This document shows positions 1 through 45,110 of a stretch of DNA of 45,110 bases, piece after piece. The translations under genes were made by a program, and so were the position numbers. Positions within the stretch are counted from its first letter, which is position 1. Each line of letters starts with the position of its first letter. The notes under the pieces were generated by a model, which did no database searches, was not told the origin of the DNA, and was given only the letters and a program-made list of their open reading frames with translations. The stretch is from sequence record SRR31156797_922; one strand, 5' to 3'.

Positions 1-222
1 GATGCAAATACAGATAGTAATAATCATTATTCGGATTTAGATGCAGGCGTTTACGGTATGACAAATAGTTACAGAGAAACGGCTGAACCTGAGAATCCTA
101 AAACAGACGACGATAGTTGTGGTACTGATTGGATGCGCAGAATACGAATAGCCTTAATATCGTTGTTTATTTTGTTTTGTGTGATGCAGACTAACATTAT
201 AAATATCTGTAAAGATAATTGA
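1..222 (+). CDS. Partial (3' end) ORF, possible cell-wall-anchored protein with an NPKTG-like sorting signal
   Basis: Frame 1 is open from the window edge to TGA at 220-222: ...AEPENPKTDDDSCGTDWMRRIRIALISLFILFCVMQTNIINICKDN*. NPKTD (94-108) is followed by a hydrophobic stretch, and a terminator-like hairpin lies downstream. Confidence 0.55.
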   Translation, partial: DANTDSNNHYSDLDAGVYGMTNSYRETAEPENPKTDDDSCGTDWMRRIRIALISLFILFCVMQTNIINICKDN

Positions 223-268
223 CAGGATTCATTCATATATGGTCGAATATATTTGGAGCATATTTTAA

Positions 269-292
269 AGGCACTATTTAGTGCCTCTTTTA
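269..292 (+). terminator. Rho-independent terminator-like hairpin
   Basis: AGGCACT-attt-AGTGCCT followed by CTTTT; lies between convergent genes. Confidence 0.6.
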
Positions 293-481
293 TATCATGT
301 TAAATTACTAGATTGTTGAAATAGCAGCAGAAACAGAAAAAGATTTAGCATAAAGAGTCTATGATGAATTCCATAATAGCTCTTAGTTTCTGGCTTATTG
401 AGTCATATGTACCAGATTAAATTTAGATACATTTACCAAAAAATCGATATTAGTGTTATAAATTTTACCGCACTGTAATTC

Positions 482-2173
482 TTATCCTAAGATTTTTTCT
501 GCTTTTTTTGCATTTGTAGCTTGCATTAGTTCTTTTAGCTTTAACTCTTGTTTCTGTTTATCTAAGGTTGAAATCGCATGCCTAATCGGCAAAATATTAT
601 TTGGAGATACGCTAAGTTCATCTACACCCATAGCGGCAAGCATACATGCATTTACTGAGCTGTTTGCAAGTTCTCCGCATACTCCAACCCATATATTATT
701 CTCATGAGCCTTATCAATAACATGTTTAATCATGTACCAAATTACAGGATTATTATATGAATTTAAATATGCTACTTTTGGATTATTTCTATCTGCTGCC
801 ATTGTATATTGAAGCAGGTCATTTGTTCCAATGGAAAAGAAGTCTACTTCCTTTGCAAAATGCTGCGCCATAAACACAGATGCCGGAGTTTCAATCATCA
901 TTCCAATTTCAATATTTCTATCAAACTCAGTATTTTTTTCATCAAGTTCTTTCATTACATCCGTCAGAATTTGTTTCGCACTGGCAAGCTCCTCGTGGCA
1001 GGATATCATTGGAAACATTATTTTCATCTTTCCATAGGCACTTGCTCGCAGTAATGCTCTGAGCTGAGTATAAAATATATCTTTGCGTTCTAAGCATAGT
1101 CTGATTGCCCTGTTTCCTAAAAAGGGATTAGCTTCATCTTCAATATTAATACACTCTGTGTGTTTATCTCCGCCAATATCCAATGTACGTACTACAACCA
1201 CTTCATTATCCATTAACTGCAATACATTTTTATATTGCTCAAATTGTTCATCTTCATCAGGCAAAGACTCTCTATTCATATACAAAAATTCTGTTCGGAA
1301 AAGTCCGATGCCCTCTGCACTATTTTCTCTGGCAGTTTTTGCATCCTCAATGCTGCCAATATTAGCAAAAAGGTCAATTGCTCTTCCATCGGGTATTTGT
1401 GTTTTTTCACCAATGTATTTTTTCAAATACTCCTTTTTCTCATTGTATTTTTTTGCTTCTAAGGTAAAATTCCTCTTTGTCTCTTCATCAGGGTTGACAT
1501 ATATAATGCCATTTATACCGTCAATCGCAACCAAATCATTAGGCTTTATTTTTTCAAAAATATTATTTATTCCAGATACTGATGGTATGTTCATCGAATT
1601 GGCGACAATAGCTACATGTGATGTTTTTGTACCTTTTTGTGTAACAATGCCCAGTACTTTGTCTTTGTCCAGGAGCACTGTTTCAGATGGAGTAAGCTCA
1701 TAGGCAACCACAATGCATTCGTTTTTCAAATCAAGATTTGAAGTATAATTACCATAAATCAGGTTTTCCAATACTCTGTTTGTAGCATCTTTAAGGTCAA
1801 TCATTCTGGCTCTTAGGTATTCATCATCTATGCTTTCAAAAAGTTTAGAGAAGTAAGAACATGCATTTTTGACAGCTGTTTCGGAATTTAGATTTTGTTC
1901 CGTTATTGAGTTATTTACCATCTCAGCGAAATCATCATCTTCCAACATTTCTATCTGTGCAGACAAAATCTCCTGCTTATCTTTATCATCTTTGCATACG
2001 GTATCTATTAAAACCTGTATTTGCTCTTTACTTTTTCTTACTGCAAGATTTAGCCTGTTTACTTCGCTTTTGGTATCTGTTACCCTTACTTCCTCAAAGC
2101 TAAGGCTTCGCTTTTGATATACAAATGCTTCTGCCGCAGTATATCCTGGAGATATTCCTATACCTTTTAACAT
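482..2173 (-). CDS. ptsI: PTS enzyme I (phosphoenolpyruvate-protein phosphotransferase)
   Basis: 563 aa; TSHVAI phospho-His motif, EGIGLFRTEFL, RTLDIGGDK, NPFLGNRAIR, FFSIGTNDL, VCGE. Confidence 0.97.
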   Translation of the reverse strand: MLKGIGISPGYTAAEAFVYQKRSLSFEEVRVTDTKSEVNRLNLAVRKSKEQIQVLIDTVCKDDKDKQEILSAQIEMLEDDDFAEMVNNSITEQNLNSETAVKNACSYFSKLFESIDDEYLRARMIDLKDATNRVLENLIYGNYTSNLDLKNECIVVAYELTPSETVLLDKDKVLGIVTQKGTKTSHVAIVANSMNIPSVSGINNIFEKIKPNDLVAIDGINGIIYVNPDEETKRNFTLEAKKYNEKKEYLKKYIGEKTQIPDGRAIDLFANIGSIEDAKTARENSAEGIGLFRTEFLYMNRESLPDEDEQFEQYKNVLQLMDNEVVVVRTLDIGGDKHTECINIEDEANPFLGNRAIRLCLERKDIFYTQLRALLRASAYGKMKIMFPMISCHEELASAKQILTDVMKELDEKNTEFDRNIEIGMMIETPASVFMAQHFAKEVDFFSIGTNDLLQYTMAADRNNPKVAYLNSYNNPVIWYMIKHVIDKAHENNIWVGVCGELANSSVNACMLAAMGVDELSVSPNNILPIRHAISTLDKQKQELKLKELMQATNAKKAEKILG

Positions 2174-2218
2174 ATTATCACCTTAATTAATCTTATTTAC
2201 ATAAGTGTATTGTACGGT

Positions 2219-2482
2219 TTAATTCTCAATGCCATTCTCAATAACTTTATGTAGTGCGTCTAATGCTTCTCTTTCATCTTCTCCATTTGCCGCGATTTCA
2301 ATTTCCGAACCTTGCTTTGCTCCCAAAGTTAATACTTTTAGTATGGATTTACCGTTAGCTTCTTTTTCACCTTGTTTTACTGTTATAGTACTTTTAAATC
2401 TTTTTGCTTCCTTTACAAAAAGGGCTGCTGGTCTTGCGTGTAGACCTTCTTGACTGTGTATTTTAAATTTTTCTACTATCAT
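2219..2482 (-). CDS. ptsH: HPr phosphocarrier protein
   Basis: 87 aa; GLHARPAA (His15) and NGKSIL (Ser46 region); GGAGG RBS. Confidence 0.95.
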   Translation of the reverse strand: MIVEKFKIHSQEGLHARPAALFVKEAKRFKSTITVKQGEKEANGKSILKVLTLGAKQGSEIEIAANGEDEREALDALHKVIENGIEN

Positions 2483-2497
2483 ATTTCCTCCTGCTAT

Positions 2498-5182
2498 CTA
2501 CTTCAGTACAATTTTGTATGTCTGAGCTGTATAGCCATTTATTTTTATTGATTTAAATCTTTGATTATTATGTTTAAGTTCGGTTGTGTTTTCTTCCAAA
2601 AAATTGCACCCGAAAACCTTGCTAATTCCTTTATTTATAGAAATTTCAGCAGAGTTAATTGTTCCAGCTGTTGAATTATAAACCCTCAAAATAATTGCGT
2701 CCTCGTTTTCAGCTTTTTTAATAGCCGATATAATTAGCTTATCATTGTCAATGCTAATAAATCCAAAATCCGATTGCTCTACATTTGCTAAATTACCTTG
2801 TGCACATTGCTGCAAATTTTCTAAATCAAAAAGTTTCAGCATAGGTTTATACTTTTTAGCAATGGGTGACAGCTTTATTTTGCTCTGCACAGCGGTAGGC
2901 TTTGCATTGTATTGAGCAGCATATTTTGCTATTTCTCCCTCATCAGTATTACCTGTATGAGCAAAAACGCTATATTCCAGTACATGAGCTCCTAAACACT
3001 GAGCATCGGGAGTTGCAATATTTATCCCTGATGGTCTGCCTGGTCTGACAGTTAAATCGGGCTTACCCATATAGCTTACACCCCTAAAAAGAGTAATTGC
3101 TATAGCTGAACCATCCATTTCATAAACTTCGTATTCCGTTAATCCTCTGTTAAAAACTGCGAGTCCAAAATTACTATCATTGACATCCACGAATTTGTGG
3201 TTTGAATATATAGGCAAAGGCTTTTCTGCCCATTTGTTTTCTTTCCACAGTTTTACGTCTTCTATAACATTGTCTCTCTTTATCGTACCAAACTGTGTTT
3301 CGGCATATGAATGCTCGGTATGTATTCCTGTAGGGAAAACGGCTCTCATTCTATGATCTTTTGCATTATTTTGTAATTTTGTTTTTATATCAATTCTCTT
3401 TATATTCTCATAAAGCGTTATTTCCGTTTTAATTTTGATAGCGGTCATTTCTTTACTTCTGGATTTGTCATCCTCTGTTAACTCAATTGGGATATCCAGA
3501 CTGTATCTCATTTCAGCTATAGTCATATTTAATGATTTTTTTATTTTCGTTTTGCAGTCTTTGACGCTCGTATTTGTAATTACAACATCATTTACAACCG
3601 GAGAGTAATTATATGTATCACCAGCATCTCCGCAGTCCTCAATCGTGTTTAGATTTGAGTATTCTTTTCCTGTTTGCTTATCCAGTAGATTAAATGTTCC
3701 GTTTGGATTAAGCGTTACAACAGAATAATGGTTTTCCATTTGCTTATTATCGACATTGTGATAGTTTATATTATTTTTAGGCTTAATGCCTTCTTTTATA
3801 ACAAGTCTTTTGAAGCCCCAGTTAAACTCAAAATCAATTTCGAATGATATATTCACCTTGTTAACAATGCAGGGAGTCTCCAAATACAGTGACCATATGC
3901 TCATTGTAGCAGCGTCGATTTTTTCACTTTGTTCAATGATGTAATCTATCTCTTTGTCACTATCATCAACTAAAATGAAATTATCTTTTTCGCAGTATAT
4001 TACTGCATCAACTCTTTGCTTTCCTTTAACCATTGAGTCGTTAAAAACAGTAAGTACTAAATCCTTTCCTGCAATAGCGGCGCAAATTGATCGTGAGTGT
4101 ATCTTTTTGAGTGTTGTTCCCATGTTTTGCGCATCACAAAAACGCTGGTCAATTTCTCTGTGTACTTCATCAGTACAGCATCCGCAGATACTGTCATGTG
4201 CTTGGTTTTTAAGCATCTCTTTCCAAGCACTGTTTATTATAGCTTGAGGGTAGTCTGCTCCCCATATCCATGCCATTGTGCAGAGAGGCTCAACTCTATT
4301 TTCCAGCAATGTCTCCAGCTCTCGGTTTTTTGTCTTTTGATACATTCTTGATGATGCAATACTTGTATGCACTCTGTTTGTTACAGGGGATATTAACTCT
4401 CCGTCAAACTTTACAATGTCCTCTGTATTTTTGCCTGCATCCTCTATGTATTTTTCCAATGTTGAATGGAGATATTTTTTTGCGTTTTTACTTTTTATAT
4501 ACTTTGCAATCTGTGGCTGAGGAAACTGATGATCCACTCCATTCATAACAAGTATATTATCCTTATTTCCGATTTGTTTAATATCGTGAATGATTTTTTT
4601 CATTCTAATATCGATAGGTATGTTATCTTTGGGTAGGAACATACCGTTTGAATACCCTTTTGGCAGTGCGACAGTTAATACTTCATCTTTGTTTAATCCA
4701 CGCCAGATAAACTCCGTACGCTCTAACTTATGAGCTGGTACACCACGCATGACACATGCGGAGTCAATGTTGCATCCTTTGAGTATTTGAGGCATCTGGC
4801 AGCTTTGTCCGAATGAATCAGGCAGATATCCTACTTGCATATATTTGCCGTATTCACTTGCCATATTCGAGCCGATTAATAGGTTTCTAACCAACGATTC
4901 TCCATCAGGAGCAAACTCATCAGGCTGAGAATACCACGGACCAATAATAAGTCTGCCCTGATTAACTAATTGTTTGATTTTTTGTTTGTTCTGAGGTTCA
5001 AGATTTAGATAATCCTCAATCATTACCATCTGACCATCCAGCATAAAGTGCTTGTACTCATCATCATTTTCCATAATATCAAATAAGTTATTGAAAAAAT
5101 ATGAAAGCTTAACTTTAAAATACTGAAATGGTCTATACCACTCTCTGTCCCAATGGGTATGTGAAATAATATGAATTTTCAT
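2498..5182 (-). CDS. GH38 alpha-mannosidase (MngB-like)
   Basis: 894 aa; HTHWDREWY metal-binding motif, DGQ, GPWY, YLPDSFG nucleophile region, NGVDH, HDSICGCC; no signal peptide. Confidence 0.92.
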   Translation of the reverse strand: MKIHIISHTHWDREWYRPFQYFKVKLSYFFNNLFDIMENDDEYKHFMLDGQMVMIEDYLNLEPQNKQKIKQLVNQGRLIIGPWYSQPDEFAPDGESLVRNLLIGSNMASEYGKYMQVGYLPDSFGQSCQMPQILKGCNIDSACVMRGVPAHKLERTEFIWRGLNKDEVLTVALPKGYSNGMFLPKDNIPIDIRMKKIIHDIKQIGNKDNILVMNGVDHQFPQPQIAKYIKSKNAKKYLHSTLEKYIEDAGKNTEDIVKFDGELISPVTNRVHTSIASSRMYQKTKNRELETLLENRVEPLCTMAWIWGADYPQAIINSAWKEMLKNQAHDSICGCCTDEVHREIDQRFCDAQNMGTTLKKIHSRSICAAIAGKDLVLTVFNDSMVKGKQRVDAVIYCEKDNFILVDDSDKEIDYIIEQSEKIDAATMSIWSLYLETPCIVNKVNISFEIDFEFNWGFKRLVIKEGIKPKNNINYHNVDNKQMENHYSVVTLNPNGTFNLLDKQTGKEYSNLNTIEDCGDAGDTYNYSPVVNDVVITNTSVKDCKTKIKKSLNMTIAEMRYSLDIPIELTEDDKSRSKEMTAIKIKTEITLYENIKRIDIKTKLQNNAKDHRMRAVFPTGIHTEHSYAETQFGTIKRDNVIEDVKLWKENKWAEKPLPIYSNHKFVDVNDSNFGLAVFNRGLTEYEVYEMDGSAIAITLFRGVSYMGKPDLTVRPGRPSGINIATPDAQCLGAHVLEYSVFAHTGNTDEGEIAKYAAQYNAKPTAVQSKIKLSPIAKKYKPMLKLFDLENLQQCAQGNLANVEQSDFGFISIDNDKLIISAIKKAENEDAIILRVYNSTAGTINSAEISINKGISKVFGCNFLEENTTELKHNNQRFKSIKINGYTAQTYKIVLK

Positions 5183-5202
5183 ATTCGAACCTCCGCCTAA
5201 TA

Positions 5203-6222
5203 TTAAATGTCTTCCTCTTCTTTTTTCTTAAAGATAACGAGCAGGGCTATGGTTACTGCTATACCTACTACATGACATAGAATGTACATTAGTCCATTAC
5301 CCACTGTCTTTGATCCTACAAATAATCCTATCAGTGATGGAATAACTGATGTATTGTATACTCCGATAGCAGCCGCTAATGATGCTCCTACAGCGCTGCC
5401 TAGTATAAATGCCGGAATAACTCTGAATGGATTAACAACAGCAAAAGGTATAGCTCCCTCAGTCAGCCCAAAAATACTCATAAATAAAGCTGTCTTTCCT
5501 TCTAGTCTTTCTTCATCATCGTACTTTTTCTTAAAAATTATTGTTGACAGACCTGCAGCCAGAGGGGGTATTGTAATAGCTATTAATACAGGACCTACTA
5601 CATGGTGCAGTCCTTCTGTAGATGCAGCGAGTGCAAATGTATAAGCGACTTTGTTTACAGGTCCTCCCATGTCAAAGGCTATCATAGCTCCTAGAATTGC
5701 TGCTAGTAAAACAGCATTTCCTGTGCTCATTGTTTCGAGCCATCTGTAAACAGACTCAAGTGCTGATGTTACAGGTGCAGCTATCAGATAATACAACAAA
5801 GCTCCGCCAATAATGGTTGAAATAATGGGGATGACAATGAATGATGTAATAATATCATTGACCTGACATTGCTTAAATTTGGATGAAATCAAAGTTATCA
5901 GCTTGATTATGTAACCCATTATTAGTCCTACAATCAATCCTCCAATAAATCCCATTCCTAATTGCTCAGACATTAGCCCTACAACAAATGTTGGCGCAAG
6001 CCCTAGTTTACCAACAATAGAAAAAGCGATATAGGCAGCTAAAACTGGACCTATTAACGTACTGGCTAACTCACTTATGTTTGCACATAGTTCTCCTGCA
6101 GCTCCGGGGATTTGTCCTAGTACCAGAAAAAACGCATAAATAATGATTACAGGCAGCATAAATGATACGCCGCTCATCAGATGCTTTCTTACATCTCCAA
6201 AGAATCCTTCTTTCTTGCTCAT
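5203..6222 (-). CDS. PTS fructose-family EIIC permease
   Basis: 339 aa, hydrophobic; KHLMSGVSFMLP, AFDMGGPVNK, TEGAIPF motifs of Fru-family EIIC. Confidence 0.93.
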   Translation of the reverse strand: MSKKEGFFGDVRKHLMSGVSFMLPVIIIYAFFLVLGQIPGAAGELCANISELASTLIGPVLAAYIAFSIVGKLGLAPTFVVGLMSEQLGMGFIGGLIVGLIMGYIIKLITLISSKFKQCQVNDIITSFIVIPIISTIIGGALLYYLIAAPVTSALESVYRWLETMSTGNAVLLAAILGAMIAFDMGGPVNKVAYTFALAASTEGLHHVVGPVLIAITIPPLAAGLSTIIFKKKYDDEERLEGKTALFMSIFGLTEGAIPFAVVNPFRVIPAFILGSAVGASLAAAIGVYNTSVIPSLIGLFVGSKTVGNGLMYILCHVVGIAVTIALLVIFKKKEEEDI

Positions 6223-6240
6223 AATTTCCTCCTGTTTTTT

Positions 6241-6549
6241 TTATACTATTGAAGCTATTGCTTCTTTAATAACTTTTTCAGCTCTTCTTATGACTATGCT
6301 CGTAGTGGTTATATATGTTGTGACGTTTTTAAATCTTTCTGATTCAAGTGCAGATCCATCTGCTGCCAAAATAAAAAAGTCTGCTTCTTCTATTTCCTCA
6401 GGCGTAATTTTATCCTTAATCCCAATGGAACCTTGTGTTTCAACTTTTATTTGGTGTCCTAATTTTTTAGCAGCTTTTTTTAGGGCGGCGGCAGACATGT
6501 ATGTATGTGCTAATCCTACCGGACATGAAGTTAGTGCTATTATTTTCAT
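6241..6549 (-). CDS. PTS fructose-family EIIB
   Basis: MKIIALTSCPVGLAHTYM (phospho-Cys), KVETQGSIG. Start placed at ATG 6549 (AGGAGG RBS; TAATG overlap with the EIIA stop) rather than 6564. Confidence 0.93.
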   Translation of the reverse strand: MKIIALTSCPVGLAHTYMSAAALKKAAKKLGHQIKVETQGSIGIKDKITPEEIEEADFFILAADGSALESERFKNVTTYITTTSIVIRRAEKVIKEAIASIV

Positions 6550-7010
6550 TATATCCTCCTGCAATTTTTTTTGATTAGTCTCATCATTTTGTTTACATTT
6601 GTAGTTTGATTTAGACGTTTGATAAATTTCTCGTCAACCAAAAGTTCAGCAATTTTTGAAATAACTTCCAGATGCTCCACTCCTTTATCATCAGGTGATA
6701 CTGCAAGCAAAAAGATTATTTTTACAGGTTCGCCGTAATCTTCCCAGTCAATTTCATTAGTAAGCTTAACAATAGCTATTGAAGATTTTTTGATGGAATT
6801 GGATTTGCTGTGGGGAATTGCTACACCCATATCCATATTTGTAGTTTCGTATTCTTCTCTTTTAAAAACATCATCAATAAATGCGCTTAATGAATAGATT
6901 CTTTCATCTTCATAAAGCATATAAGCGATTTTATTTATAGCATCGCTTTTGCTTGTTACCTTCATTTTTAAATTAATGATATTTTTACCCATCATTTCTA
7001 TAAGTTTCAT
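6549..7010 (-). CDS. PTS fructose/mannitol-family EIIA
   Basis: 153 aa; RE...T, GVAIPH phospho-His motif, HLEVISKIA. Confidence 0.92.
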   Translation of the reverse strand: MKLIEMMGKNIINLKMKVTSKSDAINKIAYMLYEDERIYSLSAFIDDVFKREEYETTNMDMGVAIPHSKSNSIKKSSIAIVKLTNEIDWEDYGEPVKIIFLLAVSPDDKGVEHLEVISKIAELLVDEKFIKRLNQTTNVNKMMRLIKKNCRRI

Positions 7011-7020
7011 TCCATTCCTC

Positions 7021-8886
7021 CTACTTATTAATAGTTTTTATAAATTCATAATAGTTTTTAGATTTTATTAATCTATCTACTTTTTCACTTAAGCTTATTA
7101 CATTAAAAAAACTTTTAAAAATCTGTTTCACTTTGCCATCAGTTGTGTTCTTGATGTTTATCAGAAAAACTAAGCGAACCTTATCACCATTCCAGTCAAT
7201 AGCACTTTTTAATATACCTATAGCAACTACATTCTCCCCCATACTGTTGTTGATTGCGTGTGGTACTGCAACCATATTCCCAATAGCTGTGGATGAAATG
7301 TTTTCCCTTTCAATTACTGCCTGAAAAAAGTTTTCCTGAGCATAACCATTTGCCTGAAGTGTATCAAACAGCTTTTTTATAACATCATGCTTATCAACTG
7401 CCTCGATATCTTTGATAAATAATACTTCCTTAAATAGATTTATAAATTCATAGTTGTTACTCTCACTATGCTCTATTTGTCTGATTAGAGTACTTATTTT
7501 TAAAATATCATAATCTTTAAACAATGGATTGATAACAATTACAGGAACATTCTCGATTTCCACCATTACAGTAGAGATGATAATTTCAGGATTCAATTTT
7601 AATGCTTGTTCAATCTTATACAGAGGAAAAATCCCTAAAATATTAAACTCTGCAAAGTAACGCTTAAGTTTAATTTCAATAAGATTACTAGTTATTTCAC
7701 CAGATTGGCATACAATAACGATATCCCTTCTTTTCATCTCCTTCTCTAACATCTCCTTTTCCATCTCATAGGCAAATAGTAAAACTATCTGTATCAGTAT
7801 TTCATCACACATGTTAAGAATACATTCATGATTGATGGAATTAACTAAACTTACCGCCATCTCAAATGCAAGGGGATACTCCCTCTTTATATCTGACAGA
7901 GTATGTTCACTTGACTTTATATAATATCTATTGCTTAACAAAGATATAAGCTTATCTCTTAATTCGTCGGTATAAGAATATTTAAATATTCGGCTTATTT
8001 CGGCAATACCTTTATCAAGTGCTTTTTTAATCTTTGTACTGTTTTGTACTTGCTTATATTTATTTGTAAATCCCTGTATACAGTAGTTAATATAATTTTG
8101 CTCATAAATATTCAGGTTGACTTTACTCATAAGAATATTGATTATTTTACTAATCGCTGTATTGTTATAAGAAGGTTCTTTGCAAAAATTATCAAGAGAA
8201 AATCCATTAACAACTCTAAAAGTAATTACTGCTAGCAGAATTATTACTGCATCAAATTCATCCCCGGTCAAATCAATATGCTCTTGTTCGGCTATATTGC
8301 AAATCATTTCTTTTGTCTGAATAAAGATTTCATTAAACTCATCATTTATAAAGCTTTTATCCAAAGAATGCAGTTTAACAGCCTTTGCGAAAAAATCGCA
8401 GTACATTTCTCTAATCAAAAGCTCATCTCCGCTGATACTGATAATATTTTCTTTGCATTTATTCAAACGAAGATTATTCTTCTGAAGTCTTTTATTGACC
8501 TTGATAAAATCCCTGCTGATTGTAGAGCTGCTGACATAGAGCTGCTGGGAAATTGAATCTATTGAAATTCCGGTCGGATATAGAATCAACTGTTTTAATA
8601 TATGCTCCACTCTGCTGTCAGGCAGAACAGGCTTGATGTATTCCTCTTGTATCTTTACCAACTTCTTGAGCTGATTTTTCCTGTCTTTTGGTATGTAATA
8701 ACCACGACCTGTAATAGAGCGGATTGGTATTCCGCATTTATTAAGTTCAGCGTTCAACTCACAAATGTCACCTCTGATAGTTCTTGATGTGACGCTCAAA
8801 ACATTTGCTAGATACTGACCGGTAATACAATTATCATTTTGCAGCAGTTCGGAAATGATTTTTGATTTTCTACTGCTCAGATACAT
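7021..8886 (-). CDS. PRD-domain transcriptional activator (LicR/ManR/MtlR type: HTH-Mga-PRD-PRD-EIIB-EIIA)
   Basis: 621 aa; N-terminal HTH (LSVTSRTIRGDI), second HTH (LYVSSSTISRD), EIIB-like VCQSG, C-terminal EIIA-like VAVPH. Confidence 0.9.
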   Translation of the reverse strand: MYLSSRKSKIISELLQNDNCITGQYLANVLSVTSRTIRGDICELNAELNKCGIPIRSITGRGYYIPKDRKNQLKKLVKIQEEYIKPVLPDSRVEHILKQLILYPTGISIDSISQQLYVSSSTISRDFIKVNKRLQKNNLRLNKCKENIISISGDELLIREMYCDFFAKAVKLHSLDKSFINDEFNEIFIQTKEMICNIAEQEHIDLTGDEFDAVIILLAVITFRVVNGFSLDNFCKEPSYNNTAISKIINILMSKVNLNIYEQNYINYCIQGFTNKYKQVQNSTKIKKALDKGIAEISRIFKYSYTDELRDKLISLLSNRYYIKSSEHTLSDIKREYPLAFEMAVSLVNSINHECILNMCDEILIQIVLLFAYEMEKEMLEKEMKRRDIVIVCQSGEITSNLIEIKLKRYFAEFNILGIFPLYKIEQALKLNPEIIISTVMVEIENVPVIVINPLFKDYDILKISTLIRQIEHSESNNYEFINLFKEVLFIKDIEAVDKHDVIKKLFDTLQANGYAQENFFQAVIERENISSTAIGNMVAVPHAINNSMGENVVAIGILKSAIDWNGDKVRLVFLINIKNTTDGKVKQIFKSFFNVISLSEKVDRLIKSKNYYEFIKTINK

Positions 8887-8923
8887 AAAAACTCCGCCTT
8901 AATCACACAAATTATTTAATCAT

Positions 8924-8984
8924 ATTATACTGCAATGATTTTCCAATTTAAAGATATTATTTTTCCGCATCTAATATGGAAAAA
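8924..8984 (-). promoter_or_regulatory. Promoter of the PTS operon with a candidate PRD-activator operator
   Basis: Minus-strand TATAAT (8929-8924), weak -35 TTTAAA at 17 bp (8952-8947), and inverted repeat TTTTTCC-N11-GGAAAAA (8960-8984) just upstream. Confidence 0.6.
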
Positions 8985-9330
8985 TGATTAAGGTGAGATG
9001 AGTAAATCTTATTTAATATTTTATAACCAGCTTTGTAAGGAACTTTAACAAGAGCATATTAATATTTGAATTTTATAATACCATGAATGATGTCAATTAT
9101 GACTGTTTATAGCATATCAGATAAAATCTATACTCCATTTAAAAGAAATTGATAGAGTTATTTCTTAAGGGACTATATTTATCTGAAAGATGCAGTGATT
9201 TGATTAAAATACAGGATTAACTATAGAAACAAAACAATTAATGATGCTTTCCTAACAATATGGAGCAGGAAGCGATATTATTCTTTTTAATATTTGAGAG
9301 CATATTGATGCATATAGTACAAATGAAAAA

Positions 9331-10836
9331 TCATTGAGAAACAGCATTGTTTTTTATAGCATATTGATAAAGGTTGTCAAATTCGTCACGATTATTTCGG
9401 TGTGCCTCAAATGAAATTATACCGTCCTTCAGGACCAAAATCCTGTCACACATACCGATTAATTCATCAAAACTTGAGCTTATCAAAATTATTCCAGATT
9501 TTTTCCTTATAAGGTCATTCATTAAATTATATATATCTACTTTTGAAGAAATGTCAACACCATGTGTCGGCTCGTCCATTATGAATATTTTTGCATGTGA
9601 AAGAAACCATCTTAAGATTAGCAGTTTTTGGTGAGTACCGCCGGAAAGGCTATAGAGATTATCCTTTTTGGATTTAATATTCATATTAAGTTTTTTTATA
9701 TATTTATTATATAGCTCGGTTTCGTATTTATCCTTAAGCATAAAAGATTCGTTAAATATTTCGTCCAGTACAAATACATTTTGTATGGTATTTAAGTTTA
9801 GGAACAACCCTTCTCTGCATCTATCCTCTGTTATATAGGCAAGACCAAGATTGATAGCATCAATAGGTGAGGTAATTTTTGTTCTTAACCGGTCAATGTA
9901 GAATGTGCCCGAGGTGACAGGATGTGAGCCAAAAAGGGTCTTGGCAAGCTGTGATCGCCCTGAACCAACAAGCCCTGCAATACCTAGAATCTCACCTTGA
10001 TACAGGGAAAGGTTAATATTCTTAAGCAGGTTTTCAGTTGATAAGTTTTCTACACAAAAGATTTCTTTTCCGATTGGTGCGCTTAGTTTAGGATACTTAT
10101 TAGGGTAATGTTGCCCCCAAACCATTTTTTCAATGTTGTCAGAAGTTAGACTCTTGATAGGCATACTATTTATTAGCTTACCATCTCGCATTATTAAGAC
10201 ACGGTCTGCATATTCAGAGATATCTTTTATGTTTTGGGTAACATAAATAATTAAACCGCCATTTTTTTTGAAATCTTTTAAGAAACTAAACAATAGACGA
10301 CTTTCCGGTTTGCCAATACTAGCAAGAGGTTCATCAAGTATGAGTATACGAATGTTTTTTGTTGCAACAACTCGTGCAATTTCCACCATTCGTTTTTGAG
10401 CAAGATTTAGATTCTTAGTCTTTTGTTTGCTTGATAGCGGGAATTCCAGACTGTCAAGCAGCTTCTGAGCCATGACATTTGTTTCTTTTTTATTTCGCAT
10501 TTTAAAAATGCCAAGAGGAGTGTTATTAATATAAATATTTTCTGCGACACTTAAATGATTAAAAATCATTGATTCCTGCTGTAAGGAAACAATACCGCAT
10601 GATAATGATGCGGCTGGGGAATCAGTATTAACCACTTTACCATTGATAGATATAAATCCACTGTCTTTTTTGTATATACCGGATAGTATTTTTACCAATG
10701 ATGATTTACCGGCTCCGTTTTCTCCGAGAAGCGCACAAAATTCACCCTTAAATAGTTTGAAGCTGATATTATTAAGTATAGGAATCCCATTGATTGATTT
10801 GGACACTGAGTCTAGCTCAAGAATAGGGGTGTTCAT
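9331..10836 (-). CDS. Orphan CUT2-type (RbsA/MglA-like) tandem ABC ATPase, partly degenerate
   Basis: 501 aa; Walker A GENGAGKS, Walker B ILDEP, second domain LSGGTHQK and IMDEPTHGVD; H-loop reads YVTQN (His absent). Overlaps the DeoR stop by 4 nt; no permease in its transcription unit. Confidence 0.88.
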   Translation of the reverse strand: MNTPILELDSVSKSINGIPILNNISFKLFKGEFCALLGENGAGKSSLVKILSGIYKKDSGFISINGKVVNTDSPAASLSCGIVSLQQESMIFNHLSVAENIYINNTPLGIFKMRNKKETNVMAQKLLDSLEFPLSSKQKTKNLNLAQKRMVEIARVVATKNIRILILDEPLASIGKPESRLLFSFLKDFKKNGGLIIYVTQNIKDISEYADRVLIMRDGKLINSMPIKSLTSDNIEKMVWGQHYPNKYPKLSAPIGKEIFCVENLSTENLLKNINLSLYQGEILGIAGLVGSGRSQLAKTLFGSHPVTSGTFYIDRLRTKITSPIDAINLGLAYITEDRCREGLFLNLNTIQNVFVLDEIFNESFMLKDKYETELYNKYIKKLNMNIKSKKDNLYSLSGGTHQKLLILRWFLSHAKIFIMDEPTHGVDISSKVDIYNLMNDLIRKKSGIILISSSFDELIGMCDRILVLKDGIISFEAHRNNRDEFDNLYQYAIKNNAVSQ

Positions 10837-11630
10837 TCATTGATCCTCCTATATACATCAAATGTACAGTAGAATTGGATTCCATTGTTAAAAAAATACT
10901 CCTTATACTCTTCAGGCGTTTGTTCGTTGGAAATCAATGTCTTGAATAAACCTATCTGACCTAAAGGTGCGAATGATATCTTATTGAAACTGGTATAATC
11001 ACATACCGCTATACTTTTTTCAGATACATTCATAACATCGCTTGCTATATAGGATTTGTCAATATTATCGACTGTATACCCTCTTTTAATTGATATACCA
11101 TCTACGTTTATAAACGCTATGTTAAAATGCAGATTGTTTATTGCATCCTCTGTGATGCGTCCATGCAATTGAAAATTGTTTGGATTCAAATCACCGCCAG
11201 GGCAAATTACTTTTACCTCAGGAACATATGTTGCAAGATCCATTGCAATCAGCAGGTCTGTTGTGACGACAGAAATTTTTGTTTTGCCTTTAAGTGCACG
11301 AGCAATATAGCGATTTATTGTACCGCTGCTTAAAAAGATAACATCACCATCGTTAACAAAATAACTTGCTATTTCACCAATAACCTGACGCTGCTGGCTG
11401 TTAGGGTCATCTTCGATAAAAATGTTCTTGATTTCTAAAGCAGAATTGTTTTCATTTATAATCGCTCCGCCGTGTGTACGAGTCAGAAAACTCTCATTTT
11501 CCAGTTTTTCCAAATCACGTCGCACAGTAACTTCTGTAACGTGAAGCATTTGACTTAAAGTGAATACATCAACTTGTTTTTTTTCAGATAATATTTGTTT
11601 TATTTTATTTAATCGTTCAGCAGGAAACAT
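10833..11630 (-). CDS. DeoR/GlpR family transcriptional regulator
   Basis: 265 aa; VTEVTVRRDLEKLE...RTHGGA HTH and a DeoR C-terminal sensor domain. Confidence 0.93.
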   Translation of the reverse strand: MFPAERLNKIKQILSEKKQVDVFTLSQMLHVTEVTVRRDLEKLENESFLTRTHGGAIINENNSALEIKNIFIEDDPNSQQRQVIGEIASYFVNDGDVIFLSSGTINRYIARALKGKTKISVVTTDLLIAMDLATYVPEVKVICPGGDLNPNNFQLHGRITEDAINNLHFNIAFINVDGISIKRGYTVDNIDKSYIASDVMNVSEKSIAVCDYTSFNKISFAPLGQIGLFKTLISNEQTPEEYKEYFFNNGIQFYCTFDVYRRINE

Positions 11631-11822
11631 TTAATTGCACCATATTAGTAATTTTTTGTTTATTTGTTTATTTATTATAATATCCTATTTTAAGCGAAAA
11701 ATCAATAACGAAAAAAAAAGAACATTATTATAATGCGATAATAGCCGATTTATTAGCAAATTCATGAATATTATAAATACAAATGTTTGAAATTTAACGA
11801 AAATGTATTATAATTTATTATA

Positions 11823-11851
11823 TTGACATAAAACAATCTTTGTGGTATCGT
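11823..11851 (+). promoter_or_regulatory. Sigma-A promoter of the CUT2 ABC operon
   Basis: TTGACA (11823-11828), 17 bp spacer, extended -10 TGg-TATCGT (11846-11851). Confidence 0.6.
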
Positions 11852-11936
11852 TAAATAAACAAAAAAGAAAAATATAATTAAATAACGCACATGAACAAAA
11901 AATAATCCAATAATATTTAAAGTTAGGGGGAATAAT

Positions 11937-13427
11937 ATGGATAGAATAAATGAAAATGCAGTATTAAAGGTAGAAAATATTTACAAATCTTTTCCTGGAA
12001 CGAAAGCACTAAAGGGTGTATCGCTTGAAATTAAAAAAGGAGAGATTCATTCTCTCGTTGGCGAAAACGGTGCAGGGAAATCTACACTTGTGAATATTAT
12101 CTCTGGAGTACTAAATGCGGATGATGGGGAAGTATATCTTCAAGGGAAAGAAGTTAAATATCATGGACCTAGTGATGCACAGAAGGCAGGAGTCGGATTT
12201 GTTCATCAGGAATTGGCACTTTGTCCACATGTTACTGTGGCTGATAATGTATTTTTCGGACGACTGCCTCAAAAGGGAGGACTTATTGATCGAAAAACAC
12301 TAAATGAAGCTACTAGCAAAGTGCTTGAGCCATTTAAAGCCAATATTCGTCCTGATCAAAATGTTGCTGATTTAAGTGTAGCACAGCAGCAGATTGTTGA
12401 AATTGCCAGAGCTTTGTCTCTTGACTGCAAGATTGTTATTTTTGATGAACCTACATCAAGTCTTAATGAATCTGAAGCAGAATCATTATTTGATATTATC
12501 AGAGATATTAAGAAAAAGGGTATAAGTGTTATATACATCAGCCATAAACTTTCAGAAATCTATGAGATGTGTGATCGTATTACTGTACTAAGGGATGGAA
12601 GGAAAATAGCTACTCATAACGTTAGTGACATTACAACAAAGACTATTATTTCTGAAATGGTGGGAAGAGAGCTTGGTAATTTGTATCCTCCAAAGAGTAC
12701 TGATGTGAGAAAATCACTTATGAAGGCAAAGGGTTTTACGAAAAAGCCGTATTTTAGTGATATATCATTCTCATTGAATGAAGGGGAAATACTAGGAATC
12801 GGTGGTCTGGTAGGTGCTGGACGAACTGAAGTTGTTCGAGCAATATGCGGTATAGACTCTGCAGAAAAAGGTGAATTATATATTCAGGGACAACGGTTAA
12901 AGATTAATAATTATCATGATGCTATACAGAATGGTCTTTGTTATCTGACTGAAGATCGAAAGCTGGATGGATTGTTCCTTGGTATGAGCATTACTGATAA
13001 TATCATTCCGCTTATATTAAACAAAATAACAAAGGGAATGCTGGTACAAAGGAAAACAACTAGTGATATTGCTCTTCAGTATAAGAAACTATTAAATATT
13101 AAGTTTGCAAATCCTGAGCAGAAGGTGGGTAGTCTCTCAGGTGGAAATCAACAAAAGGTAATGATAGCAAAGTTGTTAGCTGTGGAGCCTAAAATTATTA
13201 TTATGGATGAGCCAACACGTGGGATAGATGTTGGGGCAAAATCAGAGATTCACAGTATGTTAAGAGACCTTAGCAATAAAGGAATTGGGATTATTGTAAT
13301 CTCATCTGAAATGCCAGAGTTGATAGGGCTATGTGACAGAGTAGTTGTTATGAATGAAGGTATTAAGTGTGGGGAACTTAAGGGTAGTGAGGTTACTCAG
13401 CAGAATATTATTTCAGCTATTTCTTAA
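11937..13427 (+). CDS. Sugar ABC transporter ATP-binding protein (RbsA-like, CUT2)
   Basis: 496 aa; GENGAGKST, FDEPT, YISHKL, LSGGNQQK, DEPTRGIDVGAK all canonical. Confidence 0.95.
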   Translation: MDRINENAVLKVENIYKSFPGTKALKGVSLEIKKGEIHSLVGENGAGKSTLVNIISGVLNADDGEVYLQGKEVKYHGPSDAQKAGVGFVHQELALCPHVTVADNVFFGRLPQKGGLIDRKTLNEATSKVLEPFKANIRPDQNVADLSVAQQQIVEIARALSLDCKIVIFDEPTSSLNESEAESLFDIIRDIKKKGISVIYISHKLSEIYEMCDRITVLRDGRKIATHNVSDITTKTIISEMVGRELGNLYPPKSTDVRKSLMKAKGFTKKPYFSDISFSLNEGEILGIGGLVGAGRTEVVRAICGIDSAEKGELYIQGQRLKINNYHDAIQNGLCYLTEDRKLDGLFLGMSITDNIIPLILNKITKGMLVQRKTTSDIALQYKKLLNIKFANPEQKVGSLSGGNQQKVMIAKLLAVEPKIIIMDEPTRGIDVGAKSEIHSMLRDLSNKGIGIIVISSEMPELIGLCDRVVVMNEGIKCGELKGSEVTQQNIISAIS

Positions 13428-13453
13428 TTAAAAGTATTTAGGAGGATTTTATC

Positions 13454-14443
13454 ATGGACAATAGGGGTGGAATTTTTAAAAAGATTTTGGGTAGTTTAAA
13501 AGGTTTTAAGGAAATGACAGTGCTTATGATTGTTGTATTGCTCTGCATCATTATATCTTTAATTGAACCAGTATTTTTATCAATTGATAACATTAGGACA
13601 ACAGGGATAGGTCTGGCTTCAGACGGTATTATTGCTATTGGTATGACAATTGCCTTGATTAGTGGCGGCTTTGATCTATCGGTAGGGTCGATAATGGGGC
13701 TTTCTGCAGTATTTACTGCAAGTTTTGCAGCTATGGGTGTAGGTATATGGCCAGCAGCGTTAATAGCATTGATATTATGTCTTTTCATTGGCGCAATTAA
13801 TGGAATGCTTATTGGTAAGGTTGGAATTAACCCGTTTATTACAACGCTTGGTATGATGACTATTGCCAGAGGTGCAGTATATGTATTGACTGAAGGCAGG
13901 GCTTTAAGTATTGGCACTACAAATAATGAATCATTTCGTTTTTTAGGCAATGGAGATTTATTTGGTATTCCTGTAATAATAATAATATTTCTGGCTTTAA
14001 CAATTATTGGTGATTTTCTTGTAAAGAAATCTACGCCATCTATGAAAGTATTTTATGTAGGCAGCAATGAAAAAGCTGCGATTCTTTCTGGAATTAATAC
14101 TAGCAAAGTCAAACTAGTCGTTTATATTATTACAGCGTTAGTAGGATCTTTGGCAGGATTACTTTCACTGGCACGATTTGGTGTAGCAACGGCAAATATG
14201 GGATCAGGTTCTGAAATGCGTGTAATTTCTGCGGCAGTTATCGGAGGTGCCAGTTTATCAGGGGGTGAGGGCAGTGTTCTCGGTACAGTCTTGGGAGTTC
14301 TGATGCTAAACATTATAAATAATGCACTAGTACTATTTAATGTCTCAGTCCATTGGCAGAATCTTATTGCAGGAACTATTCTAATTATTGCAGTAACCAT
14401 AGATGTATTGAGTCACAGGAAAAAGGGCAAAGCATTATCATGA
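13454..14443 (+). CDS. Sugar ABC transporter permease (RbsC-like)
   Basis: 329 aa; GGFDLSVG, NPFITTLGM, VGSNEKAAILSGIN, AAVIGGASLSGGEG. Confidence 0.95.
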   Translation: MDNRGGIFKKILGSLKGFKEMTVLMIVVLLCIIISLIEPVFLSIDNIRTTGIGLASDGIIAIGMTIALISGGFDLSVGSIMGLSAVFTASFAAMGVGIWPAALIALILCLFIGAINGMLIGKVGINPFITTLGMMTIARGAVYVLTEGRALSIGTTNNESFRFLGNGDLFGIPVIIIIFLALTIIGDFLVKKSTPSMKVFYVGSNEKAAILSGINTSKVKLVVYIITALVGSLAGLLSLARFGVATANMGSGSEMRVISAAVIGGASLSGGEGSVLGTVLGVLMLNIINNALVLFNVSVHWQNLIAGTILIIAVTIDVLSHRKKGKALS

Positions 14444-14494
14444 TATTTTAACTGCATTAGCAGTTAGTATAATTAAATTAAGGAGGAGAACAAA

Positions 14495-15547
14495 ATGACT
14501 AAAAGGGTATTAGGTGGTTTATTCGTTATTATTATGGTAGTTGGACTATTAATGTCTGGCTGTGCACAAGATAGCGCAGCAGAAGATACGACTACAACAA
14601 ACAATGATGAAGTAGCTGCCGGAGAGGAAAATTTGTTTACTGGAAATGAGGAGCAGGAATTCTACATGGTTACGTTCTATTCAGGTTATCCATTCTGGGT
14701 AGATTGTTACAATGGATTTGAGGCTGCTGCTGAACTTTACGGAGTGAAGACAGTATACGGCGGAACAACTGAATACGATGTTAATGCAGCTATCACAGCA
14801 CTTGAACAGATTATTGCAAAGAAACCTGCGGGTATTGCTTTGACCTGTATGGATGCAGAAGCATATATCCCATCAATAAACAAAGCGATGGAAATGGGTA
14901 TCCCAGTTGTAACATTTGACTCAGACTCACCATATAGTGATCGTATTTCTTTTATTGGAACAAAGAACTATGAAGCAGGTGCAACAGCTGCACGCTATAT
15001 CGGGGAACAACTTGGCGGAGAAGGTAAGGTTGCAGCGGTAACAAGCATTGGTCAAACAAATATTAAAGAAAGAACTGAAGGCTTTGAGGATACAATAAAT
15101 GCAGAGTATCCAAATATTGAGATTGTACAGATAGTAGACGGCGGCACAGATCAAGTTCAAAGTGCTACTGCAGTTGCTAATCTATTGAAAGTACAACCAG
15201 ATGTAGATTATATGTTCTGTGCACTTGTAACAGCAAGTATTGGCTCTCAACAGGCAATTGCTGAAGCTGGTTTAACTGGTGAGATTAAAATCGTTGCATT
15301 TGATACAGATACTGTAACATTAGATTCAATCAAAGCTGGAGAAGTTGAAGCTTCAATCAGTCAGGCACCATGGTGTATGGGATACTGGGCAATGAATTAC
15401 TTGTACTTCATTAAAAATGGTTTGATTAATCCGGTTGATAATTGGCAGGAAAAGGATTATCCATCAATACCACTTACAGCAGATAGCGGCTCAACAGTTG
15501 TTACAAAAGAAAATGCAGATAACTTCTATACTCCTGAAAGTGAATAA
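14495..15547 (+). CDS. Sugar ABC substrate-binding lipoprotein (PBP type 1)
   Basis: 350 aa; lipobox LMSGC, acidic linker, GIPVVTFDSD, IGTKNYEAG, VAFD. Confidence 0.93.
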   Translation: MTKRVLGGLFVIIMVVGLLMSGCAQDSAAEDTTTTNNDEVAAGEENLFTGNEEQEFYMVTFYSGYPFWVDCYNGFEAAAELYGVKTVYGGTTEYDVNAAITALEQIIAKKPAGIALTCMDAEAYIPSINKAMEMGIPVVTFDSDSPYSDRISFIGTKNYEAGATAARYIGEQLGGEGKVAAVTSIGQTNIKERTEGFEDTINAEYPNIEIVQIVDGGTDQVQSATAVANLLKVQPDVDYMFCALVTASIGSQQAIAEAGLTGEIKIVAFDTDTVTLDSIKAGEVEASISQAPWCMGYWAMNYLYFIKNGLINPVDNWQEKDYPSIPLTADSGSTVVTKENADNFYTPESE

Positions 15548-15564
15548 TAAATCTGTATAATCAA

Positions 15565-15601
15565 TTTGGCTGTCTGATAAACTAGGCAGCCAAAAGTTTT
15601 T
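15565..15601 (+). terminator. Stem-loop after the SBP gene (terminator or mRNA stabiliser)
   Basis: TTTGGCTGTCT-N8-AGGCAGCCAAA followed by AGTTTTT. Confidence 0.55.
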
Positions 15602-15740
15602 ATAATGATGCTTTATTAATATGGATTCAATGAAACTAATTAAGCGAAGTGATTTGTAATAAATAGAATGCTAGATGAACAGCCATTTTATATAAGCGTT
15701 CATTAAAAATAGAAGAAAATTAATTAAGGAGGTATTACAA

Positions 15741-17753
15741 ATGGCAATTATTTCAAAACAAGGCAACAGACTAATAAGAGAATTTGATAGTGAGATACTA
15801 TGGGTAGAACCATGGGGTGCTAATAGTCTGCGTGTAAGAGCGACAAAAAGTGCAGCTATAAAAGAGGAACAGGCTTGGGCATTACTGCCACAAGAAGAGA
15901 ATAATGCTCAAATAAAAATAGATGGACAATGTGCTACAGTTACTAATGGTAAGATTACAGCGAAGTTGGACCAATTTGGTTGGCTTACATACTATAACCA
16001 AAAGGGTGAAGTACTGCTGGAAGAAAGCTGGAGAGTTAAGGATGGCGGCGATAAGACAAGTGCGCTGGAGATTCCCGGAAGACAATTTAAGCCTATTATG
16101 GGCGGTGACTACAATGTTACACTTCGTTATGAGTCCAATGACAATGAAAAAATTTACGGACTTGGTCAAAGACAGGAACGTCAGCTGAATATGAAGGGGT
16201 GTATACTGGAGTTGGCACAGAGAAACTCACAGGCAAGCGTACCTTTTGCATTGTCTAGCTTGGGATATGGATTTCTATGGAACAATCCTGCTGTAGGACA
16301 TGTAACATTTGGAATGAATCAAACAGAATGGCGCGCAGAAGTTACTGATCAAATGGATATCTGGGTTACAGCCGGTGATACACCTGCAGAAATTGAAGAA
16401 GCATATGCAAATGCAACAGGTAAAGTTCCTATGATGCCAGATTATGCAACTGGATTTTGGCAGTGCAAACTGCGTTATAAGACACAGGATCAACTTTTGG
16501 AAGTTGCACGTGAGCATAAGAGGCGTGGATTACCGATGTCTGTTATTGTCAGTGACTTTTTTCACTGGACTGAGCAGGGTGAGTGGAAGTTCGATCCTGA
16601 ATTTTGGCCGGATCCTGATGCAATGGTGAAGGAGCTAAAAGAAATGGGCATTGAACTCATGGTATCTATTTGGCCTACTGTTGATGTCAACAGTGAGAAC
16701 TTTGATGAAATGGTTGAGCGAGGATATTTGGTCAGGACAGAAAGAGCCACTAGAACAAATATAAACTTTATGGGCAACGAATCTTATTTTGATGCCACAA
16801 ATCCTGGTGCTAGAGAATTTGTTTGGAATAAGGCAAAGAAGAATTACTATGATAAAGGCATTAAGATATTCTGGCTGGATGAAGCAGAACCAGATTTAAT
16901 GGGACATTATGACTACGACCATTTCCGTTATCATCTAGGACCAGCAATGAAGGTCAGCAATATATATCCATTCTATTATGCAAAGACATTTTATGAGGGC
17001 ATGGAAAAAGAAGGACAGCAAAACATACTCAATCTGATTCGATGCGTATGGGCTGGAAGCCAACGTTATGGAACACTATTATGGTCAGGTGATGTGCATT
17101 CAACATTTGAATGCTTACGCAGGCAGATGGCAGCTGGTCTTAATGCCGGTATCTCTGGTATACCATGGTGGACTACGGATATTGGAGGATTTACAGGCGG
17201 TAATCCAGATGATCCAAAATTCAGAGAGCTACTTGTACGCTGGTTCCAGTTTGGTCTATTCTGTCCGGTTTGCAGACTGCATGGATTTAGAATGCCATTT
17301 GACTTTGATATTACAGATGCTGCAAAAATGTTTAATAAACCTTTTGGAAGCGGATCTAATAATGAGGTCTGGAGCTATGGTGAAGAAGTTTATGAGATAT
17401 TAAAAGGATACTTATTTGCACGTGAGAGAATACGTCCTTATGTAACTGAGCAAATGAAACAGGCTCATGAAAAAGGCACACCATTAATACGTCCTCTATT
17501 TTATGACAATCCAGATGATGAGACTTGCTGGGAAGTGGATGATCAGTATATGTTTGGCCCAGATATACTTGTGGCACCAGTATTATATGAAGGAATGGAA
17601 AAACGTTCAGTCTATTTACCTAAAGGAAAGCGTTGGGTTGATGCTTATACACAAGAGGTATATGAAGGTGGCTTGACAATTGAGTGCCTAACTCCGCTAA
17701 ATGTCATTCCTGTTTTCATCACTGAAGGAAAAGATATAAAAATCTTTGAATAG
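15741..17753 (+). CDS. GH31 glycosidase, alpha-xylosidase-like
   Basis: 670 aa; GFWQCKLRY, WLDEAEP nucleophile motif, WSGD acid/base, WTTDIGGF, RLHG, DQYMFG; no signal peptide. Confidence 0.88.
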   Translation: MAIISKQGNRLIREFDSEILWVEPWGANSLRVRATKSAAIKEEQAWALLPQEENNAQIKIDGQCATVTNGKITAKLDQFGWLTYYNQKGEVLLEESWRVKDGGDKTSALEIPGRQFKPIMGGDYNVTLRYESNDNEKIYGLGQRQERQLNMKGCILELAQRNSQASVPFALSSLGYGFLWNNPAVGHVTFGMNQTEWRAEVTDQMDIWVTAGDTPAEIEEAYANATGKVPMMPDYATGFWQCKLRYKTQDQLLEVAREHKRRGLPMSVIVSDFFHWTEQGEWKFDPEFWPDPDAMVKELKEMGIELMVSIWPTVDVNSENFDEMVERGYLVRTERATRTNINFMGNESYFDATNPGAREFVWNKAKKNYYDKGIKIFWLDEAEPDLMGHYDYDHFRYHLGPAMKVSNIYPFYYAKTFYEGMEKEGQQNILNLIRCVWAGSQRYGTLLWSGDVHSTFECLRRQMAAGLNAGISGIPWWTTDIGGFTGGNPDDPKFRELLVRWFQFGLFCPVCRLHGFRMPFDFDITDAAKMFNKPFGSGSNNEVWSYGEEVYEILKGYLFARERIRPYVTEQMKQAHEKGTPLIRPLFYDNPDDETCWEVDDQYMFGPDILVAPVLYEGMEKRSVYLPKGKRWVDAYTQEVYEGGLTIECLTPLNVIPVFITEGKDIKIFE

Positions 17754-17929
17754 CACGCTAATGTTATGTATTTGATATTCTGGCTGTGTTTGAATAAATA
17801 ATAATCTGGATGCAGAAAAAATCATGCAAATACAAAGGGATTATGGCAGATTTACAGCTAGATATACAGTTATGAAAAGAAAGTATTTGTGATGTATTAG
17901 GTCACAAATTTAACTCAGTTTCTTTAAGG

Positions 17930-17960
17930 AACGACCACAATTTATTGTGGTCGTTTTCCT
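17930..17960. terminator. Probable bidirectional terminator between GH31 and MocR
   Basis: AACGACCACAAT-tt-ATTGTGGTCGTT inverted repeat between convergent genes. Confidence 0.75.
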
Positions 17961-17985
17961 ATTTCATTCTTTTAAATCACTTTGA

Positions 17986-19428
17986 TTATGTAATATCTGC
18001 GTCAATGGTGAATTGACTTTGTAATAGATTTAGTTTGGATAAGATTTCTGCACTTTTTTTGATTTCTGTCAATGAAAGGTGTCCATAACCTATCATAAGA
18101 TGATGTTTATAATTCTGAGGGAATTGAGTGTGCGGATTTATAGATGATATTTTCAGCCCAAAAGTTTTTAGAGCATTGGAAGTGCTCTCATCAAATACTA
18201 TGTTTTTAAATTTAGCAACTAAATGAATGCCTGCACTGTCTCCCAAAATATTTACATCATCACCGAAGAATTTTTTTAGTTCTTTAACAAGAGTTTGGTT
18301 TTTCTCTTTATATACTTTTTTACACCTTGCAATATGTTTTTCTAAAAGACCCTGTTCAATAAATTTTGCCAGAGTTATTTGCTCGAGGACAGGAGTGTGC
18401 AAGTCTTCCAGATGCTTTAGCTGTTTGAATCGAGAAACTAATTCTACAGGTAAAATTAAATATCCTATACGCAGTGCTGGGAAGAGCAGTTTGCTGAAAG
18501 TTCCTGTATATATAACTTTGCTGCTGTCTAAGGTATGCAATGAATTAATTGGTGAGCCTTTAAAACGGAAAGCACTATCATAATCATCTTCAATTATGTA
18601 TCCATTGGATTTATTGACGAATTCTATTAGCTCCAGTCTTCTCTGAATAGTAAGTATTGACCCTAAAGGGAATTGGTGTGATGGTGTTGTAAAGACCAAC
18701 TTTCCCATTGCATCAGATGGAAGCATATTTGTATTAATGCCCTTATTGTCAACTGGAATAGACAAGATTTCTGCACCAGTTCCTATCAACATTTTATATA
18801 TATCACTATTAATAGGATCTTCTAGTATTACACGGGTATCTTTATCTAAAAGAAGTCTGGACAATAGGGTGAATCCCTGTGCAGCACCGGTTGTTATAAA
18901 TACTTGGTTGGGATTTGCAAATATTCCTCTAGTTCTGTTCAGGTATTTAAGCAGCTGTACTCTTAGCTGATAGCTTCCCTCAGGATTATAGTAATCTAGT
19001 TTCTCAGGTTTGATATGTGCACATACCTCTTTGTATATGCTTCCCCATTTTTTTATAGGGAAAAGGCTGAAATCTGGTGCACCAGTCCTTATGTCTATTA
19101 ATCCGTCTTTGCTGCAGGTTCTTAGTTCTTTATTATCAAAGTTAATAATTTTATTTTGGGATGATTGCTGTTTCGCTGCATTCAGATGTTCAATGTTACT
19201 TATGTAGGTACCAGAACCTTCTATGGAATATACATAACCCTCGGCGAATAGCTGCTCATAAGCTTCTAACACAACTATTCTAGAAATGTTTAATTCTTTT
19301 GCGAGACTTCTTGTAGAAGGCAGTTTCATATCTGCTGTTAGTTCGCCGCCAAGTATACGCCTTTTAATATTCTCGAATATCTGCCTAAACATTGGAATGT
19401 TTGACTCTTTATCAATAGTGATAAACAT
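17986..19428 (-). CDS. MocR/GabR family PLP-dependent transcriptional regulator
   Basis: 480 aa; GntR wHTH (LPSTRSLAKEL...AYEQL.AEGY) plus aminotransferase-like domain (TPSHQFPLG, IEDDYD, GTFSK with PLP lysine). Confidence 0.95.
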   Translation of the reverse strand: MFITIDKESNIPMFRQIFENIKRRILGGELTADMKLPSTRSLAKELNISRIVVLEAYEQLFAEGYVYSIEGSGTYISNIEHLNAAKQQSSQNKIINFDNKELRTCSKDGLIDIRTGAPDFSLFPIKKWGSIYKEVCAHIKPEKLDYYNPEGSYQLRVQLLKYLNRTRGIFANPNQVFITTGAAQGFTLLSRLLLDKDTRVILEDPINSDIYKMLIGTGAEILSIPVDNKGINTNMLPSDAMGKLVFTTPSHQFPLGSILTIQRRLELIEFVNKSNGYIIEDDYDSAFRFKGSPINSLHTLDSSKVIYTGTFSKLLFPALRIGYLILPVELVSRFKQLKHLEDLHTPVLEQITLAKFIEQGLLEKHIARCKKVYKEKNQTLVKELKKFFGDDVNILGDSAGIHLVAKFKNIVFDESTSNALKTFGLKISSINPHTQFPQNYKHHLMIGYGHLSLTEIKKSAEILSKLNLLQSQFTIDADIT

Positions 19429-19606
19429 ATTGTATCCCCTTCGAAAGTGGTACTATCAAAATTGTTGTATACTGGATATACAACTAACCAATTTAGCTGT
19501 TATTATTATATCATAATTTATGTAATGAGATTAAGCGATTTCACGTAATAATCATTTGACTAAACATACATTAGCAGTTCTATGTATATATACAAGGAGA
19601 TATAAG

Positions 19607-20521
19607 GTGAAAAAGAAGATAGTATCCTATATGCAGCTATCTATGGGTATGATGCTTGCGGGAAGTTCAGTAATATGGGGTAAAATATTACTGGAATATA
19701 TGTCAGTGTTTACATCTCAATTTATAAGTTTAATGATAGCCTTAATAACAATAATTCCATTTGTTTGGATTGTGGAAGGTAATCCTTTTAAAAGTAAAAT
19801 AACCAAGAAAGATCTACTTTATCTATTTTTGCAGTCTTTAACAGGAATGTTTTTATTCAGGTTGTTTTTACTAGAGGGATTAAAAAGAACAGGTACTATA
19901 GAAGCAGGAATAATTACTAGTCTTACTCCGCTGGTGCTTTTTGTACTTTCCATAATAATGCTCAAAGAGAAAGCAAAAACTGGAGGAGTAATAGGCACTG
20001 TATTGTGTATTGTTGGTATAATATTTATAAATATCAAAACTGGAGTATCAGAAAACCAAAATAATTCTTTTCTTGGAAATGGTTTAGTATTCTTAGCAAT
20101 TACAGGTGAAGCATTATTCTCTGTGTTTAGGAAAAAGCTATCATTTAAAGATAAGCCTCTAACCAGTACAACCATAATAATTCTTATAAGCACAATATTA
20201 TTTGCACCTCTTGGCATTATTGATATTTCAAATACACCAATTTCAGCTTTTAATTTTAGTACCGTGATTGCCCTGTTGTTTTATGGTATGTTTTGTACAG
20301 TGTTAGCATATATCTGTTGGTTTAGTGGCATTTCAGATGTTAAAGCAAGCGTTGCAGCAGGATTTGCTGTATTTATGCCTATAACATCAATAACCCTTTC
20401 TGTAATTATGCTTAATGAACAATTGCTTCCTAAGCATATAATAGGAGCAATAATTGCGCTAATAGGTATAATGATGATTACGGATGTAATTACTATAAGA
20501 AACATTAGTAAAAGAGAATGA
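19607..20521 (+). CDS. DMT/EamA family transporter
   Basis: About 10 hydrophobic segments in two EamA repeats (LKEK, LNEQ). Start placed at GTG 19607 behind AAGGAG; the ORF track extends to 19556. Confidence 0.88.
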   Translation: MKKKIVSYMQLSMGMMLAGSSVIWGKILLEYMSVFTSQFISLMIALITIIPFVWIVEGNPFKSKITKKDLLYLFLQSLTGMFLFRLFLLEGLKRTGTIEAGIITSLTPLVLFVLSIIMLKEKAKTGGVIGTVLCIVGIIFINIKTGVSENQNNSFLGNGLVFLAITGEALFSVFRKKLSFKDKPLTSTTIIILISTILFAPLGIIDISNTPISAFNFSTVIALLFYGMFCTVLAYICWFSGISDVKASVAAGFAVFMPITSITLSVIMLNEQLLPKHIIGAIIALIGIMMITDVITIRNISKRE

Positions 20522-20720
20522 ATAGTAAAGATGAATTTGAGTGAAAGCAAATTTACTATGTTGGTGGAATATATGAATCTGAATTTCCTAGGACAGACTA
20601 AAAGAATAATAAAATCCATGAGCTTTGTAGCTATAGGAGAAGGCGTAATCAATCTCAATGAAATCCAGAAGAAAGAGATATTTAATTAAACAGAATTGAT
20701 ATATAGAATATATATACCAA

Positions 20721-21623
20721 TCAAGCATTAGAATCATTAATAAAACAACTGCGGAATTTATTTGGTGTTATATCTTTAAATTGCTTAAATTTTTCAGTAA
20801 AATAACTTGCTGATGAAAAGCCTACAGAAATTGCTACATCAGTAATGCTGGCATTTGTGGTGGCTAGCATATTTTCTGCTTTGGATATTCTGACTAAATT
20901 AACATAGTCGCTAAAGTTTCTATTCATAGCTTTTTTAAAGAATCTGGAAAAATAACTATAGCTCATATTGCAGATAGATGATAAATCCTCAATGCCAATA
21001 GGTTCCGCATAGTGATTATCAACATATTCAAAAACTTTTTCCAAACGCTCAATAACTTCCTGATTCAGACCATTACACAGAGATAAATCCAAACCTTTAT
21101 CATGCCAATTGCGTAAAATCCATAAGAATATTTCTCCTAAGCTAGTACGTATGGCTAATTCAAAACCATACTTTTTATTTTTATTTTCTTCAAGTATATT
21201 TTTTAGCAATTCTGGAATCTGGCTAGAAGATAACTCGTTTTCTTCAAAAACCTTTTGGTGAGTTGAGGTCTTTGTAGTAAAAGGAAGTACATATTTTGCT
21301 TCAAAAATTGTTTGAGAAGTAGTATATAGTAATTCTGGATTAAATTGAATGACAATATATTTATGTCTGCCTTCTCCGCATGATTTGATATAGTGCATCT
21401 CCATAGAGTTGATTACAACCATATCACCTGTTCCGAAAGTATAGCTGCCAGAATCGAGTATAGCAAAAAATCTGCCCTTTAAACAGAATAATATTTCGAT
21501 AAATTCATGATAATGAGCATCTATCATTATCTGCTCTCCATCAACCTGCTGTTCGTGTGTTATGAATGGGTAGTGTATGTCTGTCATTCTAGACAGAATA
21601 TTTTCATAGCGTCCTTCTTGCAT
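20721..21623 (-). CDS. AraC family transcriptional regulator (cupin sensor)
   Basis: 300 aa; HYHEFIEIL cupin motif, C-terminal MSYSYFSRFFK...GFSSASYF double HTH. Confidence 0.94.
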   Translation of the reverse strand: MQEGRYENILSRMTDIHYPFITHEQQVDGEQIMIDAHYHEFIEILFCLKGRFFAILDSGSYTFGTGDMVVINSMEMHYIKSCGEGRHKYIVIQFNPELLYTTSQTIFEAKYVLPFTTKTSTHQKVFEENELSSSQIPELLKNILEENKNKKYGFELAIRTSLGEIFLWILRNWHDKGLDLSLCNGLNQEVIERLEKVFEYVDNHYAEPIGIEDLSSICNMSYSYFSRFFKKAMNRNFSDYVNLVRISKAENMLATTNASITDVAISVGFSSASYFTEKFKQFKDITPNKFRSCFINDSNA

Positions 21624-21747
21624 AATAACCTCAATGACAAATAATTGATATTTTTTAGTTAATTTATTATATCACATTGAACAAAATTTATTTATACTAT
21701 TTTATAAAGAAAGTGTGCGAAATAACAATATGAAGGAGTGAAATAAT

Positions 21748-22824
21748 ATGAGGACAATAAAAGTTGGTATAATCGGATGCGGTGGAATTGCAAATAATAA
21801 GCATTTACCAGCACTAAAAGAACTTGGTTTTGTGAATGTAGTAGCTTTTTGTGATATTGACGAAAAAAAGGCAATGGATAGTGCTGAGAAATTCGGTACT
21901 GATGATGCAAAGATATATACTGATTACAAAGAACTATTACAGGACGAATCATTAGAAGCAGTACATATTTGTACACCAAATAAATCTCATGGCGAGATTT
22001 CGATAGCTGCGATGAAAAGCGACAAGCATGTAATGTGTGAAAAACCAATGGCAAAAACATCAGCAGATGCTAAAGCAATGGTTAAAACAGCTAAGGAAAC
22101 TGGGAAAATACTAACAATTGGCTATCAAAACAGATATCGTCCAGACAGTATTTATCTAAACAGAGCATGTAAAAGAGGTGACTTAGGAGAAATCTATTTT
22201 GCAAAAGCTCATGCAATCAGAAGACGTGCTGTTCCAAACTGGGGTGTATTCTTAAATGAAGAAGAACAAGGCGGCGGTCCTTTGATAGACATTGGAACTC
22301 ATGCATTGGATTTGACATTGTGGATGATGGATAATTATGATGTTGCTTCGGTAAAAGGAAATGTTTATAGGAAATTAGCAGACCAAACCGAAACAGGCAA
22401 CGCATGGGGTGACTGGAATCCTAGTGAATACACAGTTGAAGATTCAGCATTTGCATTTATTACTATGAAAGATGGTGCAACTGTTATTCTAGAGTCAAGC
22501 TGGGCACTTAATTCACTGGATGTTGGCGAAGCAAAGACAACTCTATGCGGAACAAAAGCTGGTGCAGATATGAACGATGGTTTGCGTATAAATATGGTGG
22601 ACTTTAATAAGCAGTCCGTTTTGAAGCCGGGACTTGATGCTAGTGGAGTTGCATTCTATGATGGATCAGCTGATAAGCCGGAAGTATTAGAAGCAAAGGC
22701 TTTTTACGATGCTATTATTGATGGTACAGAGCTAGTGGTTAAGCCTGAGCAGGCATTAGTGGTAACAGAAATTTTGGAAGCAGTTTATGAATCAGCAAAA
22801 ACTGGCAAAACTATTGAGTTTTAA
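21748..22824 (+). CDS. Gfo/Idh/MocA oxidoreductase, YcjS-like glucoside 3-dehydrogenase
   Basis: 358 aa; GCGGIA, CEKP, RRRAVPNWGVF..EEQGGGPLIDIGTH, resembling E. coli YcjS (from recall). Confidence 0.85.
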   Translation: MRTIKVGIIGCGGIANNKHLPALKELGFVNVVAFCDIDEKKAMDSAEKFGTDDAKIYTDYKELLQDESLEAVHICTPNKSHGEISIAAMKSDKHVMCEKPMAKTSADAKAMVKTAKETGKILTIGYQNRYRPDSIYLNRACKRGDLGEIYFAKAHAIRRRAVPNWGVFLNEEEQGGGPLIDIGTHALDLTLWMMDNYDVASVKGNVYRKLADQTETGNAWGDWNPSEYTVEDSAFAFITMKDGATVILESSWALNSLDVGEAKTTLCGTKAGADMNDGLRINMVDFNKQSVLKPGLDASGVAFYDGSADKPEVLEAKAFYDAIIDGTELVVKPEQALVVTEILEAVYESAKTGKTIEF

Positions 22825-22843
22825 TGAAATGGGGGAGTTAAAG

Positions 22844-23563
22844 ATGAATAATATATATGCTCAAATGTACTCTGTGCGAGGAAACTGTGAAGAGAACTTT
22901 GTACAAGCATTAAGAGAAATTGCTGAGATTGGATACGCAGGTGTAGAGTTTGCAGGATATTATGGTATAAAAGCCAAAGAATTAAAATTGTTGTTAGATG
23001 AATTGGGGCTGGATGCTATTTCTGCACATATACAAATTGATTTATTGGAAAACGAGCTGGATAGGCAGATAGAAATCTTGAAGATTTTAGAAGCAAAATT
23101 TATTGTCTGCCCTTATACAAATACAACAACTGTTGAAGAGGCAAAAGATTTAGCAAAAGTTTTAAATAAAATTGGTAAAAAGACTTATGAAGAAGGATTA
23201 ACATTGCTGTATCATAATCACGCACATGAATTAGAATTGGATAATGGTAATTATCCATTGGAAGTATTGTTTGAAAATGTTAATCAAAAGTATATTAAGC
23301 AGCAGCCTGATGTGTATTGGATAAAATATGCAGGTCTTAATCCAATTGATTATGTTGCAAAACATGCTGACAGAATTCCTGCTGTTCACTTAAAGCAGAT
23401 GCTGGATATGGAAAGCAAGAAAAATGTAGATGCTGGCAGTGGTATAATTGATTTTAAAAAAATCATGAATATACTCCCTAATGCCTATTGTATCTATGAA
23501 CAGGAATATAGCGAAGGCAATATTATTAAGGATATGAAGAAATCGTTAGAATCAATAAAATAG
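22844..23563 (+). CDS. Sugar phosphate isomerase/epimerase (xylose isomerase-like TIM barrel), candidate 3-ketoglycoside eliminase
   Basis: GYAGVEFAG, YHNHAHE, DVYW, HLKQ, YEQE motifs. Start placed at ATG 22844 behind GGGGGAG. Confidence 0.85.
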   Translation: MNNIYAQMYSVRGNCEENFVQALREIAEIGYAGVEFAGYYGIKAKELKLLLDELGLDAISAHIQIDLLENELDRQIEILKILEAKFIVCPYTNTTTVEEAKDLAKVLNKIGKKTYEEGLTLLYHNHAHELELDNGNYPLEVLFENVNQKYIKQQPDVYWIKYAGLNPIDYVAKHADRIPAVHLKQMLDMESKKNVDAGSGIIDFKKIMNILPNAYCIYEQEYSEGNIIKDMKKSLESIK

Positions 23564-23574
23564 GAGAAAATGAA

Positions 23575-24540
23575 ATGAAATTATGTGTGTTAACAGTTCC
23601 GTATAACGGACTTACATTAGAAGAAACATTAAAAAAACTAAGTGCAATGGGTGTTCAGTCAGTTGAATTAGGGGCAGGCGGATATCCTGGTAAAGCTCAT
23701 CTTGATGTTGAAGCTATGCTGCAAGATGACAGCAAAGTTGACGACGTTAAGCAATTACTGAATAAGTACAATATAGAGATTGGTGCAATAGCGTGCCATG
23801 GAAATCCTGTTCATCCGAATAAGAAAATTGCAAAGGATTATCACAATCAGTTTATATCAGCAGTGTTATTGGCAGAGAAATTAAACGTTGATACTGTTGT
23901 TACATTCTCTGGTTGTCCTGGTGACAGTGAGGCAAGTAAGCTTCCTAACTGGGTAACATGCTCTTGGCCGGAAGATTACAGAGAAGTACTTGAATATCAG
24001 TGGAATGAAGTTCTTATTCCTTATTGGAAGGAAACGGCAGCATTTGCAAAAGAACATGGTGTAAATAAAATAGCTCTTGAAATGCACCCAGGATTTTGTG
24101 TATATAATCCCAGCTCATTGCTTCGTCTGCGTGAAGCAGTGGGGGATGGTATAGGGGCAAATTTCGACCCTAGTCATTTATTCTGGCAAGGTATTAACCC
24201 TGTGGAGGCAATTAAAGTATTAAAAGGTGCAATTTATCACTTCCATGCAAAAGATACTAATATAGATAAGCACAATACTAGTGTAAACGGCGTACTTGAC
24301 CAAGGTCATTATGGTGATTTGCTCAATCGTTCGTGGATTTTTAGGACTGTTGGGTATGGTCACTCATTAGATGTATGGAATGACATATTAAGTACACTAA
24401 AAAAAGTTGGTTACGACAGTTATATCAGCATAGAACACGAAGATGCATTAATGTCAATCGATGAGGGATTAGGAAAGGCTGTAGAATTCCTGAAACAGAC
24501 TATAATATTTGAACAACCAAGTGAAATGTGGTGGGCATAA
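23575..24540 (+). CDS. Sugar phosphate isomerase/epimerase family (YfiH-like), candidate ketoglucal hydratase
   Basis: 321 aa; VELGAGGYPG, CHGNPVHP, ALEMHPG, ANFDPSH, HFHAKD, SIEHED, C-terminal MWWA. Confidence 0.85.
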   Translation: MKLCVLTVPYNGLTLEETLKKLSAMGVQSVELGAGGYPGKAHLDVEAMLQDDSKVDDVKQLLNKYNIEIGAIACHGNPVHPNKKIAKDYHNQFISAVLLAEKLNVDTVVTFSGCPGDSEASKLPNWVTCSWPEDYREVLEYQWNEVLIPYWKETAAFAKEHGVNKIALEMHPGFCVYNPSSLLRLREAVGDGIGANFDPSHLFWQGINPVEAIKVLKGAIYHFHAKDTNIDKHNTSVNGVLDQGHYGDLLNRSWIFRTVGYGHSLDVWNDILSTLKKVGYDSYISIEHEDALMSIDEGLGKAVEFLKQTIIFEQPSEMWWA

Positions 24541-24554
24541 ACAAGGAGGCAGCA

Positions 24555-25610
24555 ATGCTCAAGATGGGTATAATTGGATTTGGGGGCATGGCATCATATC
24601 ATGCAAAGCAGTTAGAAGATTACGATAGAATAAAAGTAACAGCTGTTTATGATGTAAACCCTGAACGGATGGTATATGCAAAAGAAAAAAAATATAAAGC
24701 ATATAAGTCAGTAGAAGAAATTTTGGACGATCAATCACTAGATGCAATATTAATTGGTACTACAAATGAAGTACATAAAGAACTTTCAATTAATGCAATG
24801 CGTGCAGGGAAACATGTAATCTGTGAAAAGCCCGTTACGTTAACTTCTGATGATCTTGAAGAGATAATTGAAGCAGAGAAAGAAACTGGTAAGATATTTA
24901 CAATAAATCAAAACAGAAGAACTAACAAGGACTTTGTTTTAATGAAAAATAAAGTGGAAGAGGGATTGCTTGGTGATGTATATGTAATCGAATCTCGAGT
25001 AGAAGGCTCAAGGGGCATGCCTAGAGGCTGGCGTACAATAAAGGAGCTTGGCGGCGGTATGATGCTGGACTGGGGAGTACATTTGATTGATCAATTGTTG
25101 TATATGATAGGTGAGAAAGTAGCAAGTGTTTATTGCAAAATGTATTCTGTTGAAGTTTCAGAAGTTGATGATAATTTCAGGCTTACAATAGTATTTGAAA
25201 GTGGATTAACTGCACATATTGAGGTTAGTACTAATAATTATATTACTCATCCAAGATGGTATGTTCTAGGTACGGATGGCACATTGCAAATAGATAATTG
25301 GAACTGTGATGGTAGAATTGTTAGATGCAATAATAAGGAAATAAAATGGGAAGATGAAATAGTATATACGAAGGCTGGACCTACAAAAACGATGGCACCT
25401 AGACGACCCGAATTAACTGAGGAGATAATAATATCTGAACCTATGGATGTAGTTGATAGTATTACTGTAGTTTATGATCAGTTTATCGATGCCATTGAAG
25501 GAAAGAAGGCTCTGAATATAACTTCAAAACAGGCCTTGCGTGTAATGAAAGTTATGGAGGCAGCATTTGAATCCAATGAATATTCCAGAGCAGTGAATAC
25601 AAAAATATAG
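24555..25610 (+). CDS. Gfo/Idh/MocA oxidoreductase
   Basis: GFGGMA, CEKP, QNRR, GGGMMLDWGVH. Start placed at ATG 24555 behind AAGGAGG. Confidence 0.9.
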   Translation: MLKMGIIGFGGMASYHAKQLEDYDRIKVTAVYDVNPERMVYAKEKKYKAYKSVEEILDDQSLDAILIGTTNEVHKELSINAMRAGKHVICEKPVTLTSDDLEEIIEAEKETGKIFTINQNRRTNKDFVLMKNKVEEGLLGDVYVIESRVEGSRGMPRGWRTIKELGGGMMLDWGVHLIDQLLYMIGEKVASVYCKMYSVEVSEVDDNFRLTIVFESGLTAHIEVSTNNYITHPRWYVLGTDGTLQIDNWNCDGRIVRCNNKEIKWEDEIVYTKAGPTKTMAPRRPELTEEIIISEPMDVVDSITVVYDQFIDAIEGKKALNITSKQALRVMKVMEAAFESNEYSRAVNTKI

Positions 25611-25655
25611 TACCATTTGAGAGTAATTTGGCTCAAACAAATTAATTAAGTTTAT

Positions 25656-25682
25656 ACAGGCACTTTGGGTGTCTGTTTTTTT
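25656..25682 (+). terminator. Rho-independent terminator
   Basis: ACAGGCAC-tttgg-GTGTCTGT followed by a T run, after the oxidoreductase operon. Confidence 0.75.
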
Positions 25683-25938
25683 GTGTAAAGCTTGTAATTT
25701 CGCTGTTTTTGCAAATAATAATTATATATTAACTGCTGAAAAATCAAGGAAATATTAAATTTCATATTTCCTTTTCCAATAGTTTGGTGCAATTGACATT
25801 TTGCTGTTTCAGTTCTTAATTCAATCTTTCCATTTAAGCCAAGATATCGCAAATATGTGTATCTGCTGAGCAAATATGGAATTATTCAAATGCAAATAGT
25901 CATTACTAACAAATATAGGTTAATGATTTTGACGAATA

Positions 25939-26005
25939 TTCCAAAGAATTTACCCCCTGTTCCAAAGATAAAATGTTGTTTGGGAATTTGATAGTTTGTT
26001 AAAAT
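25939..26005 (+). promoter_or_regulatory. mgl-like operon promoter with tandem activator sites
   Basis: TTCCAAAGA direct repeats at 25939-25947 and 25960-25968 (21-bp period), weak -35 TTGTTT (25976-25981), extended -10 TGtTAAAAT (25997-26005). Confidence 0.55.
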
Positions 26006-26035
26006 GTATTTATAAAATATGAAGGAGGATTTCTG

Positions 26036-27151
26036 ATGGTAAAAAAACTATTAATCGTTTTTTTGTGTATGTTGATGGTGATTGGTACACTGGCAGCTTG
26101 TAGCAATAGTGCAGAAACAGAAACTGCTGATGAACCAACAACTGAAAGTGAAGCAACTGAGGAGACTAAAAAGGAGACTGAGGAGCTGCCAATACTAGGT
26201 TCAGGTATTTACGCTGCAACTGATAACTTCAATACTTTTATTGGCAAAGGCATTACGAGTGCTTGCACAGATCTTTATGAGACAAGTGTTCAGGATGGAC
26301 AGAATGATCAGTCTACGCAAATGAACCAGATTGATACAATGCTTGCTAAGGGGGCAGTTGGTGTAGCTATTTCTGTAGTTGATCTTACTGCAGCTCCAAA
26401 TATCATTCAGAAGTGTAAGGACGCAGGGGATGTGCCAATTGTGTTCTTTAACAAAGAACTTACAGACCAGAGTGTAATCGATTCCTACGATAAACTATAC
26501 ATGGTTACCTCAACTGGCGGCGGCTATGGTGCAGAAATCGAAGGTCAAATGGTAGCAGATTATTGGAACGCAAATCCCGATACGGATAAAAATGGTGACG
26601 GCAAATTGCAAGTTATCGTAATTATGGGCTCTTTAGAGCATCCAGCAGCTCAGCCAAGAGCAGACTACGCATTACAAGCTCTGACAGATAACGGAATTGA
26701 ATATGAAATCTTAGAGCAGGATACTGCTAACTGGGATACTGCACAAGCAAAAGAAAAAATGGACGCCTGGGTATCAAAACATGGTGATGCTATTGAATGT
26801 GTTATCGCAGCTAACGATGCTGAAGCATTAGGTGCTCTTCAAGCTGTAGAGAGCGTAGGATTCAATACAAATGGCTTTGATAGTGAAAAATACATACCTA
26901 TTATCGGTATTGATGCACTGCCAGAAGTACTTGATAAGATTGAAAGCGGTGAAATGATTGGTTCAGTCTTACAGGATGCTAATACACAAGGTGAGATAAT
27001 TGTAAAGATTATTGACAATCTTGTTAACGGCAAAGAGGTTACAGAAGGTATTGACTATGAGCTAGAGATGCCTAAAAAAGTATTCCGCGTACCTTATGCA
27101 GCTATTACCCTAGATAATCTTGATGAAGCTAAAGCAAATTATGAAGAGTAA
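26036..27151 (+). CDS. mglB: Galactose/glucose-type ABC substrate-binding lipoprotein (MglB-like)
   Basis: 371 aa; lipobox LAAC, DGQNDQSTQ, PIVFFN, Ca-binding-like DKNGDGKLQ, ANWD, ANDAEALGA, GIDALPE. Confidence 0.85.
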   Translation: MVKKLLIVFLCMLMVIGTLAACSNSAETETADEPTTESEATEETKKETEELPILGSGIYAATDNFNTFIGKGITSACTDLYETSVQDGQNDQSTQMNQIDTMLAKGAVGVAISVVDLTAAPNIIQKCKDAGDVPIVFFNKELTDQSVIDSYDKLYMVTSTGGGYGAEIEGQMVADYWNANPDTDKNGDGKLQVIVIMGSLEHPAAQPRADYALQALTDNGIEYEILEQDTANWDTAQAKEKMDAWVSKHGDAIECVIAANDAEALGALQAVESVGFNTNGFDSEKYIPIIGIDALPEVLDKIESGEMIGSVLQDANTQGEIIVKIIDNLVNGKEVTEGIDYELEMPKKVFRVPYAAITLDNLDEAKANYEE

Positions 27152-27194
27152 TAAGTATAATTAATACAGCTTGAAATAAGTTGTGTATGCGAGG

Positions 27195-27230
27195 AAGAAG
27201 GATATTTTAAATACAATATCCTTCTTTATT
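27195..27230 (+). terminator. Intra-operon stem-loop after the SBP gene
   Basis: AAGAAGGATATT-N8-AATATCCTTCTT, perfect 12-bp stem. Confidence 0.55.
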
Positions 27231-27252
27231 AAAAATTATTCGAGGGGTTATT

Positions 27253-28746
27253 ATGGGAATTGAAAACATACTTAAGATGCAGAATATATCTAAGTCCTTT
27301 CCGGGGGTAAAAGCTCTTGATGATGTTAGTCTTTCAGTGAGAAGAGGATCAATTCACTCATTGATGGGAGAGAATGGAGCTGGCAAATCCACGTTAATGA
27401 AATGTCTTTTTGGTATTTATTCTTTGGATAATGGAGAGATAACCATTGACGGAAAGACAGTTAAATTCGCAAATCCTGCAGAAGCATTGCATAACCATGT
27501 GGCAATGGTACATCAGGAGCTAAACCAAGTACTAGACAGAAGTGTAATGGAAAACATCTGGCTTGGTCGTTATCCGATGCAGGGGATAATGGTTGATGAA
27601 AAGAAAATGTACAAGGATACAAAAGCTATTTTAAAAGAGCTGGAAATCAATGTTGATCCTCGTACTAAACTAGGTACGCTGACAGTGCCAATACGACAAA
27701 TGGTTGAGATAGCAAAAGCCGTTTCATATAATGCAAAGGTTATTGTTATGGACGAACCGACCTCGTCGCTGACAGATAATGAAGTAGAGCATCTTTTTAG
27801 AATTATAAACAAATTAAAGCAAGACGGAACTAGTATTATCTATATATCACACAGGATGGAAGAAATCCTTAGAATATCAGATGAGGTTTCTGTGCTGCGT
27901 GATGGTAAACATATTGGTACAAAAGTAGCATCTGAACTGGATACAGACAATATTATCAAAATGATGGTTGGCAGAGAGCTAAAAGAAAGATATCCAAAGA
28001 GAGATGTATCACTGGGGGAAACAGTGCTTGAAGTTGAGAATATCGATACTTCAATACCAATGTTTAATGATATTAAATTCGATTTGCATCGTGGTGAAAT
28101 ATTGGGAATAGCTGGCCTTGTTGGTTCTAAGCGAACTGAACTGATGGAGACTTTATTTGGATTACGAGAAAAAGGTAATGGGAAAATCAAGCTTAATGGA
28201 CAGGAAATTCACAACAAAACACCAATGAAATCAATAAAAAATGGGTTTGCAATGGTTACAGAAGAAAGAAGGGCAGACGGTATTTTTGCTGAATTAAGTG
28301 TTTCCTCTAATATGATAATTTCAAATCTAAATAATTATCTAGTAAATGGTGTATTGCGCAACAGAAAGATTAATAAGGCAGTTAATGATACTATAGGAAA
28401 ACTCAATATAAAGCTATCATCACCAAAAGCAAGTATAGGTAATCTTTCAGGAGGAAATCAACAGAAGGTTATTCTTGGCAGGTGGCTGCTGTCAAACCCT
28501 CAAATATTTTTATTTGATGAACCGACTCGCGGCATAGATGTTGGTGCAAAATATGAGATATACCAGTTGATGAACAATCTGGTTGCAAGCGGAAAGAGTA
28601 TAATCATGATAAGCTCAGAGATGCCAGAACTATTAGGTACATGTGATCGAGTCTTGGTTATGAGTAACGGACATCAGACTGGAATATTTGATGCAAAAAC
28701 TGTTACACAGGAGCAAATAATGAAGGCATCAGCAATGTATGTCTAA
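27253..28746 (+). CDS. mglA: Galactose/methyl-galactoside ABC ATPase (MglA-like)
   Basis: 497 aa; GENGAGKSTLMKCLFGIY, MVHQEL, YISHRM, TEERR, LSGGNQQK all canonical. Confidence 0.9.
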   Translation: MGIENILKMQNISKSFPGVKALDDVSLSVRRGSIHSLMGENGAGKSTLMKCLFGIYSLDNGEITIDGKTVKFANPAEALHNHVAMVHQELNQVLDRSVMENIWLGRYPMQGIMVDEKKMYKDTKAILKELEINVDPRTKLGTLTVPIRQMVEIAKAVSYNAKVIVMDEPTSSLTDNEVEHLFRIINKLKQDGTSIIYISHRMEEILRISDEVSVLRDGKHIGTKVASELDTDNIIKMMVGRELKERYPKRDVSLGETVLEVENIDTSIPMFNDIKFDLHRGEILGIAGLVGSKRTELMETLFGLREKGNGKIKLNGQEIHNKTPMKSIKNGFAMVTEERRADGIFAELSVSSNMIISNLNNYLVNGVLRNRKINKAVNDTIGKLNIKLSSPKASIGNLSGGNQQKVILGRWLLSNPQIFLFDEPTRGIDVGAKYEIYQLMNNLVASGKSIIMISSEMPELLGTCDRVLVMSNGHQTGIFDAKTVTQEQIMKASAMYV

Positions 28747-28759
28747 CGGGGAGGAAAAT

Positions 28760-29782
28760 ATGAAGAATATTTTTAAAAATGAAAAAACAATTAAACAAAT
28801 TATATCAGACAATATTATATATATTGTTTTATTGGTGCTTATTGCTGTTGTAATAATTATCGAGCCAAGATTTCTTTCTTTTATGAACTTAAAGAATATT
28901 CTCGCTCAGTCATCAACGAAGATAATTATTGCACTTGCGGCAGGTATGGTGCTTATTGTAAGAGGCGTTGACCTCTCAACAGGTAGAATGATAGGTCTTT
29001 CTGCAGTTATATTCGGATCTCTAATGCAGCAGGTAACTTATGGATTCCGTATGTATCCAAATTTGCCCGAACTACCAGTTATTGTACCGCTATTAATTAT
29101 TGGAATAATGTGTGCAATATTAGGTGCAATTATGGGTTCAACTATTGCATATTTGAAAGTACCATCAATTATTGCGACATTGGCAATGCAGCTTGTATTG
29201 TTCGGTGCAGCTTCAATATACTATGACAGACCGCCATATGGTGCTCAGCCAATAGGTGGTATTGATGAAAGAGTTATTAGTATTGGTACAGGAAGCATCA
29301 AATTATTCAATATACAAATACCCTACCTTATCATAATTGCAGCAGTGGTGTGTGCAATAATATGGTTTGTTTGGAACAAAACAAAGTTTGGTAAATATAT
29401 GTTTGCAATAGGTGGTAACCCAGAAGCAGCTAGAGTATCTGGTGTAAATGTGGAAGTAACACAAATTATCGTATTTATGGTTGCTGGGGTATTATATGCA
29501 TTAGCTGCATCACTAGAGGTTGGAAGAATCGGCAGTGCGTCTAATACAACAGGTACTGCATACGAAATGGATGCTATTGCAGCATGTGTTATTGGCGGTA
29601 TTTCTCTATCAGGCGGTATAGGAAGCGTTGGCGGAATAATTGCTGGTGTATTGATATTTACAGTTATAAACTATGGACTTGCATTTATCGGCGTTAATAT
29701 GTATTGGCAGTATATCGTAAAGGGATTAATAATTGCTTTTGCAGTAATTCTGGATATGCGTAAGTACGCTAAGAGCAAGTAA
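28760..29782 (+). CDS. mglC: Galactoside ABC permease (MglC-like)
   Basis: GVDLSTGR, FAIGGNPEAARVSGVN, DAIAACVIGG, YWQYIVKG. Start placed at ATG 28760 behind GGAGG. Confidence 0.9.
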   Translation: MKNIFKNEKTIKQIISDNIIYIVLLVLIAVVIIIEPRFLSFMNLKNILAQSSTKIIIALAAGMVLIVRGVDLSTGRMIGLSAVIFGSLMQQVTYGFRMYPNLPELPVIVPLLIIGIMCAILGAIMGSTIAYLKVPSIIATLAMQLVLFGAASIYYDRPPYGAQPIGGIDERVISIGTGSIKLFNIQIPYLIIIAAVVCAIIWFVWNKTKFGKYMFAIGGNPEAARVSGVNVEVTQIIVFMVAGVLYALAASLEVGRIGSASNTTGTAYEMDAIAACVIGGISLSGGIGSVGGIIAGVLIFTVINYGLAFIGVNMYWQYIVKGLIIAFAVILDMRKYAKSK

Positions 29783-29806
29783 ATATTAGTTAGGAGGAAG
29801 TAAATA

Positions 29807-31879
29807 ATGAGAGAAGTTGTTAAGAATACAAAACTAACAGAGAACTGTAGTAAAGAAGACATAAAAGCTTTTGTAAATGAAGTAATTCCAGAGCTATCTT
29901 TAGATGAGAAAATCGGTATTATGTCAGGACATATTCCTGAACAGGAACTGCTGGACGATTTATTTATACTTGAACACTATAATTATAAGCCATATACCAC
30001 TTCTCCAGTAGAGAGACTGGGAATACCAAATATGCGATTTATAGATGGACCTCGAGGCGTTGTTATGGGATCAGCAACATGCTTCCCAGTTTCTATGGCG
30101 AGAGGAGCTGCATTTAACAGAGAGTTAGAAGAAGAGATTGGACGTGTTATCGGTGCGGAAATCAGAGCGTGCGGCGGCAATTATTATGGCGGCGTATGCA
30201 TTAATCTTCCACGAAATCCTAGATGGGGACGTGCGCAGGAATGCTATGGTGAGGATCAATATCATTTAGGAGAAATGGGTGCAGCCCTGACTAAAGGTAT
30301 ACAGAGTCAGAACGTTATGGCATGTATAAAGCACTATGCAATGAACAGTATGGAAAATGCAAGGTTTAAAGTAGATGTACAGGCTGATAAAAGGACTTTG
30401 CATGAGGTGTACTTGCCACACTTTAAGCGCTGTATAGATGAAAATGCAGCATCTGTGATGGGTGCTTACAATAAAGTATGCGGAGATCAGGCATCAGAGA
30501 GCAAGATGCTCCTAAAAGATATTCTCAGAGACAAGTGGGGCTTTGAAGGATTTACAATATCAGACTTCCTGTGGGCGATAAAAGATGCTGTAAAAGCAGT
30601 AAAGAACGGTATGGATGTTGAGATGCCATGCTACTGCCGTTACTATGAAGAGATACCAAAGGCTGTAGAAGAGGATAGACTGTCTATGGATGATATTGAC
30701 AGATCAGTATCTAGTATTCTCAAGACAATACTTTACTATGAAACAAGAAAAGACCCGATGGAATATCCAGACAATATCATAGCATGTAGTAAACATATTG
30801 AAGTTGCAAAAAAAGCAGCAGAACAATCAATGGTACTGCTGAAAAACGATAATAATGTACTGCCTCTTAATAAAGATGAAATCAAGAGAATTGTAGTTAT
30901 GGGAGTATTAGGTGATACTGAGAATATCGGTGACCATGGCTCTAGTAAGGTACAGCCATATTATACAGTAACTCCGCTGAAGGGAATAATGAACAAACTT
31001 CCTAAAGCACTTGTTCGCTACTATGATGGTTCAGATATTGAAAAGGCAAAAGAAATGGCAAAAGACGCAGATGCTGTCCTCATAGTTGCAGGCTATATCC
31101 ACTCAGACGAAGGTGAATACATAGAAGATGAAAGACCTGAGATTGAGAACCTTGGTGGCGACAGAAAATCAATGAGACTCCACAAACGTGACATTGATCT
31201 GATTAAAGGTTTAGAGGGAGTTAATAAGAATACAATTGTATCTATTGTTGGCTCAAGTGCAATATTAATAGATGAATGGGAATCAAGTGCGCCAGCAATT
31301 TTGTTCTCGTTCTATAGCGGAATGGAAGGCGGAAATGCACTGGCTGATATAATTTTGGGCGATGTTTGTCCAAGTGGAAAGCTTCCGTATGTAGTGGCTA
31401 AATCAGAGGATGATTATCCTGAACTAGATATAGAGGCTACAGAGATTGATTATGGTTACTATCATGGATACTGTAAGCTTGATAAGGAAAACAAGAAGCC
31501 GTTTTATCCATATGGATTTGGCTTGTCTTATACTAAATTTAATATAGGTAAGCCATCAGTTGAAGTGGTAAATGATACTGCAAAGATAACTGTAAAGATT
31601 CAAAACACTGGTGATAAAAAAGGTGCAGAAGTATTGCAGCTATATGTTGGATGCAAATCAAGTGCAGTAGATCGTCCAATCAAAGTTCTGCGTGATTTCG
31701 AACGTATAGAGCTAATGCCGGGTGAAAAGGATAAGGTAAGTTTATCAGTCACCAAAAAGGCTATGGCATATTTTGATGAAGCAGCTGATGATTTCTGCGA
31801 AGAAGATATTAAGTATATTGCTTATATCGGAAATTCAAGCAGTAATAAGGATTTGCAAAGCTGTACATTTCGTTTTTAG
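29807..31879 (+). CDS. GH3 beta-glycosidase (beta-glucosidase/xylosidase type)
   Basis: 690 aa; DGPRG, RNPRWGRAQE, KHY, ISDF nucleophile region, VLLKN, PSGKLP, YGFGLSYT, C-terminal Fn3-like domain; no signal peptide. Confidence 0.92.
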   Translation: MREVVKNTKLTENCSKEDIKAFVNEVIPELSLDEKIGIMSGHIPEQELLDDLFILEHYNYKPYTTSPVERLGIPNMRFIDGPRGVVMGSATCFPVSMARGAAFNRELEEEIGRVIGAEIRACGGNYYGGVCINLPRNPRWGRAQECYGEDQYHLGEMGAALTKGIQSQNVMACIKHYAMNSMENARFKVDVQADKRTLHEVYLPHFKRCIDENAASVMGAYNKVCGDQASESKMLLKDILRDKWGFEGFTISDFLWAIKDAVKAVKNGMDVEMPCYCRYYEEIPKAVEEDRLSMDDIDRSVSSILKTILYYETRKDPMEYPDNIIACSKHIEVAKKAAEQSMVLLKNDNNVLPLNKDEIKRIVVMGVLGDTENIGDHGSSKVQPYYTVTPLKGIMNKLPKALVRYYDGSDIEKAKEMAKDADAVLIVAGYIHSDEGEYIEDERPEIENLGGDRKSMRLHKRDIDLIKGLEGVNKNTIVSIVGSSAILIDEWESSAPAILFSFYSGMEGGNALADIILGDVCPSGKLPYVVAKSEDDYPELDIEATEIDYGYYHGYCKLDKENKKPFYPYGFGLSYTKFNIGKPSVEVVNDTAKITVKIQNTGDKKGAEVLQLYVGCKSSAVDRPIKVLRDFERIELMPGEKDKVSLSVTKKAMAYFDEAADDFCEEDIKYIAYIGNSSSNKDLQSCTFRF

Positions 31880-31909
31880 AAATAATAATCAATTCAAGGA
31901 GGAAAGTAT

Positions 31910-33910
31910 ATGAGAATAGGTGTAGACTATTACTCTGAACATTGGGATAAAAGCAGATGGTCGACAGACGCTGAAATGATGAAAAAAGCCAATATCAGCG
32001 TTATAAGAATTGGCGAATTTGCATGGAGTCTTTACGAGCCATCGGAAGATAAATTCGACTTTGCATGGATGGACGAGGCACTAGACTTCTTTGGTAATGC
32101 AGGAATAAATGTAGTACTGTGTACACCCTCCGCAACTCCGCCGAAGTGGATGACTGATAAGTATCCGGAAATTCTGCAGGATGATATATATGGAAATCCA
32201 AAAATATTCGGGACTCGAAAGCATTATTGTTTCAACAGTGATTTTTACCGTAGAAAGACTCGTGAGATTGTGGAGAAAATCGCAGATAGATATTCATCTC
32301 ATCCAGCTGTAGAGGGATGGCAGATAGATAATGAACTGGGATGGGCTAATACGACTCGCTGCTACTGCAATGAATGCGAGAAGAAATTCAGAAATTGGCT
32401 AAAAGGAAAGTATGGAAATATCGATACTCTAAATAAAGCATATGGTACAGTATTCTGGAGTCAGATATATAATAGTTTTGACGAGGTTATTATTCCAAAG
32501 GCTGGTGCATGCTATGATGTCGATCATGATACACAGGGACAGAATCCAGGGCTTTTGCTGGACTACTACCGTTTTTCAAGTGATTCAGTAATTGACTACA
32601 TGAATGAATCGGTAGATGTAATACGTAAATTCAGCGATAAGCCAATTACGACTAATATGCTGGATGCGGCTGTAAACTCAGGTACAGGCATTGACTATTT
32701 CAAAATGTCTGAAAGTCTTGATTTCGTATCATGGGATAATTATATCGAATTCCAATGGGGTATCGCAGAGGATGCAACAGTGTCTCGTGATCACTCCCTG
32801 CTTAGAAGCTATAAGAAGAAGCCGTTTTGGGTCATGGAGCAGCAGTCAGGACAATGCGGCTGGAGCAAGATGAACAGGACACCAACACCGGGCAAATTAC
32901 GCTTGTGGACATATCAGGCAACGGCAAATGGCGCAGATACGGTTGTATATTTCAGGTGGAGAGCATGTCCGTTTGGCACTGAAGAATACTGGCATGGTAT
33001 ACTTAGCCATGATGGAAAACCAAACAGGAGATATGAAGAAATATCTCGTGTTGGCGAAGAGATGAAAAAGCTAAGTGAGACTTATGATGCTTTGCAGCCA
33101 AAAGCAAAAATTGCAATTATTAAGTCGTTTGATAGTGAATGGAGTCATTCAATACACAAACATGTAGAGAATTTCCATTATGATTCATTATTGCTGGATT
33201 ATTACCGTCCATTCTATGATATGGGCATTGCTGTGGATTTTGTAGCTCCAGGTGATGATATTTCTGAATATCAGCTTGTACTTGCACCAGCTCTTCTCAT
33301 GGTAACTGATGATGAAAAAGCTAACCTTGAAAAATATGTTACTGCTGGAGGAAAACTATTACTATCATTTAGAAGCGGAATTAAAGATACATGCAATAGT
33401 ATGCTGACGCAAACTGTACCTGGAGTATTTGCTGATATGACAGGAGTCAAGGTACATGACTACGATCCGCAGTATAAAAAGCAGACCAAAGTTTCAGGAG
33501 TATTCGGACAAGGCATCGCAAAGCTCTGGTGTGACATCATAGAAACTGATATGGCTGATAGCTTAGGAGAATATATCGAGGATTTCTATGCAGGGAATTC
33601 ATGCTTTACCAAGAATGCTGTAGGAAATGGAATAGTTTATTATTTGGGTTGTGATTTAGACAAACCGGCAATGATAAATCTAATGAAATATCTATGCGAT
33701 GAAATAAAATTGGTTGTTGATTTATATTCCATAAAGGGCGTGGAAATTGTGAATGCAACAGATGGTAAAGAAACAGCAGAGTTTATTTTAAATCATAATG
33801 ATTATCCTGTAATTGTACCAGTTGATGGGCAGTATAAAGAGATGATTACTGGTCAAAAAGTAAATGGGAAAGTTAAATTACAAGCATACGATGTTGCGAT
33901 TCTAAAATGA
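31910..33910 (+). CDS. GH42 beta-galactosidase
   Basis: 666 aa; GVDYY.EHW, GEFAWS, WQIDNE acid/base, C-x-C-x2-C metal site, WVMEQ nucleophile, YFRWR, EEYWHG. Confidence 0.95.
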   Translation: MRIGVDYYSEHWDKSRWSTDAEMMKKANISVIRIGEFAWSLYEPSEDKFDFAWMDEALDFFGNAGINVVLCTPSATPPKWMTDKYPEILQDDIYGNPKIFGTRKHYCFNSDFYRRKTREIVEKIADRYSSHPAVEGWQIDNELGWANTTRCYCNECEKKFRNWLKGKYGNIDTLNKAYGTVFWSQIYNSFDEVIIPKAGACYDVDHDTQGQNPGLLLDYYRFSSDSVIDYMNESVDVIRKFSDKPITTNMLDAAVNSGTGIDYFKMSESLDFVSWDNYIEFQWGIAEDATVSRDHSLLRSYKKKPFWVMEQQSGQCGWSKMNRTPTPGKLRLWTYQATANGADTVVYFRWRACPFGTEEYWHGILSHDGKPNRRYEEISRVGEEMKKLSETYDALQPKAKIAIIKSFDSEWSHSIHKHVENFHYDSLLLDYYRPFYDMGIAVDFVAPGDDISEYQLVLAPALLMVTDDEKANLEKYVTAGGKLLLSFRSGIKDTCNSMLTQTVPGVFADMTGVKVHDYDPQYKKQTKVSGVFGQGIAKLWCDIIETDMADSLGEYIEDFYAGNSCFTKNAVGNGIVYYLGCDLDKPAMINLMKYLCDEIKLVVDLYSIKGVEIVNATDGKETAEFILNHNDYPVIVPVDGQYKEMITGQKVNGKVKLQAYDVAILK

Positions 33911-33933
33911 TTACGCAACAAAAGAAGATAATG

Positions 33934-33964
33934 AAAGGAAGGCGTAAACAGCTTTCCTTTTTTT
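33934..33964 (+). terminator. Rho-independent terminator
   Basis: AAAGGAAGGC-N7-GCTTTCCTTT plus T run, between convergent operons. Confidence 0.7.
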
Positions 33965-35453
33965 ATGATTTTTTTCTATCTGACGTACTGCTGGTTGCTT
34001 TATAAAAAAATCGGTGGTATTCATCTGCGTCAACCATCTTCCCCGATTTAAAGAAGACTGTAGTGCCTTTAATATAGTTAGCTGCTGCTATGTTTGATGA
34101 CAATACAATAACAGATATACCGTGATTTTCAAGTTCCTCAATCATTTTTATAGTTACCTCTGCCAGATGTACGTCTATGTCACTAAAAGGCTTAATACAC
34201 ACCACAACTTTTGCTGAATAGAGTATCCATTTTAAATAGGCAATTTGCTGAAGTGCAATAGGATCCAGATCTTTTAGCTTGTTATGCAAGATTTTCTTAT
34301 TGAGTGTATTAATTATATAGTCATCAATGCTTTTCATATACCCGGGCTTTAACCACAATCCATTTTCTTTATGTGAAAGTGTTATTGCAAGATTATCTCT
34401 GACGCTCATATTATAAAAGAGCATATTATTATATGGAGGCTCATTAACAAAGCATATTCCTTTTTTAACAGCATTGTAAATGTTTTTGATTTTCAGTGAT
34501 TGATCATTAAGCAATATCTCCCCTGATTGTATGGGAATAGAGCCATTGAGCAGACCAACGATACCATCACAGCTTTCATCATCCAGATAGAGCATTTTGA
34601 TTATTTCTCCGGATTCAATAGAGAGATTAAGATTTTTAATATGTTTATTAGATACATTTTTAAATTCCAATACACTTTTCCCATGTTGTGTATTCTTTAT
34701 ATTTTGAGATGATACCAAATTAAATTTTTCATTTAAATTAAATACCTCTGTTAAAGTAGTATAAATCTTATGTCTATTAACTGATTTTGAATCAAACATA
34801 CCTATGCTTTTACCATGCTGAATAACATATACTTGACTAATCCAATCGTAAACTACGCTATCAACAGGCTCAATGATAACAAAGGACATTTGCTTCTCTT
34901 TTAGCTGGTTGATAAGGAGATAAATTTCATTTAGTTCGTCAATGCTTAGTCCTGTTAATTCAGACAGCACAATAATACTCTTGTTTTCTACATATGCCTT
35001 TAGAAGTTCTACAATAATCCTGTTTTTATAGGAGAGCGGCCATGTTGAATTCTCTATAATATGATTAAGATTAAATTGCTCAATAAGCTCTGCAAATTTT
35101 TTCTGATATTTTTTCTTTAAGTATGTACTGCTGTTATCTGAAAAAAGAAGGATATTTTCTTCGATTTTAAGCGATGATATAAGCTTGGTATTTGGTTCGA
35201 TAACGGATACATTATCTTTCATAAAAACTGAAGCTGATTCAATGGGAATATCTTTTTCGCAGGAATACAATTTGCCCGAAAACAAAGTGTATGAGCCTTT
35301 AAAAAAATCAAGCAAGAATTTCTTTTGAGCAACTCTATCAATAATGATACTAATAATATCACTTCTAAAAACCTGAAGATAAAGATTACTGAATATTACT
35401 TTTTTTTGCTTGATAACTATTGCGTTCTCAATTGTCAGCAGTTCGTATTTCAT
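33963..35453 (-). CDS. Degenerate tandem ABC ATPase-fold protein (predicted pseudo-ATPase)
   Basis: 496 aa, collinear with RbsA/MglA (VLEFKNVS, NLNLSIESGEI, MSVRDNL), but Walker A reads IDRVAQKK, Walker B IIVLSE, H-loop VIIEP, signature LDPIALQQ, second Walker B CIKP. Confidence 0.82.
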   Translation of the reverse strand: MKYELLTIENAIVIKQKKVIFSNLYLQVFRSDIISIIIDRVAQKKFLLDFFKGSYTLFSGKLYSCEKDIPIESASVFMKDNVSVIEPNTKLISSLKIEENILLFSDNSSTYLKKKYQKKFAELIEQFNLNHIIENSTWPLSYKNRIIVELLKAYVENKSIIVLSELTGLSIDELNEIYLLINQLKEKQMSFVIIEPVDSVVYDWISQVYVIQHGKSIGMFDSKSVNRHKIYTTLTEVFNLNEKFNLVSSQNIKNTQHGKSVLEFKNVSNKHIKNLNLSIESGEIIKMLYLDDESCDGIVGLLNGSIPIQSGEILLNDQSLKIKNIYNAVKKGICFVNEPPYNNMLFYNMSVRDNLAITLSHKENGLWLKPGYMKSIDDYIINTLNKKILHNKLKDLDPIALQQIAYLKWILYSAKVVVCIKPFSDIDVHLAEVTIKMIEELENHGISVIVLSSNIAAANYIKGTTVFFKSGKMVDADEYHRFFYKATSSTSDRKKS

Positions 35454-35460
35454 ACTTATC

Positions 35461-36483
35461 CTACTTTTTTTTAATAAAAGGTAACGTAATTCTTACATTT
35501 GTACCCATATTGCGGATGCTATAAACACGAATTCCATATTCTTCGCCAAAGAGAATTTTTATTCGGCGACATACATTATTCAGTGCTATACCTTGATGAA
35601 TAGTATCATCTTCCTGTATATATGATAAAGAAATGTGCTCTAATCTGATGTTTATTTCATCTAATTCTTTCTCATCAATACCTACTCCGTCATCATTAAC
35701 ACTTATTAAAACGTTTCTGTCTGTAAGTGTAACACTTATCTTTATTGTACCTCCGTCACTCTTTGTTTCCAGACCATGAATTATTGAGTTTTCAATTATA
35801 GGCTGTAACATGAGCTTGGGGCATTGTGTCAGCATAACGTCCGCATCGTCTGGTGTATCTATCACCATTTTTAATTTCTCACCAAAGCGATATTGCTGTA
35901 TTTTAAAATAGTTTTCAACATTCTCCAGTTCATCTGTTAAAAAAACCAGAGTTCCTGTTTTTGTGATAGTATATTGGAAATATGTAGACAGAGCTTCAGT
36001 TATATCAGCAATATTCTCCATACCCATACAGAGTGCATCACCTCTTATAGCTTCAAGTGTATTGTATAAAAAGTGTGGATTGATTTGGTTTTGGAGAGCC
36101 AAAAGCTCTGCCTGTTTAGTTGACAGCTCAATAATTTTTTGTCTATTAACCATCCTGTCAAAACGAATCATGACACCATGCAATGAGGGGAAAAGAAGCT
36201 TTGATTTATCAATAAGCTCCTGATATACACGACCTTTAATGAATTGATTAAACAGCTTTTTGTAAGCATTATAGGGGCGAATTATTGTATTGTTAAAAAT
36301 TAGAAGCAGTACAGTAATGATTAATATATCAGCAAAACCCAGAAGTAATAAGAAGTACCATTCGAGTTTATAGGATGCAGAGATTGAGAGGGATATTGTA
36401 ATTAAGCATACTACAACAATTGTAATCAAAAGGATGATAAAAATGATGGTTTTATTAATAAATGTGCGTTCCCTATGTTTCAT
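35461..36483 (-). CDS. YesM/LytS-type sensor histidine kinase without an extracellular sensor domain
   Basis: 340 aa; two adjacent N-terminal TM helices, LQNQINPHFLYNTL H-box, LQPIIENSIIHG, DDGVG. Confidence 0.93.
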   Translation of the reverse strand: MKHRERTFINKTIIFIILLITIVVVCLITISLSISASYKLEWYFLLLLGFADILIITVLLLIFNNTIIRPYNAYKKLFNQFIKGRVYQELIDKSKLLFPSLHGVMIRFDRMVNRQKIIELSTKQAELLALQNQINPHFLYNTLEAIRGDALCMGMENIADITEALSTYFQYTITKTGTLVFLTDELENVENYFKIQQYRFGEKLKMVIDTPDDADVMLTQCPKLMLQPIIENSIIHGLETKSDGGTIKISVTLTDRNVLISVNDDGVGIDEKELDEINIRLEHISLSYIQEDDTIHQGIALNNVCRRIKILFGEEYGIRVYSIRNMGTNVRITLPFIKKK

Positions 36484-36515
36484 TTTTTCTCCTAGCAGCG
36501 TTAGGCAGATACCAA

Positions 36516-38120
36516 TTAACTATACAATTTTCTATAGTTATTCGGACTTAAACCAGTTGTCTTTTTAAATAGTTTTGCAAAATATTTAGTATCTGCATAT
36601 CCAACTTTGTATGCCACATCTGTAATACTGGTATCGGTTTTAACAAGGTAGCTTTTTGCATTTCTCATTCTTATTTCTGTAACGTATTCTAAGAAGTTCT
36701 TACCTGTTTCTTTCTTGAACAGTGTGGAAAAATAGGCTGGATTAAAACCAATAGCTGTACTGATGCTTTCAAGGCTGATTGCAGTATGATAATTTTGATT
36801 TATGTATTGCTTGGCTAATATTATCGGCTTGCTTTCTTTATATTTTTTATCAAACAAGTATTTATCAAATTCGTTTTTGAGTTCTTCAATAAGCCAGTCG
36901 AAAATATTATCAATAGTTAACATAAATTGATATTTTTTTAGAAAGAAACTCAAATCAGGGAGACTGAAATCAGTTAAGTAATTTCTTATAGTAAAGAATA
37001 TTGCTTCAATAATTTTCTGATAACATTCATATACTTCTGTTCCAGTACATGATGTAGTTTTTATCATTGATTTAATACAGCTTATTTCGTTTATAACGCC
37101 ATCAAAGTCAAGACATTCCAGATGCGAAAGTATAGCATCCCTTTTGTCTGCATCAAAAATTGATTTAGTTTCATACTCAGAATATTTCTGTGAGCTGTGA
37201 ACAATAGGATGCCTAGGATACATAACCCTATTACTGATTGCAGTTTCGGCAGAATCATATGATGAGAGTAGTTCCTTAGCAGTAGTAGCAGTATTGCCGA
37301 TACCGATAACAATAAAGAAATTCTGGAATATGGTCTTTAGAGTGTTTGCATCATGAATAGATTTCTGAAGATTAATTTCTATATTTGAAAAAGCAGTATC
37401 TTGAGTATTAATAAAATATACAATTTCGTTATTCCAAATTGTAGATACAACTTCGCTGCAGCATTCCTTTAATCTCTTTTCAACAATCAGTTTTAGCTTG
37501 GAAAGCAGCATACTATACATTTCATTACTATAGTCACTTGTTTGTGTGTATGGGCGTACGATTAGTGTAATAAAATTACCTCTGAAATTACAGCAGTATT
37601 CTTGGTTAAGCTCTTCTATTTGTTTATTCCATTTTTCACTTTGAGGGTTAACCAACATTTCGTAAATAAGATTTTTCTTGACTTTTTCAGTAGATAAGTC
37701 AAGAGCAATTTTTAGATTTTCTTTTTCTGAGGCAGTTGACATTAATATGCTATGTTTTTCGGCTATCTTCTCAAGAGCCTTTACTAACTCATTTTTTTTA
37801 AGAGGCTTTAGCAAATAGTCGTCAACCCCATATTTAACTGCTTTTTGTGCATATTCAAATTGGCTGTGACCACTGATAATGATGAAATAGATATTGCTAA
37901 ATTTCTCTTTTGCTTTACGTATCAGTTCAATTCCATCGTAAGTAGGCATTCGTATATCAGTGATTACAATATCAGGTTGTTTCTCACAAATATTATTAAA
38001 AGCTGTTTTGCCATCATTTGAGATTGCTACAACTTCCATATTGTATTTATTCCAATCAATTAAATTATATATTAATTGGCATACTTTGGGCTCATCATCA
38101 GCAATGAGAACTTTTAACAA
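36516..38120 (-). CDS. YesN/AraC family two-component response regulator
   Basis: IADDE, TDIRMP, YLLKP receiver and C-terminal AraC HTH. Likely TTG start at 38120 behind GGAG; the ORF track starts at 38129. Confidence 0.94.
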   Translation of the reverse strand: MLKVLIADDEPKVCQLIYNLIDWNKYNMEVVAISNDGKTAFNNICEKQPDIVITDIRMPTYDGIELIRKAKEKFSNIYFIIISGHSQFEYAQKAVKYGVDDYLLKPLKKNELVKALEKIAEKHSILMSTASEKENLKIALDLSTEKVKKNLIYEMLVNPQSEKWNKQIEELNQEYCCNFRGNFITLIVRPYTQTSDYSNEMYSMLLSKLKLIVEKRLKECCSEVVSTIWNNEIVYFINTQDTAFSNIEINLQKSIHDANTLKTIFQNFFIVIGIGNTATTAKELLSSYDSAETAISNRVMYPRHPIVHSSQKYSEYETKSIFDADKRDAILSHLECLDFDGVINEISCIKSMIKTTSCTGTEVYECYQKIIEAIFFTIRNYLTDFSLPDLSFFLKKYQFMLTIDNIFDWLIEELKNEFDKYLFDKKYKESKPIILAKQYINQNYHTAISLESISTAIGFNPAYFSTLFKKETGKNFLEYVTEIRMRNAKSYLVKTDTSITDVAYKVGYADTKYFAKLFKKTTGLSPNNYRKLYS

Positions 38121-38625
38121 ATTAATCACTCCAAATCATTAAGTTGTATTATAAGTATAAACAGCAAAAGGAATTTCAACTAAGCAAATTGTTCTGTGTG
38201 TTTATTTTGATGATTCTTAATACTCTTAGTTAATATTTTGCAATAATTTCATACCCTGGTTGTAATTCTATTATTATCTTAACCAACCTATTAAAAATTA
38301 TATTTAGCTATCTATAGTGGAACGAAAAGTAATCGTAGCATGGTTGAATATGTTTGTCAATAGAACCTTTTCTGAGATTTTCTAGATTGTAAAACATGTG
38401 ATATTTGCTATACAAATAAGTCACTATGGCACTGCAGAATCGTTTTCTGTAGAGCTGATAACTGTCTGTTTTGCGTACATTTTTGTTTTGTTCTTTATAT
38501 TTTTTAGTTGTTGTATACAGTGATGTGATTTTATAAAAATTAAGGGTTTATTTGTAAAAATTATTTATGGATTATGATGGAATGACTTTATTAAGTATTT
38601 ATATGGTCGCTTCTTAACTAATGCG

Positions 38626-41600
38626 TTAAAGCAGTCCTAAGCTCTGTGCTTTTATAATAGCTTTTATCCTGCTGTCAACATTCAACTTATTCATTATGTG
38701 CCCAATATGGCTTTTTGTTGTGCTTAAAGAAATATTCAGTCTTTCACATATTTCTGCATTGGAGAGACCATCAGCTACTAGTTTTAGCAGTGCTAATTCT
38801 CTTTTTGTTAAAACAGATGTTACTTTCCTAGGTCCTAACAGCTTTTCAATACTTATATTTTTTATTGTCTTTTGCTTCATGATAAACGTAGGAAGCATAC
38901 TCTTAATAAAAGCAATATCGTTTTTATAAATTGGTTTTTCTTTCTTTTCAATGTATAAAAGTCCGATAAAAACTTTGTGGTATAGTATTGGAATACAGGT
39001 AATATTGAGATTTGGATTATCAATAATATGTGCATCGCTATCAAACAAATTGTTCTTCTTTGTTGAAATATAGTGTACTTCATTATTGGTTCTTCCTACA
39101 TATCTGATTATTTTATGAGCAATATTACTGATAAAATTTATATTACGCATTTCATCGTACTGTTTGTAATCTAAGTCCTTGTTAATTTGATGCTTTATTA
39201 ATAGTTCATCTGACTTTTCAAATATTATGCAGCAGAAATCACTTTGTGTTTTATTTACAATGATTTCTAATATTTTTTGAGCAGTTTCGTTCTCGTTGCA
39301 GCCTTGCAGAGCCTCAATAGCACCGTTGTATTGTTCTTTAACAGTATTTAGAATTATATTATCTTCTATAACTTGTACCTGCTGTTGATTAATATTGAAT
39401 TCTTTATTAATGCTCTGGACAATATACTCTGCTCCAAATAAATCAAAAGAAGATGAGGCATTTTCAGCGTAAAACATTTGTAAATCATAATTTTTATTTT
39501 GAAATCTTGCAGCTCTCAAATTAGCAAGAGCTTCGATTTTTATATTACCTTGCTTTTTTGCATAATGTATTACATTATTATATTCGCTGCACATGGATAC
39601 ATTGTTCTTTATATATATTTCATATTCGGTATTAACTAAAGCATAATAGCTGTAGAAGTTTTCGTAATTAATATTTGTCCAATATTTTAGTTCGTTTAGA
39701 TACTTCTTAATTGTTTTTATATTTCTTAATTTTTTACTATCAAGTAATTTATCATTCACAGATATTCTGATTAAGCTGCTGTAAAATATTATAAAAACCC
39801 TAAAGACCAATCCCTTGCTTTCCTTTAACTCATTAAAGGGTGCTTGTATCATCTTTTGGGCAAGACTATATCCCGTATCAATCTCATCAAACAAATACAG
39901 TTTCTCAAGCATTAATGCGTGTTCACTGATTTTTTCAAATTCTGTGAGCGATGGGTAATTACTATTGATTAAGTCAAAGTCTTTTGAATTTTCACCATAT
40001 TTTAAAGCGTGTACATAATTTGTGTATATTTGATAATTATAGAGGGTTGATTCCTGCTCAATATCCTTAAACATTGGTTTATTAGTATTAATATACAATG
40101 TTATTTTATCTAAAGATGAACCTATTAACAGTTTAGTATCCAGACTGGATATTATAGAATAATTAAGAAACAAAAAGTCTCCATTCAGCTTTCCGAAGTA
40201 GATTGATTTCTGTAAGATTTCATCTGCTGTTTTAAAAGATTTTGACCAATGAGCTAGAAAAGCACCGATAAGGAAATATACTACTGCTTTTGTAGAATGG
40301 TCATTAGTTTTTTCTGCTAACTGGAGAATGGTATCCTCTAAAAGTACAGATTTTTTATGATTATGCATTATCATAAATAAAATATAGTTATAAGAAATAT
40401 ACCCTAGTAAAGAGTTGCCGTCAGCAGAATTTTTTGAAGCTAATAATGCCGCAAATACACCAATAGGTCCTCTCAGATTATCTGATGTAAGTGTTGCGCA
40501 GGCATTCATAATAACAAGTACCTGCAGCAAAGATGATACTTCTTCTTTTTGCTTTAGTTTTCCATCTCGTAATTTTTGGATATAGTTTTTGCTGTATTTG
40601 ATATTGCATATCAGAAGCTCCAAAGGCAGGCATAGAGTTGACACTGGTGAGATGCCAAACGGACTAAATGTAATATCTGAAGCATTTATTATCTCCATCC
40701 CGACTTTCAACACATCTTTGTGTCTGCCATCGTTATGGAGCAAGTAAAGCTGCTTCATCTTTATTTTCTGCAATATTTCTTTGCTGTTTTTTTTGTTTAG
40801 AAGCATATTGATTGTTTTACCAGCTTCAGCCTTGTTATCTGTGTAGTATAAGCATTCAGCAAGCTCTAGATAAATATTTGTGTAGAGTATGCCTTCGATA
40901 CTTTCAGTGTATGGCAGAAGCTTGGTGCACAATGTGAACATTGCTAGTGCCGAATCCATTGATAATAATTGTTTTTCATTTATACCAGCATCAAAGAGAA
41001 TTTTCAGCCATTTTTCCGTATCATTATACAAAGCACGCTCTGATGACTTCAGAAGATGAGAGGCAATCAAAGTATTTTTATTATTAATATTAACTTCTGT
41101 AGAGTTTATTAATGAACAAGCAATATCAAAATGCGTTTGCTGCATTTCATTGCTGTCAAAGCTCTCTTCAATAATTTTAAAAATTATATCATGAGAAAAT
41201 AGAATTGTTTTCTTATCTGCATCATGCAATGATGTCATAATAATGGCAGTATTTGTTAGGCTGTCCAATCGTCTGTTCAATGTTTGTGTATCCATATTTG
41301 AGACTGCTTTTAAGGTGTCATAGTCAACTTTACCGGAAAAACATGCTATTAATCGTATTAGAATGGAATTGTTATCTAATTCTTTATTTATGTTTTTCTT
41401 TAATATATTCTCCACAGTATCATTGATATAATAATTACTGACTTCATTTACACTCATAGTCCATTTCTGATATGCATTGGAGTAGCAAATGATTCCATCA
41501 CGCAACATGATTTTTATTAATTCTTTGACATAGAACGGATTACCCATAGTCATGCCGTATATAAATCTAACAAAATATTCTTTATTAAAAAAGTTTCCAT

Positions 41601-42342
41601 AAAACATTTTATCAATAAATTGCTCTATGGATTGATAATGAAGAAAAGGTAAATCAATATATATGAATTCTTCTAATGAACTTAAAAAATTTTCTATTGT
41701 CGGAGAAGCGGAATTGTTTCTTACAGATATGATGAGCATTATATTGATCATATCTTTTTTCTTTATAAGTGCATTAATTATGTCAATTGTTGTTTTGTTC
41801 GCCCATTGAACATCATCTATATGCAGTACCATTGGATAAAGATATATAGATGTTTTTGTTATGAATTCTACTATTGTATTTTTAGTTTTATATACTAATT
41901 TTGAGTAATCTGGAGTATTATCTTTTGTATCTAAACCAAACAGGTTTTTCAATACAGGACTAAGCGTAGAAAGTAATGCAATATCATTTTTTAATTCTGA
42001 TTTCAAATCTCTAACAATATTATCCAAAATATCTTTAGGAAGAGTAAGTATATATTTTGTTATCTGATCTACTATATCAAATATATGATTAATGTAAAAT
42101 TCTTCTGACTGAATATTTTTTGTATATAGGTAAGTTGAGCCTTCCAAAGCTTTTACAGCATTATCCACCAAAAAAGATTTGCCGCATCCTGGCTGACCGA
42201 CTATTGTTACTATTCCCATAGAGCCCTGAAGCACCTTGTCATATGAATTATTAATTCTTGCTAATTCATTTTCTCTGCCTACAAAAATACTGTCAATATT
42301 TTTTATATTCTTTTTAGATTTTTCTATTTTCAGGCTATTCAT
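38626..42342 (-). CDS. Large STAND-type regulator: AAA ATPase - helical/TPR-like region - GAF-like domain - LuxR HTH
   Basis: FVGRE, Walker A GQPGCGKS, Walker B HIDDVQWA, GNPFY, FSHD; GAF-like IIRYV.RT...CIPI...GLLYIE; LuxR LTKRE..LLKLVADGLSNAEI. Start placed at ATG 42342 (GGAG RBS; candidate TTGTAT-18-TATAAT promoter upstream). Confidence 0.88.
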   Translation of the reverse strand: MNSLKIEKSKKNIKNIDSIFVGRENELARINNSYDKVLQGSMGIVTIVGQPGCGKSFLVDNAVKALEGSTYLYTKNIQSEEFYINHIFDIVDQITKYILTLPKDILDNIVRDLKSELKNDIALLSTLSPVLKNLFGLDTKDNTPDYSKLVYKTKNTIVEFITKTSIYLYPMVLHIDDVQWANKTTIDIINALIKKKDMINIMLIISVRNNSASPTIENFLSSLEEFIYIDLPFLHYQSIEQFIDKMFYGNFFNKEYFVRFIYGMTMGNPFYVKELIKIMLRDGIICYSNAYQKWTMSVNEVSNYYINDTVENILKKNINKELDNNSILIRLIACFSGKVDYDTLKAVSNMDTQTLNRRLDSLTNTAIIMTSLHDADKKTILFSHDIIFKIIEESFDSNEMQQTHFDIACSLINSTEVNINNKNTLIASHLLKSSERALYNDTEKWLKILFDAGINEKQLLSMDSALAMFTLCTKLLPYTESIEGILYTNIYLELAECLYYTDNKAEAGKTINMLLNKKNSKEILQKIKMKQLYLLHNDGRHKDVLKVGMEIINASDITFSPFGISPVSTLCLPLELLICNIKYSKNYIQKLRDGKLKQKEEVSSLLQVLVIMNACATLTSDNLRGPIGVFAALLASKNSADGNSLLGYISYNYILFMIMHNHKKSVLLEDTILQLAEKTNDHSTKAVVYFLIGAFLAHWSKSFKTADEILQKSIYFGKLNGDFLFLNYSIISSLDTKLLIGSSLDKITLYINTNKPMFKDIEQESTLYNYQIYTNYVHALKYGENSKDFDLINSNYPSLTEFEKISEHALMLEKLYLFDEIDTGYSLAQKMIQAPFNELKESKGLVFRVFIIFYSSLIRISVNDKLLDSKKLRNIKTIKKYLNELKYWTNINYENFYSYYALVNTEYEIYIKNNVSMCSEYNNVIHYAKKQGNIKIEALANLRAARFQNKNYDLQMFYAENASSSFDLFGAEYIVQSINKEFNINQQQVQVIEDNIILNTVKEQYNGAIEALQGCNENETAQKILEIIVNKTQSDFCCIIFEKSDELLIKHQINKDLDYKQYDEMRNINFISNIAHKIIRYVGRTNNEVHYISTKKNNLFDSDAHIIDNPNLNITCIPILYHKVFIGLLYIEKKEKPIYKNDIAFIKSMLPTFIMKQKTIKNISIEKLLGPRKVTSVLTKRELALLKLVADGLSNAEICERLNISLSTTKSHIGHIMNKLNVDSRIKAIIKAQSLGLL

Positions 42343-42422
42343 TCTCTTCTCCATAGGTATATACACATACTTTATAACATTATACAATGGTAAATAAAGA
42401 TAATACAACAGGATTTTTTAAT

Positions 42423-42440
42423 ATCATACCAAAGTATGAT
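42423..42440. promoter_or_regulatory. Palindromic candidate LuxR/NarL-type operator
   Basis: ATCATAC-caaa-GTATGAT perfect 7-4-7 inverted repeat in the divergent intergenic region. Confidence 0.6.
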
Positions 42441-42507
42441 GTATTTATGCTGAAAAATTGATACTTTATATATGTGATATTATATATATATTGGAGCATT
42501 GCTGAAT

Positions 42508-42762
42508 ATGAAAACAATAGGTGATATAAAAGCGTTCTCAAATAACCAAAATCATGATGGTTATATTATATGTGATGGCAGATCTTTGCCGATTGACAAG
42601 AATATAAAACTATATATGGTTATAGGTACCAGCTATGGGAACAAAGACGAGAAGTCATTTTGTATACCTGACTTGAGGGCAGATATCAGCAATCAAAAGA
42701 AATTTTATATTTGTATTGAGGGTAATTTACCTAATATTACAATAAATGAATATGGAGAGTAG
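42508..42762 (+). CDS. Small phage tail-collar domain protein (MdpB/microcystin-dependent protein-like)
   Basis: IGDIKAF...GYIICDGRSLPI....LYMVIGTSYG......FCIPDLR matches the recalled Collar consensus (GEI..F...GW..CDG..L.I....LF..IGT.YG.....F.LPDLR); ends in FYICIEGNLP. ATG 42508 preferred; the track start is TTG 42499. Confidence 0.82.
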   Translation: MKTIGDIKAFSNNQNHDGYIICDGRSLPIDKNIKLYMVIGTSYGNKDEKSFCIPDLRADISNQKKFYICIEGNLPNITINEYGE

Positions 42763-43012
42763 TGTCAGATAATAGACTGTATGCTTCATCCTTTAATAGT
42801 AAAGAATTGTTGACTGGATTGAATACAATTATATGATGTTGATTTGGAAATATCTATTGATATTTAAGCGTTTAGCTATGATGCAGCCTGATATAGAAAA
42901 TAAAATCAGCCTTGTAAAAGACTTTCTGAGATTCATTTATAATATTTTTATGGTAATGTTAATTATTCATACAGTATTAGATGCATTCCTTCTTGTTACT
43001 TATATAATTTGC

Positions 43013-43053
43013 TGCACTGTAGTAATGTGAAATTTATTGCGGTGCATTTCTTT
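43013..43053 (+). terminator. Terminator-like hairpin (plus strand)
   Basis: TGCACTGTAGTAA-N8-TTATTGCGGTGCA pairs fully only with G-U pairs on the plus strand; followed by TTTCTTT. Confidence 0.6.
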
Positions 43054-43069
43054 GTGTTATTCCGAGTTA

Positions 43070-44065
43070 TCATTTGGTAAATGACTCTCTATATTCTAGG
43101 TCGCCCTGTACAGTCTTAACTCTTGCTACATTCTTGCCATCAAATACATCCAGTAATGTCCTTACAGCATCTGTACATAGTATTTCAACTTTGTTATCAA
43201 TAGAAGTAATTGATGGTGAGGAGCATTCAGCTAGTACAGAATTGTTAAAACCTATGACTTTAACATCTTCAGGTACATTGATACCATGACTGGATAGTGC
43301 TTTTACCACACCTACTGCCAGAATGTCAACAGATGTAATTATTGCGCTGAATTTGATTTCACTGGATATTACTTCATCAATTAGTAACTTTACGCTGTCA
43401 ATATCTCTGGTGCATTTACAGCTTTGCTTGGTATTGGCTACAGCACCTATAGATTTCATACCAGCTAAGTATCCCTTTCTTTTACTGATACCGCTAGATG
43501 TATCGCAGTCATAGATATATAGTATGTCTTTATGTCCTTTTTCGGATAACGTAATAACACAGTCTTTCATTGCTTTGTATTCATCACATTTTACTGAATA
43601 GGTATTATCAAACTTAAATTCACCATTAATGATTATTATTGGTATTGTTTTTGATGCTTTTTTAATATGACTGTTGTTATCTAATTCCTGGAAGATTGAA
43701 CCTATTAGTATTATTGCATCAACACGTTTTGACAACAGTACATCAATAGCCTTCTTTTTATCATCCAAGTCCATTCCAGTACAGCATAAAATAGCATCAT
43801 ATCCTTGTTCTCGCAGTTCGTTTTCTATTACAGAGACGGCTTTTGCATAATAAATATCGGAAACGTCTGAGCAGATTACTCCGATCATCTTAATACTGTC
43901 CAATCCCAGTGCTCTTGCAAATGCATTTGGAGTGTATCCCATTTCATCTATTACTTTTAGGACTTTATCTCTAGTTTTTGGGCTTACACTATCTTTTTGA
44001 TTCAATATCCTTGATACAGTTGCGATAGAAACACCGGCTTTGTCCGCTATGTCGTAAATATTCAT
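43070..44065 (-). CDS. LacI family transcriptional regulator
   Basis: 331 aa; IYDIADKAGVSIATVSRILN, YTPNAFARAL hinge, VIGFNN, PSITSI. Confidence 0.96.
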   Translation of the reverse strand: MNIYDIADKAGVSIATVSRILNQKDSVSPKTRDKVLKVIDEMGYTPNAFARALGLDSIKMIGVICSDVSDIYYAKAVSVIENELREQGYDAILCCTGMDLDDKKKAIDVLLSKRVDAIILIGSIFQELDNNSHIKKASKTIPIIIINGEFKFDNTYSVKCDEYKAMKDCVITLSEKGHKDILYIYDCDTSSGISKRKGYLAGMKSIGAVANTKQSCKCTRDIDSVKLLIDEVISSEIKFSAIITSVDILAVGVVKALSSHGINVPEDVKVIGFNNSVLAECSSPSITSIDNKVEILCTDAVRTLLDVFDGKNVARVKTVQGDLEYRESFTK

Positions 44066-44090
44066 TATTATCTCCTATGAAAAGATTTGA

Positions 44091-44420
44091 AGTAACTGCT
44101 TACATTAATATTACAATGACAATAGTAAATATGCAAGCTTTTACACTAAAAACTACTATAAATCCTCTGAAAACTACGAAAAAACGGGAGAATATCAGCT
44201 TTTTACTAAAAATTCAAAGTAAGCACTTACATTTTTGTCTTGACATTAAGAAAGTGTTGGTATAATATAGGAAGCGAGAAGAAGGGATACTTAGCTGAAA
44301 TCACAAAATTAAGACTTAAAATGAGTGCAAAATAAACAATAGAATTCTTATTGTTTGAAAAAGTATTCGAAGACTAATAATTTGATTGGTATTTTCCATG
44401 ATTAAATGTAAGTACTTACA
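44091..44420. promoter_or_regulatory. Four LacI-type operator-like sites and the uxaB promoter
   Basis: AGTAACTGCTTACA (44091), TGCAAGCTTTTACA (44132), AGTAAGCACTTACA (44218), perfect TGTAAGTACTTACA (44407); TTGACA 44240-44245 and TGgTATAAT 44258-44266. Confidence 0.7.
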
Positions 44421-44474
44421 ATAAGCTGATATGATTTTCATGTTTTCATGATAAGTATAGGGGAGAGTTATATA

Positions 44475-45110
44475 ATGGGTAAACTTCAAAAGAACAGAAT
44501 TGACAGACCAAACAGGGTACTGCAGTTTGGTGAAGGCAATTTTCTTCGTGCATTTGTTGATTATATCATTGATTGCTCAAATGAAGAAGGCGCGTTTGAC
44601 AGCAATATTACAATAGTAAAACCCATTGAGTACGGCTCATTTGATAGATTTATTCAACAAGACAATTTATATACAGTTATCCTTCGAGGTATAAAGGACA
44701 ATGAAACTAGTGTCGAGAAGCGAATAATTACCTGTGTATCAAAAACGGTTGACCCATTTACACAGTTTGAAGAATATAACAAACTAATGGAAGATGAGGA
44801 TTTCAGATTTTTTGTTTCAAACACAACTGAAGCAGGAATAGTTTATTCAGATAAAGATAAATTTGATGATAAAATTCCAAATACATTTCCAGCCAAAGTA
44901 ACAAAATTATTATATCAAAGGTACACGATTTTTAATGGCGATATGAGTAAAGGTTTTATTTTCCTACCCGTTGAGCTGATTGAGAAAAACGGTGATAACC
45001 TAAAAAAATGCATTTTAGAATACTGCAAATTATGGAATTTAAGCGAAGAATTTATCTCATGGATAAATGGGGCTAATATATTCTGCAATACTTTGGTTGA
45101 CAGAATAGTA
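44475..45110 (+). CDS. uxaB: Tagaturonate reductase (altronate oxidoreductase), 5' part, runs off the window
   Basis: ATG 44475 after GGAG: MGKLQKNRIDRPNRVLQFGEGNFLRAFVD...QDNLYTV...SNTTEAGI...FPAKVT...LPVELIEKNG...NTLVDRIV. Confidence 0.92.
   Translation, partial: MGKLQKNRIDRPNRVLQFGEGNFLRAFVDYIIDCSNEEGAFDSNITIVKPIEYGSFDRFIQQDNLYTVILRGIKDNETSVEKRIITCVSKTVDPFTQFEEYNKLMEDEDFRFFVSNTTEAGIVYSDKDKFDDKIPNTFPAKVTKLLYQRYTIFNGDMSKGFIFLPVELIEKNGDNLKKCILEYCKLWNLSEEFISWINGANIFCNTLVDRIV

Follow-up and report, generated by a model that had tools for sequence, protein, structure and literature searches.

Here we describe three adjacent minus-strand genes that, judged by sequence comparison, are one signalling unit of a widespread family, composed of an AraC-type regulator, a reduced YesM-type kinase and an old paralogue, now dead, of the tandem CUT2 importer ATPases (pseudo-ATPase). 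Many gut and soil Clostridia carry the trio next to sugar importers; our literature searches found no description of it, and it appears to be a hitherto undescribed mode of sugar sensing. We postulate, with a probability of about 0.5, that the dead ATPase is the input module of the kinase and reports the state of the importer. In the proposed mechanism, the pseudo-ATPase would be produced together with the kinase, bind to it and dock on the cytoplasmic coupling sites of the CUT2 permease dimer (MglC), replacing MglA there. Sugar-loaded MglB on the permease would then cause a rearrangement that reaches the kinase by way of the pseudo-ATPase and requires no ATP turnover, and the phosphorylated regulator would bind a 21-bp-spaced direct repeat abutting the -35 of the mglB promoter, switching on mglBAC and two cytoplasmic glycosidases. 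This arrangement would set the pseudo-ATPase and MglA in competition for one and the same MglC dimer, which weighs against the proposal.

Gene layout of the window

The window, i.e., the whole analysed stretch, comprises 45,110 nt of record SRR31156797_922, one strand read 5' to 3'. In the ORF listing the trio appears as three minus-strand frames, 33963-35453 (496 aa), 35461-36483 (340 aa) and 36516-38129, separated by 32 nt (regulator/kinase) and 7 nt (kinase/pseudo-ATPase), in agreement with the close packing reported in the original prediction. The regulator most likely starts with the TTG at 38120, and not at the frame end (38129), as GGAG is sited 8 nt upstream of this codon; the regulator end given earlier, 38120, is the same. 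The genes and boundary elements are as follows:

25656..25676, plus strand: terminator-like hairpin at the end of the upstream oxidoreductase genes (consensus scan only, weak on its own)
26036..27151, plus strand: mglB, lipoprotein galactose/glucose-type binding protein of the CUT2 importer (Peripla_BP_4, 151 bits)
27253..28746, plus strand: mglA, working tandem ATPase of the importer, all motifs intact (ABC_tran, 174.3 bits, two stretches)
28739..29782, plus strand: mglC, single permease gene of the importer (BPD_transp_2, 127.9 bits, Pfam)
29807..31879, plus strand: GH3 glycosidase (Pfam), signal peptide absent
31910..33910, plus strand: GH42 beta-galactosidase-family enzyme (Pfam, 471.3 bits), signal peptide absent
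33933..33961, no strand assigned: hairpin carrying T and A tracts, located between the convergent units, 11 pairs then a T-run
33963..35453, minus strand: pseudo-ATPase, CUT2-type tandem ABC nucleotide-binding-domain protein with replaced catalytic motifs (motifs, fold, dN/dS, tree)
35461..36483, minus strand: short YesM/LytS-type histidine kinase, 340 aa (Pfam His_kinase PF06580, 84.5 bits; HATPase_c, 39.3 bits)
36516..38120, minus strand: YesN-type response regulator with receiver domain, middle region and AraC-type HTH (Pfam REC, 95.7 bits; HTH_18, 82.2 bits)
38332..38360, minus strand: promoter-like site ahead of the regulator gene, TTGACA, 17 nt, TG-TACGAT (consensus match only)

The gene content bears out the earlier statement that the trio has no binding-protein or permease gene of its own, and the Pfam/NCBIfam annotation confirms that it converges with mglB-mglA-mglC-GH3-GH42 (26036-33910). 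The mglB product carries a signal peptide and a lipobox Cys and scores 270.7 bits against the NCBIfam MglB model, under the cut-off of 420; the corresponding values are 742.6 bits for MglA (cut-off 828), which retains GENGAGKST, LSGGNQQK and DEPT, and 426 bits for MglC (cut-off 386). Given the absence of a signal peptide, the GH3 glycosidase should be cytoplasmic. The mglB operon appears to be a separate transcription unit, as the hairpin at 25656..25676 would mark its boundary; the scan that detected this hairpin returned 4 terminator-like sites against 5.0 expected in shuffles. The hairpin at 33933-33961 is probably a two-way terminator. The promoter consensus scan showed no enrichment overall (48 sites against 59.7 expected).

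Catalytic loss and selection in the pseudo-ATPase

The pseudo-ATPase gives only a marginal ABC_tran match in Pfam (31.7 bits, cut-off 25, one stretch), and its best NCBIfam match is RbsA, at 110 bits (cut-off 745). In half 1, Walker A, Q-loop, Walker B and H-loop have all been replaced, as have Walker A, signature and Walker B in half 2; the seven tabulated ATP-site motifs are replaced in 20/20 orthologues and intact in 17/17 adjacent MglA proteins. The replacement motifs (FDSIxER, YMDDES, IEESPY and CIKPFTExDIH) are strongly conserved among the orthologues and vary from one subfamily to another. Among the best 150 representatives retrieved from 1.84 billion proteins, all at E<=2.4e-70, none carries LSGG or D-E-P in half 2, and 146 of the 147 covering half 1 lack GxxxxGK[ST]. 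Walker A is retained in five relatives, so that some family members may still depend on nucleotide binding. Full-length open frames persist in sequences of only about 20-25% identity; clustering at 50% identity leaves at least 150 groups of them.

Loss of all catalytic motifs, together with the marginal Pfam score of 31.7 bits, would fit a decaying duplicate of the importer ATPase devoid of its own function, a reading to which we give almost no credence. It is contradicted by the dN/dS of the gene (0.085-0.112 in 5 pairs), which is close to the values of the kinase (0.072-0.137) and the regulator (0.062-0.094) and agrees with the earlier claim that the gene is not evolving neutrally, as well as by the number of clusters that keep full-length frames, the conserved new motifs and the phylogeny. 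In a 128-row tree, a branch with 99% support separates the 60 working ATPases from all pseudo and half-dead forms. By these sequence comparisons, the pseudo-ATPase is under purifying selection and belongs to a clade separate from the working CUT2 ATPases.

The AlphaFold2 model of the pseudo-ATPase (pLDDT 80.5) has the tandem-NBD fold, with a TM-score of 0.67-0.72. In each half, the Q-loop is followed by an Asn (residues 100 and 354) that is conserved at 97% or more among pseudo-ATPases and working ATPases alike; from work on MalK, we take the segment after the Q-loop to be the one touching the coupling helix of the permease.

The short kinase and its predicted contact with the pseudo-ATPase

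The kinase consists of two membrane helices connected by a 6-residue loop, a conserved linker of approximately 50 residues, a His_kinase domain with the H-box, and HATPase_c. Its hydrophobic stretches span residues ~10-32 and ~42-66, the AlphaFold2 model places helices at 8-35 and 42-82 with the 6-residue loop joining them, and both membrane helices are kept in 28/28 aligned family members. The Pfam HAMP model matched none of 28 family members at E<=1, and no PAS domain was detected in the kinase with Pfam. The original prediction described the kinase as sensor-less, which holds in that an extracellular domain is absent, but hydrophobicity and the AlphaFold2 model indicate a two-helix membrane protein and not a soluble one.

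Co-folding of the kinase with the pseudo-ATPase yielded ipSAE values of 0.40, 0.42 and 0.40, against 0.00 for the best of three controls, and the runs shared at least 88% of contacts (partner pLDDT at least 69). In the benchmark of the folding tool, 51 of 78 solved complexes and 2 of 108 mismatched pairs passed; at an ipSAE of 0.60 or less, only 5 of the 78 solved complexes did so, along with all 4 passing mismatches. According to the tool, folds in the range of the kinase-pseudo-ATPase pair are wrong in most cases if the contact was not already probable a priori. Kinase contact, one part of the coupling proposed earlier, scores above the controls in the predicted complex, but an ipSAE of 0.40 speaks for it only weakly. 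We consider that the pseudo-ATPase probably touches the kinase.

Conservation and neighbourhood of the three genes

The short kinase gene lies directly upstream of the pseudo-ATPase gene in 67/67 distinct copies (a count that takes in L006 and L023), and the regulator precedes the kinase in all 59 copies with at least 2.8 kb upstream; it is a single intact ORF in 55 of these and is split in the other 4. The kinase stop and the pseudo-ATPase start overlap by 26 nt in 16 of 29 loci and by 4 nt in 5; in the window they are 7 nt apart. Of the 41 loci with at least 5 kb on both sides, 39 encode a CUT2 permease within 6 kb, 37 a binding protein and 36 a working ATPase, so the conservation of the trio beside CUT2 transporters, raised in the original prediction, is found. 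Since the trio is conserved and the ATPase-like gene is not neutral, the role of the pseudo-ATPase as a dedicated signalling component, suggested earlier, is well supported by comparative genomics. Our search found no fused kinase-ATPase form in the family of the trio, which counts, weakly, against the input-module reading. In 25 of the 28 orthologous loci that extend past the pseudo-ATPase, the sequence runs into mglB(-A-C-GH3-GH42), and in these the operon is co-directional with the trio in 22 and divergent in 3; the convergent layout is true of the window but constitutes an exception among orthologous loci. One genome carries two cassettes with different importers.

Several neighbourhoods bear on the permease. 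L088 has the order regulator-kinase-pseudo-ATPase-binding protein-permease, with a working ATPase absent, and in L024 the pseudo-ATPase gene is followed directly by a permease gene. These gene orders, along with the conserved post-Q-loop Asn, appear to support docking of the pseudo-ATPase on the permease, a step that we put forward tentatively, at slightly short of even odds. L103 and L106 carry a binding protein and no permease within 8 kb, with a PTS transporter adjoining instead, and CUT2 genes are absent from three shorter-flank loci: L023, the closest relative of the window at 52% identity (4.6 kb upstream, 10 kb downstream), L072 (2.6 kb and 8 kb) and L098 (1.3 kb and 7.9 kb). Both groups would count against the importer-state reading.

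Possibly, the pseudo-ATPase could instead occupy MglC and block MglA as a brake on transport, being co-expressed with the two-component system but taking no part in kinase signalling. It has the fold and length of MglA with catalysis lost, keeps the post-Q-loop Asn in both halves and is encoded beside importers. We find this quite improbable: the gene is tied to the kinase (directly after it in 67/67 copies, often overlapping) and not to the importer genes, whose position, order and strand vary and which are sometimes absent. Moreover, a brake offers no account of signal input to a kinase whose outer loop has 6 residues.

Another possibility, which we regard as rather unlikely, is that the pseudo-ATPase binds the kinase and reads an intracellular cue with no permease contact. 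Candidates for such a cue are imported sugars or sugar phosphates, nucleotides and other proteins, and the new ligand site would have arisen from the old ATP pockets, where the two halves meet. The ATP-site positions indeed hold strongly conserved new motifs and not degenerate noise, and these motifs differ among subfamilies, as ligand sites of differing specificity might; the permease-less cassettes (L103, L106), the lack of an importer near L023 and L072, and the five relatives with Walker A point in the same direction. However, a cytoplasmic sugar sensor needs no CUT2-type importer in particular, and a permease lies within 6 kb in 39/41 well-flanked loci, while L088 encodes a permease and a binding protein alongside the pseudo-ATPase and lacks a working ATPase. 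Furthermore, the two membrane helices found in 28/28 aligned kinases would be needless for a purely cytoplasmic circuit, and we know of no sugar-binding role for the tandem ABC ATPase fold.

An operator-like element before mglB

Two features precede mglB in the window:

25935..25978, plus strand: 44-nt operator-like direct-repeat element, 57 nt ahead of the mglB start codon, conserved across loci
25976..26005, plus strand: putative activator-dependent mglB promoter, weak -35 TTGTTT, 18-nt spacer, -10 TAAAAT (from sequence reading)

The element comprises two TC(T/C)AAA repeats 21 bp apart with a C-run between them and a GTTG end at the -35 position, in identical register in 14/14 non-redundant loci. 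The window contains one match, against none in 100 shuffles. In a matrix scan of the 45-kb window, the element (43.4 bits) was the sole site of at least 20 bits, and its leave-one-out score of 29.5 bits compares with at most 0.3 bits among 20 shuffled windows. Each of 27 loci has one element of at least 43 bits (the matrix was built from 14 of these strong sites, and many of the loci are closely related), and the next gene is mglB in 26; in L029 the contig stops before the downstream gene. The element is placed before mglB once per locus, whether the trio is co-directional, divergent or, as in the window, convergent. A Herbinix locus has another target operon, encoding a glycyl-radical enzyme and another CUT2 importer, and a 27-bit copy precedes its first gene. 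The matrix scan found no copy in 16 kb of L023. The mglB promoter is missing from the consensus promoter matches, as might be expected from its weak -35. We presume that 25935-25978 is the binding site of the YesN-type regulator, which is likely to bind there and activate, the binding being read solely from co-occurrence.

Relation to known systems

In MalK-MalT and UhpC-UhpB, a transporter component or a non-transporting paralogue doubles as the partner of a regulator. MalK, an active ATPase, uses an extra C-terminal domain to sequester a transcription factor, and UhpC is a homologue of membrane transporters; in neither case does a dead nucleotide-binding protein partner a histidine kinase, as proposed for the trio.

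The kinase of BceAB-BceRS in Bacillota (VirAB-VirRS in Listeria) cannot sense alone and relies on an ABC transporter encoded nearby; as in the trio, it has two membrane helices with almost no outer loop, and the regulator induces the transporter operon, which we only propose for the trio (PMC7828314). The Bce system has an exporter-type transporter, BceB with a large outer loop, a working BceA and an OmpR-type regulator, and senses peptide antibiotics, whereas the trio is associated with a binding-protein-dependent CUT2 sugar importer, has a YesM/LytS-type kinase (PF06580) and an AraC-type regulator, and brings in an additional, inactive paralogue of the ATPase that is dedicated to the kinase.

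PstSCAB-PhoU-PhoR resembles the scheme proposed for the trio in having a kinase without an outside sensor, informed by an ABC importer via a cytoplasmic adaptor (PMC9239213, PMC13577022). This adaptor is PhoU, of unrelated fold, accompanied by an active PstB and a PAS domain in PhoR. In the trio, by contrast, the adaptor would itself be homologous to ATPases, and the Pfam searches showed no PAS domain.

The kinase and regulator families of the trio are shared by XylFII-LytS-YesN of Clostridium beijerinckii and CuaD-CuaS-CuaR of Ruminiclostridium cellulolyticum, which switch on a neighbouring sugar ABC importer (PMC8050422, PMC10384115, PMC5663094). In these systems a second binding protein docks on an extracellular four-helix domain of the kinase. 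The kinase of the trio, in contrast, has no such domain, no binding protein is encoded with it, and the third component is cytoplasmic and ATPase-like. The classic three-component layout with a binding protein is present at loci L021 and L022.

Organization of the cassette

Comparative and selection evidence leads us to regard the regulator, kinase and ATPase-like genes as a dedicated signalling unit in which a catalytically dead tandem ATPase serves as the third component, and we put the probability of this reading at about 0.9. As the original prediction had it, the three ORFs are tightly packed on the minus strand, where they lie head to tail with gaps of 32 and 7 nt. ORF and domain matches likewise agree that the trio has no binding-protein gene of its own and that it converges on a complete importer-glycosidase operon. 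The relevant features of the window are:

25935-25978: window copy of a conserved 44-nt element, 57 nt before the mglB start
26036-33910, plus strand: mglB-mglA-mglC-GH3-GH42, opposite to and convergent with the trio
33933-33961: terminator-like hairpin between the trio and the mglB-GH42 operon
33963-35453, minus strand: ORF of the ATPase homologue (pseudo-ATPase), with a marginal ABC_tran match
35461-36483, minus strand: kinase ORF, with His_kinase (PF06580) and HATPase_c domains
36516-38129, minus strand: regulator ORF, likely start TTG at 38120 with GGAG 8 nt upstream

The regulator (534-537 aa) matched Response_reg with 95.7 bits and HTH_18 with 82.2 bits in Pfam, and thereby shows the receiver and C-terminal AraC-type HTH expected of YesN-type proteins of about 500-550 aa; an acidic pocket and the Asp in VITDIRMP can be read from its sequence. 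In the target operon, MglB has a lipoprotein signal, and both glycosidases are devoid of a signal peptide. The promoters named for the mglB and regulator genes are readings of the sequence rather than findings, and promoter-like sites were not enriched in a consensus scan (48 found, 59.7 expected).

The kinase is membrane-anchored and has no ectodomain

In Pfam, the kinase matched His_kinase (PF06580) with 84.5 bits and HATPase_c with 39.3 bits, and the H-box and the N and G boxes expected of YesM/LytS-type kinases (NPHFLYNTL, ENAIxHG and DNGVG) are conserved across 20 aligned kinases. Its two hydrophobic segments were modelled by AlphaFold2 (pLDDT 77.9) as helices 8-35 and 42-82 with a six-residue join, and the alignment and the model agree on an inter-helix loop of about 6-10 residues, too short for an extracellular sensor domain. 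The earlier description of the kinase as sensor-less is therefore right as regards the missing ectodomain, but hydrophobicity and the AlphaFold2 model give it two membrane helices, and it is not soluble. A PAS domain was absent among the Pfam matches of the kinase. The linker was also considered as a HAMP domain, which we rejected because none of 28 family members matched Pfam HAMP at E<=1; hence, the approximately 50 conserved residues that run from the membrane to the phospho-acceptor helix fit no named domain.

The ATPase homologue has lost its ATP sites and is under purifying selection

The third gene encodes a protein that scores far below the curated cut-offs for CUT2 tandem ATPases (RbsA, the best NCBIfam model, 110 bits against a cut-off of 745, aligned residues 22-457; MglA, 73.2 bits against 828), yet aligns with these models end to end. 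The marginal ABC_tran match in Pfam (31.7 bits, cut-off 25) covers one stretch. AlphaFold2 predicted a chain of about 500 aa with two nucleotide-binding folds in tandem (pLDDT 80.5), and the best Foldseek matches of this model in the PDB are tandem-domain ATPases with TM-scores of 0.67-0.72. A search by sequence returned no close solved relative, the best match being a generic nucleotide-binding domain at 58.7 bits.

The label of a dead ABC ATPase, given by the original prediction, proved correct, as every tabulated ATP-site motif is replaced in 20/20 orthologues (the window protein plus those from genome loci, one of them a fragment that covers the motifs only in part). Aligned with the adjacent MglA, these proteins have lost the half 1 Walker A, Q-loop, Walker B and H-loop, together with the Walker A, signature and Walker B of half 2; the half 1 Walker A is missing in all 19 orthologues that cover the region. 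Where MglA has GENGAGKST, the window pseudo-ATPase reads IDRVAQKKF, with LDPIALQQ for LSGGNQQK, VLSELT for VMDEPT and VCIKPF for LFDEPT, while GENGAGKST, LSGGNQQK and DEPT are kept in 17/17 MglA proteins. The replacement motifs are themselves conserved among the orthologues (FDSIxER, YMDDES, IEESPY and CIKPFTExDIH). Neutral drift of the gene, which had been proposed as grounds for abandoning the signalling idea, is contradicted by Nei-Gojobori dN/dS ratios of 0.085-0.112 in five pairs (dS 0.32-0.73), compared with 0.072-0.137 for the kinase, 0.062-0.094 for the regulator and 0.041-0.065 for MglA.

An Asn after the Q-loop of each half (residues 100 and 354) is at least 97% conserved in working and dead ATPases alike. 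It lies in the segment that, according to studies of MalK, lines the groove for the coupling helix of the permease. Since this Asn is also a structural motif, its conservation is only suggestive of docking of the pseudo-ATPase to a permease.

The pseudo-ATPases form an old family

A word-index search recovered 27 full-length relatives with 35-57% identity, followed by a sharp drop to working ATPases at 25% or less. In a profile search over 1.84 billion protein representatives we took the best 150, all with E<=2.4e-70. Half 1 is covered by 147, and Walker A is missing from 146 of these; in half 2, both LSGG and D-E-P are absent from all of the best 150, whose hallmark is x-C-x-x-P-F at the former Walker B. 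A FastTree phylogeny of 128 rows is divided by a branch with local support of 99%: the 60 working ATPases lie to one side of it, and all 63 pseudo forms plus five half-dead forms (Walker A kept, signature lost) to the other. Because the working ATPases separate across this branch, the tree indicates that the pseudo-ATPase gene is an old paralogue rather than a recent copy of the adjacent mglA. A dedicated search for longer (fused) relatives returned none, which is weak as evidence.

The five cassette homologues that retain Walker A and lack LSGG are found at loci L082, L093, L103, L104 and L106; they may be intermediates, or versions that bind nucleotide and do not hydrolyse it.

The family is common, and its named carriers belong to the Lachnospiraceae and related Clostridia and come from gut, bioreactor and soil samples. 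With a Lacrimispora genome that carries two cassettes as reference, we sampled 201 genomes of its family and, evenly, 400 genomes of its class; the cassette was confirmed in at least 21 of the former and at least 12 of the latter, figures that are floors since only a few candidates were scored per genome. In the class sample, only matches of at least 358 bits were counted, after a motif check; working ATPases reach 260-300 bits with the broad 73-row profile, so that its tally of 284/400 is uninformative on the pseudo-ATPase. Matches near the threshold of 1e-55 in the family sample, which are partly working ATPases (L108, L110-L115), were left out of the counts. Protein atlas clusters name the pseudo-ATPase only generically as a 'sugar ABC transporter ATP-binding protein', and current annotation of the genes reads either the same or 'hypothetical'.

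The trio is conserved next to CUT2 importers

Gene neighbourhoods were collected from species-representative genomes, metagenomes, the second cassette of the Lacrimispora genome, and the 400 class and 201 family genomes, giving 67 distinct pseudo or half-dead genes once duplicates and three false labels were removed (unrelated ABC exporter ORFs, two in L012 and one of 617 aa in L088). Conservation of the trio beside CUT2 transporters, suggested earlier as a test, is evident here. A short kinase gene lies immediately upstream of the ATPase homologue in 67/67 cases; its range of 261-370 codons includes genes cut by contig ends, and L006 and L023, with over-long ORF calls, were read individually. 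A YesN-type regulator precedes the kinase at all 59 loci with at least 2.8 kb upstream; at 55 of these it is one ORF, and at the other four it is split. The kinase gene runs 26 nt into the following one at 16 of the 29 loci measured and 4 nt into it at five more, and the kinase-ATPase gap exceeds 22 nt in only one. A CUT2 permease lies within 6 kb at 39 of the 41 loci with at least 5 kb on both sides; for a binding protein the figure is 37, and for a working ATPase 36. The importer is downstream, upstream or divergent, with its genes in the order binding protein-ATPase-permease or ATPase-permease-binding protein.

Within the orthologue group of the window, the gene run extends into mglB at 25 of the 28 loci that continue beyond the pseudo-ATPase gene, accompanied by mglA-mglC-GH3-GH42 where the contig allows. 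These 25 are co-directional in 22 cases and divergent in three; the convergent layout of the window is unique among them. In the Lacrimispora xylanisolvens chromosome (L009, 11462-17481), mglB, mglA and GH3 are each broken up into two or three ORFs, with the trio, mglC and the GH42 gene intact; the splits could be sequencing-error frameshifts or recent decay of the target operon.

A conserved element precedes mglB

A 44-nt element, nAnCnTCTAAAnACnGnCCCCCCTnnTCTAAAGATnGAAnGTTG, occupies the same register upstream of mglB at 14/14 non-redundant loci, and comprises two TCTAAA repeats 21 bp apart, ending at the expected -35 position. A degenerate pattern matched once in the window and in none of 100 shuffles. 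The exact IUPAC pattern found the element at only 16 of 36 loci, owing to single mismatches, and a weight matrix was thus preferred; when built without the window, it scored the window site at 29.5 bits, against a maximum of 0.3 in 20 shuffled windows. Exactly one site of at least 43 bits was present in each of 27 loci including the window, with mglB as the next gene in 26, although half of these sites went into the scoring matrix and close relatives are numerous among the loci. The direct repeats and the position adjacent to the -35 would fit a site for an AraC-type activator, and the co-occurrence of element and cassette suggests that the regulator of the trio may bind it. A conserved operator of this kind offers a direct handle for defining regulons, and control of sugar uptake in these Clostridia is of practical interest.

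A Herbinix locus has a different target operon, consisting of a glycyl-radical enzyme, another CUT2 importer and an activase, with a 27-bit copy of the element just before it. In this metagenome-assembled genome (L019:8750-16303), the trio precedes a pyruvate-formate-lyase-like glycyl-radical enzyme, the importer and a radical-SAM activase, an arrangement that suggests an anaerobic sugar or deoxy-sugar pathway controlled by the same type of sensor.

Variant loci and possible modes of signalling

In the chain that we favour, the pseudo-ATPase would couple the membrane-anchored kinase to the CUT2 permease, and thereby to the loaded binding protein, and the regulator would then switch on the mglB promoter; for this chain taken as a whole we see roughly even odds. 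A complex prediction for the kinase and pseudo-ATPase, made without our own alignments, gave ipSAE values of 0.40, 0.42 and 0.40, whereas the best of three controls scored 0.00; the runs share at least 88% of contacts, and partner pLDDT is at least 69. The prediction lends weak support to a contact between the two proteins. Among solved complexes, 51 of 78 attained the pass mark, against 2 of 108 mismatched pairs; with ipSAE values of 0.60 or less, however, the solved complexes that attained it numbered only five of the 78, and all four mismatches that passed lie in this range.

Several loci bear on the role of the permease. At L088 the order is regulator-kinase-pseudo-ATPase-binding protein-permease, with no working ATPase before unrelated genes begin, making an importer-shaped set with a dead motor, and at L024 a permease gene lies directly 3' of the pseudo-ATPase. 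L103 and L106 carry regulator, kinase, half-dead ATPase and binding protein and no permease, and are located next to an AraC::GH39 fusion, a PTS transporter and a GH1 enzyme. No importer gene was present within the flanks of L023, the closest relative of the window (52% identity), which also has no copy of the operator, nor within the shorter flanks of L072 and L098.

The main competing explanation, in which the cassette would sense a cytoplasmic cue, draws support from such permease-less and importer-less loci and from the conservation of new residues where the ATP sites used to be; we consider it somewhat unlikely. Unlikely too, in our estimate, is a third arrangement, in which the kinase dimer and the dead tandem ATPase would form a transporter-shaped receptor that reads the CUT2 binding protein directly from outside, the four membrane helices and conserved juxtamembrane linker of the kinase replacing the permease and its coupling helices. 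L103 and L106 (permease-less) and L023 and L072 (importer-less) fit such a receptor better than they fit permease docking; if true, receptors assembled from parts of an ABC importer, with the permease optional, would constitute a new class. Should coupling through the permease hold instead, the ABC nucleotide-binding fold would be able to carry a conformational signal without ATP turnover, and pseudo-ATPase genes would be annotated as signalling parts, not as transport ATPases.

In L103 (10773-13097) and L106 (4413-6863), the fusion is a single ORF of 774-816 aa with a cupin/AraC ligand domain, an AraC HTH and GH39; beside the PTS EIIBC(A) and GH1 genes, it appears to be a transcription factor fused to a glycoside hydrolase.

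Comparison with known systems

Two-component kinases without a sensor domain are a standing puzzle, with few solved cases (Bce, Pho), each relying on a different accessory. The cassette brings into view a whole accessory family, in which the motor of the importer itself recurs as a dead copy, always encoded with a short kinase. BceAB-BceS follows a similar logic (PMC7828314), and the two helices and short loop of the trio's kinase share the intramembrane-sensing form of Bce-type modules. However, the Bce permease is BceB-type and carries a large extracellular loop, BceA is active and the regulator is of the OmpR type; here, the permease is BPD_transp_2, the regulator AraC-type and the partner ATPase homologue dead. 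Pst-PhoU-PhoR is also similar in logic, but relies on PhoU as adaptor, which had no match among the window ORFs scanned, and on a kinase with a PAS domain, which is absent from the Pfam matches of the trio's kinase. XylFII-LytS-YesN and CuaDRS belong to the same kinase and regulator families as the trio (PMC8050422). In XylFII-LytS, a dedicated sensor binding protein is encoded with the kinase, whose ectodomain binds it; both are absent from the window trio. Some relatives (L088, L103 and L106) do carry a binding-protein gene inside the cassette. A dead tandem ATPase as third component has no counterpart in any of these four systems. The parts that define each of them are in turn lacking here. 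A search of the openly accessible literature, PMC3899296 included, found no description of a dead ATPase paired with a kinase.

Other carbohydrate-related loci in the window

Loci for carbohydrate use run through the whole window. The gene immediately upstream of the trio (38626-42408, likewise minus) encodes a 1260-aa MalT-like large regulator with an N-terminal AAA_16 ATPase domain and a C-terminal LuxR/GerE HTH, and is followed by a LacI-family gene (43070-44065). A PTS cluster (482-8886, minus) encodes enzyme I, a GH38 alpha-mannosidase, EIIC, EIIA and a BglG/Mga-type regulator with an EIIA domain of its own. The stretch 9331-11630 (minus) holds a pair of co-oriented genes that overlap by 4 nt, one for an intact tandem ABC ATPase of 501 aa, with GENGAGKSS, LSGGTHQK and DEPT all present, and the other for a DeoR repressor. 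The pair is divergent from a complete CUT2 importer (11937-15547, plus) equipped with an ATPase, permease and binding protein of its own; the 501-aa protein looks like an extra ATPase linked to a regulator and not to a permease.

Follow-up and report, generated by a model that had tools for sequence, protein, structure and literature searches.

The window analysed here is a stretch of DNA of 45,110 nucleotides from sequence record SRR31156797_922. Within it, a gene for a large regulator on the minus strand (38626..42342) and a gene for an 84-aa tail-collar protein on the plus strand (42508..42762) lie head-to-head, separated by a spacer of 165 nt (42343..42507). Pfam scanning of the 31 larger ORFs of the window identified 29 as genes for sugar PTS components, ABC transporters, glycoside hydrolases (GH38, GH31, GH3 and GH42), enzymes that modify sugars, or regulators, and the remaining two as one EamA-family transporter and one 65-aa ORF without a family. 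Phage families were found in 0 of the 31, in agreement with the first-pass annotation, which had placed the pair in a sugar-operon setting with no phage genes. The module is flanked by a histidine kinase/AraC-type response regulator pair on one side and by a LacI gene on the other, and its GC content (0.28-0.33) is below that of most of the window.

The regulator reading frame is open over 38626..42408 and would encode 1260 aa if read from the first TTG at 42408; its start is likely the ATG at 42342, since a GGAG stands 6 nt ahead of this codon, and the protein then has 1238 aa. The CDS is supported by the ORF list, Pfam, alignment to the database protein P0151, an AF2 model and the Foldseek matches of that model. 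Its product belongs to the STAND-type NTPases; the NTPase is followed by helical repeats, then by a GAF-like domain and finally by a LuxR/GerE HTH. The NTPase core (AAA_16; 41734..42285, minus strand; residues 20-203 of the 1238-aa form; Pfam E 1.4e-15) contains a Walker A motif, GQPGCGKS, and a Walker B motif that ends in DD. In an alignment of 16 family members, G49, G52, G54, K55, D176, Q179, W180 and R208 are invariant and D177 is nearly so; further along, G267 is invariant with N268 and P269 nearly invariant, and H384 is invariant with D385 nearly so, motifs that we take to be the GxP of the helical arm and the MHD-like His of the winged helix, respectively. The AF2 model (pLDDT 75.5) shows helices over residues 236-281 and beta-hairpins over 285-382, followed by an all-helical repeat region of ~560 aa (residues ~420-982; 39397..41085, minus strand), the presumed sensor. 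A disordered linker comes next, and residues ~1018-1140 (38923..39291, minus strand) form an alpha/beta domain. This domain is GAF-like: Pfam GAF scores under its cut-off (E 0.0096, 16.9 bits against 22.4) and a PDB sequence search with the region returned no match, but the region is covered by the alignment to P0151, whose precomputed Pfam list includes GAF, and part of it is conserved in a related regulator fragment from another genome, described below. The same fragment conserves the output domain, a LuxR/GerE HTH (38647..38817, minus strand; Pfam E 9.6e-17, 60.8 bits against a cut-off of 23.5). As to the genes themselves, the first-pass annotation was right about both ORFs and about the ATPase, LuxR and tail-collar identities, and of its domains the GAF alone falls short of the cut-off.

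By sequence similarity, the regulator can be assigned to a widespread family with an AAA_16-helical-GAF-variable-output arrangement. The best match over its full length, from a search of 5.8 billion clusters, has 23% identity; P0151 aligns with it end to end (residues 22-1238 against 280-1539, 23% identity, E 8e-68), and the core of the regulator (residues 22-1132) shares ~21% identity with plasmid-borne proteins of the family whose outputs are His-kinase or EAL domains. Related Pkinase-AAA_16-GAF-output proteins frequently carry an N-terminal Ser/Thr kinase, which the window regulator lacks, and a LuxR HTH output like that of the window regulator was present in one of 16 matches (P0151). In databases, these proteins are labelled 'ATP-binding sensor histidine kinase' or 'AAA family ATPase'. 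At the level of structure, the best Foldseek match of the regulator model was the STAND-TPR protein 6mfv (E 2e-9, 766 columns), with further matches to Avs3 (8dgc), Apaf-1, CED-4, NOD2 and MalT (8bob_C, TMt 0.59). MalT and other large ATP-binding LuxR (LAL) regulators share its overall layout, in which the STAND NTPase comes first, a helical sensor follows and a LuxR/GerE HTH forms the C-terminus, although the window regulator has an additional GAF-like domain between sensor and HTH and its sequence kin are kinase/AAA_16/GAF signalling proteins, not MalT. An identity as a MalT orthologue was rejected, since the match to NCBIfam NF003420 is confined to the HTH and, at 40.6 bits, falls far short of the cut-off of 537. 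An Avs-type or other PADLOC defence identity is not supported: the defence models gave only HTH-level CARF3 matches to the regulator (E 1.6e-6), the output of which is itself an HTH.

The collar reading frame extends from 42499 or 42508 to 42762 on the plus strand, and family alignment places its start at the ATG at 42508. Its product is a complete collar-only unit and not a fragment, with a Pfam Collar (PF07484) match well above cut-off (E 8.7e-14, 51.7 bits against 24), a confident AF2 model (pLDDT 81.5) and a collar core that runs directly into the closing C-terminal strand, with no ~90-aa insert. Foldseek matched it best to T4 gp12 (5lye; TMq 0.63, probability 1.00, rmsd 2.3, 70 columns) and next to the cyanophage A-1(L) fibre (8kec_A) and T4 gp37 (2xgf_A). 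These phage proteins share the fold of the mini-collar, but there the collar flanks a receptor-binding domain within a long trimeric fibre, whereas the collar of the window stands alone, in a cell, beside a regulator. According to PMC12724248, phage tail-fibre collars are trimeric, and the collar of T4 gp37 consists of residues 811-860 and 1016-1026, the receptor-binding domain lying between them. By analogy with these trimeric collars, and given that tandem units number 3, 6 or 9 in some relatives, the mini-collar is probably a homotrimer.

The window mini-collar is a divergent member of a Bacillota family of single-unit proteins of 76-114 aa, comprising 25 database clusters labelled "phage tail protein" (P0167-P0191) and a protein of locus L076, described below. 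In an alignment of 27 such proteins, in which column departures and signal peptides were judged by eye, the window protein keeps 12 of 12 invariant columns and differs at 9 of 16 nearly invariant ones; its identity to the 26 other members is 31-40% (mean 34%), compared with 61% among the others, and this outlying position makes relaxed constraint possible. None of the 27 aligned proteins has a recognisable signal peptide, and the link to surface structures raised in the first-pass annotation is not supported; PADLOC defence models gave no match to the mini-collar. The ESM Atlas contains clusters of ~80-aa collar-only proteins that include viral members, and domestication of the mini-collar from a phage is plausible. 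Other non-phage chromosomal genes encode MdpB-like (COG4675) proteins of ~170 aa, which show the same pattern of collar core and C-terminal strand; they differ from the 84-aa protein in a ~90-aa insert with His-rich motifs (the extra residues being our reading of unaligned tails), and their genes usually occur three in tandem, with recurrent neighbours of their own and no adjoining homologue of the regulator.

The recurrence of the pairing was surveyed in 80 fetched collar loci, the neighbourhoods of the 25 database mini-collars lying outside this count. Most of these loci (73) hold at least three tandem collar ORFs, five hold two and two hold one, and the only other single-unit mini-collar was found at L076, in Clostridiaceae bacterium HSG29; all collar ORFs at the other loci are at least 130 aa long. 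At the HSG29 locus, the mini-collar lies 84 nt downstream of the GAF+GerE C-terminus of a regulator, of which only the C-terminal part is visible, as the locus starts at a contig end that cuts the gene. No closer relative of the window regulator was found than this fragment (Pfam GerE E 1.3e-19), which shares 41% identity with it over 158 aa (E 6e-36); the next best relative has 23%. The collar proteins of the two loci are 36% identical, so that both genes have diverged to a similar degree. A profile of the regulator family core (AAA_16-arm or GAF) matched in 4 of the 80 loci and adjoins a collar gene only in the HSG29 locus. A search for synteny across genomes, as proposed in the first-pass annotation, thus yielded one further genome among the 80 loci, in which the pairing is kept but its orientation and flanks are not: the HSG29 pair is co-directional and that of the window divergent, and the HSG29 flanks consist of genes for a secreted 5'-nucleotidase with LysM, YibE/F and LysR, without sugar genes. 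Defence or mobile genes near the module were found neither in the window nor in the HSG29 neighbourhood. The comparison of these two genomes supports regulator and mini-collar as a linked two-gene module and, since the pairing recurs in a second Clostridium-like genome, the two genes probably work together. The module proposed from the outset is therefore upheld as regards linkage; its description as "domesticated" goes no further than plausible.

Within the 165-nt spacer lie the presumed promoters of both genes. It also contains a (TA)n tract just ahead of the collar RBS (GGAG, 42493-42496), and this RBS is separated from the ATG by 11 nt, a rather long spacing. The HSG29 collar gene is likewise preceded by a (TA)n tract and then GGAGCAT, and beyond the tract no operator motif was shared between the upstream regions of the two loci. 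The count of promoter-like sites (40) shows no enrichment over shuffled sequence (31.9 +/- 5.8). The perfect palindrome reported between the genes does exist, as an inverted repeat of 7+7 nt (ATCATAC-N4-GTATGAT, 42423..42440) and a candidate operator only, but it is at chance level: of 2000 dinucleotide-shuffled versions of the 165-nt sequence, 39% contained a 7+7 nt repeat with a spacer of at most 10 nt, and 7.8% did so when at least two G/C per arm were demanded. It has no second copy in the window with up to 2 mismatches and is absent upstream of the HSG29 collar gene. The palindrome lends no support to a regulator-target reading. Downstream of the collar gene, a consensus scan detected a terminator-like hairpin (43013..43046, plus strand), whose membership of the module is uncertain and which could be the end of the collar transcript; the number of terminator-like sites is not above shuffle expectation.

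How such a pair might work is suggested by systems in other bacteria. For the STAND-type regulator AfsR of Streptomyces, the best-known direct target is the tiny adjoining gene afsS, and the order of regulator then small gene is the same as in the HSG29 locus; AfsR, however, has an N-terminal SARP DNA-binding domain, as opposed to the C-terminal LuxR/GerE HTH of the window regulator, and AfsS is not a collar protein. The nearest precedent for the arrangement in the window is RhiR-rhiABC of Rhizobium leguminosarum, where, according to PMC13133039, a LuxR-family gene adjoins a non-phage collar-domain gene, RhiB having a tail-collar domain. At the corresponding pRlvC locus, genes for an AHL synthase and a hypothetical protein accompany those for a 158-aa 'phage tail protein' and a LuxR regulator, and the tblastn match at the Rhizobium locus is limited to residues 18-56 of the P0176 query (38% identity, E 1e-3). 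In contrast to the window regulator, RhiR, the activator of rhiABC, is of the small AHL type of LuxR proteins and not a STAND protein; RhiB has ~158 aa and is not collar-only, and the phylum is a different one.

From the analogy with MalT, AfsR-afsS and RhiR-rhiABC, together with poor -35 hexamers that we read upstream of both the window and the HSG29 collar genes, we infer that the regulator acts as an activator of the collar gene. The cytoplasmic regulator, which follows the plan of MalT and other LAL regulators, would be a transcription factor gated by a signal: sensed through the helical region, the GAF-like domain or both, this signal would switch on the NTPase and lead to oligomerisation; the HTH would then activate the collar promoter in the adjoining spacer, with probable autoregulation, and the collar protein, a probable trimer, would be the local output or a feedback partner of the module. 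That the pair is a conserved two-gene module of low-GC Clostridia, in which a signal-gated STAND regulator switches on a collar gene, is a reading whose chances we consider evenly balanced.

Among the alternatives, there is a modest chance that the collar protein acts post-translationally on the regulator as ligand or anti-activator and is perhaps also its transcriptional target. MalY, MalK and Aes act in this way on MalT, and protein-binding STAND sensors are among the fold matches, namely Avs3 with terminase (8dgc) and MalT (8bob, an entry entitled as negative regulation of the maltose system). A small gene stands beside a large regulator in two arrangements, of which the tandem one allows co-transcription; indeed, the co-directional HSG29 order fits co-transcription as well as activation. 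The missing signal peptide would keep the mini-collar in the same cytoplasm as the regulator. On the other hand, adjacency alone cannot separate a target from a ligand. It is unlikely that the two genes are chance neighbours, that is, a MalT-like sugar regulator for the surrounding operons and an unrelated small collar gene. The position of the module amid PTS, ABC transporter and glycoside hydrolase operons, the structural match to MalT and the chance-level palindrome would all suit this explanation, but the two families also adjoin in HSG29, where the flanks are not sugar genes, and the NCBIfam MalT model recognises the HTH only. A further and quite doubtful proposal would have the collar protein, as a domesticated tail-fibre module, gate the STAND sensor directly as its partner, or, after induction, act as a decoy that co-assembles with the tail-fibre trimers of incoming phages, in what would be a new sensor-partner class.

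It is improbable that the collar gene of the window is a decaying relic under relaxed selection beside a regulator that alone is functional; its outlying place in the family, its departures from nearly invariant columns and its long RBS-ATG spacing could be taken in this sense, yet the ORF is intact and of full family length, all invariant columns are kept, the Pfam score and predicted fold are sound, and the regulator has diverged from its HSG29 relative to a similar degree. An anti-phage module, in which the STAND protein would sense infection and induce a collar-only decoy that poisons trimeric tail fibres by co-assembly, is very improbable indeed, for although the mini-collar has the tail-fibre collar fold, Avs-type STAND proteins are among the structural matches and the module is low in GC, PADLOC sees only HTH-level similarity in the regulator and nothing in the collar, no defence or mobile genes lie nearby in either genome, and the output is an HTH and not a killing effector. 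The PADLOC result also leaves the phage response suggested in the first-pass annotation unsupported.

Bacterial genomes commonly carry collar-domain genes outside phages; these are routinely mislabelled "phage tail protein", and we know of no non-phage bacterial collar-domain gene with a known function. In this regard, the ~80-aa collar-only version is the smallest form of the fold and thus an easy object for structural and binding studies, and the conserved neighbouring regulator offers an experimental switch to learn when the collar protein is made. For STAND biology, a kinase-less DNA-binding member is added to a large, unstudied AAA_16-helical-GAF family with interchangeable outputs, and for annotation, a lone "tail protein" gene beside a LuxR gene need not mean a prophage remnant. 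If true, the partner or decoy reading would couple a phage structural fold to the control of transcription in Clostridia.

In the window, the regulator ORF occupies 38626..42408 on the minus strand (1260 aa when counted from the first TTG), its most likely start being the ATG at 42342, which has a GGAG 6 nt upstream and yields 1238 aa. The collar ORF (42499..42762, plus strand) diverges from it and starts at the ATG at 42508, a start position common to all 26 relatives, to encode 84 aa. The first-pass annotation had described a regulator of more than 1200 residues lying head-to-head with a collar gene of about 84 codons among sugar operons with no other phage genes, and both the pair and its setting are borne out by the ORFs and their Pfam scan. 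The flanking genes encode a histidine kinase, an AraC-type response regulator, a LacI regulator and a mannitol-dehydrogenase-like protein; 23 of the 25 further ORFs are assigned to PTS, ABC transporter, GH38, GH31, GH3, GH42, sugar-modifying enzyme or regulator families, the remaining two being an EamA-family transporter and a 65-aa ORF without family, and no phage families were detected among these 25. GC content over 38-43 kb (0.28-0.33) is at the low end for the window, Rfam gave 0 matches across its whole length, and a promoter scan found 40 promoter-like sites where 31.9 +/- 5.8 were expected, a result that shows no enrichment. The hydrophobic 65-aa ORF (42833-43030, plus strand), located between the collar and LacI genes, has no Pfam family and no clear ribosome-binding site (RBS), while a terminator-like hairpin (43013-43046, plus strand) overlaps its end; this ORF is doubtful and may be non-coding. 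Between the regulator stop and the response-regulator gene lies an AT-rich spacer of about 500 nt (38130-38625), where the two-component operon has a good promoter-like site at 38360-38332 (TTGACA, 17 nt, TACGAT with TG), and the window scan revealed no terminator-like hairpin 3' of the regulator.

With regard to the regulator, Pfam recognises AAA_16 (E 1.4e-15) and GerE (E 9.6e-17), together with NB-ARC, NACHT and GAF below the cut-off (16.9 bits vs 22.4 for GAF). No close relative of the full-length protein was found, the best of 16 matches at E <= 1e-10 being 23% identical. This best match, P0151, aligns end to end (regulator residues 22-1238 with 280-1539, E 8e-68) and carries an additional N-terminal protein kinase as well as precomputed GAF and GerE domains, and plasmid proteins labelled as sensor histidine kinase, AAA family ATPase or EAL protein are ~21% identical to the core (residues 22-1132). 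These matches indicate that the regulator belongs to a widespread family in which an AAA_16-helical-GAF core is joined to exchangeable outputs; within this family it is distinguished by the absence of a kinase and by an HTH as its output. Across the 16 aligned members, invariant or nearly invariant columns include G49, G52, G54 and K55 of Walker A and D176 and D177 of Walker B, and likewise G267-N268-P269 and H384-D385, which we take to be the GxP and MHD-like motifs that mark STAND NTPases. Built from the 16-member alignment, the AF2 model for residues 1-1165 (pLDDT 75.5, pTM 0.65) comprises an N-terminal part with an alpha/beta NTPase, an arm and beta-hairpin winged-helix elements, followed by unbroken helical repeats (420-982), a disordered linker (985-1016) and an alpha/beta domain (1018-1140); its top PDB structure matches are the STAND-TPR protein 6mfv (E 2e-9), Avs3, Apaf-1 and MalT (8bob_C, TMt 0.59). 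Thus, of the ATPase/helical/GAF/LuxR make-up initially proposed, the STAND, helical and LuxR parts are well supported, whereas the GAF identity of the alpha/beta domain, sub-cut-off in Pfam, is probable but short of proof, because a PDB sequence search with this region returned nothing significant. The regulator was ruled out as a MalT orthologue.

The Collar domain of the 84-aa protein scores well above the Pfam cut-off (E 8.7e-14, 51.7 bits vs 24). Searched exhaustively with HMMER, a set of 1.84 billion representatives yielded 3718 matches at E <= 1e-3, only 2 of them below 1e-30; the 150 matches listed all belong to longer proteins, in each of which 2 to 9 stretches align at 28-44% identity, and those inspected are tandem arrays of ~85-aa units (three in P0005, nine in P0001), each unit being equal to the whole window collar and some arrays having signal peptides. 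Tandem collar-only proteins with 3, 6 or 9 units (P0001, P0005, P0011 and a Paenibacillus cellulosilyticus protein at locus L081) are possibly single-chain pseudo-trimers. The last of these (7872-11042; NZ_CP054613.1) consists of a signal peptide, three collar units, Ig/cadherin-like repeats and three SLH domains, a domain order which, given the signal peptide and SLH domains, places the collar unit at the tip of a surface-anchored protein.

Proteins of similar length were not retrieved with the window collar as lone query (0 matches); a two-sequence profile combining it with the mini-collar of Clostridiaceae bacterium HSG29 (L076) detected 25 proteins of 76-114 aa with a single unit, all carrying Pfam Collar and labelled "phage tail protein" or "tail fiber protein" in the database. 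Six clusters with a source name (P0169, P0176, P0182, P0184, P0188) or read as Bacillota originate from Bacillota, their sources being Abyssisolibacter fermentans (P0176), Clostridium sp. 'deep sea' (P0182), Pelotomaculum, Negativicutes and a Bacillota MAG. The 27 aligned mini-collars show no internal gaps and none has a signal peptide; mean identity is 61% among the 26 other proteins and 34% between these and the window protein. In P0170, P0171, P0173, P0178, P0180 and P0183, N-terminal extensions end in K-G-G-x-x-Y before the conserved Met (alignment columns 1-17, by eye), which resembles an RBS translated in frame, so that the start codon appears to have been called too early in these proteins.

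The AF2 model of the mini-collar (pLDDT 81.5) matches T4 gp12 (5lye, TMq 0.63, probability 1.00), the cyanophage A-1(L) fibre and the T4 gp37 tip, the weak E-values (best 7e-3) being due to the small size of the collar domain. The 170-aa bacterial collar proteins have the same core and a final strand of the same pattern, with ~90 extra residues bearing His-rich motifs in between, according to a visual reading in which MAFFT left the tails unaligned. In the accessible part of the relevant paper, the T4 gp37 collar is formed by residues 811-860 and 1016-1026, on either side of the receptor-binding domain (PMC12724248). The visual reading agrees with this split collar, and the window protein accordingly represents a complete collar-only unit as opposed to a fragment of a gene; no coding continuation is present in any frame downstream of its stop. 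The mini-collar likely forms a trimer, as judged from its 3-, 6- and 9-unit relatives and from phage collars; a homotrimer prediction (three copies, from the 27-member alignment) scored 0.01 against a mark of 0.42, which counts neither for nor against such an assembly.

When 185,579 species genomes were scanned with a small collar alignment, 335 relatives were recovered; the 80 best of these were retained, with a best identity of 45% among these loci and the window's own genome not included. Counted by an ORF and phmmer pass, tandem collar genes number at least three in 73 of the 80 loci, two in five and one in two, and among these best 80 of 335 the collar ORFs are at least 130 aa in every locus except L076. 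There, the mini-collar is 92-99 aa long and 36% identical to that of the window (E 2e-16), and 84 nt upstream on the same strand is an ORF, cut by the contig end, in which a GAF-like tail and GerE (E 1.3e-19) are recognised. Over the C-terminal 158 residues of the window regulator, identity to this ORF reaches 41% (E 6e-36), a value far above any other found. Among the 80 loci, single-sequence regulator queries match only L076, L034 (an HTH 7 kb away) and L032 (weakly), and family-profile core matches (AAA_16-arm or GAF) occur in four (L071, L047, L069 and L076), adjoining the collar gene only in L076; the other matches of the profile are generic kinase domains. The orientation of the pair differs between L076 and the window, as do the flanks, which encode a secreted 5'-nucleotidase with LysM, YibE/F and LysR in the former and sugar genes in the latter. 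The synteny anticipated between LuxR-STAND and collar genes is seen in a single extra genome among the best 80 of 335, where the regulator is known from its C-terminal part alone; nevertheless, the adjacency of two families in two diverged genomes that share nothing else is good evidence for a functional pair.

The tandem collar genes of the 73 loci encode ~165-180 aa each (e.g. L004 9428-11054), and three ORF families recur within 5 kb: a ~139-aa protein with a twin-arginine-like signal (40 loci), a ~171-aa acetyltransferase-like protein (39 loci) and a giant secreted repeat protein of ~1650 aa (38 loci). The collar genes and these families together resemble a conserved cluster of six genes in soil bacteria. 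In Acaryochloris, AM1_3686-3690, given in the accessible part of one study as differentially expressed genes for an acetyltransferase, a conserved hypothetical protein and three 'phage tail collar' proteins (PMC11633204), looks like the same cluster.

A close phage or plasmid source of the mini-collar was not found by tblastn against phage and plasmid records. With P0176 as query, 155 phage and 45 plasmid records matched at E <= 1e-5; relaxing the threshold to E <= 1e-3 raised the plasmid count to 80, and identity stayed under 60% throughout; with the window collar, eight phage records matched, 0/8 covering 80% of the query. The four plasmid matches inspected with their context (Paenibacillus, C. 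felsineum, Rhizobium) lie within proteins of at least 158 aa. On the Clostridium felsineum megaplasmid p337 (L083 5962-6645), a collar-matching 227-aa 'tail fiber protein' is encoded immediately 5' of the gene for a 1251-aa FN3-associated protein, with beta-helix repeat proteins encoded close by and no phage genes listed nearby; this locus was rejected as the same module, having a small HTH gene ~600 nt upstream and no LuxR/STAND gene. The nearest ESM Atlas clusters consist of Collar-only proteins of 78-80 aa; in two of the top three, most members of known phylum are viral (Uroviricota), which suggests that collar-only proteins may also be phage-encoded. By tblastn, no small collar-only protein turned up among the GenBank phages. 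PADLOC defence models matched the regulator only at its HTH and the collar protein not at all.

The palindrome reported between the two genes is present and perfect (ATCATAC-N4-GTATGAT, 42423-42440), but it is short (7+7), and when the 165-nt spacer was shuffled 2000 times with dinucleotides preserved, 39% of the shuffles contained an equivalent repeat with a spacer of at most 10 nt (7.8% when at least two G/C per arm are required), the density of such repeats over the whole window being 0.30 per 165 nt. No second copy exists in the window at up to two mismatches, nor does the motif occur upstream of the L076 collar gene. It may serve as an operator, though the sequence gives no grounds for this. 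A (TA)n tract and an RBS precede both collar genes and are all that their upstream regions share in the way of an operator. By eye, no good -35 hexamer was seen upstream of either gene, which would fit dependence on an activator.

The regulator has the architecture of a signal-gated transcription factor, the collar-only protein is cytoplasmic and their adjacency recurs. A signal perceived via the helical and/or GAF-like sensor would switch on the regulator, which would then oligomerise and activate the collar promoter, the collar protein being its putative output or feedback partner. MalT, an activator with protein antagonists, provides a precedent, and AfsR-afsS a further one. The closest precedent is RhiR-rhiABC, a locus also observed on pRlvC: RhiB carries a tail-collar domain and the rhiABC operon is flanked by rhiI and rhiR, as stated in the accessible part of the source (PMC13133039). 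A full-text search for "tail collar domain" and "LuxR", with most subscription journals outside its reach, returned only this Rhizobium case. Titles and abstract openings of the PF07484 literature (and passages of a Synechococcus virophage paper) mention no work on Bacillota mini-collars, and those of the STAND/AAA_16/GAF/LuxR matches listed mention none with this architecture and a collar gene. Accordingly, no published description of the regulator-collar pair was found in the literature covered. In conclusion, the regulator and the collar protein each belong to known families, while their combination appears to be a new variation, as does the collar-only family as a putatively regulated cellular gene.
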